Source of the DNA: Candidatus Polarisedimenticolia bacterium
Lineage (GTDB): Bacteria > Acidobacteriota > Polarisedimenticolia > Gp22-AA2 > AA152
Assembly: GCA_035764505.1 (NCBI GenBank)
Contig: DASTZC010000038.1
Coordinates: 1-25,392, forward strand
Reading direction: 5' to 3'
Length of the DNA: 25,392 nt
In this document: one piece after another, positions 1-25,392 of the stretch
How the letters are laid out: each line of letters starts with the position of its first letter
Numbering within the stretch: position 1 is the stretch's first letter
The notes under the pieces: model-generated
Told to the model about the DNA's origin: nothing
What the model saw: the letters and a program-made list of their open reading frames with translations, nothing else
The model's database searches: none
Translations under genes and position numbers: made by a program

Positions 1-297
1 CGCGCTGCAGAATTGCCGCCGCCTGGCGCGCCCGCAACGCGCGTATCCGCCTCTGCAAAATCGTGGTTCCACGATCCATTTTCCCCCTCCCGCGGGTGTA
101 CCACTAGAATGCCATGTCGCCGGCACGGCTGCAGGACGCCGGGCGATCCCGGCGTCCGCTCAGGGGGAAGAAATGCCCGATCCCGCCGATTTCATGGCAG
201 AATCGACCCTCCGAAGGCACGGCAGGACAGAGCGGGCCGCCTTGAGGCGGGGCGGAGCGGTGGCAAAGCGGCCAATGAAAGAATCCGGGAGCTGGCG

Positions 298-1203
298 ATG
301 AGCGGGATGCTGAAGCGTGTCGCAGGTTCGGCATGTCTGGTGGTCTTAACGACGCTTACCGTGGGCGCCGACACGACCGGCAATGCCTACCGGCAGGAAA
401 TCGAGAAGTGGAGACAGGATCGCGAGACCCGGCTCAAGAGCGACACGGGATGGCTCACGGTGGCGGGTCTGTACTGGCTCAAGGAAGGGGCCAACCGGTT
501 CGGAAGCGATCCCGCCGGTGACATCGTTCTGCCCGCCGCGGCGCCCCCCGTGGTCGGGGATTTCGTGGTGAAGGGCGATTCGATCATGGTGAAGGTGCAG
601 AGCGGCGCCACCGTCACCTCGGCGGGCGAGGCGATCACCGAGCTCGAGATGAAACCCGACAACCTCGGCGAGCCGACCGAGCTGGCGCTGGGCGACATGA
701 CGATGTTCGTGATCCAGCGAGGTGGCAAGTACGCCATCCGCCTGCGGGACAAGAACAGTCCGGCGCGCAAGGAATTCACGGCGCTGAAGTGGTATCCGAT
801 CAAGCCGGAATACCGCGTCACCGCCAAGTACACCGAGTACGTGCCGGCCAAGCAGATTCCCGTCCCCAACATCCTGGGGATGACCGAGAATCTTCCCAGC
901 CCCGGCTACGTCACCTTCGTCCTGAACGGGAAGAAGTACAAGCTGGACCCGGTCCTGGAGACGCCCGACGCGAAGGAGTTCTTCTTCATCTTCAAGGACA
1001 AGACCAGCGGCGAGACGACCTATACTCCGGGACGGTTTCTCTACGCGGCCTTCCCCGTGGAGGGAAAGGTCTTGCTCGATTTCAACAAGGCCTACAACCC
1101 GCCCTGCGCCTTCACCCGCTACGCCACCTGCCCGCTGCCGCCGTCACAGAATCGCCTGGAGGCGCGCATCGAAGCCGGCGAGCTGAAGTACGGCAATCAC
1201 TGA
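298..1203 (+). CDS. DUF1684 domain-containing protein with an N-terminal signal peptide.
   Basis: The ORF is 13..1203. The start is the ATG at 298, preceded by GGGAG, and gives MSGMLKRVAGSACLVVLTTLTVGA with a hydrophobic signal-like N-terminus. The YRQEIEKWRQDRETRLKSDTGWLTVAGLYWL stretch matches the conserved N-terminal block of DUF1684 proteins. Residues upstream of 298 are P/R/G-rich and look like high-GC junk. Confidence 0.7.
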   Translation: MSGMLKRVAGSACLVVLTTLTVGADTTGNAYRQEIEKWRQDRETRLKSDTGWLTVAGLYWLKEGANRFGSDPAGDIVLPAAAPPVVGDFVVKGDSIMVKVQSGATVTSAGEAITELEMKPDNLGEPTELALGDMTMFVIQRGGKYAIRLRDKNSPARKEFTALKWYPIKPEYRVTAKYTEYVPAKQIPVPNILGMTENLPSPGYVTFVLNGKKYKLDPVLETPDAKEFFFIFKDKTSGETTYTPGRFLYAAFPVEGKVLLDFNKAYNPPCAFTRYATCPLPPSQNRLEARIEAGELKYGNH

Positions 1204-1724
1204 AGGTTGCGCAGCACCTCGCGCTTGTCGCGGTATTCGGAGCGGATGGCGACGAACTCCGAGTGCGTGATCCCCAGCTCGGTCGCGATCTTCCAGATCT
1301 CGTTCTCCTCGGTGACCGAAATCGAGTCGTCGGCCGAGGAGACGGCGAACAGGCAGTGGAGCAGCGCCTCGCGCTGCGCCGCGTCGGCGATTTCCTTGAA
1401 CAGCTTGGTGATCGAGAAGTTCTCGGTGCCGCCGAACAGGCGGTTCTGACCCTTGGCGATCTCGACGACCAGGACCGCCTGCTCCTCGGGAAGATTGCCC
1501 CAGGCGGCAACTTGGCGCTGCATTTCCGCGGTCTCCTCCTCGCTGATGCTCAAATCGGCGTTGGCCACGCGGCTGAGGATGAAGGCGAAGCAGGCGAGAT
1601 AACGGGCGCGTGCGGCATCCATCGTCTCCAGGGAGCGGCTGATTCGCCGCAGGGTCTCGGAGTCGGAGCTGGAGTCCTCACGCGCCGCCTTGACGCCCAG
1701 CCAGTCGAATACCGAAAGCTTCAT
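1197..1724 (-). CDS. TerB-family (tellurite-resistance TerB-like) domain protein.
   Basis: The 175-aa ORF starts at the ATG at 1724 with GGGAGG five nt upstream. Amphipathic helical segments (ARYLACFAFILSRVANADLSISEEE, REALLHCLFAVSSADDSIS) are typical of TerB/DjlA N-terminal-domain repeats. The 3' end overlaps the DUF1684 3' end by 7 nt, so the two genes converge. Confidence 0.6.
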   Translation of the reverse strand: MKLSVFDWLGVKAAREDSSSDSETLRRISRSLETMDAARARYLACFAFILSRVANADLSISEEETAEMQRQVAAWGNLPEEQAVLVVEIAKGQNRLFGGTENFSITKLFKEIADAAQREALLHCLFAVSSADDSISVTEENEIWKIATELGITHSEFVAIRSEYRDKREVLRNLQ

Positions 1725-1743
1725 GGTTGCCTCCCGCCGCGCC

Positions 1744-1932
1744 TCATTCGGGCGGCGGCATGATGATCCACAGGATCAGATAGACCAGGATGCCGGGGAA
1801 GGCGATGCTGAGAACCGAGACCAGGACATAGCCCACCCGCACCACGGTCTTGTCCCAGCCCAGCCATTCCGCGATGCCGCCGCAGACCCCGGCAAACACC
1901 TTGTCCCGCGATTTCCTCAGAACTCCCGCCAC
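1744..1932 (-). CDS. PspC-domain protein, a small phage-shock-protein-C-like membrane protein.
   Basis: The 62-aa product reads MAGVLRKSRDKVFAGVCGGIAEWLGWDKTVVRVGYVLVSVLS. The R-x-x-D-K-x-x-xGVCGG-A-W motif followed by a transmembrane helix is the PspC signature. The start is GTG at 1930-1932, preceded by a strong SD (GAGGAGAGGAGGAGGA). The gene lies 19 nt upstream of the terB-like gene, which suggests a two-gene operon. Confidence 0.7.
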   Translation of the reverse strand: MAGVLRKSRDKVFAGVCGGIAEWLGWDKTVVRVGYVLVSVLSIAFPGILVYLILWIIMPPPE

Positions 1933-2116
1933 AATCCTCCTCCTCTCCTCCCGCCCGCGAGCATAACACCATCGTGCGAAGCCTTCCGGCTCGAAGCTCT
2001 TTCCGCCCTGAAGTGACAGGACTTGCCTCGACGGAATGTACTCGCTTTCAAGCCTTCAAACGAAAGCGCTCCCGGATAGTTCCCCTTGGCCGGCGCTCGC
2101 GTCAGGATGCAAAAAA

Positions 2117-2147
2117 GCGGGAGCCAATTCCCCTGCCGAGGGAATTT
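2117..2147 (-). terminator. Possible terminator hairpin downstream of the adenosyltransferase gene.
   Basis: On the minus strand the sequence reads AATTCCC-tcggcag-GGGAATT-ggctcccgc-TTTTTT. It has a 7-bp perfect inverted repeat, and the U-tract lies 9 nt after the stem. The support is weak. Confidence 0.3.
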
Positions 2148-2201
2148 ACTTATCGCCTCCTAGGGCACCATCGGGCGCGGGCCGGGAAGCCCGGGGAGGC
2201 G

Positions 2202-2750
2202 TCACGGCCGCCAGATCGGCTCGTCGACTCCCGCGAGGTGGTTGACCCAGCGCGCCATGACGAAGAGGAAATCGGAGAGGCGGTTCAAGTAGACGACGGC
2301 CTCCGGATTGACCTCCTCGGAGGCGGCCAGGCGCACGACGCGGCGCTCGGCACGGCGGCAGACGGAGCGGCATATCTGGAGCGCGGCCGCCGCCGGACAG
2401 CCTCCCGGCAGGATGAAGTTGCGCAGCGGCTTGAGGCCCTTTTCCCAGCCGTCGATGAGAGCCTCGAGGCGCCGGGCGCTCGCTGGATCGATGCTGACGC
2501 GCTGAGCGCCGGACGCCGGAGAGTCCGGTACCGTCGCCAGATCGGCTCCCAGAGCGAAGAGCTCCGACTGGATGGCGCCGATCTCCTTCAGCAGCGATTC
2601 CTCCTGGATCAGCGTCGCGACCCATCCCAGCTGGGCGTTGAGCTCGTCCACCTCGCCGTAGGCCTCCACCCGCAGGTCGGCCTTCGATACGCGCTTGCCG
2701 CCGAACAATCCGGTTTCGCCCGCGTCCCCCGTCTTCGTGTAGATCTTCAT
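2202..2750 (-). CDS. ATP:cob(I)alamin adenosyltransferase, PduO-type (MMAB-like).
   Basis: The 182-aa product begins MKIYTKTGDAGETGLFGGKRVSKADLRVEAYGEVDELNAQLG, which is the canonical PduO-type N-terminus (TGDxGxT..G.R.. K....R.EA.G..DEL). The start ATG is at 2748-2750. Confidence 0.85.
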   Translation of the reverse strand: MKIYTKTGDAGETGLFGGKRVSKADLRVEAYGEVDELNAQLGWVATLIQEESLLKEIGAIQSELFALGADLATVPDSPASGAQRVSIDPASARRLEALIDGWEKGLKPLRNFILPGGCPAAAALQICRSVCRRAERRVVRLAASEEVNPEAVVYLNRLSDFLFVMARWVNHLAGVDEPIWRP

Positions 2751-2802
2751 CGCTTTCGCTCCATGCAGGTTTCCGGCCTTCCCGCTCGCGCCACCCCCGC
2801 CG

Positions 2803-4728
2803 TCACGCTTCGTATCCCGAGGGCACGATCAGGACGGGACGGCGCGCCCTTTCCAGGATGACATCCAGCAGCCCGCGCCGCTCGCCGCCGCGGGCGCGCG
2901 CGGCGTGGCTGGCGCCCAGCGTAATCAAATCGAATTCGCCGGAGTGCGCCTCCTCGAGGATCTCGTTGCCGGTGTTACCCTGGCGGATCTTCATCTCGGA
3001 GGTGACGCCCATCAGCTTCAGGGTGAGGATGCCCCGGGCCAGCCGCTCCGTGGTCAGCTGCTTGAGGTATTCGCTGGTGTGCGGATCGGGAGCGGTGCCG
3101 GGCAGGAAAGGCTGCTCCTTCTCCATGACGTGCAGCAGCGTCGCCTCGGCGCCGGCGCGTCCGGCCAGACGCCCCGCGAACAGGACGTCGGATCGGCCCG
3201 ACACGCCCGCCGCCATGCAGATCAGCATTTTCTTCAGGAAGCGGCGCGGCTCCGGCACCATCAGGAGGGGAACGCGGGACAGCGCCAGCACCCGCTCGGC
3301 CGTCGAGCCGAGGGTCCGCCCGGGTCCGTGACGCCCGCAGCACCCGAGGACCACCACGTCGTGCGCCCCGCGCGCCAGCTCTTCCAGGATCCGGCCGGAG
3401 GCCTCTCCCTGACGGAAGCGCGTTTTTAGATTTGGAAAACGGGCGGAGTAGGCCTGCGCGGCCGAGGCCAATCCTTCGCGCGCCCGCGTCTCCTCGTTCG
3501 GCTTCTCCGCTACTCCCAGCACCTCGATGCGCCCGTGCATCTGCGAGGCGACCTGCGCGCCGAACTCCAGCGCCTTGCCGGCGAGCTCCGAGCCGTCGAT
3601 GCACACCAGCAGCGACACACCTTCGTGCGGGATGACGTGCAGGCTGCGAACCGAGAGCTGGACGGGTGTTCCCGGCAGCAGCGTAGGGTTGTCGCCGCTC
3701 TCGGGCCGCGCGTGCGCCAGCAGCGTCGGCTCCACCTGACCGTAGACCGGCTCGGGCGAGAAGATCGGCGTGCCGCGCAGCGCCGGGATGCCGATGCGCA
3801 TCCTCAGGAGAGGCCCGGCGTGCAGCGTCTCCTGAATCTTGCCCAATCCAATCCCGCGCCCGTCGTTGGCGGCGCCGCGGGGGCGCACCTCCAGGTCCTC
3901 GGGGCGGATCAGCACCTTGACCTCCAGCGACCCCTTCACCTGCGGCGCGTCCGCGGGGAGCGGCAGGATCGACTCGCCCACATGCAGCGCTCCCGATCGG
4001 ATCTCGCCGAGCAGGAGGTTGGCGTCCCCGAGGAAGCGGGCCACCATCTCGGTCTTCGGCTTGCGGTACAGCGAGGAGGGAGGGCCGATCTCGACAAGGT
4101 GGCCGCGCTCCAGGATGCCGATGCGATCGGCCAGCTCGAACGCTTCCTCCTGGTCGTGGGTCACCAGGATCGTCGTCACCTTGAGCTTGCGCTGAATCTC
4201 CTTGAGCGACTTGCGCAGCTGGGAGCGGGTGCGCGCGTCGAGCGCTCCGAAGGGCTCATCCATCAGGAGCACCGCCGGTTGATAGGCCAGCGCTCGGGCC
4301 ACCGCCACGCGCTGCTGCTGACCGCCGCTCAGGCGCTGCGGCAGCGCATCGGCCATCCCCTCCAGCCCGATCAGGTTCAGCAGCTCTTCCCGCCGGCGGA
4401 TGCGCTCGGCCCCGGGCACCTTGTGGATGCGCATCCCGAACTCGATGTTTCCTCCCACGGTCATGTGCTGGAACAGCGAGTAGTTCTGGAAGACGAAGCC
4501 GACGCCCCGCTTCTGCGGCGGCAAATGGTCCACGCGCTCCCCCTGCAGCAGCACCCGTCCCTCGTCGGGGCGGGTCAGCCCGGCGATGATGCGCAGCGCC
4601 GTGCTCTTGCCGCTGCCCGAGCCCCCCAGCAGGACGAACAGCTCGCCGTCGGCAACCTCGAGGGAGACCTCGTCCAGGGCCAGGTGCTGCCCGAAGCGCT
4701 TCGAGATGTGATCGACGATGATCGACAT
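2803..4728 (-). CDS. ABC transporter ATP-binding protein (CysA/ModC-like) fused to a TOBE-like domain and two C-terminal universal stress protein (UspA) domains.
   Basis: The product is 641 aa. The N-terminal ~235 aa carry Walker A (GGSGSGKST), the ABC signature (LSGGQQQRVAVARAL), Walker B (LLMDEPFGALD) and the H-loop (VTHDQ). A middle ~130 aa form an OB-like transport-associated domain. Two ~130-aa USP-like repeats follow, each ending in the G-x2-G-x9-G(S/T) ATP-binding-like motif (VVVLGCCGRHGPGRTLGSTAERV and DLITLGASHAARARGGERRGLLDVILE). The ATG at 4726-4728 overlaps the permease stop (TGATG). Confidence 0.85.
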   Translation of the reverse strand: MSIIVDHISKRFGQHLALDEVSLEVADGELFVLLGGSGSGKSTALRIIAGLTRPDEGRVLLQGERVDHLPPQKRGVGFVFQNYSLFQHMTVGGNIEFGMRIHKVPGAERIRRREELLNLIGLEGMADALPQRLSGGQQQRVAVARALAYQPAVLLMDEPFGALDARTRSQLRKSLKEIQRKLKVTTILVTHDQEEAFELADRIGILERGHLVEIGPPSSLYRKPKTEMVARFLGDANLLLGEIRSGALHVGESILPLPADAPQVKGSLEVKVLIRPEDLEVRPRGAANDGRGIGLGKIQETLHAGPLLRMRIGIPALRGTPIFSPEPVYGQVEPTLLAHARPESGDNPTLLPGTPVQLSVRSLHVIPHEGVSLLVCIDGSELAGKALEFGAQVASQMHGRIEVLGVAEKPNEETRAREGLASAAQAYSARFPNLKTRFRQGEASGRILEELARGAHDVVVLGCCGRHGPGRTLGSTAERVLALSRVPLLMVPEPRRFLKKMLICMAAGVSGRSDVLFAGRLAGRAGAEATLLHVMEKEQPFLPGTAPDPHTSEYLKQLTTERLARGILTLKLMGVTSEMKIRQGNTGNEILEEAHSGEFDLITLGASHAARARGGERRGLLDVILERARRPVLIVPSGYEA

Positions 4729-5567
4729 CAGGCCCCTTCGCGCGCCGGCTTGCGGGTGAAGCGGAGCAGGAACAGGAAGATCGAGAACGAGAGGACGGCC
4801 AGGACCGCGGCCACGGCGTTGGCCGTCTCGATCTGGCCCGCCTCGAACTGGGCGAAGATGAACAACGGGGCGGTCTGCGTCTGCATCCTCAGGTTGCCCG
4901 ACACCATGGCCGTGGCGCCGAACTCGCCGAGCGAGTGGGCGAAGGTCAGCAGCGTGCCGCTGAACAGGCCCCCCTTGAGAGCGGGCAGGATGACGTGCAC
5001 GAAAGTGCGCAGGCGCCCGGCCCCCATGGTGTAGGCCGCCTCCTCATAGGTGATCTCCAGCTCGTCCAGCACCGGCTTCACCGCCCCGAGCATGTACGGA
5101 AAGGTCACCAGGACGTGCGCCAGGAAGACGCCGAACGGCGCGAAGATCGGCTTGAATCCGAGAGGGACCAGGTAGCGCCCGAGCAGGCCGATGGGGCCCC
5201 ACAGGAGGATGAGCGAGGTCCCCATGACCACGGTCGGAATGGCCACCGGCAGGTTCACCAGGATGGTCAGAGGGCCGCGCCCGGGGAAGCGGTGTTTGGA
5301 GAGGACGTAGGCGGTGAAGGTCCCCACGAAGGCATTGGTCACGCTGGTCCACAGGGCGATCCAGAGCGACATGCGCAGCGCGAACTGGGCGTCGGGCAGA
5401 CGCAGCGTGGTGGCAAAAGTGCTCCAGCCGCCGCGGCCCGCGAACACGAAGATGGCGACGATCGGCAGGATCAGGAGCGGCGTGAGAATGGCCCAGAGGG
5501 CCCCGATGGTGAGGCGGTGGGTGAGGGTCCTGGCTCGTGTTTCGACCATCGCCTCGGAATCGATCAA
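4728..5567 (-). CDS. ABC transporter permease of the CysT/CysW/ModB type (sulfate or oxyanion importer membrane subunit).
   Basis: The 279-aa product has multiple transmembrane helices and shows the CysT/CysW-type pattern, including the region TANAVAAVLAVLSFSIFL and its neighbours. The ORF-track start at 5567 is a TTG that overlaps the binding-protein stop. An in-frame ATG at 5549 (MVETRAR...) is an alternative start. Confidence 0.8.
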   Translation of the reverse strand: MIDSEAMVETRARTLTHRLTIGALWAILTPLLILPIVAIFVFAGRGGWSTFATTLRLPDAQFALRMSLWIALWTSVTNAFVGTFTAYVLSKHRFPGRGPLTILVNLPVAIPTVVMGTSLILLWGPIGLLGRYLVPLGFKPIFAPFGVFLAHVLVTFPYMLGAVKPVLDELEITYEEAAYTMGAGRLRTFVHVILPALKGGLFSGTLLTFAHSLGEFGATAMVSGNLRMQTQTAPLFIFAQFEAGQIETANAVAAVLAVLSFSIFLFLLRFTRKPAREGA

Positions 5568-6619
5568 CGTCCCAGCTCCTTCAGCACCTGGCCTTTCCAG
5601 ATTTCCTCGTACACCAGGGCGTCGGCCGCTTCCCAGCCGCCCATGTCATCCACCGTGAACGTGCCGGTGAGGGGCGGGAGCAACGCGTTGGCCGAGTCCA
5701 GCGACGGGTTCACCGCCGAGCGGTAGCCGTGCTTGACGAAGAGCTTCTGCGCCTCGTCGGAGAAGAGAAAATCGCGCAGCGCCATGACCAGGTCGTGATC
5801 CCGGGCCCGGACGTTGCGATCCACCACCACGACCGGATGCTCGGAGTAGATGGTCTTCTTGGGACGGACGATCTCGACCTTCTCCTCCTGGCCCTGAGGG
5901 ACCAATCCCTGCTGCTCGTAGGTGATCAGAGCGTCGCCCAGGCCGTTCTCGAACTGGGTCCTCGCGCCGGCGGCCGAAGGAGACTGTCCGACCACGTTCT
6001 TCCAGATCCCGAGCAGCTGCGCCTTGCCGAGCTCGCGGTCTGCGGGATCGGTGCCGCCCAGATCGGAGACGGCCGAGCCGTACTCGGCCAGGATCGACCA
6101 CTTGGCCGCGCCGGAGGTGAGCGGATCCGGATGGATGACGCCGATCCCCGGGCGCGCCAGGTCGGCGAATGAGGCGATCCTCTTGGGGTTCCCCTTGCGC
6201 ACCAGGATCACGAACGGGGTGTGGTTCACCACGCCGTGCGCGGGGAACTCCCGCCAGTCGGTGGTCACGGCGCCGGCTTTCTTCAGCCGCAGGGCGTCCC
6301 CCTCGTGCGACAGGATCGCCAGCACCGCGGGGGCCCCCATGATGATCTGGTTGGTGATCGTTCCGGAGCCGGAAAAGGACGAGGTGAAGGTCAGCTCTTC
6401 GCCGGTCTTCTCCTTCCAGTGCCGGCTGAAGGCGGGGAAGACATCCTGGTTCATCGCTTCGCCCAGGATGCTGAAGCCATACACGACGACGACGCGGCGG
6501 TGCGGCTGGACGTGGCGCGCTTCCTGGATGGAGGGCCAGGCAAGGTAGACGGCGACGGCGAGGAGAACCACGACGAACGAGACGATCCCGGCGGTACGGC
6601 GGAACCTCGCGCTTGCCAT
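5564..6619 (-). CDS. Sulfate/thiosulfate-type ABC substrate-binding protein (Sbp/CysP family).
   Basis: The 351-aa product starts with an N-terminal transmembrane or signal anchor (IVSFVVVLLAVAVYLAW). Blocks AFSRHWKEKTG, SSFSGSGTITNQI, FVILVRKGNPKRI..DL..PG..VIHPDPLTSGAAKWSILAEYG and GLGDALITYEQQ line up with the conserved blocks of E. coli Sbp (AFSAHWKQQTG, GGSGKQA, VFLVRKGNPKQI, PNPKSSGGARWNYLAAWG, GIGDVLIAWENE). Confidence 0.8.
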   Translation of the reverse strand: MASARFRRTAGIVSFVVVLLAVAVYLAWPSIQEARHVQPHRRVVVVYGFSILGEAMNQDVFPAFSRHWKEKTGEELTFTSSFSGSGTITNQIIMGAPAVLAILSHEGDALRLKKAGAVTTDWREFPAHGVVNHTPFVILVRKGNPKRIASFADLARPGIGVIHPDPLTSGAAKWSILAEYGSAVSDLGGTDPADRELGKAQLLGIWKNVVGQSPSAAGARTQFENGLGDALITYEQQGLVPQGQEEKVEIVRPKKTIYSEHPVVVVDRNVRARDHDLVMALRDFLFSDEAQKLFVKHGYRSAVNPSLDSANALLPPLTGTFTVDDMGGWEAADALVYEEIWKGQVLKELGR

Positions 6620-6683
6620 GCTGCAGCTCCCGTGCCCCGTGGTTCCGGGGTCGATGTGACGCCGATTCAGGATCTTTGCCGGT

Positions 6684-6711
6684 GAAGCGAGGGAATCTTA
6701 GCGATCGCTTC
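6684..6711. promoter_or_regulatory. Palindromic element in the promoter region of the sulfate-type ABC operon.
   Basis: The sequence is GAAGCGA-gggaatctt-AGCGATCGCT-TC. It contains a perfect 10-bp palindrome AGCGATCGCT (6700-6709) inside a 7-bp inverted repeat, GAAGCGA...TCGCTTC. It lies 65-90 nt upstream of the binding-protein start codon. Confidence 0.3.
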
Positions 6712-6720
6712 CCCGCAGGG

Positions 6721-7794
6721 TCAAGAAAGCTCCCGCAGCGCCTCCGAGACGCGGCGCAGCCCCTCCTCCAGGTCGGCGGGGCGGATCCCGAAGCCGATGC
6801 GGAAGTGGCGCGGCTCCTCGAAGAAGCGTCCGGGGACGATCGACGTCGCGCGCGCGCGCAGCCGCTCGAGCAGGTCCTCGCCCACGCGTGAGCCCTTCAG
6901 CCGGGGGAAGACCGTCATCGATCGGGGCGGGACGACGGCTTCCAGGAGATCGTCATGCTCCGCCATGAATTCTCCGATGCGACGCCGGTTCGGCTCCAGG
7001 ATCGATCGGCTGCGCGCGGCGAGCGCCGGCAGGCGGGCGAAGGCCAGGCATCCCATGGCTTCGGTCGGCATCGGCCCGGTGGCCGCCATCAGATCGTGTA
7101 GGCGGCGCATCTTCTCGGCGCGGGTCGGGGATGCCAGGATCCAGCCGCAGCGCAGGCCGCTCAGGCCGTAGCTCTTGGTGAGGCTGTTGGTCGCGACGAA
7201 GGCCTCTCCCAGGGTCGCGGCCGAGGGTGGGGCTTCTTCGAACAGGCTGTCGCGATAGACCTCGTCGAGCAGAATCGGAATGCCGGCCTCCGACGCCAGA
7301 TCCCCCAGCGCGGCGAGATCGGCGGGATCGGCCACGACACCGCTCGGATTGTGGGGGCTGGTCATTACGATGAGCCGGGTTCGCGGCGTCAGCAGCCCGC
7401 GCAGCGCGTCCACATCGATGCGGTAGCGTCCTTCCAGGGTCCGGGAGAAGCGCTTCACCTTCGCGCCCAGGAACTGTGCGGCGCTGAGCAGCGGCTCGTA
7501 GACGGGACGCTCGATCAGCACCTCGTCGTCGCGCTCGACCAGTGAAGCCAGGGCGAGAAAATTGGCGCCCGAGGTTCCCTGGGCCAGGACCACCTGGTCG
7601 GTGCCCACGCCGTAGGTCGAAGCGATCGCTTCCTTCAGCGGCGGCCAGCCGTCGGGATTGACCCCCTGAATGGGGATCGTCTCGCCGGCGATGGGGAACT
7701 CCTCGCTCGTGCAGGCCACGAGACCGCTGTTGGCCAGGTTGTAGCGCGCCGGCGCGTGTGCTTTCGCCCAGGCCATGTAGGCGCATTGTTTCAT
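6721..7794 (-). CDS. Pyridoxal-phosphate-dependent aminotransferase (class I/II fold).
   Basis: The six-frame ORF runs to 8424, but the protein-like part starts at MKQCAYMAWAKAHAPARYNLANSGL. The ATG at 7792-7794 forms an ATGA overlap with the upstream permease stop. The sequence contains a PLP-lysine region, NSLTKSYGLSGLRCGW, with the SxxK-like motif typical of aminotransferases, plus the segment SPHNPSG. The N-terminal extension in the track is compositional junk that overlaps the permease gene. Confidence 0.8.
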   Translation of the reverse strand: MKQCAYMAWAKAHAPARYNLANSGLVACTSEEFPIAGETIPIQGVNPDGWPPLKEAIASTYGVGTDQVVLAQGTSGANFLALASLVERDDEVLIERPVYEPLLSAAQFLGAKVKRFSRTLEGRYRIDVDALRGLLTPRTRLIVMTSPHNPSGVVADPADLAALGDLASEAGIPILLDEVYRDSLFEEAPPSAATLGEAFVATNSLTKSYGLSGLRCGWILASPTRAEKMRRLHDLMAATGPMPTEAMGCLAFARLPALAARSRSILEPNRRRIGEFMAEHDDLLEAVVPPRSMTVFPRLKGSRVGEDLLERLRARATSIVPGRFFEEPRHFRIGFGIRPADLEEGLRRVSEALRELS

Positions 7795-9092
7795 CCTCGG
7801 ACCTCCGGGATGCCGGCGGCGCGTGCCGCCCGGGAGCGCCAGAAATAATAAACGGGAACCCCCAGGAGAATGACCAGCGAGCCCATCAGCGCGTTGCGCG
7901 GGTCGGCTACGAAGGTGTTCAGGACGATCCCGGTCCCCGCGGCGATGAACAGGATCGGGGTCACGGGATAGAAGGGAGTCGGGAACGGACGCGGCGCGCC
8001 GGCACGGCTGCGGCGGAAGACCAGCAGCGCCACGCCGGCGAGCGCGAAGAAAATCCAGTCGGCGAAGACGGTGAAGCCCAGGAGCCGATCGTAGGTGTTG
8101 GTCAGGGCGAAGACGGCCGCCAGGGCTCCTTGGAGCAGGATGGCATAGGTGGGCGCCTTGAAGCGCGGGCTCACGCGCGCCAGCTGGCGGAAGAAGACGC
8201 CGTCGGCGGCCATGGCGTAATAGACGCGCGGCGCCGCGAGCAGCGACAGGTTCATGAAGCCGAAGGTGGAGACGACGATCAGCAGGCTCATCGCCTTGAC
8301 TCCTGCTTCCCCGGCCAGCCGCCCCGCTACCTCCGCCGCCGGCGTGCGGGTGGCCGCCAGCGCCGGCGCCCCCAGGACGTGCAGGTAGGCGACATTTGCT
8401 CCCACGTAGACCACGATGACGCACAGCACGCCGACCAGGATGGCGCGCGGCAGGTTGCGAAGGGGCTCTTTAACCTCCTCCGCCACGTAGTTCAGGTTCT
8501 GCCAGCCGCCGTAGGCGAACATCGCCGGCACCAATCCGGCGAAGAGCGCCGAAATCAGAGCGAATCCCCTCAGCCCCTCCGGCGCGACGGGCGACAGCGA
8601 GATTCCCGAAGCCCGGGTGAGAGCGAAGGCGCCGACAATCAGCGCGGCGAGGGCCAGGGTTTTCCCGAAGGTGATCACGTTGATCAGGATCGCCCCCGGC
8701 TTGATGCCGAGCGCATGGAAGCCGGCGACTCCCAGGAGGATCGCGACTGCGAGCGGCACGACCGCGGCGCGTCCGAATCCCGCCAGGCGGGCCACGTACT
8801 CCGAGAAGGCGACCGCCACCGCCGCCGTGGCGCCGGATTGGATGATGAACAGGAGCGACCAGCCGTGCAGGAACGCGACAAGTGGATGGAACGCCTCGCG
8901 GAAGAAAGCATACTGGCCTCCCACTCTGGGAAGCACGGTGCTCAGCTCGGCGAAGACGAAGGCCCCGGCGAGCGCAATCAGCCCCCCGGCGATCCAGACC
9001 AGCAAGATGAGCAGTGAAGTTCCGACCTTCTGCGCCACGACGTAGGAGTTCACGAAGATGCCCGAGCCGATGATGCCGCTCAGGACGATCAT
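7791..9092 (-). CDS. APC-superfamily amino acid permease. The true start is probably upstream, up to 9155.
   Basis: The 433-aa product opens directly on the transmembrane-helix-1 motif MIVLSGIIGSGIF. About 12 transmembrane helices, a GGQYAFFREAF loop and the overall layout are typical of APC transporters. The reading frame stays open upstream (TSTRSPPPPEGGSLDPSPTTESPFARSLTLFDAT) until a TAA. A strong SD (GGAAGGAGGA, plus 9159-9168) sits 4 nt before an in-frame CTG at 9153-9155. See findings. Confidence 0.8.
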   Translation of the reverse strand: MIVLSGIIGSGIFVNSYVVAQKVGTSLLILLVWIAGGLIALAGAFVFAELSTVLPRVGGQYAFFREAFHPLVAFLHGWSLLFIIQSGATAAVAVAFSEYVARLAGFGRAAVVPLAVAILLGVAGFHALGIKPGAILINVITFGKTLALAALIVGAFALTRASGISLSPVAPEGLRGFALISALFAGLVPAMFAYGGWQNLNYVAEEVKEPLRNLPRAILVGVLCVIVVYVGANVAYLHVLGAPALAATRTPAAEVAGRLAGEAGVKAMSLLIVVSTFGFMNLSLLAAPRVYYAMAADGVFFRQLARVSPRFKAPTYAILLQGALAAVFALTNTYDRLLGFTVFADWIFFALAGVALLVFRRSRAGAPRPFPTPFYPVTPILFIAAGTGIVLNTFVADPRNALMGSLVILLGVPVYYFWRSRAARAAGIPEVRG

Positions 9093-9262
9093 GGTGGCAT
9101 CAAACAGAGTGAGGCTGCGCGCGAAAGGACTTTCGGTAGTGGGGGATGGATCCAGAGATCCTCCTTCCGGCGGCGGAGGCGAACGGGTGGAAGTTTAGCA
9201 GCCGGGCGGGTTAACCGCTACACTCGAGGTGCGCATCGGACCGACGTGCTGATGAGGCACCC

Positions 9263-9301
9263 TTGACCCGACGGGCGCGGGAGAGCGCGCCCGCGGGTCA
9301 A
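9263..9301. promoter_or_regulatory. 39-bp GC-rich imperfect palindrome in a divergent intergenic region; candidate operator or RNA hairpin.
   Basis: The sequence is TTGACCCGACGGGCGCG-GGAGAG-CGCGCCCGCGGGTCAA. The arms are 16-17 nt and reverse-complementary, with one bulged base. Confidence 0.4.
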
Positions 9302-9312
9302 CGTCGCGGATA

Positions 9313-9348
9313 AAGCCTGTCGGGCGGCACCAACACGCCCGCAGGCTT
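9313..9348. promoter_or_regulatory. Second GC-rich imperfect hairpin/palindrome, adjacent to the first.
   Basis: The sequence is AAGCCTGTCGGGCG-gcaccaaca-CGCCCGCAGGCTT. The arms are reverse-complementary apart from a one-nt bulge. Confidence 0.35.
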
Positions 9349-9389
9349 ATGTATTACCATGATCTCGACGAGGAAGGACGCCATCGGTA

Positions 9390-9779
9390 ATGGATCTCTC
9401 TCCCAGAGCCCTTTCCACAGGCATTCGTGTAAGCGAAAGCGAGCTTGCCTGGCGGTCCGAGGATCTCCAGTCCGTGATCGACGAGCTCATTGCAAGCGTT
9501 CAGGCCATCCTGGGTGGCGAAGTTCTCTTGCTGAGTGGGGGCGAAATCTGGGGGACCGTTCCGCAGCCATCGGGACCTCCCGGTGTGTATGCTTGGGAAG
9601 TCAAACCCAGATCGAGCGGAGAATCCTGGCAAAAGTTCGTTAGCCGTTCCGCGTTGGAAGCCAGTCAGGCGGCAAAGCGATTCTCGACGGAGATTCGAGA
9701 ATTGCCTTCACTTCCACCGGACTCAGAGGTTGTCTTCTGTCTGACCTGGGCTCGAGAAGAGGAGTATCAAGCTGTCTGA
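9390..9779 (+). CDS. Hypothetical protein from a low-GC orphan ORF.
   Basis: The 129-aa ORF has an ATG at 9390 and GGAAGGA 11 nt upstream. Its GC content is visibly lower than that of its neighbours. Codon usage is atypical, with AAA, AGT, TGT, TTC and A/T-ending codons. Its stop lies 4 nt before the ParB-like gene. I recognise no domain. Confidence 0.45.
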   Translation: MDLSPRALSTGIRVSESELAWRSEDLQSVIDELIASVQAILGGEVLLLSGGEIWGTVPQPSGPPGVYAWEVKPRSSGESWQKFVSRSALEASQAAKRFSTEIRELPSLPPDSEVVFCLTWAREEEYQAV

Positions 9780-9782
9780 ACG

Positions 9783-10718
9783 ATGTCCGAGGAATCTGAC
9801 ATGGGGGCGCTGACGGTCTTTCCGGAGCGCGAGAGTCCCCCGCGCGAGATCCTCAAGCTCGCCGAGGAGATCGAGGAGGACGGAGGGGCGGCGCTGGCGG
9901 CCTATCGCGAGCCGGTGGGGAAGAACTGGCAGATCTTCGCCATTCTGCCGCTGGCACGGGTCAAGCCGACGCCATACCAGCGCGACATCTCCAAAGCTCA
10001 TCTCGAGCGTCTCAAAAAGGCGATCGGCAGGCTGGATCGCTTCGTCGATCCGGTGGTGGTGGTGCGCGGGGGCGACGGGACCTATTGGACTCCCAACGGC
10101 AGCCATCGGCGAAGCGTGCTGGAGAAGCTGAAGGCGGCGACGATCCCGGCTATCGTCCTGGCGGAGCCCAAAGTGGCCTTCCAGATCCTGGCGCTGAATA
10201 CCGAGAAGGCGCACAACCTCAAGGAGAAATCGCTGGAAGTGATCCGCATGTATCGCGGGCTGCTGGAGGAGGAGCCGCGGCGGCACGAGGATTCTTTCGC
10301 CTTCCAGTTCGAGGAGCCCTACTTCGCGACTCTGGGGCTGCTCTACGAGGCACATCCCCGCTTCGCAGGCGGTGCCTTCGGATCGATCCTGCGGCGCGTC
10401 GACCGCTTCCAGAAAGAACCCCTGAAGGCGGCCTATAAGGAGCGTGAGCGGCGCGCGGCGCTGGTGGAGAAGGCCAGCGGGATCCTCGACAAGAAAGTGG
10501 AGAAGGTGAAGCGCCGCGGCATCCGCCATCCCTTCGTCAAGAATTTCGTCCTGGCGCGCTGCAACCCGCTGACCCGCGCCCGCAAGACGCTCCCTTCTTT
10601 CGACACCGCGCTCAAGCGCCTGATTCAGAATCTCGAGAGCTTTGACGCCGACGCCGTGCGCTACGACGAGGTGGCGCGCGCCGGGGTCTTCGCCGCCGCG
10701 GCGGCCGCACCGTCCTGA
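9783..10718 (+). CDS. ParB-like nuclease (ParB/Srx fold) N-terminal-domain protein.
   Basis: The product is 311 aa. PYQRDISKAHLERLKKAI...VDPVVVVRGGDGTYWTPNGSHRRSVLEKLKAATIPAIVL follows the ParB N-terminal-domain pattern (Y-Q-R..., hydrophobic beta strand, G-x-H/E-R-R, ...IP..V). The C-terminal ~180 aa have no recognised domain. An alternative start is the ATG at 9801, which has GAGGAA 6 nt upstream. Confidence 0.6.
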   Translation: MSEESDMGALTVFPERESPPREILKLAEEIEEDGGAALAAYREPVGKNWQIFAILPLARVKPTPYQRDISKAHLERLKKAIGRLDRFVDPVVVVRGGDGTYWTPNGSHRRSVLEKLKAATIPAIVLAEPKVAFQILALNTEKAHNLKEKSLEVIRMYRGLLEEEPRRHEDSFAFQFEEPYFATLGLLYEAHPRFAGGAFGSILRRVDRFQKEPLKAAYKERERRAALVEKASGILDKKVEKVKRRGIRHPFVKNFVLARCNPLTRARKTLPSFDTALKRLIQNLESFDADAVRYDEVARAGVFAAAAAAPS

Positions 10719-10756
10719 TTCCCGGCGCCGCCGCGTCCGGCATCCGAAGGAGAACC

Positions 10757-11179
10757 GTGAAATACCGCCAGCCCGGCTATCACGACAACGATTACAAAGA
10801 AGAGCGGCAGAAGCGCGAGAAGCGTGGACCGCGCGGGCCGCGCGAGATCACGACCCGTGAAGCCACCGCAGTGGTGCGCTGCTTCAACTGCGGCCATCAG
10901 ACCTCGCCGTCGGAGCCGATCGCATTCGACTCGACCTGCGCAAAATGCGGCGAGGACCTGCACATCTGCCGAAACTGCCAGCATTTCAATCCGCTGGCAC
11001 GCTGGGAGTGCCGCCAGACGCTGCCCGCGCCGGTACGCTCGAAGAACAGCCGCAACTCCTGCGAGCTGTTCACCCCGCAAACCGTCCTGGATGCCACCGG
11101 CAAGCGCGCATCGACTCCCGGAGGCGGCGGTCCCGCCGATCCCAGGGCGGCCTTCGAAGCGCTTTTCAAGAAGAAATAG
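10757..11179 (+). CDS. Cys-rich zinc-ribbon protein with a basic N-terminus.
   Basis: The 140-aa ORF has a GTG start at 10757, preceded by GAAGGAGAA. It carries four CxxC-type pairs: CFNC, CAKC, CRNC and CRQT (...C). The N-terminus is K/R/E-rich (YKEERQKREKRGPRGPRE). Confidence 0.55.
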   Translation: MKYRQPGYHDNDYKEERQKREKRGPRGPREITTREATAVVRCFNCGHQTSPSEPIAFDSTCAKCGEDLHICRNCQHFNPLARWECRQTLPAPVRSKNSRNSCELFTPQTVLDATGKRASTPGGGGPADPRAAFEALFKKK

Positions 11180-11211
11180 GCGAGAGCAGGAAGGGCTGAT
11201 TCTCGAGCAGG

Positions 11212-11472
11212 CTAGTCCTGGCCGGCGGAGGCTTCCTTCACCTGCTGGATGTGGGCGTCGGTCCGCTTCCCCGTCTCCTTGAGTCCCGGGAGATTGCCGG
11301 AGCGCACCGCATCGCCGGCGGCCTTGTCGCCATGGTCCGACACGATCGGGGCACCGGGCTTGAGCGCCTGGGCGGCGGCCGGGAAGGCGGCCTTCCAGGC
11401 CTTTGCCGCCAGCAGCAGGACGATGACCAGCGCGGCCAGCGTGAGAAGCGTTCCGAGAGGTCCCTTGCGCAT
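11212..11472 (-). CDS. Small hypothetical membrane-anchored protein.
   Basis: The ATG at 11472 gives MRKGPLGTLLTLAALVIVLLLAAKAW..., one transmembrane helix followed by a charged tail, with a weak SD. The six-frame ORF extends to a TTG at 11511. Support is low. Confidence 0.3.
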   Translation of the reverse strand: MRKGPLGTLLTLAALVIVLLLAAKAWKAAFPAAAQALKPGAPIVSDHGDKAAGDAVRSGNLPGLKETGKRTDAHIQQVKEASAGQD

Positions 11473-11566
11473 GCTTGAAATGTAGGTTCCCGCCGGGGCC
11501 GGATCAAGCAAGATACGCCCGCCCGGGCTGTGCTACTCTTGGCGCGCCTCAGCGTCGAGGGCCTAT

Positions 11567-12925
11567 TTGGCAACCGCGTCCCATCCGCCCGGATTCGTAA
11601 CTACCCATGCGCAGCCTCCCGCCGGAAAGAAAGGGGGGCGGCCGCTCCACACCAAAATCTTCTACGGCATGGCGGCGGGGACCGCTGCCGGAATCGCCGC
11701 CAATCTCCTTTGGGGCGACTCTCCGGCGCTGCAGAGCTTCATCACCAACGTCAGCTATCCCCTCGGACAGATCTTCCTGCGTCTCATCTTCATGGTGGTG
11801 ATCCCGCTGGTGGTCAGCGCCCTGATCGTCGGCGTGGCGGAGCTGGGGGACCTGAGGCGGCTCGGCCGCGTCGGGCTGAAGACGCTGGGCTTCACGATCG
11901 TGCTCAGCGCCATCTCGGTCCTGATCGGGGTGGCTCTGGCCAACCTCATCCGGCCGGGGGAGGGGCTTTCGGAAGAGTCACGCGCCGGGTTGTTGGAAGT
12001 CGTGGGAAAGCAGCCATCCGATCTGGGGAAGCCGCCCGAAGCCAAGAAAGGCCTGCAGATCCTTCTCGACCTGATTCCCCAGAATCCGGTGGAGGCGATG
12101 GTCAACGCCTTCCGGGGAGACATCCTGGCGGTCATGGTTTTCGCGCTGTTCCTGGGCGTCGCCTTGACGCGGGTCGAGAAGAAGCTGGCCGACCCGCTGC
12201 TGACCTGGCTGCAGGCGCTGTTCGAACTCTCGATGCAGGTGATCGGGATGGCCATGAGCCTGGCTCCCTACGGCGTCGCCGCGCTGCTGTTCACGCTGAT
12301 GGCGCGCTCGGGACTGGACGTGCTCCTGCGCCTGGCGGCCTACGTCGTGACCGTCCTGCTGGGTCTCGCGATCCACCAGTTCATCACCTACTCGCTGATG
12401 CTGCGCTTCATGGCGGGAACCTCGCCCCTGTTCTTCTTTTCGCGCATCCGCGAGGTGATGCTCACGGCGTTTTCGACTTCCTCGAGCAATGCCACGCTTC
12501 CCACCTCGCTGCGCGTGGCGGAGCAGGAGCTGGGGGTGCCGCGCCAGATCGGCGGCTTCGTCCTGACGCTGGGCTCCACCCTCAACCAGAACGGGACGGC
12601 GCTGTACGAGGGGATCACGGTCCTCTTCCTGGCGCAGTTCTACGGCGTCCACCTCACGCTGGCGTCGCAGGTCACGGTGGTTCTGCTCTCCATTCTGGCG
12701 GGCGTCGGCACCGCCGGTGTTCCCGGCGGCTCGCTGCCGCTGGTGATGGCGCTGCTGGCCACCGTCGGGGTTCCGGCAGAGGGGATCGGGATCATCCTCG
12801 GGGTGGACCGGATCCTGGACATGTGCCGGACCGTACTGAACGTCTCGGGAGATCTGGTGGCCGCCGTCTTCGTGGCCCGCAGCGAGGGAAAAACGCTCGA
12901 GATTCACACCGGATCGGCCCGCTAA
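11567..12925 (+). CDS. Dicarboxylate/amino acid:cation symporter (DAACS family; GltP/DctA-like).
   Basis: The product is 452 aa. LHTKIFYGMAAGTAAGIAANLL is the typical transmembrane-helix-1 start of DAACS proteins. Family-typical blocks are present, including TLPTSLRVAEQELGVP (the serine-rich HP1 region), TLNQNGTALYEGITVLF and VSGDLVAAVFVA. The start is a TTG at 11567 with GAGGG 5 nt upstream. The alternative ATG at 11666 lacks an SD. Confidence 0.85.
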   Translation: MATASHPPGFVTTHAQPPAGKKGGRPLHTKIFYGMAAGTAAGIAANLLWGDSPALQSFITNVSYPLGQIFLRLIFMVVIPLVVSALIVGVAELGDLRRLGRVGLKTLGFTIVLSAISVLIGVALANLIRPGEGLSEESRAGLLEVVGKQPSDLGKPPEAKKGLQILLDLIPQNPVEAMVNAFRGDILAVMVFALFLGVALTRVEKKLADPLLTWLQALFELSMQVIGMAMSLAPYGVAALLFTLMARSGLDVLLRLAAYVVTVLLGLAIHQFITYSLMLRFMAGTSPLFFFSRIREVMLTAFSTSSSNATLPTSLRVAEQELGVPRQIGGFVLTLGSTLNQNGTALYEGITVLFLAQFYGVHLTLASQVTVVLLSILAGVGTAGVPGGSLPLVMALLATVGVPAEGIGIILGVDRILDMCRTVLNVSGDLVAAVFVARSEGKTLEIHTGSAR

Positions 12926-12947
12926 GCCCTCCATTCCCTGTGCTAGG

Positions 12948-15900
12948 ATGCGTCCCGTCATGTCGCGATCCCGCATTATTCTCGTCGCTGTCCTGGCCCT
13001 CGGCGCCGCCTACCTCGCCGCTTCTTTCCGCCACTTCGAGGAAAAGCCCTGCTTTCGGGTGGTCGACGCGCCGCTTCTGGGCTCTGCTTCCCGCCTGGTC
13101 CAGCCGGGCTGGCGCTTCGTGCCGCGCTTCCTGGGGCGTGTCAGTGAATACCCCACCGGCGAGGTGAAGCTGCGGGACGACCTGACGGGAGCCGCGGCGG
13201 CGCGCAGCCGCGAGGGGGCCAAGGTCGACGTCGAGGCGGAGCTGACCTACTCGATCCCGCCCGAGGGAGTGCTCGCGCTGCACCGGGAGCACGGTCCCCG
13301 CTTCGAGACGGAATGGCTTTCCGAGAAGCTGCGCTCGCGCACGGCGGAGCGCATCGCGTCGGTCTCCTACGATCTGGTGCGCAACCGCGACCCGGAGCTG
13401 GCCAGCGGCGTCCGGGGCGCCCTCAAAGCGGATGTGGAGTCCTCGGGCATCCGGCTCGGCGCGCTGCGGATCTTCGAAGTGGCCGCGGTCGGGGAAGCCT
13501 CCGGGGAGATCCTGAAGGTCCCTGCGCAGCCGCTGGCGAAGAAGGTGGTGCTCGTCGGTCTGGACTCCTTCGACTGGCGCATCGCCGATCCCCTGCTCAG
13601 GCAGGGGAAGATGCCGAACCTCGCGGCGCTCATCGCCCGCGGCACGCGCGCCAATCTGCGCACCTTGAGGCCCATCCTCTCGCCGGTCATCTGGACCAGC
13701 ATCGCCACCGGCGTGAAGCCGTCGCGCCACGGCATCGTCGATTTCGTCGTGACTTCGCGCGACACCGGGGCCCTCGTGCCGGTCACCAGCGCCATGCGCC
13801 AGGTGCCGGCGCTCTGGACGTTGCTGAGCCGCCAGGGGCTGGAGGTCAGCGTGGTCGCCTGGTGGGCCACCTGGCCCGCGGAGACGGTGCGCGGCAGCGT
13901 CGTCACCGACCGCGTCGCCTTTCAGCTCTTCGAAGACTCGATCAAGCAGGACTGGCGCAGCACCGATCCGGAGAAGAACAAGGGGAAGACCTACCCGCCG
14001 GAGCTGTTCGACGCGGTGCGCGACAAGATCCGGGTGCCGGCCGAGGTCACCGATGAGCAGGTGGCCTGGTTCCTGCCGGGGGGCCGCTTCCCGGCGAATC
14101 TGACGGCGCCGCAGGCCGATCTCCTGAACCGCTTCCGCACCGTCATCGCCGCCGGAGAGACCTACCATGCGGTCGCCCTGGATCGGCTGCGCCGTCAGGA
14201 CGCTGCCCTGCGGATGTTCTACTACGAGGGGCCCGACACCACCTCGCACCTCTTCATGAAGTACCGGCCGCCGCTGCTGGCAGGGACTTCGCGCCAGGAG
14301 ATGGAGCTGTTCGGCGGAATCATCGATCGCTACTACGAGCGCCAGGACCGCTTCCTTGGCGAGATTGTGGAGGCGGCCGGCAGCGACTGCGATTTCCTGG
14401 TGGTCTCCGACCATGGCTTCAAGTCGGACAACAACCGTCCGCCGAATTCCGATTCGACCATCGAGGCGGGGAAGGCGGCCGACTGGCACACGCCGGTCGG
14501 GGTGTTCGTCGCCGCCGGTCCGGACTTCAAGGCAGCCTCCGAGCTGGGCGCCGCCTCCGTCCTGGACGTGGCGCCGACGGTGCTGACCCTGTTCGGGATG
14601 CCGGTGGCGCGCGACATGGACGGACAGCCACTCTCGGAGGCCTTCAAAGCGGACTTCCTCACCGCCCATCCGGTGGCCTGGATCGACTCCTACGGCGGTG
14701 TGCGCCAGCAGGAGGCGGAATCGGCGGCGGTCGCCTCGGCGGGCGATGCCGCGATGATCGAGAAGCTGCGCTCGCTCGGCTACATCGGCGAGGAGCGCCT
14801 GACGGCGACCAACAACCGCGGCATCCTGGCGCTGGAAGACGGCGACGTCGACTCCGCGATCGGCAGCTTCGAGAAAGCGCTGGGCTCCGGTGGGGAGATC
14901 GAGGAGATGGCGCTGACCAACCTGGCGCGCGCCTGGCTGGTGCGCGGCGACCTGGTCAAGGCCCGGGAATATGCCGAGAAGGCGATCGCCACGGGATCCG
15001 GCAACAAGGTCGCAATGACCATCCTTTCCGGTATCCAGGTCAAGGAGGGGGACACGGCGGGCGCCGAGAAGAGCCTGCGCGCGGCGCTGGACATCGATCC
15101 GACCCTCGTCCTGGCCCATTCCAAGCTCGGCGAGCTGTACCAGAAGCAGGGAAACCTGGACGCCGCGCTGGCGGAGTTCCACAAGGTGATCGACATTGCC
15201 CCGCTCAGCCCCATCGAGTTCAACAACATCGGCAACATCCATCGCAAGCGCGGCGAGCTGGACCAGGCGATGGAGGCTTACCGTGATGCGCTGCGCTGCG
15301 ATGCCCAGTACATCGGCGCCTACAACAATCTGGGGCTCTGCCTGCAGGAGAAAGGGAAGCTGGACGAGGCGGAGGCGCTGTACTCCAAGGCGCTGGCGAT
15401 CCGCCCCGAGAACCCGATCCTGCGCAACAGCCTGGGCACGCTGCGCGCTCTCAAGGGGGACAAGGAAGGGGCGATTGCCGAATTCGACCGGGCGACGAAG
15501 GCCGATCCCGACTGGCCGGTGGCGCAGGGAAACCTTGCCACGCTCCTGTTCGAGACCGGCAAGCTGGATCAGGCCCGCCCCGCGTTCGAGCGCTGGGCCA
15601 AAGCCGAGCCGAAATCGACCGAGCCGGTCCTCGGGCTGGGTCTGCTCAGCCTGATGCAGAAGCGCCGTGAGGAGGCGGTCGGCTACTTCCAGCAGGCGCT
15701 TTCCCTGGACCCCGGCAGCTTCCGGGCCCACGTGGCCCTGGGAGAGATTCTCCTGAAGGAAGGAAAGCTGGACCAGGCGCAATCTCACCTGGAGAGCGCC
15801 GCCCGCATCGAGCCCGACAGCGCGCGCGTCTACGGCTCGCTGGGAAGGATCTACATGCAGCGTGGCCGCAAGCAGGAGGCCGTTCAGGCCTTCCGCCACT

Positions 15901-15962
15901 CGCTCCGCCTGCAGCCCGATCAGCAGGAGATCAGGTCCCTCCTCTCGGGCCTGGGCGGCTGA
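12948..15962 (+). CDS. Multidomain protein: N-terminal transmembrane anchor plus SPFH/band-7-like domain, an alkaline-phosphatase-superfamily core of the type I phosphodiesterase/nucleotide pyrophosphatase type, and C-terminal TPR repeats.
   Basis: The product is 1004 aa. Residues 1-~190 have a transmembrane helix (IILVAVLALGAAYLAA) followed by an SPFH-like stretch (VQPGWRFVPRFLGRVSEYPTGEVKL...VDVEAELTYSI). Residues ~195-600 have VVLVGLDSFDWRIADPLLRQGKMPNL...LSPVIWTSIATGVKPSRHGIV (metal-binding D, nucleophile T/S region) and VVSDHGF (the DHG motif), typical of the AlkP/ENPP core. Residues ~620-1000 contain at least eight TPR-like 34-aa repeats (A..A...Y..AL..DP patterns). Confidence 0.8.
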   Translation: MRPVMSRSRIILVAVLALGAAYLAASFRHFEEKPCFRVVDAPLLGSASRLVQPGWRFVPRFLGRVSEYPTGEVKLRDDLTGAAAARSREGAKVDVEAELTYSIPPEGVLALHREHGPRFETEWLSEKLRSRTAERIASVSYDLVRNRDPELASGVRGALKADVESSGIRLGALRIFEVAAVGEASGEILKVPAQPLAKKVVLVGLDSFDWRIADPLLRQGKMPNLAALIARGTRANLRTLRPILSPVIWTSIATGVKPSRHGIVDFVVTSRDTGALVPVTSAMRQVPALWTLLSRQGLEVSVVAWWATWPAETVRGSVVTDRVAFQLFEDSIKQDWRSTDPEKNKGKTYPPELFDAVRDKIRVPAEVTDEQVAWFLPGGRFPANLTAPQADLLNRFRTVIAAGETYHAVALDRLRRQDAALRMFYYEGPDTTSHLFMKYRPPLLAGTSRQEMELFGGIIDRYYERQDRFLGEIVEAAGSDCDFLVVSDHGFKSDNNRPPNSDSTIEAGKAADWHTPVGVFVAAGPDFKAASELGAASVLDVAPTVLTLFGMPVARDMDGQPLSEAFKADFLTAHPVAWIDSYGGVRQQEAESAAVASAGDAAMIEKLRSLGYIGEERLTATNNRGILALEDGDVDSAIGSFEKALGSGGEIEEMALTNLARAWLVRGDLVKAREYAEKAIATGSGNKVAMTILSGIQVKEGDTAGAEKSLRAALDIDPTLVLAHSKLGELYQKQGNLDAALAEFHKVIDIAPLSPIEFNNIGNIHRKRGELDQAMEAYRDALRCDAQYIGAYNNLGLCLQEKGKLDEAEALYSKALAIRPENPILRNSLGTLRALKGDKEGAIAEFDRATKADPDWPVAQGNLATLLFETGKLDQARPAFERWAKAEPKSTEPVLGLGLLSLMQKRREEAVGYFQQALSLDPGSFRAHVALGEILLKEGKLDQAQSHLESAARIEPDSARVYGSLGRIYMQRGRKQEAVQAFRHSLRLQPDQQEIRSLLSGLGG

Positions 15963-16082
15963 TACCTCATCTCACAAAAAACTCGAATACATTCCCGCAA
16001 TTCAGGGCCAAGTCCTGCCCGCTGAGGCAATTCGCTTCGCCGTGGCCCTTGCCGGCGCCACCCGGCGACCTATATTCACCGG

Positions 16083-17084
16083 ATGGGAATCTCCGTCGAT
16101 ACCGGGAGCTTCCGGCTGCAAGGGTGGCGCATCGCGCTGTTCGCCACGGTCGCCTTCACCGTGATGACCAGTTTTTTCTCGTCGCGGACAGGGGCCGGCA
16201 CCTGGTGGATTCTCGACCTGGCCGCCGCCGTGGGGGGAGGCTTCATGGTTCGCAGCGGCTTCCGGCAGCTCCGCAAGAAGAACATGATCGAGAACGTTCC
16301 CACCTCGGCGATCCGGTCGGTTGCGATGGGGCTCGCGGAGATCCATGGAATGGCCTGTGCCGAGGCGGCGCTGTCGGCCCCGTTGTCGGGGGAGCGCTGC
16401 CACTACTTCCGGTACCGGGTGGAAGAAGAACGGACCCGCAGCAAAGGGGGCAAGGAGTGGGTGACGGTCGATCACGGGACATCGAACGTGCCGTTCCCGC
16501 TCGAGGATTCCACCGGGAAGATACAGGTCGACCCGCAAGGCGCCGACGTCAGCCTGCAGCGCGACTATCGCCGGGTCGACGCAGGCGAGGGATGGTTCGG
16601 TCGACGCAAGCGCTACTCCGAGTGGCGCATCGATCCACGCGACCGCCTCTACGTTCTCGGGACGGTGTCGAAGCAGGGCGATTCCGTGGAGACGCGGGGC
16701 GCCGGGCTGAGCGACCGGCTCCGCCGGCTCAAGCGCGACCCGGCCGCGGTGAAACGCTTCGATCTCGACGACAGCGGTGCGCTGGATGAGCAGGAATGGG
16801 CCGGGGCGGTGGCCGTGACGAAGCAGGAGCTGCTGCAGGAGGAGACGGCGAAGCAGGCCGGCAATCCGCAGGCGGGCCTGTTCATTGGAGCGGGCGACAC
16901 CGAGTCCACCTTCATGATCTCGGATCGCGACGAGACGAGCATCACCCTGCGGCTCGCCTGGAAGGCGATCGCGGGCGTGGGGCTCGGCGGTGCAGTCCTG
17001 CTGGGGATGTCGGTCTCGATCCTGGGGCGCTTCGGAATCCTGCGGGGAGGCTGGAGCTTCCCCTGGGCGGTATTCTTCGGATAG
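16083..17084 (+). CDS. GIDE-domain membrane protein (bacterial E3-ligase-like GIDE family).
   Basis: The product is 333 aa. It has two N-terminal transmembrane helices and the central conserved CHYFRYRVEEER...EWVTVDHGTSNVPFPLEDSTGKIQVDP...RYSEWRIDPRDRLYVLGTV block characteristic of GIDE domains. A C-terminal transmembrane helix follows. Its stop lies 9 nt before lemA. Confidence 0.6.
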   Translation: MGISVDTGSFRLQGWRIALFATVAFTVMTSFFSSRTGAGTWWILDLAAAVGGGFMVRSGFRQLRKKNMIENVPTSAIRSVAMGLAEIHGMACAEAALSAPLSGERCHYFRYRVEEERTRSKGGKEWVTVDHGTSNVPFPLEDSTGKIQVDPQGADVSLQRDYRRVDAGEGWFGRRKRYSEWRIDPRDRLYVLGTVSKQGDSVETRGAGLSDRLRRLKRDPAAVKRFDLDDSGALDEQEWAGAVAVTKQELLQEETAKQAGNPQAGLFIGAGDTESTFMISDRDETSITLRLAWKAIAGVGLGGAVLLGMSVSILGRFGILRGGWSFPWAVFFG

Positions 17085-17093
17085 GAGGAGACG

Positions 17094-17666
17094 ATGGCGA
17101 TCGTCATGCTGATCGGCTTTGGGATCCTGGTCGTGATCACGGCGGGATACCTCGCCGGCATCTACAACCAGCTCGTGCAGATCAAGGTGAACGTCGACAA
17201 GTCGTGGGCCAACATCGAGGTGCTGGAGAAGCAGCGCTACGACGAGATCCCGAAGCTGGTGAAGGTGTGCGAGGGATACATGCAGTACGAGCGCGGCACG
17301 CTCGAGAAGGTGATCGCGGCCCGCAGCAGCTTCCTGCAGGCCAGAGGGCCTGGGGAGATGGCCCAGGCGGGCACCGAGATGGCGGGGGCGCTGAAGAGCC
17401 TGTTCGCGCTGGCCGAGGCCTATCCGGACCTCAAGGCGAACCAGAGCTTCACGCAGCTGCAGCAGCGGGTCAGCGCGCTGGAGAACGAGATCGCCGATCG
17501 CCGCGAGTTCTATAACGAGTCGGTGACCATCAACAACGCGCGCATCCAGCAGGTTCCCTACGTCTTCCTGGCGGGAGCGCTTTCGATGTCGCAGCGCGAG
17601 ATGTACAAGATCGCTCCCACCGAGAAGGTGTCGCCGGAGATCAAGTTCGCGATGCCGGCGGCCTGA
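17094..17666 (+). CDS. lemA: LemA family protein.
   Basis: The product is 190 aa. It has an N-terminal transmembrane helix, then LVQIKVNVDKSWANIEVLEKQRYDEIPKLV...RSSFLQA...ALAEAYPDLKANQSFTQLQQRVSALENEIADRREFYNESVTINNARIQQVPYVFLAGAL, which matches LemA throughout. AGGAGG lies 3 nt upstream of the ATG. Confidence 0.85.
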   Translation: MAIVMLIGFGILVVITAGYLAGIYNQLVQIKVNVDKSWANIEVLEKQRYDEIPKLVKVCEGYMQYERGTLEKVIAARSSFLQARGPGEMAQAGTEMAGALKSLFALAEAYPDLKANQSFTQLQQRVSALENEIADRREFYNESVTINNARIQQVPYVFLAGALSMSQREMYKIAPTEKVSPEIKFAMPAA

Positions 17667-17672
17667 ACCCCA

Positions 17673-17710
17673 AAAAAGGGGGCGGCCGTCGCCGGCCGCC
17701 CTCTAGTTTT
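17673..17710. terminator. Bidirectional rho-independent terminator between the convergent lemA and outer-membrane-protein genes.
   Basis: The sequence is AAAAAA-GGGGGCGGCCG-tcgc-CGGCCGCCC-TCTAGTTTT. It has a perfect 9-10 bp GC stem, an A-run on one side and a T-run on the other, so it can terminate transcripts from either strand. Confidence 0.6.
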
Positions 17711-17730
17711 GAGCGAGCTGCAGAGTTCCG

Positions 17731-18741
17731 CTATTTGCCCCCGCCGAACTTGAAAGCCACTCCGGCGTGCAGCGAGTTGAAGGCGATGCTGTCGCGGCCG
17801 CGATTGTCGGCGGGCCCGATGGCGAAGTGGCCCCCTTCGTTCTGGGGTATGGGGTCGGTCACCAGCCCGTCCCAGTTGGACATCGCATAGCCGACCCAGA
17901 AGTCGAGGGCCCCGTAGCTCCAGACCGCTTTCAGATCGTAGTCGCGGATCTCGCCCCGGATGTTGTCATCCGATCCCGTGAACTCGTCGTCTGCCGGGCC
18001 GCTCTGGGCGAAGCTCTGGAAGGAGTTGCCTTCCGTGTCAGCCATCAGGAACGACCAGGTGGCGCTTCCCGCCATACCGAAATGCTCGGTGAAGCCCCAT
18101 TTCACCTTGGCGCCCAGCTTGAAGCCCAGTGCGTCGGACTCGAAGTGCTTCCCCTGGCGGTAATAGTTGCCGTAGTTGTCGGCCCCCTCGAAGGTCTGGT
18201 CCTCCTCGTAGGAAGCGACCCGCAGCCCCGCCAGCCAGCCGATCGTGACTTTCTTGCCCGGCTCGAAGGAGCGGATGTAGTCGATGTCGATCGTGTCGGC
18301 CTGGACCTTTCCGGTCGTGCTGAAAGTGACGCCCGCCGGATTGTAGATGTACATGCCGCCGGAGTTGCCGTAGCCGAAGATGGTCGGATAAACCCCGCCG
18401 AGCAGGGTGTTCTCCTCCTTATCCTCGTTGTCGAAGCCCCACCACGAGACCTGCAGCTTGCCCATCTCGCCGAAGCCGTAGCCGAAGGTGATCTTCGCGG
18501 TGAAGTCGGAGTCGTTGTCGAGGACGAGACGATCCATCGTGGTCGTCGTGCCGAAAACGACGTGGTTGGCATAGTGCTGATCGAGGCTGGTGGGCTGGGT
18601 CATGCCCAAATCGAGCGCGACGTAGAAACCCTTGAAATCGGTATCGTCGGCCAGAGCTGGAGACAGGCCGAAAGAGAGGGTGAGGAGCCCGACGGCGAGC
18701 CACAGGACGCGGCCGGCCGGGACCCCGGTGCGAATCTTCAT
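17731..18741 (-). CDS. Outer-membrane beta-barrel protein (putative porin, MOMP-like), paralog 1.
   Basis: The product is 336 aa. A signal peptide (MKIRTGVPAGRVLWLAVGLLTLSFGLSPALA) is followed by alternating amphipathic beta-strand patterns rich in G/Y/F/W. The C-terminus is ...AGVAFKFGGGK, with an aromatic near-terminal strand. Confidence 0.65.
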   Translation of the reverse strand: MKIRTGVPAGRVLWLAVGLLTLSFGLSPALADDTDFKGFYVALDLGMTQPTSLDQHYANHVVFGTTTTMDRLVLDNDSDFTAKITFGYGFGEMGKLQVSWWGFDNEDKEENTLLGGVYPTIFGYGNSGGMYIYNPAGVTFSTTGKVQADTIDIDYIRSFEPGKKVTIGWLAGLRVASYEEDQTFEGADNYGNYYRQGKHFESDALGFKLGAKVKWGFTEHFGMAGSATWSFLMADTEGNSFQSFAQSGPADDEFTGSDDNIRGEIRDYDLKAVWSYGALDFWVGYAMSNWDGLVTDPIPQNEGGHFAIGPADNRGRDSIAFNSLHAGVAFKFGGGK

Positions 18742-18862
18742 TCAGTGGTCTCCCTTGGTTGGTTCACATAGGAATTGGATCGGAAAACCTACGGAACGCG
18801 GCTGGGGTTTCTGCAACCACCTCCTTTCCGGCGAAGCGAAGCGTCGAAAGCTTTGCGGGTTA

Positions 18863-19882
18863 TCAGGGAGAGGTGAAGCGCTGCCGGCCGAAGCGCCAGA
18901 GCAGGCCCACCTCGAAGCTCGAGAAGGATAAGGAATCGTCGACGGAGCTCTCGCCGACCCCTTGGAACCCTACGGCCGGGACTTGATCGCGTGGGAAGCC
19001 GTTCCACTGGGAGTTCGTCAGCCCCAGGGAGATGTCGACCGGGCCGGCCGACCAGACGCCGCGCAGCTCCAGGTCCAGGATGCTGCCGCTGAAGTTGTCG
19101 TCTTTTCCGGAGCGCGACTCACTGAGCCCGAGCTCGACAATCCTCTGGCTGGCTTTGCCTTCCGAGGTCCCGATGAGGGACGAATAGGCCATTCCGGCAC
19201 GCAGGCTGAAGTGCTGGCTCAGATGAAAATCTCCCGCCGCGCCCACCCGGATGCCGATGGCGTCGACGTCCAGGCTCTTGTCCTGAAGGTAGGTGTAGTA
19301 GCCGTCGAAGCCCTCGAAAGACTGTTCCTGCTCGTAGCTGGCCGTACGCAATCCCGCGAGCCATTTGAGACCGAAATGCTCGGTGATCTCGAGGGTGTCG
19401 GCGTAATCCAGATCCCAGGTGGAGGCTTTGATGTTGAAAGTTCCGGCGAAGCTCACCGGCAGCGTCGAGTCGCAACCGCCGGAGCTCTGGTTGCACAGGT
19501 AGAAAGAGCCGTAATAACCGTAGCCGAAAAGCTGTGGGTAGACGGTGCCGGTCTGGGTGAAGTTCTCCGCATCGTCGTTCTCGAAGGTCCAATACGAGAC
19601 CTGGATGCGGCCATGGTTCGGGCCGAACGCATAACCCAGCCCGGCGCCCCATGCCAGGTCGGCGTCGTGCTCGAGTGAGATGCGCTCCGACCGGGGGGCT
19701 GAGACGAGGGCGAGAGGCTGATCCACTCCGGTAGGCTGCGCCAGCGCCAGATCCAGCGCCAGCAGCCAGCCGCGCGCATCCTCGGCGTGCGACGCTCCCG
19801 TGAACAGGAAAAACAAGGAAAGACAAAGCCATGCGTGGCGCATGGCGCTCGAGCGGCAACGTTTTTTCGCTTGGGTGGTCAC
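18863..19882 (-). CDS. Outer-membrane beta-barrel protein (putative porin, MOMP-like), paralog 2.
   Basis: It is a paralog of 17731..18741; compare GLKWLAGLRTASYEQEQSFEG with TIGWLAGLRVASYEEDQTFEG, and QVSYWTFENDD with QVSWWGFDNED. The most likely start is the GTG at 19882, 5 nt after AAGGAG, giving MTTQAKKRCRSSAMRHAWLCLSLFFLFTGASHA-ED, a signal peptide. The six-frame ORF extends to 19888. Confidence 0.65.
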   Translation of the reverse strand: MTTQAKKRCRSSAMRHAWLCLSLFFLFTGASHAEDARGWLLALDLALAQPTGVDQPLALVSAPRSERISLEHDADLAWGAGLGYAFGPNHGRIQVSYWTFENDDAENFTQTGTVYPQLFGYGYYGSFYLCNQSSGGCDSTLPVSFAGTFNIKASTWDLDYADTLEITEHFGLKWLAGLRTASYEQEQSFEGFDGYYTYLQDKSLDVDAIGIRVGAAGDFHLSQHFSLRAGMAYSSLIGTSEGKASQRIVELGLSESRSGKDDNFSGSILDLELRGVWSAGPVDISLGLTNSQWNGFPRDQVPAVGFQGVGESSVDDSLSFSSFEVGLLWRFGRQRFTSP

Positions 19883-20026
19883 GCACACTCCTTCCGGAAC
19901 GGACCTCCCCCGTCGGGGGCGCCCTTTAATAATCCGAGCCCACGGGGGAAGTCAAGTCTGATCTTGGATTTGGCCAGCTAACCCCGCCTGCGGGAAGCTC
20001 GCGAGGAGGAGCGGAAGCCTGCGGGA

Positions 20027-20060
20027 GAATATCCGGCCGGGCGTAGAAGAGCCCGGCCGG
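20027..20060 (-). terminator. Probable intrinsic terminator after the MtrB/PioB-like gene.
   Basis: On the minus strand the sequence reads UGA-AAUG-CCGGCCGGGC-ucuucuac-GCCCGGCCGG-AUAUUCUCC. It has a perfect 10-bp GC stem directly after the stop, but the U-tract is only modest. Confidence 0.5.
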
Positions 20061-20064
20061 CATT

Positions 20065-22509
20065 TCAGCGGAAGTCGTAGCGGACCAGGAACCCGACGAT
20101 CTGGTTGGTGTAGTCGAGGAAATCGAGGCCCAGGTAGACTGCCTCAGAGGAGCCGGGATCGTTGCCCGGGTCCCCCATGTAGGGGTCGTTGAAATCGGAG
20201 GCGAAGTTGTCCTCGTCCCACTTCTCGTACCAGTAGCGGAACATGACGTCGAGGTTCTTGCGCACCGAGCAGGTCAGCCCGAGCTGGGCGATCGCCAGGG
20301 TGGTCTTCACCTCGGGGAACTGGGTCAGGGTGGTGTCGCCCGAAGCCGCGCCGCCCGGGACGAAATCGGTGTGGATCAGGTCCGTTCCGCGCGACCAGGA
20401 GAGATCGCCGTTCAGCTGCCACTTGCGGCTCTCGGAGAAGAAGGTCTGGAACGAGACGTTGGCGGTCTGGTATTTGTCGGTGGTGTCGGAAGACCAGTCG
20501 TCCAGGGGATTGTCGGTGCCGATGCCGCCGGTGACGTTGCGGTAGCGGCTGGCCAGGGCGTACTCCCGGTTCTCCCAGGTGTAATCCCCCGAAACGCTCC
20601 AGCGATTGTTGGGCACGAAGCTCGCGCCCACCGAATAAGTCTTGATCTCGTCGTCGATGCGGCCGGCGAGGAGGATGTCGTAGGTCTCGGGGATCGTGTC
20701 GAAATCCCGATCTTCCTGGATGGTGATGTGGTCGCCGATCTTCTTCCCCGTGTTCGGGTCGAAGAACTCGTCCTTGGTCACCGTCGCCTCGGCGAACAGG
20801 CTGACGGTCGGGCTCAAGGCCAGGTCGAGGAGCAGCGCCCCGTAGTCGCGGTCGCGATCGGTCCAGATGAACTTCCGCTCCCCTTCGTTCGCGGCGGCGA
20901 TGTTGGCCTCGCCGATCGGGAAAGAGGCCTCTTCGAAGTATTCGGCGTTGTATTCGTCCGCCCGGCGCTCCTGGTGCCGGGCCGTGACCCGGATGGTGAG
21001 CATGTCGTTGACGTCGAAATCGAGCGCCGCCTTCAGCGTGTCCTCGTCCGATTCGGTCACCGCGGCGATGTTGCGGTCCATTCCCTCGCGATCGTAGGCG
21101 ACGATGATGTCCATCCAGCTCGTGGGACGGAAGCCGAGGGAGGCCCCCAGGTTGGTCTTCTCGTAATCGAAAGGCACACTTTGCCGGGCGAGACGGTTCG
21201 TGGTGGCCCCGCAGGCGTTGGCGTTGCCGCACATGGTGAACTGGTAGTCGGTGGCGACGTAATCGTCGAAAACCAGGCTGTGCGTCTTGTTATCGTAGTT
21301 GTAATCGCGGAACCAGGCGGCGTAGCGAAACCAGGAAAGCGGCCGCCCCGAGACGTCGACCGACCCGAGGTTCATCTCGTACTTGCCGTCGAGGCTGTTG
21401 GCGGGCAGCGGCGCCGCGGTCGCCAGGAGAAGCGAGTTGCTTGTCTTGGCAAGGAACGGGTCGTCCTGGGTCGTGGTGCTCTGGTAGTAGGTGGCGTTGA
21501 TCCGGCTGTGGCCGGCGAAGCTGGCGCCACCGTAAAGCCTCCAGGCGAACAGGTCGCTGTTGCTCCAGGGAGACATGCGCATGAAGGCAGGGTTGGCGGT
21601 ATTGGCGTTGACGGGCACTTCGGTCAGGAACTGCTGATCGTCCCAGGTGACCGAGGTCGTGCCGGTGGTGAACTCGGAGGCGATGACGGCTCCCCCCACG
21701 TTGAAGTGGGGTGCCACGTATTCCGCCCCTACCCGCGCCTCGTCGGTCTTGAACTCGAGGGGTGCCGCGACCTCGGCGGGATCGAGGGCGAAGTACATGC
21801 CGAGGGACTGCGGAAAGAAGCCTCCCCGTCGCTCCCGCTGCCCCCCCAGGTCCACGATCCAGTTCCGCGTAGGGGTGAAGTTGAAGTTGAAGGCGGCCAC
21901 CTGCCGCTGCCACCCCACCTGCGTGTCCTGCGCGTTCTGCTGGATGGCGCTCTTGATCAGCGCTCCCTTGGTACCGGCGTCCCACTCGCCGTCGGCGGGC
22001 GCGGTGTCGACGCTGTTGGGCGCCGCCTGCACCGCGCTCTGCAAGGCGTCATCGAGCGTGAAGATGGCCCCTTCCTGCCGGGCATAGAGCTGCTTGGCGC
22101 GATCGGACCAGCGCCGCGGGTTCTCGGTCCAGGCGAAGGAGAACTTCCAGAGGTCCTGCTTGCCGGTATCGAAGAAGATGCGCTGATCGAGCTGCGAGAC
22201 GTCGCGCGCCGCCAGATCGAAGTAGTAGCCGGCCTTCGGCTCCCAGCTGAACTGCAGGAACTCCAGAACGAAGCCGTTGGGGACTTCGCGATATTCGTTG
22301 AACTTCGCCGAGTTGTTGGGGTCCTCCTGGAGGTACCACTCCGGGCCCCCCACGACCTCCCCGCTCACCTGGGCGTCCTCAGGCGGGGGGGTCTCCTCCG
22401 GCGTCACCGGCTTGGGAGGCTCGGACTGCGCGGCGGCGGGAATCATCGAGGCGACGAGCACCGCCGGGAGGATGGCAACCAGCCAGGCCCGCTTCGGGAA
22501 TGTCTTCAT
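20065..22509 (-). CDS. MtrB/PioB/MtoB-family outer-membrane beta-barrel (porin component of a porin-cytochrome electron conduit).
   Basis: The product is 814 aa, with a signal peptide (MKTFPKRAWLVAILPAVLVASMIPAAAQ), very high Y/W/F/D/N/T content and alternating strand patterns. Its size matches PioB/MtoB (~800 aa). The gene is 9 nt downstream of a decaheme cytochrome gene and has an RBS, GGAGGAAGC-ATG. The C-terminal strand is ...VGFLVRYDFR. Confidence 0.75.
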   Translation of the reverse strand: MKTFPKRAWLVAILPAVLVASMIPAAAQSEPPKPVTPEETPPPEDAQVSGEVVGGPEWYLQEDPNNSAKFNEYREVPNGFVLEFLQFSWEPKAGYYFDLAARDVSQLDQRIFFDTGKQDLWKFSFAWTENPRRWSDRAKQLYARQEGAIFTLDDALQSAVQAAPNSVDTAPADGEWDAGTKGALIKSAIQQNAQDTQVGWQRQVAAFNFNFTPTRNWIVDLGGQRERRGGFFPQSLGMYFALDPAEVAAPLEFKTDEARVGAEYVAPHFNVGGAVIASEFTTGTTSVTWDDQQFLTEVPVNANTANPAFMRMSPWSNSDLFAWRLYGGASFAGHSRINATYYQSTTTQDDPFLAKTSNSLLLATAAPLPANSLDGKYEMNLGSVDVSGRPLSWFRYAAWFRDYNYDNKTHSLVFDDYVATDYQFTMCGNANACGATTNRLARQSVPFDYEKTNLGASLGFRPTSWMDIIVAYDREGMDRNIAAVTESDEDTLKAALDFDVNDMLTIRVTARHQERRADEYNAEYFEEASFPIGEANIAAANEGERKFIWTDRDRDYGALLLDLALSPTVSLFAEATVTKDEFFDPNTGKKIGDHITIQEDRDFDTIPETYDILLAGRIDDEIKTYSVGASFVPNNRWSVSGDYTWENREYALASRYRNVTGGIGTDNPLDDWSSDTTDKYQTANVSFQTFFSESRKWQLNGDLSWSRGTDLIHTDFVPGGAASGDTTLTQFPEVKTTLAIAQLGLTCSVRKNLDVMFRYWYEKWDEDNFASDFNDPYMGDPGNDPGSSEAVYLGLDFLDYTNQIVGFLVRYDFR

Positions 22510-22518
22510 GGCTTCCTC

Positions 22519-23457
22519 CTACCGCATGAACCGGACGCCGGACGGATGGTTGGAGCCATGAATCTGCGAATGGCAGTTCATGCACCCCTTGTCGAACATC
22601 CGGCTGTTCGGAAAGAACTCGGGCGCCGAGCTGGCGTCGGAGTAAGGCTGCGTCGGATGGCGGGTCTCGTCGTGGCACTGCTGGCAGAGTCGCGGCAGCT
22701 TGGCGACCAGCAGCCGCGGATGGAGCGAGCCGTGCGGGTCGTGGCAGTTGGCGCAGTTCTCCTTCACCGGCGGGTGCTCCCAGAGGAACGGGGCCCGCTT
22801 CTCGGCGTGGCAGGAGAAGCAGTTCTCGACCACCGAGTTCTGGCGCAGCATGGACGGGCCCGGCCCGCCGTGCACGTTGTGGCAGGACGAGCAGGTCATC
22901 TGCTTCTCGCGCAGCGGCATGTGGGCCGAGCGCATGAGCGACGCCTTGCGCCGCAGGTGGCAGCTGGTGCAGGTGTCGAACTCGGTGGCCTTGGCGAACA
23001 GGAAGGGCGCCGGCTCCCCCTGCTGGTGGATCTTGTGGCAGTTCAGGCAGGACAAATTGCGCGTCTCGTGCGGGCTCCCGAGCCAGCGGGTGTGTTCTTC
23101 GCCGCGCCCGTGGCAGGTGAGGCAGACGGCGTTCAGCTCCGTGGCGGAGAGCTTTCCGGGATTGCGGATGTCCTTCTTGTCGCCCGACTCCATGTGGGCC
23201 GTGCCGGAGCCGTGGCAGGTCTCGCAGGCATGGTGCCCGTCCCAGTCGGCGATCCCCGTCTTGCCGTGCGGGTTGAGCTTGAAGTTCTTCGCCTGGTCTT
23301 CGTGGCAGGCCCCGCAATCCGCCATCTCCGCCTTGACCGTGGGCGGCGGCGCCGCCGCCGTGCCTTCCTGTCCCTTGCTCGGGGATGACGAGACGGCCAC
23401 GATGCCCAGGAGGATCAGGGGCACGCCAGCCAAGTCTAACCATCGGCACATGCGCAT
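22519..23457 (-). CDS. Periplasmic decaheme c-type cytochrome (MtrA/DmsE/MtoA/PioA family).
   Basis: There are ten CXXCH motifs: CGACH, CETCH, CLTCH, CLNCH, CTSCH, CSSCH, CFSCH, CANCH, CQQCH and CMNCH. The product is about 312 aa, matching the MtrA/MtoA size. The signal peptide is MRMCRWLDLAGVPLILLGIVAVSS, the start is the ATG at 23457, and GAGGAG lies 7 nt upstream. The six-frame ORF begins at a GTG at 23472. Confidence 0.85.
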   Translation of the reverse strand: MRMCRWLDLAGVPLILLGIVAVSSSPSKGQEGTAAAPPPTVKAEMADCGACHEDQAKNFKLNPHGKTGIADWDGHHACETCHGSGTAHMESGDKKDIRNPGKLSATELNAVCLTCHGRGEEHTRWLGSPHETRNLSCLNCHKIHQQGEPAPFLFAKATEFDTCTSCHLRRKASLMRSAHMPLREKQMTCSSCHNVHGGPGPSMLRQNSVVENCFSCHAEKRAPFLWEHPPVKENCANCHDPHGSLHPRLLVAKLPRLCQQCHDETRHPTQPYSDASSAPEFFPNSRMFDKGCMNCHSQIHGSNHPSGVRFMR

Positions 23458-23849
23458 CGCTCGGCTCCTCACAGCTTGCCGGATAGAGAGGGTGACTTGG
23501 GTTGGATGGAACAGCTTGAATTGTGCGTCAAGGCCCTGCCGATCGCCGGAATCGAGCGGTTGGGACGAGACTGAACAGACAACTGCAACGAATGAGCGTC
23601 TGTTGTGACCTTGCTTCCTGCAAACCCTGGGGGAAAGAGCGGGGTGAATCCTAGGATCGGAACGTGAAGCTTGTCAAACGATTTCTTGTGAGGAGTGAGG
23701 AAGGCTCGAAGAGAGATCAGCGGCTTCCCGCCTTCCCCACGGCACTTTTCCGCGCTCCTTCCTCTCTCCTCCAGCAAAATCTTCGCTTCCCGCACGCCTG
23801 ATTTGAGTCCCGGATGAGGATCAAAACCCTTGCGGGAGCAATCCGCCTG

Positions 23850-24278
23850 TCACGAAATCAGGATCTCGCGGCCCATGACGCGGCGCATCGTCTCGGAGGC
23901 GAAGATCCGATCGTGGCGCGCGATGTCGGCCAGGCTGATCACCCCGATCGGGTGGCCGGCCGTGTCCTGCACCAGGATGCGGGACTTGCGATTGTTCGCC
24001 ATCAGCCCCTCGACGTGCCGGAGATCATCGTCGATGCGGCACGAAAGCACCTGGTGCGTCATGACTTCGGTCACCGGAGTGCGCCTGGCATCGATCCCGA
24101 CCGCGCAGGCGCGCAGCGCGAGATCCCGATCGGTCACGACCCCCACGGTCACCCCTTCAGCGTCGCAGACCGGCAGAAATCCGACGTTGGCATCGCGCAT
24201 CTTCAGGGCCACGATCTGGATGGTGTCGTTTACCTTGCAGAAGACGATTTCCCGGCTGAGGATTTGCTGGCACCTCAT
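23850..24278 (-). CDS. CBS-pair (tandem CBS domain) protein.
   Basis: The 142-aa product has two CBS-like repeats (KVNDTIQIVALKMRDANVGFLPVCDAEGVTVGVVTDRDL and VMTHQVLSCRIDDDLRHVEGLMANNRKSRILVQDTAGHPIGVISLADI) and no other domain. Confidence 0.7.
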   Translation of the reverse strand: MRCQQILSREIVFCKVNDTIQIVALKMRDANVGFLPVCDAEGVTVGVVTDRDLALRACAVGIDARRTPVTEVMTHQVLSCRIDDDLRHVEGLMANNRKSRILVQDTAGHPIGVISLADIARHDRIFASETMRRVMGREILIS

Positions 24279-24571
24279 GGCGTTTACCTCCCCGCGCGCC
24301 GGTGGGCGCGCGTCGGTCGATGGGTGTGTCCTTCCACGCCTTGACAGTGCAAGCGATGTGCCGGGTCAAGGAAAACCGGGAGGGAAGGGATGAGCGAAAC
24401 GCCGATGGGGCGACCGAAAACGATCGCCCTCGAAGCGATCGATCGACTTGGAAGCATCGGGTTTTCTTGGAATTCCCCGTTGCGTCCCGCAGGGAGACGG
24501 GCTAGGATGGGCTCGCCCGACGCGCCGATCCCATCCACGGCCCGGGCCGCTCTCGAGCCGGAGAACAGCTG

Positions 24572-25392
24572 ATGGCGCAAGCCGCCGCCCTGGCGACCGA
24601 CAAGAGCACGGGGTTTGTCCGGGGCCTCGGACTTCTCGACTCCACCATGATCGTCGCCGGATCGATGATCGGATCCGGCATCTTCATCGTCTCCGCCGAC
24701 ATCGCGCGCCAGGTCGGCTCCGCCGGCTGGCTGCTGATGGCCTGGGTCGTCACCGGGCTTCTCACCATCACCGCGGCCCTGTCGTACGGCGAGCTGGCCG
24801 CCATGTTCCCGCACGCCGGCGGCCAGTATGTCTACCTGCGCGAGGCCTACTCGCCGCTGTGGGGGTTCCTCTATGGATGGACGATGTTCCTGGTGATCCA
24901 GACCGGGACGATCGCTGCGGTGGCGGTCGGCTTCGCCCGCTTCCTTGGCGTCCTCTTCCCGGCGATCTCGCCGAGCCGCTTCATCCTGGGGCCGATCGAC
25001 CTTTCCGACAGCTACGCCATCAGCCTGTCGACCCAGCAGCTCGTGGGCATCCTGAGCCTGATCCTCCTGACCTGGCTGAACACCCGCGGCTTGAAGCTCG
25101 GAAAGATCATCCAGAACGTCTTCACGTCGGCCAAGACGCTGTCGCTGATCGCCCTCATCCTCCTCGGAATCCTGGTCGGGCGGAACGCGGCGGCCGTCAG
25201 CGCGAATTTCAGCTCGATGTGGACGCCCACCAGCGCCAACGAGATCCGGCCCGATTTCTCCTTCGTCCCGGCGGTCACCGCGGCGATGGGAGGCTTCGGG
25301 CTGCTGGTGGCCTTCTGCGTGGCGCAGGTCGGCTCGCTGTTCTCGGCCGATGCCTGGAACAACATCACCTTCACCGCCGGCGAGGTGAAGGA
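24572..25392 (+). CDS. APC-superfamily amino acid permease, truncated at the 3' end of the window.
   Basis: From the ATG at 24572 the frame stays open to the window end. MAQAAALATDKSTGFVRGLGLLDSTMIVAGSMIGSGIF... gives a complete transmembrane helix 1 with the GSGIF motif. It is a paralog of 7791..9092 (GGQYVYLREAY versus GGQYAFFREAF). Confidence 0.7.
   Translation, partial: MAQAAALATDKSTGFVRGLGLLDSTMIVAGSMIGSGIFIVSADIARQVGSAGWLLMAWVVTGLLTITAALSYGELAAMFPHAGGQYVYLREAYSPLWGFLYGWTMFLVIQTGTIAAVAVGFARFLGVLFPAISPSRFILGPIDLSDSYAISLSTQQLVGILSLILLTWLNTRGLKLGKIIQNVFTSAKTLSLIALILLGILVGRNAAAVSANFSSMWTPTSANEIRPDFSFVPAVTAAMGGFGLLVAFCVAQVGSLFSADAWNNITFTAGEVK

Follow-up and report, generated by a model that had tools for sequence, protein, structure and literature searches.

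A sulfate-type ABC importer with a single permease and an ATPase fused to tandem universal stress protein domains

What does a pair of universal stress protein (USP) domains do on the ATPase of an oxyanion importer? The question is raised by an operon in the window analysed here, a 25,392-nt stretch of a contig from Candidatus Polarisedimenticolia bacterium. The reading that we hold, with moderate confidence, is that the operon encodes a type I ABC importer of an oxyanion, probably sulfate, in which the permease would be a homodimer and the tandem USP a cytoplasmic allosteric gate. The features of the locus, all on the minus strand, are the following:

2803-6619, minus: sulfate-type ABC importer operon, three overlapping genes
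6695..6724, minus: promoter-like site TTGACC-18-TAAGAT
5564..6619, minus: periplasmic substrate-binding protein (SBP), Sbp/CysP family, 351 aa; hydrophobic anchor or signal at the N-terminus
4728..5567, minus: single ABC permease, 279 aa
2803-4728, minus: ATPase, 641 aa, with the parts below
4021..4728, minus: ABC nucleotide-binding domain (NBD), residues 1-236
3625..4020, minus: CysA/MalK-type C-terminal regulatory beta-barrel, residues 237-368
3247..3624, minus: USP domain 1 (USP1), ATP-binding (MJ0577/UspFG) type, residues 369-494
3301..3345, minus: glycine motif G-x2-G-x8-G-S-T of USP1, residues 462-476
2806..3246, minus: USP domain 2 (USP2), without the canonical ATP motif, residues 495-641
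3163..3225, minus: family-specific loop of USP2 between strand 1 and helix 1, residues 502-522

Layout of the operon and domains of the ATPase

The ORF check found all three genes on the minus strand at exactly the positions first annotated, and their proposed translational coupling was read directly at the junctions: the permease stop and the ATPase start overlap by 1 nt (TGATG), and the SBP stop overlaps the TTG start of the permease by 4 nt (TTGA). The TTG start is supported by the N-terminus 'MID' that it gives, since this agrees with the N-terminus of the Nitrospirota ortholog. The promoter-like site lies in the gap of about 100 nt upstream of the SBP gene; it is the sole sigma-70-like match in positions 1100-7000 (shuffled-sequence mean 0.4) and a weak consensus match only.

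The NBD (ABC_tran at residues 18-160, 5.7e-34) carries Walker A GGSGSGKS, the signature LSGGQQQR and Walker B LLMDEP, all invariant in the homolog alignment, and its best Foldseek match was CysA 1Z47 (E 2.8e-37, 39% identity). The domain that follows had been called TOBE, a name that stands only as 'TOBE-like': it is an all-beta barrel of the CysA/MalK type in the predicted model, while the Pfam scan of the ATPase gave no TOBE above threshold (TOBE_2 15.7 bits vs a cutoff of 21) and a sub-threshold CysA_C_terminal (25.2 bits vs 29.7). Residues 1-368 of the model superpose on the entire CysA 1Z47, regulatory barrel included (target-normalised TM 0.88), and also covered MalK, PotA and FbpC in the fold search; as modelled, this part of the protein is a complete CysA-type subunit. 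CysA lacks the remaining ~273-280 residues. As the initial annotation had claimed, these form two USP domains: Pfam Usp covers two stretches of the ATPase (91.7 bits), and each half, scanned separately, exceeded the gathering score of 24 (60.6 bits for USP1, 41.9 for USP2).

The tandem USP module as a putative gate

Modelled alone by AF2 (pLDDT 90.1, pTM 0.89), the tandem has the same two-domain fold as Rv2623 (3CIS/2JAX; E 3.6e-15, TM 0.73) and ATP-bound TTHA0350 (3AB7/3AB8; TM 0.75-0.79), TM 0.73-0.79 in all, with a sequence identity of only 18-25%. Those proteins are free-standing and hold ATP in both domains, whereas this tandem is joined covalently to the NBD of an importer. ATP-type glycine motifs had been reported as intact in both domains, which is right for USP1 and wrong for USP2. 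USP1 contains the D378-G-S loop and the motif G462-CC-G465-x8-G474-S475-T476, which lines up with the ATP-loop of USP 4WNY and of Rv2623, and with this full ATP-type pocket the USP1 of the 641-aa ATPase probably binds an adenine nucleotide. Across the family, however, only 36 of 124 homologs have the complete motif and the other 88 do not, thus adenine-nucleotide sensing via USP1 cannot be the family-wide function. Since none of the 124 has the canonical motif in USP2, ATP sensing by 'both' domains is wrong.

While USP2 has lost the ATP motif of Rv2623 and TTHA0350, it has gained a conserved loop of its own, L-I-C504-x-A-x-G508-x-x-G511-[KR]512-x-D514...G519-R520-x-A522. Conservation among the 124 fusions is high at C504 (123), G508 (116), G511 (112), K/R512 (121), D514 (113) and R520 (121), and elsewhere in the domain D600 (123/124) and G605 (124/124) are near-invariant. 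The strict loop pattern was found in 92 of the 124 fusions vs 11 of 106 stand-alone-size tandem USPs. Judging by the topology of the USP fold, the loop would line the place where the nucleotide/phosphate pocket lies. This basic, glycine-rich element, conserved across the family, is a better candidate than the USP1 motif for a common regulatory site; it could also be a protein-protein interface instead of a ligand site.

In the importer that we envisage, the Sbp-family binding protein would serve a homodimer of the one permease and two copies of the CysA-type ATPase, each running from the NBD through the CysA/MalK regulatory barrel to a C-terminal tandem USP folded like Rv2623/TTHA0350. The two tandems would lie below the NBD dimer as an allosteric gate. 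We infer that ligand occupancy of the USP domains would alter the packing of the tandem and, in one direction or the other, allow NBD closure or block it; uptake would then track the internal state of the cell. The tandem probably gives the cell an on/off control of uptake that acts from within, and oxyanion import may be placed under stress or nucleotide control. Candidate analogues of such a gate are found in ModC (TOBE domains), MetN (C2 domains) and OpuA (CBS pairs), all regulated through domains appended to their NBDs (review, PMC10710835), and in cation-chloride cotransporters with their USP-like C-terminal domains. With the trans-inhibited type I importers ModABC and MetNI-Q our system would share the homodimeric permease and, as a mechanistic analogy, an NBD-appended regulatory domain that could hold the NBDs apart (PMC10710835, PMC4245157); there, however, the domain is TOBE or C2/ACT, and here it is a tandem USP atop a CysA-type barrel.

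USP domains are coupled to transporters elsewhere too. In one of the compared loci (L082), a free-standing USP gene comes immediately before the cassette. Tandem USP Rv2623 is a negative regulator, in trans, of the ABC transporter Rv1747 (PMC5549992), but Rv1747 is an exporter and is contacted via an FHA domain. TeaD (3HGM), which was also matched by the tandem model, is encoded together with the TRAP transporter TeaABC and regulates it as a presumed energy or stress gate; it differs in being a single-domain, trans-acting USP. UspA-transporter fusions are described in a 2023 review as common, none characterised, and possibly sensors of energy status (PMC10710835); the known fusions to MFS proteins, amino-acid permeases and Na+/H+ exchangers place the USP on secondary transporters, whereas here it sits on an ABC NBD. 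The fold search also matched the tandem USP-like cytoplasmic domain at the C-terminus of KCC/NCC and of the prokaryotic cotransporter 3G40 (E 1e-7 to 1e-6), but these belong to the APC-fold superfamily (identity 8-17%), and the likeness is one of fold and position only.

Alternatively, the tandem could be a structural or scaffolding module and not a small-molecule sensor, either stabilising the ATPase dimer or docking a partner protein (a kinase, a further USP or a regulator). Docking has precedents in the MalK regulatory domain with EIIA-Glc/MalT and in the KdpD USP domain with UspC. The distribution of ATP motifs given above favours this reading, as do the typical role of USP domains in dimerisation and the match of the tandem fold to dimerising cotransporter domains. 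It is also favoured by locus L082, where the free-standing USP gene is accompanied, likewise directly upstream of the cassette, by a histidine kinase / response regulator pair, and by the protein-protein contact through which Rv2623 acts on its transporter (PMC5549992). Nevertheless, we consider a structural or scaffolding role unlikely: G508, G511, K/R512, D514, R520 and G605 of USP2 make up a basic glycine-rich loop whose probable place in the USP fold, at the nucleotide/phosphate pocket, suggests a ligand site sooner than an interface, and the neighbourhoods of the compared loci show no partner gene that stays with the cassette from phylum to phylum.

The transported oxyanion

The binding protein proved Sbp/CysP-like, as first annotated: it is an SBP_bac_11 protein (Pfam, 3.1e-30) matching Salmonella Sbp 1SBP (E 3.3e-38) and SubI 6DDN (E 2.5e-35). 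Sequence comparison indicated that the anion site is kept, with equivalents of 1SBP Ser45, Ser130-Gly131 and Ala173; Trp192 of Sbp is replaced by Tyr, as in SubI, and these positions are invariant across 65 cassette SBPs. The permease (BPD_transp_1, 3.7e-15) has an EAA coupling loop (YEEAAYTMG...ILP), is 60-88% identical across phyla and is the only BPD_transp_1 gene of the operon, as had been noted. Its NCBIfam scores assign it to no one family, as none reaches a curated cutoff; they are highest on sulfate models (TIGR00969 sulfate permease 214.9 bits, cutoff 240; CysT 195.5), with CysW at 181.8. The ATPase likewise scored best on sulfate families.

Relative to the CysPTWA/Sbp importers of E. 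coli/Salmonella and the SubI-CysTWA system of M. tuberculosis, the operon shares an Sbp-family SBP with a conserved anion site, a permease closest to the CysT/CysW models and the operonic gene order. It differs in having one permease gene in place of CysT and CysW. The imported tetrahedral oxyanion, to judge from these sequences, is probably sulfate and possibly thiosulfate. Because SBP, permease and ATPase all fall below the curated NCBIfam sulfate cutoffs, this assignment is insecure. Two further points count against it: the use of one permease, as in Mod/Tup/Wtp systems, and the neighbourhoods of the compared loci, in which no sulfate-assimilation genes recur beside the cassette.

The cargo might instead be molybdate or tungstate (or another oxyanion, e.g. 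selenate or chromate), with an Sbp-fold binding protein serving a transporter of the Mod/Tup/Wtp kind. ModABC, TupABC and WtpABC as a rule have one permease, the permease of this operon scored 183.9 bits on Mo_ABC_porter TIGR01581 and 152.5 on ModB, and the missed sulfate cutoffs fit as well; one cassette (L003) is followed directly by a molybdopterin oxidoreductase operon, and an Oxidored_molyb gene is near another (L001). However, such neighbours did not recur among the compared loci beyond these two, and the binding protein, with 149.8 bits on TIGR00971, the model for sulfate SBPs (slightly below the cutoff of 155.5), reached just 30.6 on ModA (cutoff 62.5). The invariant Sbp hydrogen-bond donors, the Tyr of sulfate-bound SubI, the better permease scores on sulfate models and the pairing of USP-fused ATPases with two-permease CysTW-like systems elsewhere also speak against this cargo, which we regard as rather improbable.

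Distribution of the fused family

The spread of the family points to selection on the fusion: at least 124 full-length ATPase homologs of the same architecture were found (600-700 aa, 43-94% identity), the USP-fused ATPase occurs in 52 of 54 judgeable metagenome loci from a scan seeded with the permease alone, and the gene order SBP / one permease / ABC-USP is conserved (L001, L003-L007, L010-L015, L082, L084, L085). That the 641-aa ORF is a frameshift or misassembly joining cysA and a distinct tandem-uspA gene downstream of it can be dismissed almost entirely, even though stand-alone tandem USPs are common (265-300 aa, 28-39% identity) and one MAG (L013) has the ATPase split into two ORFs: it is refuted by the independent homologs from many assemblies and phyla and by the 52 independent loci with NBD and USP tandem within one ORF, the junction region aligns gap-free and conserved with H364 invariant, and AF2 modelled the whole fused chain with pTM 0.79.

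The architecture was not a described one as far as the initial annotation could tell, and in the literature that could be searched we found no paper that describes an ABC-NBD/USP fusion; the family is, however, already machine-annotated (e.g., by JGI as 'ABC-type sulfate/molybdate transport systems ATPase subunit/nucleotide-binding universal stress protein'). Nor is it rare: the family is large and cohesive, extends over at least five phyla (Acidobacteriota, Nitrospirota, Chloroflexota, Armatimonadota, Fraserbacteria) and is widespread among uncultured bacteria of soil and sediment. All 52 fused metagenome loci have exactly one permease, but in L020, L021 and L083 the USP-fused ATPase is paired with classical two-permease CysTW-like systems; single permease and USP fusion are strongly, but not obligately, linked.

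Architecture and distribution of the USP-fused ATPase

The cassette is an ABC importer carrying an added, probably regulatory module, and it represents a coherent, widespread and uncharacterised family. Its genes and a possible promoter-type element are the following.

5564-6619, minus strand: binding protein (SBP) gene, ORF of 351 aa
4728-5567, minus strand: permease gene, ORF of 279 aa
2803-4728, minus strand: USP-fused ATPase gene, ORF of 641 aa
6724-6695, minus strand: sigma-70-like site TTGACC-18-TAAGAT, the sole match in 1100-7000 (weak evidence)

Direct reading of the junctions gives TTGA, where the SBP stop is joined to the TTG start of the permease, and TGATG, where the permease stop is joined to the ATPase start. 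The permease N-terminus read from TTG, 'MID', is also that of the Nitrospirota ortholog, and the family consensus agrees with the ATPase N-terminus MSIIVDHISKRFG. Approximately 100 nt of non-coding DNA lie 5' of the SBP gene and contain the sigma-70-like site; no riboswitch or other RNA element was seen in this leader, the Rfam gathering scan of the whole window being empty.

In Pfam the SBP belongs to SBP_bac_11 and the permease to BPD_transp_1; the ATPase has ABC_tran and two stretches of Usp. The initial annotation had described the last protein as ABC-TOBE-USP-USP; ABC_tran and both Usp domains were recovered, but TOBE was not. When residues 237-367 were scanned separately, CysA_C_terminal (25.2, cutoff 29.7) and TOBE_2 (15.7, cutoff 21) both stayed below threshold, and PF03459 gave no match in the Pfam scan of the ATPase. 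A whole-chain AlphaFold2 model of the ATPase (pLDDT 84.8, pTM 0.79) was compared with the PDB by Foldseek. Over its first ~369 residues it superposes on the entire CysA subunit 1Z47 (E 2.8e-37, 39% identity, target-normalised TM 0.88), with PotA, FbpC, MalK and ModC ranked behind. Since the superposition covers the whole of 1Z47, the protein is a complete CysA-type subunit, including the regulatory barrel, followed by ~273 extra residues. In having an NBD plus C-terminal regulatory beta-barrel it resembles the ATPase of CysPTWA systems.

The claim that the extra region is a true fusion, and not a separate uspA gene attached by a frameshift, held up. In a large protein database at least 120 clusters match with a coverage of 99-100%; they are 620-657 aa long and 43-94% identical, and each carries the annotation ABC_tran plus Usp. 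The NBD and USP tandem form one ORF at 52 metagenome loci; with so many full-length homologs, a frameshift or misassembly was rejected. Sources of the clusters include Polarisedimenticolia, Acidobacteria, Manganitrophus/Nitrospirae, Chloroflexi/Anaerolineales and Armatimonadota. An ortholog is carried by the Candidatus Manganitrophus enrichment. Scanning of genomes, with all matches coming from MAGs, extended the fusion to Candidatus Fraserbacteria, Acidobacteria gp11 and Blastocatellia; as one USP2 peptide pattern served as query, this taxon list is a sample and not a census. The ABC-USP architecture is already common in sequence databases, where it is annotated by machine. Neither an ABC-NBD/USP fusion nor a CysA-USP protein was described in any paper returned by full-text literature searches. 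Reviews of USP architecture record amino-acid permeases and cation exchangers as fusion partners (PMC12159084). UspA fused to MFS transporters is mentioned in a review on transporter regulation from 2023, according to which none has been characterised experimentally (PMC10710835).

At one locus of an Acidobacteria gp11 MAG (L013, 5181-7185), the ATPase is present as two overlapping ORFs, covering NBD residues 1-153 and then 159 to the end, which reflects either a frameshift error or a pseudogene.

Binding protein, single permease and predicted substrate

Matches of the SBP include Salmonella Sbp (1SBP, E 3.3e-38), a Xanthomonas Sbp and M. tuberculosis SubI. Like the binding proteins of CysPTWA-Sbp systems, it belongs to the Sbp/CysP family and keeps the residues of the dipole-based sulfate site. 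Among the positions compared are Ser45, Ser130-Gly131 and Ala173 of 1SBP, hydrogen-bond donors to sulfate in that structure; in the alignment they correspond to S85, S169-G170 and A216. Tyr (Y234) takes the place of Trp192, a substitution shared with SubI, and Ala that of Gly132, this position being Gly in 62/65 orthologs. The equivalents of Ser45, Ser130-Gly131, Ala173 and Trp192 (as Tyr) are invariant in the 65 cassette SBPs.

NCBIfam scores favour the sulfate models for all three proteins, but the curated cutoffs are reached by none: 149.8 bits for the SBP (TIGR00971, cutoff 155.5), 214.9 for the permease (TIGR00969, cutoff 240) and 299.3 for the ATPase (TIGR00968, cutoff 342.75). The best-supported predicted substrate is sulfate or thiosulfate. 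The alternative is that the cassette imports another substrate. A molybdate-porter model also scores well with the permease, and the single permease gene is a feature of ModABC, TupABC and WtpABC systems, in which the TMD is homodimeric. The cassette differs from these systems in its SBP, which obtains 30.6 bits on ModA (TIGR01256, cutoff 62.5) and matched no Tup or Wtp SBP in the NCBIfam scan, and in its ATPase, where TOBE is below threshold and the modC model gives 179.4 against a cutoff of 285. The neighbourhoods do not betray the substrate: eight long contigs from different lineages have only the cassette in common, with no sulfate-assimilation genes beside it at any of the loci examined. 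Rrf2, MerR, PAS, histidine kinase/response regulator and molybdoenzyme genes occur nearby, none recurrently (molybdoenzymes occur at two loci and an Rrf2 regulator at one).

CysPTWA systems have both CysT and CysW, whereas here a single BPD_transp_1 gene separates the SBP gene from the ATPase gene. Every main-clade fusion locus with sufficient sequence upstream is arranged as SBP, one permease, ABC-USP, and this arrangement spans Nitrospirota, Chloroflexota, Fraserbacteria and Acidobacteriota. In an independent linkage test, a metagenome scan was seeded with a permease-only alignment and the gene downstream was then scored. The scan yielded 80 loci; at 52 of them the NBD and USP tandem form one ORF, with exactly one permease in 52/52. 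One further locus (L148) has a probably unfused ATPase of 375 aa and the most divergent permease (61% identity), another (L120) is ambiguous, and contig ends interrupt the rest. The fusion does not, in turn, imply a single permease. At L020 (842-7179) and L021 (787-7179), both from Blastocatellia, and at L083 (4119-8893), a USP-fused ATPase with NBD identity of 45-54% is encoded after a classical pair of CysT/W-like permeases. L020 has a gene for an anion porin of the Porin_O_P type (496 aa, 1.8e-34) between permeases and ATPase, and L021 has a gap of the same size at that position.

The permease is far better conserved across phyla than the other components. Its identity to the window protein is 67-74% (60-88% in the alignment of permease orthologs, which includes the close relative L004; mean column 73%), compared with 49-56% for NBD plus barrel, 48-55% for the SBP and 32-38% for the USP tandem. 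The usual order of conservation in ABC importers is the reverse.

At the L148 locus (3437-6467), the SBP and single permease are followed by the ATPase without USP, and the contig ends 132 nt further on. This is probably a natural unfused variant, with a separate USP gene possible past the contig end.

The USP tandem and its possible function

Scanned alone, residues 368-494 (USP1) and 495-641 (USP2) score 60.6 and 41.9 bits with Usp PF00582 (gathering score 24). For USP2, membership in another family of the superfamily was discarded, since a Pfam scan restricted to this domain, with an E limit of 1, gave Usp and no other family. The predicted structure also recovered the two-USP fold: a separate AF2 model of the ~273 extra residues (pLDDT 90.1, pTM 0.89) is better than the whole-chain model and matches Rv2623 (3CIS, E 3.6e-15, TM 0.73) and ATP-bound TTHA0350 (3AB8, TM 0.75-0.79) in Foldseek. 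Further matches were UspE and TeaD, with regulatory C-terminal domains of cation-chloride cotransporters ranking lower. In the model, the two domains of one chain pack as an intramolecular pair of the tandem type known from Rv2623, TTHA0350 and UspE.

An exhaustive HMMER search with the tandem alone found 342 representatives at E up to 1e-10. The best 150 of them include ~13 full-length fusions; most of the others are stand-alone tandem USPs (265-300 aa, 28-39% identity), the likely source of the fused module. Split versions were rejected as Rosetta-stone evidence, as most genomic stand-alone tandem USPs are not beside a cassette-type transporter. Suggestive cases are limited to three: at L034 an NBD and an SBP lie upstream, at L037 another kind of ABC importer lies downstream, and the third is L082.

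We surveyed the USP motifs in 124 full-length fusions. Intact ATP-type glycine motifs had been proposed for both domains, which proved correct for USP1 of the window protein and incorrect for USP2. The canonical G-x2-G-x(7-10)-G-[ST] of USP1 is complete in 36/124 fusions, the window protein included (G462-CC-G465-RHGPGRTL-G474-S475-T476, plus D378-G-S), where it lines up with the ATP loops of USP 4WNY and Rv2623. By sequence, USP1 of the window protein is a candidate member of the ATP-binding subclass (MJ0577/UspFG; G-x2-G-x9-G-[ST] and an Asp after strand 1), its loop being one residue short. The canonical motif is present in USP2 of 0/124 fusions. Within the whole C-terminal half, conservation is nevertheless highest at positions of USP2: L502, I503, C504 (123/124), A506, G508, G511, K/R512 (121/124), D514, G519, R520 (121/124), A522, D600 (123/124) and G605 (124/124). 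In the AF2 model the USP2 loop connects strand 1 to helix 1, and G605 comes after strand 4; judging from fold topology, these elements would line the nucleotide pocket in canonical USPs. A strict pattern of the loop was found in 92/124 fusions versus 11/106 proteins of stand-alone-tandem size, a set that may include pieces of fusions. Because this loop is near-invariant and the USP1 motif is not, a family-wide function more likely resides in the USP2 loop than in ATP binding by USP1.

A more specific proposal, which we consider improbable, is that this glycine-rich, basic loop (C-x-A-x-G-x-x-G-[KR]-x-D...G-R) forms a ligand site of a type new to the USP fold, sensing a metabolite of the sulfur pathway (sulfate, APS, PAPS or PAP) and not ATP. 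USPs and PP-loop enzymes belong to the same adenine-nucleotide alpha-hydrolase superfamily, of which ATP sulfurylase and PAPS reductase are also members, and the proposal draws on the position of the loop at the phosphate site of the PP-loop enzymes. If true, a USP domain would mediate trans-inhibition of the importer by its product, and neither this class of ligand nor this regulatory logic is known for USPs.

As regards mechanism, the USP tandems of the ATPase dimer would together make a cytoplasmic platform whose ligand state would govern NBD closure. The proposal is made by analogy with ABC importers bearing regulatory domains on their NBDs, namely the TOBE of ModC, the C2 domain of MetN and the CBS pairs of OpuA (PMC10710835, PMC4245157). 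Moreover, the ABC transporter Rv1747 is negatively regulated by the tandem USP Rv2623 (PMC5549992), and TeaD is cited as regulating a TRAP transporter (in PMC12159084). The tandem-USP-like C-terminal domains of cation-chloride cotransporters are a further parallel. By these precedents the USP platform may gate the importer; alternatively, the tandem could serve purely in scaffolding or dimerisation, or have an enzymatic role.

USP domains are among the commonest prokaryotic domains whose biochemical role is still unclear; USP-transporter fusions are on record, but not one is characterised (PMC10710835). The cassette family offers a compact, abundant test case for such fusions. Type I ABC importers, to which its transport engine belongs, are well understood, a structure has been solved for a homolog of the CysA part, and the USP module is cleanly deletable at residue 368. 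Natural comparisons are built in: presence or absence of the USP1 motif, one versus two permeases, and the rare unfused ATPase. Once known, the ligand and gating mechanism would constitute a new class of post-translational control for ABC importers, and could explain how costly sulfur assimilation is matched to energy state in slow-growing soil and sediment bacteria (Acidobacteriota, Nitrospirota, Chloroflexota).

Neighbouring genes

The following genes flank the operon or lie elsewhere in the window.

13-1203, downstream of the operon: DUF1684 protein
1197-1724, downstream of the operon: TerB-domain protein
2202-2750, minus strand: PduO-type cob(I)alamin adenosyltransferase, 52 nt past the ATPase stop
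6721-9092, minus strand, upstream of the operon: amino-acid permease and class I/II aminotransferase
12948-15962, plus strand: 1004-aa protein with a Band 7/SPFH match, a type I phosphodiesterase/nucleotide pyrophosphatase domain and a long C-terminal TPR array
17731-19888, minus strand: two adjacent paralogs (336 and 341 aa) with weak Legionella_OMP-family matches, putative outer-membrane proteins
20065-23472, minus strand: MtrB/PioB-type outer-membrane beta-barrel porin (814 aa, PF11854 2e-67) beside a multihaem c-type cytochrome

No intrinsic terminator was found within 2750-2803, so the ATPase gene may be co-transcribed with the downstream adenosyltransferase gene; the single terminator-like match of the scan lies inside the TerB gene on the opposite strand. 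The genes at 13-2750 are syntenic with L004 (9959-12266) and not with other phyla. The L004 cassette is also preceded by the same amino-acid permease/aminotransferase pair. The permease of this pair matches AA_permease_2 (7.8e-55), and the aminotransferase has weaker Cys/Met-PLP and beta-eliminating-lyase matches; its mechanical ORF (6721-8424) is over-extended, the real start being near 7800.

At L082 (1072-8890), a stand-alone 258-aa Usp gene lies directly 5' of the cassette, its end overlapping the SBP start, and further 5' lie genes for a histidine kinase with PAS and for a response regulator of the OmpR type, plus another SBP_bac_11 gene.

The cytochrome adjoining the MtrB/PioB-type porin (317 aa, Paired_CXXCH_1) is NrfB-like, and by its domain matches the region 20065-23472 of this Acidobacteriota (Polarisedimenticolia) MAG is assigned as a porin-cytochrome module like those serving extracellular electron transfer.

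Follow-up and report, generated by a model that had tools for sequence, protein, structure and literature searches.

The 25,392-nucleotide stretch of DNA analyzed here (the window) encodes on its plus strand a real, conserved but uncharacterized Acidobacteriota protein. A single genuine gene combines one transmembrane (TM) helix, an SPFH domain, an ENPP-type catalytic core of the alkaline-phosphatase (AlkP) superfamily and a TPR array, as the first-pass annotation of this DNA had proposed. We favor, with moderate confidence, the interpretation that the product is a signal-anchored envelope enzyme, in which the TM helix and SPFH module would tether an NPP-like phosphodiesterase that carries a TPR arm. 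The features of the gene, with residues numbered from the first ATG, are:

12948..15962, plus strand: whole gene, 1004 codons counting from the first ATG (ORF list and translation)
12966..13022, plus strand: TM helix, residues 7–25 (AF2 helix 7–25; mean of 2.06 in a 19-residue Kyte-Doolittle window)
13026..13478, plus strand: SPFH/Band-7 domain, residues 27–177, a β-rich part followed by an α/β core
13479..13544, plus strand: linker of ~22 residues (178–199), non-helical, pLDDT 52–75; the first AlkP β-strand starts at 200
13545..14672, plus strand: NPP-like catalytic domain of the alkaline-phosphatase superfamily, residues 200–575
13563..13565, plus strand: D206, metal ligand, motif GLDSFDW; invariance of at least 97% over 105 sequences, and invariant in A2 as well
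13680..13682, plus strand: S245, predicted nucleophile, invariant; placed by HMMER alignment to 2gsn_A opposite the Thr of SLTFPNH (Xanthomonas NPP)
13743..13745, plus strand: F266, invariant Phe where NPPs have their phosphoryl-binding Asn (HMMER alignment to 2gsn_A)
13905..14201, plus strand: insertion in the AlkP core, specific to the family and mostly helical, ~residues 320–418 (helices at model positions 133–227)
14235..14249, plus strand: D430 and H434, metal ligands, motif YYEGPDTTSH, invariant
14409..14414, plus strand: D488 and H489, metal ligands, motif VVSDHGF, invariant
14487..14489, plus strand: H514, metal ligand, motif AADWHTP, invariant
14673..14801, plus strand: connector, residues 576–618, partly disordered (pLDDT below 50 at model positions 398–406)
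14802..15923, plus strand: TPR array, residues 619–992, ten canonical 34-residue repeats (653–992) and one degenerate repeat (619–652)

The gene is one unbroken ORF of 1004 codons, running from the ATG at 12948 to a stop codon that ends at 15962. A second ATG at 12960 (M5) has AGGA on its 5′ side (12944–12947). Its product of 1000 residues is exactly HEU5179658.1, from a Candidatus Polarisedimenticolia MAG, and the only version located in the collection by an exact-sequence look-up is the one starting at 12960. The N-terminus MSRSR is common to HEU5179658.1 and the homologue P0001, which is 94% identical. Based on the AGGA and these two N-termini, ATG 12960 is probably the true start, giving a 1000-residue product. 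The deposited name, “tetratricopeptide repeat protein”, hides two of the three modules from annotation-based surveys; the Band_7, Phosphodiest and TPR matches all lie above the curated Pfam cut-offs in the domain scan that had been suggested for this protein. An antisense ORF of 1035 residues (12792–15899) overlaps the gene and is taken to be a GC-rich shadow ORF, since all domain and homologue support sits in the plus-strand frame.

More than 100 full-length homologues, with identities from 94% down to 38%, share the same layout, and the gap fraction over residues 26–200 is at most 0.06 in 105 aligned sequences. The SPFH-AlkP-TPR arrangement thus cannot be put down to misassembly or a frameshift, the possibility that the first-pass annotation had singled out for a check. 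Fusion of separate SPFH and AlkP-TPR genes through such an error has a negligible probability and was rejected, as the full-length architecture occurs in more than 100 independent assemblies and ~45 species-representative genomes, the homologues agree in their domain boundaries and in a partly conserved linker, and an identical protein has been deposited independently (HEU5179658.1).

An Arg-rich tail (R2, R7 and R9) lies ahead of the TM helix, which is predicted to be a signal anchor with a cytoplasmic N-terminus. The helix is located directly N-terminal of the SPFH domain. Band_7 (PF01145) matches residues 44–175, scoring 30.4 bits when the whole protein is searched and 34.4 bits with the isolated N-terminus (cut-off 23.6), the domain contains the canonical PGWRFVP motif, and the AF2 model has the SPFH α/β fold. 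Thus, a band-7/SPFH-like domain behind a single TM helix, as first described for this ORF, is borne out by both the profile match and the structure prediction.

The domain stops where the coiled coil of canonical SPFH proteins begins. The CC1/CC2 (“flotillin”) coiled coil and the C-terminal cap are absent; the AF2 model has no helix in residues 178–199, and the linker takes the place of CC1/CC2. This distinguishes the protein from HflK/HflC, prohibitin, stomatin, erlin, flotillin and QmcA, and the canonical 12–24-mer SPFH cage cannot form in the same way here. HflK/HflC are the periplasm-facing SPFH subfamily, to which the nearest stand-alone SPFH relatives of this domain have a weak affinity. 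However, residues 1–200 gave no NCBIfam match to the HflK/HflC equivalogs (TIGR01933/TIGR01932) at E 0.01 or better, the C-terminus consists of an enzyme and TPRs, and Pfam scans of the 20 window ORFs found no FtsH, NfeD or second SPFH gene. FliL has a periplasmic SPFH-like domain without a coiled coil, yet it is a far weaker structural match than the true SPFH proteins; it is also flagellar and has no fused enzyme, whereas the gene described here has no flagellar context. As the coiled-coil region of the canonical cage is missing, the SPFH module may be just a membrane-surface anchor, and the earlier description of the protein as membrane-microdomain-localized is not supported.

The catalytic domain matches Phosphodiest (PF01663) over residues 200–500 with 98.7 bits against a cut-off of 23, the match covering only profile positions 1–231 of 342. 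Structure comparison of the model identified an AlkP-superfamily fold with NPPs as its nearest neighbors, and ENPP7 and ENPP6 are among the top fold matches. The ENPP/AlkP-type assignment is thus upheld by the profile score and by metal ligands conserved in sequence. The resemblance to solved NPPs is remote in sequence, with a PDB search giving marginal matches only (E ~0.01), and ~260–300 of the 441 modeled residues align to any solved AlkP-superfamily structure.

All six ligands of the bimetallo site are present (D206, D430, H434, D488, H489 and H514), as assigned by motif and a partial HMMER alignment, and each of them, together with S245, is at least 97% invariant among 105 sequences. The nucleophile is an invariant serine, which is chemically equivalent to the Thr of the NPP family yet unlike it; Thr is used by Xanthomonas NPP, ENPP4, ENPP6, ENPP7 (alkaline sphingomyelinase) and PF01663. 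Consequently, of the “D...T” and DHG motifs originally noted, the latter stands (D488-H489-G490), whereas the former is in fact D206...S245. A second departure from NPPs is at their phosphoryl-binding Asn, which we take to be N111 in Xanthomonas NPP: HGIVHN of the NPP aligns with HGIVDF here, and the invariant Phe266 replaces the Asn. Since the six metal ligands and Ser245 are invariant, the catalytic domain is probably an active two-metal enzyme, although its chemistry may differ from that of NPPs because Phe266 replaces their Asn. The third difference is the additional ~100-residue helical insertion, which contains the invariant motifs TDRVAFQLF and GKTYPP (invariant residues D321, R322, Q326, L327, F328, G346, K347 and P350) and is a candidate substrate cap. 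Fusion to SPFH and TPR modules also sets the protein apart from NPPs.

The alternative term “sulfatase-like” had been used for this enzyme. No formylglycine motif (C/S-x-P-x-R) is found at the nucleophile, where the sequence is S245-P-V-I-W, and the 25 best Pfam families for the protein do not include the Sulfatase family PF00884. We rejected a sulfatase assignment based on the absence of this motif and the NPPs being the nearest folds. LtaS, EptA/MCR-1, EptC and PbgA are members of PF00884 with a 5-TM anchor. These membrane-tethered AlkP-superfamily transferases act on lipid head groups, but the protein described here has one TM helix, an SPFH domain and a core that resembles NPPs rather than LtaS or EptA. 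PbgA/YejM also provides the precedent for a different role, with the AlkP domain as a non-catalytic binding module and the whole protein purely a scaffold or receptor. We consider this very unlikely, as the invariance of the nucleophile and the six metal ligands (at least 97%, in sequences down to 38% identity) is the pattern of an active enzyme.

The connector that follows the catalytic domain holds a conserved helix, EKLRSLGYIG, in which L607, G611 and Y612 are invariant. The C-terminal region has a strong TPR signal (~residues 620–1000; Pfam TPR_1 and TPR_2, E 1e-53 to 1e-56). Ten repeats are in perfect register, each with 6–8 of the 8 consensus positions satisfied, and a register scan found 70 of 88 consensus positions satisfied at offset 619 only. 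With ten to eleven contiguous TPRs, the long C-terminal array is as initially reported. It resembles the long TPR superhelices of the OGT N-terminal domain and of the periplasmic scaffolds PilW, PrsT, BcsC and PgaA, and its best PDB sequence matches are the OGT TPRs (E 1e-45) and consensus TPR proteins. The TPR region also has NCBIfam similarity to PrsT and PilW, below their cut-offs. In contrast to these systems, no β-barrel or glycosyltransferase domain is present, and no equivalog cut-off is reached.

Relatives were identified by the AlkP signatures WWATWPA and TDRVAFQLF followed by a TPR array, all of which the protein itself possesses; 202 were confirmed, and scanning 80 loci with domain HMMs bears out the AlkP+TPR layout. 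The SPFH module is missing in ~30 of these 80 related loci, in agreement with the earlier remark that AlkP+TPR proteins exist without it. The accompanying remark that the SPFH fusion is unusual is correct outside the Acidobacteriota; within the phylum, it is a common conserved family comprising two old paralogous clades. Of the complete paralogues, 30 lack an SPFH-like N-terminus; in 29 of these, a lipobox, a signal peptide or a TM-like hydrophobic segment lies directly upstream of the AlkP domain instead. A lipobox was detected in at least 16 of the 30 by regular expression and in three more (L052, L071 and L083) by eye. These exported proteins, from Acidobacteriota and a few MAGs labeled Binatia, Deltaproteobacteria or Myxococcales, are 650–870 residues long and have the same AlkP core (35–45% identity), catalytic residues and C-terminal TPR array. 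What sets them apart is the anchor, which is a lipobox, a signal peptide or a TM helix alone rather than the TM helix and SPFH domain.

Several N-termini required individual consideration. The long N-termini of L032, L053, L078 and L083 are over-called GC-rich ORFs whose real starts are at lipoboxes. Those of L044, L049 and L067 gave sub-threshold Band_7 matches (E 0.059, 6e-4 and 0.079, respectively) and are probably divergent SPFH domains; L059 gave no Band_7 match. L029 and L048 combine a lipobox with a ~110-residue domain that has no Pfam match. In a rough, unbootstrapped neighbor-joining tree built on the AlkP domain, which gives no direction to anchor gain or loss, proteins with SPFH, lipoprotein, signal-peptide and TM-only N-termini are intermingled. 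AlkP+TPR would be the core unit, probably the ancestral one, with an interchangeable membrane tether in the form of a TM helix and SPFH domain, a TM helix alone, a lipoprotein anchor or a signal peptide. The replacement of the TM helix and SPFH domain in 29 of 30 paralogues points to a periplasmic enzyme with an exchangeable anchor.

In the mechanism that we propose, the Arg-rich tail would be cytoplasmic, the single TM helix would cross the inner membrane, and everything after it would be periplasmic, as in HflK/HflC. We consider this anchoring and orientation quite likely. The periplasmic location is suggested by the exported paralogues, the charge flanking the TM helix and the weak HflK/HflC affinity of the SPFH relatives; the evidence on topology itself consists of homology to the exported paralogues at 35–45% identity and the flank charge. 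A clear TM-like segment is seen in 67 of 105 family members, and in these the net charge is +2.25 on the N-terminal flank versus −0.27 on the C-terminal flank. Counts of Lys plus Arg, which are ambiguous alone, are higher on the N-terminal side in 26 of the 67 sequences, equal in 15 and lower in 26. This near equality on the two flanks is one argument for the opposite orientation, with the N-terminus outside and the body cytoplasmic, as in stomatin, flotillin and QmcA; the AlkP domain would then be kept close to the inner leaflet and work in the cytoplasm as a phosphomutase or phosphohydrolase. Such an enzyme is suggested by the name used at JGI, “AlkP superfamily phosphohydrolase/phosphomutase”, the Ser nucleophile and weak sequence matches (E 0.01) recall the cytoplasmic iPGM, and no conserved cysteines indicate periplasmic disulfides. 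We regard a cytoplasmic body as unlikely.

With the body placed in the periplasm, the SPFH module would keep its membrane-hugging fold and provide a rigid pedestal on the membrane surface, rather than building a cage or microdomain, a role that we think plausible on balance. The flexible linker of ~20 residues would carry the catalytic domain. From the active site evident in the sequence, we infer both activity and substrate: the enzyme would attack a phosphodiester, or perhaps a phosphomonoester or phosphonate, by way of a covalent phospho-Ser intermediate. We would guess that its substrate lies close to the membrane, for example a lipid head group or envelope polymer, and is not a free nucleotide, given the membrane tethering and the presence of ENPP7 and ENPP6 among the top fold matches. 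The ligand of the superhelix of 10–11 TPRs would be a partner or substrate, either protein or polymer.

Alternatively, the SPFH module could still oligomerize, forming a ring at the periplasmic surface of the inner membrane in the manner of FliL or with the TPR arm, in place of a coiled coil, driving assembly. A membrane patch studded with many phosphodiesterase-TPR units would result, equivalent to the microdomain-localized enzyme of the first-pass annotation. This is conceivable, though rather doubtful, as the CC1/CC2 helices and C-terminal cap that hold canonical cages together are lacking, and the 20 window ORFs include no NfeD or FtsH partner. In addition, relatives repeatedly have a lipobox, signal peptide or TM helix instead, and this replacement by simple anchors argues that the SPFH module is dispensable for the core function. 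A more speculative and rather unlikely proposal is that the SPFH fold organizes the membrane surface without a coiled-coil cage, as a FliL-like ring or a lipid patch of the periplasmic leaflet, and that the TPR arm recruits a partner, thereby concentrating a new NPP-like clade, with a Ser nucleophile and no Asn, on a lipid or envelope-polymer substrate. If true, the protein would be the first SPFH scaffold to bear an enzyme, and SPFH membrane association would be separable from cage assembly.

In recent cryo-EM structures (PDB matches from 2022–2026), SPFH proteins appear as cages built from coiled coils, with membrane patches and client proteases inside. A protein that has kept the SPFH fold, dropped the coiled coil and gained a fused enzyme offers a natural experiment on the SPFH core alone at the membrane surface, since the position of this module is taken in close relatives by a lipoprotein anchor, a signal peptide or just a TM helix. 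The AlkP domain likewise represents an unstudied branch of the alkaline-phosphatase superfamily beside the NPPs, with its Ser nucleophile, Phe for Asn and 100-residue helical insert. Acidobacteriota are a dominant, poorly cultured phylum of soils and sediments, and this branch, which is widespread among them, could bear on organic-phosphorus turnover or envelope remodeling. Literature searches on SPFH with alkaline phosphatase and TPR, on COG3379 and on SPFH domain fusions found nothing relevant.

The 20 window ORFs, the called genes around two homologues and the flanking ORFs of 80 loci, compared by all-against-all clustering, include no conserved operon partner, so the protein would appear to act as a self-contained unit. 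The clustering revealed synteny at the lineage level only. In the clade of the protein, a Legionella_OMP-like porin is encoded a few genes away in 13 loci, and the sister clade has the gene order dnaE-metK-ahcY-[gene]-...-lptFG-...-parBA.

The target gene is an uninterrupted ORF of 1004 codons on the + strand, running from an ATG at 12948 to a stop codon ending at 15962 according to both the ORF list and the translation. The second ATG, at 12960, is likely the true start; an AGGA sequence lies 5′ of it at 12944–12947, the 94% identical homologue P0001 begins MSRSR, and an exact-sequence look-up in the public collection retrieved only the 12960-start version (HEU5179658.1), named in its record only as a TPR protein. 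Residue numbers here are counted from the ATG at 12948. A Pfam scan found the Band_7, Phosphodiest and TPR domains of the first-pass annotation, all above curated thresholds.

Features of the window protein (+ strand product; SPFH, Band_7 membrane-scaffold domain; AlkP, alkaline-phosphatase superfamily)
Residues 7–25, TM helix (AlphaFold2 model)
Residues 27–102, strands of the SPFH module (AlphaFold2 model)
Residues 44–175, Band_7/SPFH match (PF01145; whole-protein score 30.4 bits, cut-off 23.6)
Residues 105–166, helices of the SPFH module (AlphaFold2 model)
Residues 169–177, closing strand of the SPFH module (AlphaFold2 model)
Residues 178–199, unstructured low-confidence linker of ~20 residues (AlphaFold2 model)
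Residues 200–500, Phosphodiest match (PF01663; 98.7 bits, above the curated threshold)
Residues ~320–418, mainly helical insertion in the AlkP domain, with invariant motifs TDRVAFQLF and GKTYPP
Residues ~620–1000, very strong TPR signal, above the curated Pfam threshold

The same annotation asked for a check on whether a frameshift or misassembly had merged neighbouring genes. A search with residues 1–615, leaving out the TPR array, retrieved >100 full-length homologues of ~1000 aa each (identity 38–94%), almost all from Acidobacteriota MAGs and most commonly named Polarisedimenticolia; the precomputed Pfam lists of many contain PF01145, PF01663 and TPR together. In an alignment of 105 homologues the gap fraction is ≤0.06 over residues 26–200, and the N-terminal module is therefore present in every aligned member. 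The recurrence of the layout and the nearly gap-free N-terminal region exclude such an artefact, whose residual probability we consider negligible, and the fusion is genuine. A ~1000-aa ORF (12792–15899, − strand) does lie opposite the target gene, owing to the ~65–70% G+C of the region, and a second of similar length (20371–23388, + strand) lies opposite real genes and has no Pfam match. Both resemble the shadow ORFs that are common in GC-rich DNA and could mislead scans based on ORF length.

The proposal that the N-terminus is an SPFH domain is borne out by sequence and by model. Scanned alone, the N-terminal 200 residues match Band_7 with 34.4 bits, and an AlphaFold2 model of residues 1–204, built with a 56-sequence alignment, has a pLDDT of 92. 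In canonical SPFH proteins (HflK/C, flotillin, stomatin, prohibitin and erlin) the domain leads into CC1/CC2 coiled-coil helices and a C-terminal cap, through which the cage is assembled. These elements are absent after the SPFH domain in the AlphaFold2 model, and the first β-strand of the AlkP domain begins at residue 200, straight after the linker. The N-terminal module thus has a genuine SPFH fold but not the coiled coil of its superfamily. That the SPFH scaffold forms a ring is a doubtful though not negligible reading, given the loss of the cage-assembling segments.

When 1.84 billion representative proteins were searched with a profile restricted to the SPFH module, its own family ranked first, followed by ordinary stand-alone Band_7 proteins of 270–500 aa; among the 150 best matches, an enzyme directly follows the SPFH core only in the window protein's family. 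All nine stand-alone relatives that were scanned match Band_7 strongly, and in each the chain runs well past the SPFH match. Eight show only sub-threshold affinity to HflK/HflC, the ninth (P0147) having no NCBIfam hit; the window protein itself has no equivalog-level match to HflK/HflC. Two of these nearby proteins are further non-standard SPFH architectures: P0165 (463 aa), among the nearest stand-alone relatives, carries a PDZ domain N-terminal to a canonical Band_7/SPFH protein, and P0147 (606 aa) contains three Band_7 stretches.

The model of residues 190–630 (pLDDT 87, pTM 0.90) places the AlkP domain with the nucleotide pyrophosphatase/phosphodiesterase (NPP) family, as do the Pfam match and the metal ligands. 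Each of the residues D206, S245, D430, H434, D488, H489 and H514 is conserved in ≥97% of the 105 aligned sequences. By this invariance and the alignment with Xanthomonas NPP, the metal site is complete and the domain is probably an active enzyme. The annotated D...T and DHG motifs survive in part: D206 and the whole of DHG (D488-H489-G490) are kept, but the nucleophile position is held by S245, which HMMER aligns with the nucleophilic Thr (SLTFPNH) of Xanthomonas NPP. The invariant F266 likewise aligns with the Asn of HGIVHN, so that by sequence the domain departs from the NPP family at two defining residues. Set against the conservation of the catalytic residues, a pseudoenzyme acting as a scaffold is a very improbable reading. 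The sulfatase-like alternative is dismissed, as the C/S-x-P-x-R motif is absent at the nucleophile, where the sequence is S245-P-V-I-W. Only ~260–300 of the 441 modeled residues superpose on any known structure; the part that does not is the insertion at ~320–418, a candidate substrate cap in the model.

A register scan of the TPR arm gave a sharp optimum at residue 619, with 70/88 consensus positions compared to ≤33 at neighbouring offsets. One degenerate repeat precedes ten canonical 34-residue TPRs that run unbroken through residues 653–992. In the PDB, the closest sequences are those of engineered consensus TPR proteins and of the TPR superhelix of OGT. NCBIfam hits (PrsT, PilW and others) stay below their cut-offs without exception and reflect TPR composition only.

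When the AlkP profile was scanned against one genome per GTDB species, at least 202 AlkP+TPR relatives were confirmed, of which the best 80 loci were analyzed with HMMs made for each module. These come from Polarisedimenticolia, Thermoanaerobaculia, Holophagales and Terriglobia, with a few MAGs that bear the labels Binatia, Deltaproteobacteria or Myxococcales and a few labelled Patescibacteria or Cryosericum, the latter two suspected to be mislabelled; none is a cultured strain. Despite their labels, four loci (L009 and L010, "Patescibacteria group"; L007, "Candidatus Cryosericum"; L008, "Candidatus Binatia") show the complete SPFH-AlkP-TPR layout and are 63–67% identical to the AlkP domain of the window protein. 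The labels probably result from mis-binned or mislabelled MAGs rather than from horizontal transfer.

The full layout (~1000 aa) occurs at ~45 of the 80 loci and AlkP+TPR only (650–870 aa) at ~30. Among 30 complete SPFH-less forms, a regular expression found a lipobox after a hydrophobic stretch in 16 (e.g. LLLLACGRGE, LGLLAGCARRP, LALAGCGKGG), and three more were recognized by eye (L052, L071 and L083). A signal-peptide-like or TM-like hydrophobic segment is present in 10/30 (e.g. AAASPAQA|AKP), and L042 alone has neither. These N-termini indicate that the AlkP+TPR body is an exported module, as judged from sequence. In L029 (ORF residues ~100–240) and L048 (residues 1–154), a lipobox is followed by a ~110-residue domain without a Pfam hit, before the AlkP core; this domain could be either a fourth type of N-terminal module or what is left of the SPFH α/β core.

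In a rough neighbour-joining tree of AlkP domains, without support values, SPFH-bearing proteins dominate two large clades, and lipoprotein, signal-peptide and TM-only forms are interleaved with them and also basal. The membrane tether therefore looks interchangeable over evolutionary time. Several genomes carry two or three AlkP+TPR loci each (L006+L061 in MAG JBGPLZ01, L033+L056, L047+L057+L070, L022+L052), sometimes one per SPFH-bearing clade, as for L006 and L061, and sometimes an SPFH form beside lipoprotein or signal-peptide forms, which suggests that the paralogues have sub-functionalised according to how they are anchored.

The export signals of the paralogues, the Arg-rich tail preceding the TM helix of the window protein, and the HflK/C leaning of its nearest stand-alone SPFH relatives point to a probable HflK/C-like topology, with the N-terminus cytoplasmic and the body periplasmic. 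The flank charges of the 67 family members in which a TM segment is clear agree (net +2.25 on the N side, −0.27 on the C side), although K+R counts alone give a tie between the flanks. The inverted topology, with a cytoplasmic body, is unlikely.

With its body outside, the window protein would be a signal-anchored periplasmic enzyme, in which the SPFH module would serve as a membrane-surface pedestal, the AlkP domain would transfer phosphoryl groups via a phospho-Ser245 intermediate, and the TPR superhelix could bind a partner or polymeric substrate. Our guess is that the substrate lies near the membrane, for instance a lipid head group or envelope polymer; it is prompted only by the tethering and by the presence of ENPP7 and ENPP6 among the top fold matches, and the data fit phosphate scavenging from soluble diesters just as well. 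By analogy, the protein would work as a three-way hybrid, with an NPP-type ecto-phosphodiesterase set between an HflK/C-type membrane anchor and a TPR scaffold. Each of the three folds is well known, and joining them makes a domain fusion, not a categorically new protein. Unusual and testable are the coiled-coil loss, the direct fusion to an enzyme and the interchangeability with a lipid anchor. Full-text literature searches turned up nothing on this architecture or its AlkP subfamily. The architecture is solid and mildly surprising for SPFH and AlkP-superfamily specialists; function, substrate and oligomeric state are inferred.

The target gene lies 23 bp downstream of an SDF-family symporter gene, and a promoter and terminator scan around it was uninformative. 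Elsewhere the window carries genes for transporters, an aminotransferase, porins and a porin-cytochrome module.

Other features of the window
2803–4728, 4728–5567 and 5564–6619, − strand, ABC importer operon: SBP_bac_11 binding protein, BPD_transp_1 permease and ATPase with a CysA C-terminal domain
16083–17084, + strand, GIDE-domain protein (PF12483, E 8e-11)
17094–17666, + strand, LemA-family protein (PF04011, E 5e-45), 10 bp from the upstream GIDE gene
17731–18741 and 18863–19888, − strand, two tandem Legionella_OMP-like outer-membrane proteins (PF05150)
20065–22509, − strand, MtrB/PioB-type outer-membrane β-barrel (PF11854, E 2e-67)
22519–23472, − strand, multihaem cytochrome with paired CXXCH and NrfB-like and MtrC/F-like domains, adjoining the barrel

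The neighbours in the window are not conserved beside the target gene. GIDE and LemA, just downstream, look like a two-gene membrane module, and the pair is missing at both of the other homologue loci that were inspected gene by gene. The genes around a 70% identical orthologue differ, and a 42% identical relative is flanked by ahcY and sugar-nucleotide genes. Clustering of flanking ORFs over the 80 loci gave lineage-level synteny only: in the window's clade, 13 loci have a Legionella_OMP-like porin, the sole recurrent neighbour, at a distance of a few genes from the target, and in the sister clade ~20 loci share the housekeeping block dnaE-metK-ahcY-[gene]-...-lptFG-...-parBA. Neither NfeD, FtsH nor another dedicated partner was found among the 20 window ORFs scanned or in the clustered flanks. 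Together, the barrel and cytochrome of this Polarisedimenticolia MAG resemble a porin-cytochrome module that would serve extracellular electron transfer. The ATPase of the ABC importer is fused to two universal-stress-protein (Usp) stretches, an unusual C-terminal extension.

Follow-up and report, generated by a model that had tools for sequence, protein, structure and literature searches.

A gene pair for a probable MtrAB/PioAB-type porin-cytochrome conduit in an uncultured acidobacterium

A decahaem cytochrome gene and an outer-membrane barrel gene lie next to each other on the minus strand of a contig from a Candidatus Polarisedimenticolia MAG, an uncultured acidobacterium. We consider it likely, with a probability of roughly 85%, that the pair is one transcription unit for a porin-cytochrome conduit of the MtrAB/PioAB type. 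This is a known type of outer-membrane electron wire, already so named in public annotation: the NCBI pipeline calls the cytochrome "DmsE family decaheme c-type cytochrome" and the barrels of its relatives "MtrB/PioB family". Thousands of homologues are present in metagenomes, and PioA/PioB homologues in Acidobacteria (PMC10654088), mtrCAB in Acidobacteriia (PMC8805035) and cytochrome plus barrel clusters in Ca. Polarisedimenticola (PMC8528874) have already been published. The novelty suggested for the pair, a new instance should such conduits be uncharacterised in the lineage, was overstated.

Gene layout and transcription signals

The window (the whole 25,392-nt stretch of DNA analysed) contains the two-gene layout as first described, with a cytochrome carrying ten CXXCH motifs, a short spacer, a barrel and a GC hairpin (Table 1). 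The original prediction was silent on the strand of the pair. Shadow ORFs in other frames overlap both genes, including a 1005-aa antisense ORF (20371-23388(+)); they gave zero Pfam matches and are typical products of GC-rich DNA. Relative to a 93% identical relative with shared synteny (L011), dN/dS was 0.10 for the cytochrome gene and 0.11 for the barrel gene, and both are under purifying selection.

Table 1. Features of the porin-cytochrome locus
Feature	Position	Strand	Basis
Decahaem cytochrome gene, MtrA/DmsE/PioA/MtoA family, exported, 312 aa (ATG at 23457, TAG at 22521-22519)	22519..23457 incl. stop codon	(-)	Ten CXXCH, TIGR03508, 6r2q_A match
Intergenic spacer, 9 nt	22510..22518	(-)	Read from sequence
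MtrB/PioB superfamily barrel gene, exported, 814 aa, long PioB-like form (ATG at 22509, TGA at 20067-20065)	20065..22509 incl. stop codon	(-)	PF11854, AlphaFold model, Foldseek, BLASTP
GC hairpin	20033..20060	(-)	Stem arms read from sequence; RNAfold
Sigma-70-like promoter candidate	23648..23677	(-)	Consensus match; block kept in L011 and L012

The junction of the two genes reads ...CGG TAG GAGGAAGCC ATG AAG..., and the stop codon of the cytochrome gene shares bases with a ribosome-binding site, GGAGGA. This spacing suggests that the pair is co-transcribed and that its translation is coupled. A candidate sigma-70-like promoter, a consensus match only (TTGACA, an 18-nt spacer and TAGGAT) and the sole promoter-like match in 17500-24500, lies ~190 nt ahead of the cytochrome start. 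The block CGTTTGACAAGCTTC...TTCCGATCCTAGGAT is identical upstream of the pair in L011 and in a second relative (L012), while the adjacent sequence differs. Four nucleotides past the barrel stop codon, the arms CCGGCCGGGC/GCCCGGCCGG pair without mismatch into a GC stem of 10 bp that closes an 8-nt loop, and RNAfold gave -34.5 kcal/mol for the 80-nt segment containing it. This hairpin may serve to terminate transcription or to stabilise the transcript. No T-run follows it, which is why it was missing from the terminator-scan list.

The cytochrome and the barrel

The ten CXXCH motifs of the cytochrome start at residues 48, 78, 112, 137, 163, 189, 213, 235, 258 and 292, and a six-frame scan of all 25,392 bases found no further CXXCH outside this gene. 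The protein passes TIGR03508, the model for DmsE/MtrA-family decahaem cytochromes, with 245.6 bits (cut-off 192.2), on par with bona fide PioA (252 bits), so that the expected family assignment held when the HMM check was run. Weak secondary matches were obtained with NrfB, NrfH and cytochrome c3/c7 models. An NrfB/NapC-type multihaem was rejected, the NrfB models giving 38-52 bits against cut-offs of 167-184 while the DmsE model passes; NrfH and OmcA/MtrC models stayed far under their cut-offs. MtrA of the solved Mtr complex (6r2q_A) matched residues 48-309, spanning all ten haems, with E 1e-59. Identity was 43.5% to Rhodopseudomonas PioA and 42.9% to S. baltica MtrA, with a slight margin in bit score (213 for PioA, 197 for MtrA). 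In a set of relatives that took in a canonical MtrA, histidines outside the motifs were invariant at 64, 88, 130, 144, 196, 228, 242, 300 and 304, and nearly invariant at 179 and 267; these eleven could be the distal haem ligands. The N-terminal extension of PioA (~270 aa) is absent, so the size fits the MtoA-type arrangement as described in the literature. The NCBI gene model starts 11 codons later and is 301 aa long; the L011 cytochrome begins MRISRWL, which supports the 312-aa start.

The barrel protein has a signal-peptide-like N-terminus (MKTFPKRAWLVAILPAVLVASMIPAAA/QS). The earlier assignment to the MtrB/PioB family stood with Pfam PF11854 (228.7 bits, cut-off 23) and fell short with TIGR03509, the NCBIfam MtrB/PioB model (172.9, cut-off 240). 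An AlphaFold model (pLDDT 87.2, pTM 0.81) shows 26 long strands, within the 26-28 foreseen; its loops are long at one end of the barrel and its turns short at the other, and it lacks an N-terminal plug domain. By far the best Foldseek match was MtrB, 6r2q_B (E 1e-35, TM 0.89). BLASTP aligned the barrel with R. palustris PioB from end to end (814 vs 810 aa, 24% identity over 818 columns, E 9e-36) and gave no significant match to the canonical 656-aa Photobacterium MtrB; a phmmer search of the PDB likewise left MtrB unmatched at the sequence level. Membership in the narrower family thus rests on Pfam, the fold and the PioB alignment. The PioB alignment and the lack of a BLASTP match to the 656-aa MtrB also agree with the earlier view that the pair is closer to pioAB/mtoAB than to mtrCAB. 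The roughly 160 residues by which the barrel exceeds MtrB sit in the long loops, which the model, read with standard outer-membrane barrel topology, would place extracellularly. TonB-dependent receptors appeared lower in the Foldseek list, and this identity was rejected on their TM of 0.3-0.4 and rmsd >10 Å, the missing plug and a count of 26 strands, not 22.

Partners, related loci and the direction of electron flow

We infer from the solved Mtr complex how such a conduit would be assembled and used. The cytochrome would be exported by Sec, and ten bis-histidine haems would be covalently bound in the periplasm. It would then insert into the 26-strand outer-membrane barrel, within its lumen, and the haem chain of the resulting complex would act as an insulated wire connecting periplasm and cell surface. 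On the inner side this wire would exchange electrons with carriers of the periplasm or inner membrane whose genes lie elsewhere in the genome, and on the outer side with soluble or surface-bound extracellular redox partners. An MtrC-type surface cytochrome would not be needed, and none is encoded at the locus.

Scanning the 25 kb revealed no MtrC, OmcA, CymA/NapC, ImoA, ImcH-like protein, HiPIP (PioC), MtoD-like monohaem or other cytochrome, and no other inner-membrane or periplasmic partner, surface cytochrome or cytochrome-maturation genes. The absence of MtrC, CymA/ImoA and PioC reported earlier was thereby confirmed, and inner-membrane or periplasmic partners, surface cytochromes and maturation genes were also absent from the closest relative, L011, within its 12 kb. 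Linkage of partners to the pair is not required; in Shewanella, cymA lies apart from mtrCAB.

In every related locus spanning both genes, the barrel gene comes immediately after the cytochrome gene, while the flanking genes differ. Of the related loci, 47 have at least 1.5 kb of flank, and 21 of these have an ImcH-like gene beside the pair. In 17 of the 40 loci with enough downstream sequence this gene follows the barrel gene, usually at a distance of no more than ~600 nt, and one of the 17 is a Polarisedimenticolia relative (L001); in the window porin genes fill this position. "ImcH-like" denotes an architecture (three hydrophobic segments, then CX3CH, then five CXXCH), judged without comparison with the Geobacter protein. 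It agrees with that of published ImcH, which has so far been implicated only in quinol oxidation; no mtrAB or mtoAB adjoining imcH was found in that paper (PMC6295460). Some relatives have a quinol-dependent nitric oxide reductase or cytochrome oxidase genes adjoining the pair.

The direction of electron flow is not readable from the locus, as the original prediction had said. Work on the family (PMC8805035) likewise holds that direction cannot be deduced from its sequences, MtoA and PioA forming no function-specific clades, so phylogenetic placement would not decide it. Because nearly half of the related loci have an ImcH-like inner-membrane quinol oxidoreductase beside the pair, we lean weakly towards outward transfer to extracellular high-potential acceptors (Fe(III), Mn(IV), humics) over Fe(II) or electrode oxidation, a lean drawn from the loci of relatives and not from this genome. 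In line with this lean, Ca. Polarisedimenticola was predicted to reduce metal oxides and is commoner in metal-rich sediments (PMC8528874). The nitric oxide reductase beside some relatives would be just as compatible with denitrification driven by Fe(II) oxidation.

A dedicated inward conduit, as in the iron-oxidation systems that the original prediction found the pair to resemble, is possible but the less probable reading; Fe(II), a mineral or an electrode would be oxidised outside and the electrons passed via a periplasmic carrier to the respiratory chain. The closest characterised two-gene, long-barrel systems, PioAB and MtoAB, both work inwards. Two genes without MtrC, a barrel of ~800 aa aligning with PioB and not MtrB, and a cytochrome slightly nearer PioA all fit, and the nitric oxide reductase and cytochrome oxidase genes near relatives are possible sinks for Fe(II) electrons. 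However, the window holds no HiPIP, MtoD-like monohaem cytochrome or CymA/ImoA and no sign of autotrophy, the PioA extension is missing, and the recurrent neighbour in relatives is of a type tied so far only to outward transfer (PMC6295460). The lack of function-specific MtoA/PioA clades also weakens this reading, and MtrAB-only clusters occur in an iron-reducing enrichment too (PMC6933298).

It is improbable that the pair is a DmsEF-like module feeding a non-cytochrome surface reductase encoded elsewhere, with a soluble non-metal acceptor (DMSO or iodate, for instance). The top-scoring curated model bears the DmsE name, and its family serves extracellular DMSO and iodate reduction (PMC9732548), but the barrel is PioB-like rather than DmsF/MtrB-like, and no molybdopterin oxidoreductase gene adjoins the pair in the window or the related loci inspected; in L005 a molybdopterin-binding-domain gene lies ~8.7 kb upstream. 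Still less probable is that the module, once gained by horizontal transfer, now decays or lies silent, functionless for want of partners. The empty neighbourhood, the porin genes in place of the ImcH-like gene and the integrases close to the pair in L003 and L013, suggestive of mobility, would suit this reading, against two intact reading frames that keep the ten haem motifs and conserved histidines, a dN/dS of ~0.1, a conserved promoter-like block and the fact that partners can be unlinked. Finally, a TonB-dependent receptor or unrelated porin beside a chance-adjacent NrfB/NapC-type periplasmic multihaem is close to refuted, since the weak secondary cytochrome matches, the receptors in the Foldseek list and the sub-threshold TIGR03509 score are set against the NrfB and TM values above and the strict keeping of the pair as a unit in related loci.

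Comparison with known systems

As an MtrAB/PioAB-type conduit, the pair shares features with several characterised systems. DmsEF of Shewanella (extracellular DMSO and iodate reduction) provides the top curated model match and likewise houses its cytochrome in a barrel, but no dmsAB-type reductase genes lie near the pair. With Geobacter the likeness is one of context, relatives of the pair often adjoining a gene with ImcH architecture (PMC6295460); the window, unlike those relatives, lacks such a gene, and the module is MtrAB-type, not Pcc-type, with the GSU2203-family model giving 221.9 bits, under its cut-off of 325.

With MtrCAB of Shewanella (6R2Q) and Photobacterium sp. DA100 (locus L010) the pair shares an MtrA-like cytochrome (36-43% identity across all ten haems) and a barrel whose model superposes on MtrB with the strand number of MtrB-type barrels (PMC10654088). 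In contrast, the MtrC/OmcA gene is lacking, and the barrel is longer, has no similarity to MtrB detectable by BLASTP or phmmer, and scores 173 bits with TIGR03509, where canonical MtrB reaches 551.

MtoAB(-MtoD-CymA/ImoA) of Sideroxydans lithotrophicus ES-1 and Gallionella, proposed for chemolithotrophic Fe(II) or mineral oxidation, was compared by published descriptions (PMC3274759, PMC4412085, PMC10654088). It too has a ~310-aa decahaem cytochrome without extension, then a barrel, and no MtrC, but neighbouring mtoD or cymA/imoA/mtoC genes are absent from the window. PioAB(C) of Rhodopseudomonas palustris TIE-1, which serves phototrophic Fe(II) oxidation and electrode uptake, shares the gene order (cytochrome, then a ~810-aa barrel, without a surface cytochrome), colinear barrels, similar decahaem domains and TIGR03508 scores of ~250 bits. 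It differs in the PioA extension, the PioC HiPIP, a TIGR03509 score of 816 bits for PioB and its phototrophic host, the lineage here (Acidobacteriota) being non-phototrophic.

The decahaem cytochrome and the neighbouring outer-membrane barrel

The cytochrome had been predicted to carry exactly ten CXXCH motifs in 312 aa, which its translation bore out, and a six-frame scan of the 25,392-base window found those ten and no others. Both genes of the pair lie on the minus strand, a point on which the original prediction was silent. On TIGR03508, the NCBIfam model for DmsE-family decahaem cytochromes, the protein scored 245.6 bits (cut-off 192.2) over profile positions 4–258 of 258, with PioA at 252 bits as a reference. 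It fell far under the cut-offs for NrfB (51.8 bits, cut-off 184) and NrfH (25, cut-off 134), placing it in the MtrA/DmsE family as expected. An OmcA/MtrC identity (14 bits, cut-off 209) and a Geobacter GSU2203-type decahaem/Pcc identity (NF041028, 221.9 bits, under the cut-off of 325) were also rejected. Against chain A of 6r2q, the MtrA of the solved Mtr complex, the protein aligned across the ten haems with an E value of 1e-59. The molecule name of that chain in the PDB copy is "Cystathionine beta-synthase", while its sequence is that of decahaem MtrA; this labelling error could mislead automated annotation.

The protein contains 25 histidines. In an alignment of 17 sequences (the window cytochrome, 15 relatives and the canonical Photobacterium MtrA), all ten motifs were conserved, and among the non-motif histidines nine were invariant and two nearly so. 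These nine to eleven conserved extra histidines are candidate distal ligands, the pattern expected for ten bis-histidine haems. The N-terminus, MRMCRWLDLAGVPLILLGIVAVSSS, begins by inspection with charged residues followed by a hydrophobic core, after which no lipobox cysteine occurs, and by the same judgement the N-termini of both cytochrome and barrel look like Sec signal peptides. NCBI models the cytochrome at 301 aa; judged by that length, its start would lie 11 codons past the ATG at 23457 (window 23425–23457), and the signal peptide would lose its charged N-terminus. The 312-aa form is supported because the cytochrome of the 93%-identical relative begins MRISRWL.

The barrel scored 228.7 bits (cut-off 23, E 2e-67) on PF11854, the Pfam MtrB_PioB family, but only 172.9 bits on the narrower NCBIfam model TIGR03509, under its cut-off of 240. 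Relatives of the window clade scored 155–235 bits on the latter model, canonical MtrB 551 and PioB 816, which makes the barrel a divergent superfamily branch that falls outside the narrower model. PF11854 is present in all 97 barrel homologues that were found and scored, many of which bear the name "MtrB/PioB family"; 96 of the 97 are 42–93% identical to the window barrel and one is 24% identical. A PDB sequence search with the barrel gave no match, so structure prediction and a fold search were needed. The AlphaFold model, built on 62 homologues (pLDDT 87.2, pTM 0.81), has 26 long strands, within the 26–28 anticipated, with short turns on one side, long loops on the opposite side and no N-terminal plug domain. 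Foldseek against the PDB returned MtrB (6r2q_B) first, with an E value of 1e-35, a lead of 25 orders of magnitude and TM scores of 0.89 (target) and 0.72 (query). A TonB-dependent receptor was rejected: the next Foldseek matches had TM scores of 0.3–0.4, Pfam gave no Plug or TonB_dep_Rec match, and 22 strands with a plug would be expected rather than 26 without one. The MtrB/PioB-type assignment is thus upheld by both PF11854 and the top fold match. Both tests that could have overturned the conduit call, one for a TonB-type or unrelated outer-membrane protein and one for an NrfB/NapC-type cytochrome, came out in its favour.

Between the genes, nine nucleotides separate the TAG stop of the cytochrome from the barrel ATG, as predicted, with a ribosome-binding site, GGAGGA, overlapping that stop codon. 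Every related locus spanning both genes has them in this order, the cytochrome gene immediately ahead of the barrel gene. Compared with the closest relative (L011, 93% identical, shared synteny), dN/dS is 0.10–0.11 for both genes. The strong GC hairpin said to end the pair is present; RNAfold gave −34.5 kcal/mol for the 80-nt segment around it, and it is absent from the terminator-scan list because it has no T-tract. A promoter-like block, TTGACA-18-TAGGAT, stands some 190 nt ahead of the cytochrome gene and is conserved in L011 and in a second related locus, L012. A sigma-54 promoter was also sought there by eye, since relatives have sigma-54 activators close by, but was unconvincing and was dropped. 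No Pfam match came from the ORFs that overlap the pair in other frames, one of them antisense and 1005 aa long.

Judged by its homology to the solved Mtr complex, the pair would most likely work with the exported decahaem cytochrome threaded through the 26-strand barrel, forming a haem wire from one side of the outer membrane to the other. We infer complex formation, haem loading and the partners of the pair as well.

Features of the window and of related loci carrying the cytochrome–barrel pair (locus handles given where not the window)
Feature	Location	Strand	Description
Decahaem cytochrome gene	22519-23457	-	312 aa; ten CXXCH at residues 48 to 292
Outer-membrane barrel gene	20065-22509	-	814-aa ORF; PF11854
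GC hairpin	20033-20060		four nt past barrel stop; perfect 10-bp stem, 8-nt loop
Two Legionella_OMP-like porin genes	17731-18741, 18863-19888	-	35% identical paralogues, directly downstream of barrel gene
1004-aa protein	12948-15962	+	SPFH/Band-7, type I phosphodiesterase/nucleotide pyrophosphatase, long C-terminal TPR array; then GIDE-like and LemA genes
Aminotransferase ORF	6721-8424	-	567 aa; Pfam domain from residue 256 only
Amino-acid permease gene	7791-9092	-	overlaps aminotransferase ORF by ~630 nt
Transporter binding protein	5564-6619		three-gene transporter operon
Transporter permease	4728-5567		same operon
ABC transporter ATPase, CysA/PotA-like	2803-4728	-	same operon, last gene; fused to Usp (universal stress protein) matches in two stretches
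Long ORFs	1974-2861, 9390-9779, 9783-10718, 11530-13167	+	no Pfam match or haem motif
ImcH-like genes	L001 3574-5028	-	17 further loci besides the four listed
	L006 8427-9809	+
	L008 14823-16298	+
	L009 6354-7727	+
Nitric-oxide-reductase/pentahaem clusters	L008 12403-18594; L009 3478-14729; L016 ~2774-3239 onward; L075 ~1153 onward
PAS-LuxR regulator and phage-type integrase	L003 128-1360, 9063-9881; L013 6637-7869, 8254-8925		regulator just upstream of cytochrome gene; integrase 1-9 kb off

The surrounding genes and the wider family

The window holds no other cytochrome or ImcH-like protein, and none of the surrounding genes with an assigned function is redox-related. A porin gene similar to the two that follow the barrel gene stands in the same place in L011 and in two further loci (L015, L058). 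Beyond the porins lie the LemA gene, that of a GIDE-like protein and that of the large SPFH-phosphodiesterase-TPR protein, an unusual fusion. Upstream of the pair come a CBS-pair protein and an amino-acid permease truncated at the end of the contig, and elsewhere in the window are the ABC transporter, the aminotransferase, another permease, TerB and DUF1684. From the late onset of its Pfam domain, the true start of the aminotransferase is probably far downstream of the ORF start. The long ORFs lacking a Pfam match may represent either genes peculiar to the lineage or shadow ORFs of GC-rich DNA. Nothing came up when the window was scanned with Rfam and for tRNAs. The first nine related loci retrieved shared no genes with the window but those for the cytochrome and the barrel, and further synteny was confined to the closest relatives, L011 (CBS gene, porin, permease) and L012 (CBS gene). 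Synteny was set aside as a functional guide, only the pair being conserved across the fetched loci, bar the 93%-identical relative.

Polarisedimenticolia is a class of Acidobacteriota. Homologues of the cytochrome number 6125 at E ≤ 1e-3 in a 90%-clustered collection, the best 120 all being at least 55% identical, and metagenomes hold thousands. In two Polarisedimenticolia-like relatives (L003, L013), with barrels 66–67% identical to that of the window, the integrases near the pair suggest that a mobile island can carry the module. The same pair also occurs on a contig labelled "Patescibacteria group bacterium" (L002, DASROJ010000370.1); Patescibacteria are generally thought to be without an outer membrane, so this contig is probably mis-binned.

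The original reading is supported, and the case is an ordinary one. Identity and arrangement stood; the suggestion of a new instance in a lineage lacking characterised conduits was overstated, since homologues have been named and published. The family names are already carried by the public (NCBI) annotation, and publications describe PioA/PioB homologues in Acidobacteria (PMC10654088), mtrCAB in Acidobacteriia (PMC8805035) and cytochrome–barrel clusters in Ca. Polarisedimenticola (PMC8528874). With its names assigned, its homologues so many and its direction of flow not revealed, the locus is unsurprising. It makes Ca. Polarisedimenticolia one more uncultured acidobacterial lineage with an MtrAB/PioAB-type trans-outer-membrane wire, and it supports the earlier genome-based idea of a role for the group in metal or humic redox cycling.

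A recurrent ImcH-like neighbour and the direction of electron flow

Neighbours of the pair were counted in clade loci with a barrel at least 45% identical and a flank of 1.5 kb or more on one side. An ImcH-like gene stood beside the pair in 21 of these 47 loci (~45%). It lay downstream of the barrel gene in 17 of the 40 loci with enough downstream sequence, usually within ~600 nt, and upstream of the cytochrome gene in 4 of 24. In the Polarisedimenticolia relative L001 it is convergent and 73 nt past the barrel gene; in the window and in L011 the porin genes are found at this position instead. The encoded proteins (457–491 aa) have three hydrophobic segments, one CX3CH just past the third segment and five CXXCH. 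This architecture is exactly that described for ImcH, an inner-membrane cytochrome that Geobacter requires for extracellular acceptors of high potential (PMC6295460); the likeness is one of architecture, and curated models on these proteins gave only a weak NrfH-like core.

We put forward, tentatively and at rather less than even odds, that the window pair belongs to a large, environmentally abundant clade of stand-alone long-barrel and decahaem conduits habitually partnered by an ImcH-like quinol oxidoreductase. If so, a Geobacter-type inner-membrane step would be combined with a Shewanella/Rhodopseudomonas-type outer-membrane step and no surface cytochrome, and uncultured Acidobacteriota, including Polarisedimenticolia, could respire extracellular acceptors by this route. 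The 2018 survey listed 19 ImcH homologues in Acidobacteria, none adjoining mtrAB or mtoAB (PMC6295460), so that a linkage of the imcH-mtrAB type is a pathway architecture unseen there. As a concrete candidate for the missing partner in the inner membrane, the neighbour can be tested; it concerns the clade and not the window.

The pair also keeps other company. Some relatives have with it a ~385-aa periplasmic pentahaem cytochrome (ExtKL/c554-like) together with a TIGR04053 radical-SAM/SPASM gene, a quinol-dependent nitric oxide reductase (761–771 aa) and a GAF-kinase/sigma-54 activator pair. These nitric-oxide-reductase/pentahaem clusters hint at a link between the pair and nitrogen-oxide respiration or NO sensing.

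The direction of flow is not encoded in the locus, and here we agree with the original prediction. We lean weakly, with a probability of about 55%, towards outward flow, in which electrons would leave the cell for acceptors such as Fe(III), Mn(IV) or humics. This lean comes from the recurrent ImcH-like neighbour in relatives and from the window being without a HiPIP or MtoD-type carrier, both of which count against electron uptake. Also counted for outward flow are the metal-oxide reduction predicted for Ca. Polarisedimenticola, which is commoner in metal-rich sediments (PMC8528874), and the MtrAB-only clusters found in an iron-reducing enrichment (PMC6933298). Inward flow, from Fe(II) or an electrode, would be in keeping with the characterised two-gene long-barrel systems PioAB and MtoAB, which take up electrons, and with the respiratory oxidases or nitric oxide reductase adjoining the pair in some relatives; we consider it somewhat improbable, though a substantial rival to outward flow.

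Comparison with the Dms, Mtr, Mto and Pio systems

The pair was compared with two reference loci, the canonical mtrCAB of Photobacterium sp. DA100, from a plasmid collection (MtrC 730, MtrA 318 and MtrB 656 aa), and the pioABC of R. palustris (PioA 540, PioB 810 and PioC 94 aa). A family search among 1.84 billion representatives gave 408 clusters (50% clustering) at E ≤ 1e-30. The three clusters that were looked up contained PioA (Rhodopseudomonas), an Acidobacteria MAG, a Methylomirabilis MAG and a Nitrospinota MAG only, with no MtoA or DmsE reference among them. The placement proposed for the cytochrome among known types was obtained in part: when 118 family representatives were put into a crude neighbour-joining tree, star-like and with unreliable deep nodes, the window clade stood apart from both the Shewanella/Photobacterium MtrA group and the PioA group. 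MtoA and PioA are reported to form no function-specific clades (PMC8805035).

Unlike DmsEFAB, the pair has no adjacent DmsAB-type genes, and Pfam scans of the larger window ORFs gave no molybdopterin oxidoreductase. Unlike the Shewanella-type MtrCAB, it lacks an adjacent gene for an MtrC/OmcA-family surface decahaem lipoprotein, with no further CXXCH ORF; tblastn of Photobacterium MtrC on the window gave nothing significant, the sub-threshold matches (E 0.18–0.36) falling within the cytochrome gene. Of the MtoAB-MtoD-CymA/ImoA arrangement, the monohaem mtoD and the cymA/imoA/mtoC neighbours are absent from the window, since it has no other haem motif. For PioC, the HiPIP of the PioABC system, tblastn on the window gave nothing significant, the best E value being 0.27. 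The original statement that MtrC/OmcA, CymA/ImoA and PioC are missing from the 25 kb therefore holds, on the six-frame CXXCH scan and tblastn.

The cytochrome is 43.5% identical to the decahaem domain of PioA (213 bits), 42.9% to S. baltica MtrA (197 bits) and 36% to Photobacterium MtrA (174 bits). It aligns only to PioA residues 276–540, the long N-terminal extension of PioA being missing here. The barrel gave no significant match to Photobacterium MtrB, whereas it aligns with PioB end to end (24% identity, E 9e-36, 814 vs 810 aa), which, with the lack of MtrC, agrees with the earlier view of a locus nearer pioAB/mtoAB than mtrCAB. This alignment and these sizes make the pair a long-barrel module of two genes, in the style of PioAB and, judged by published descriptions, of MtoAB, with a barrel that forms a divergent branch.
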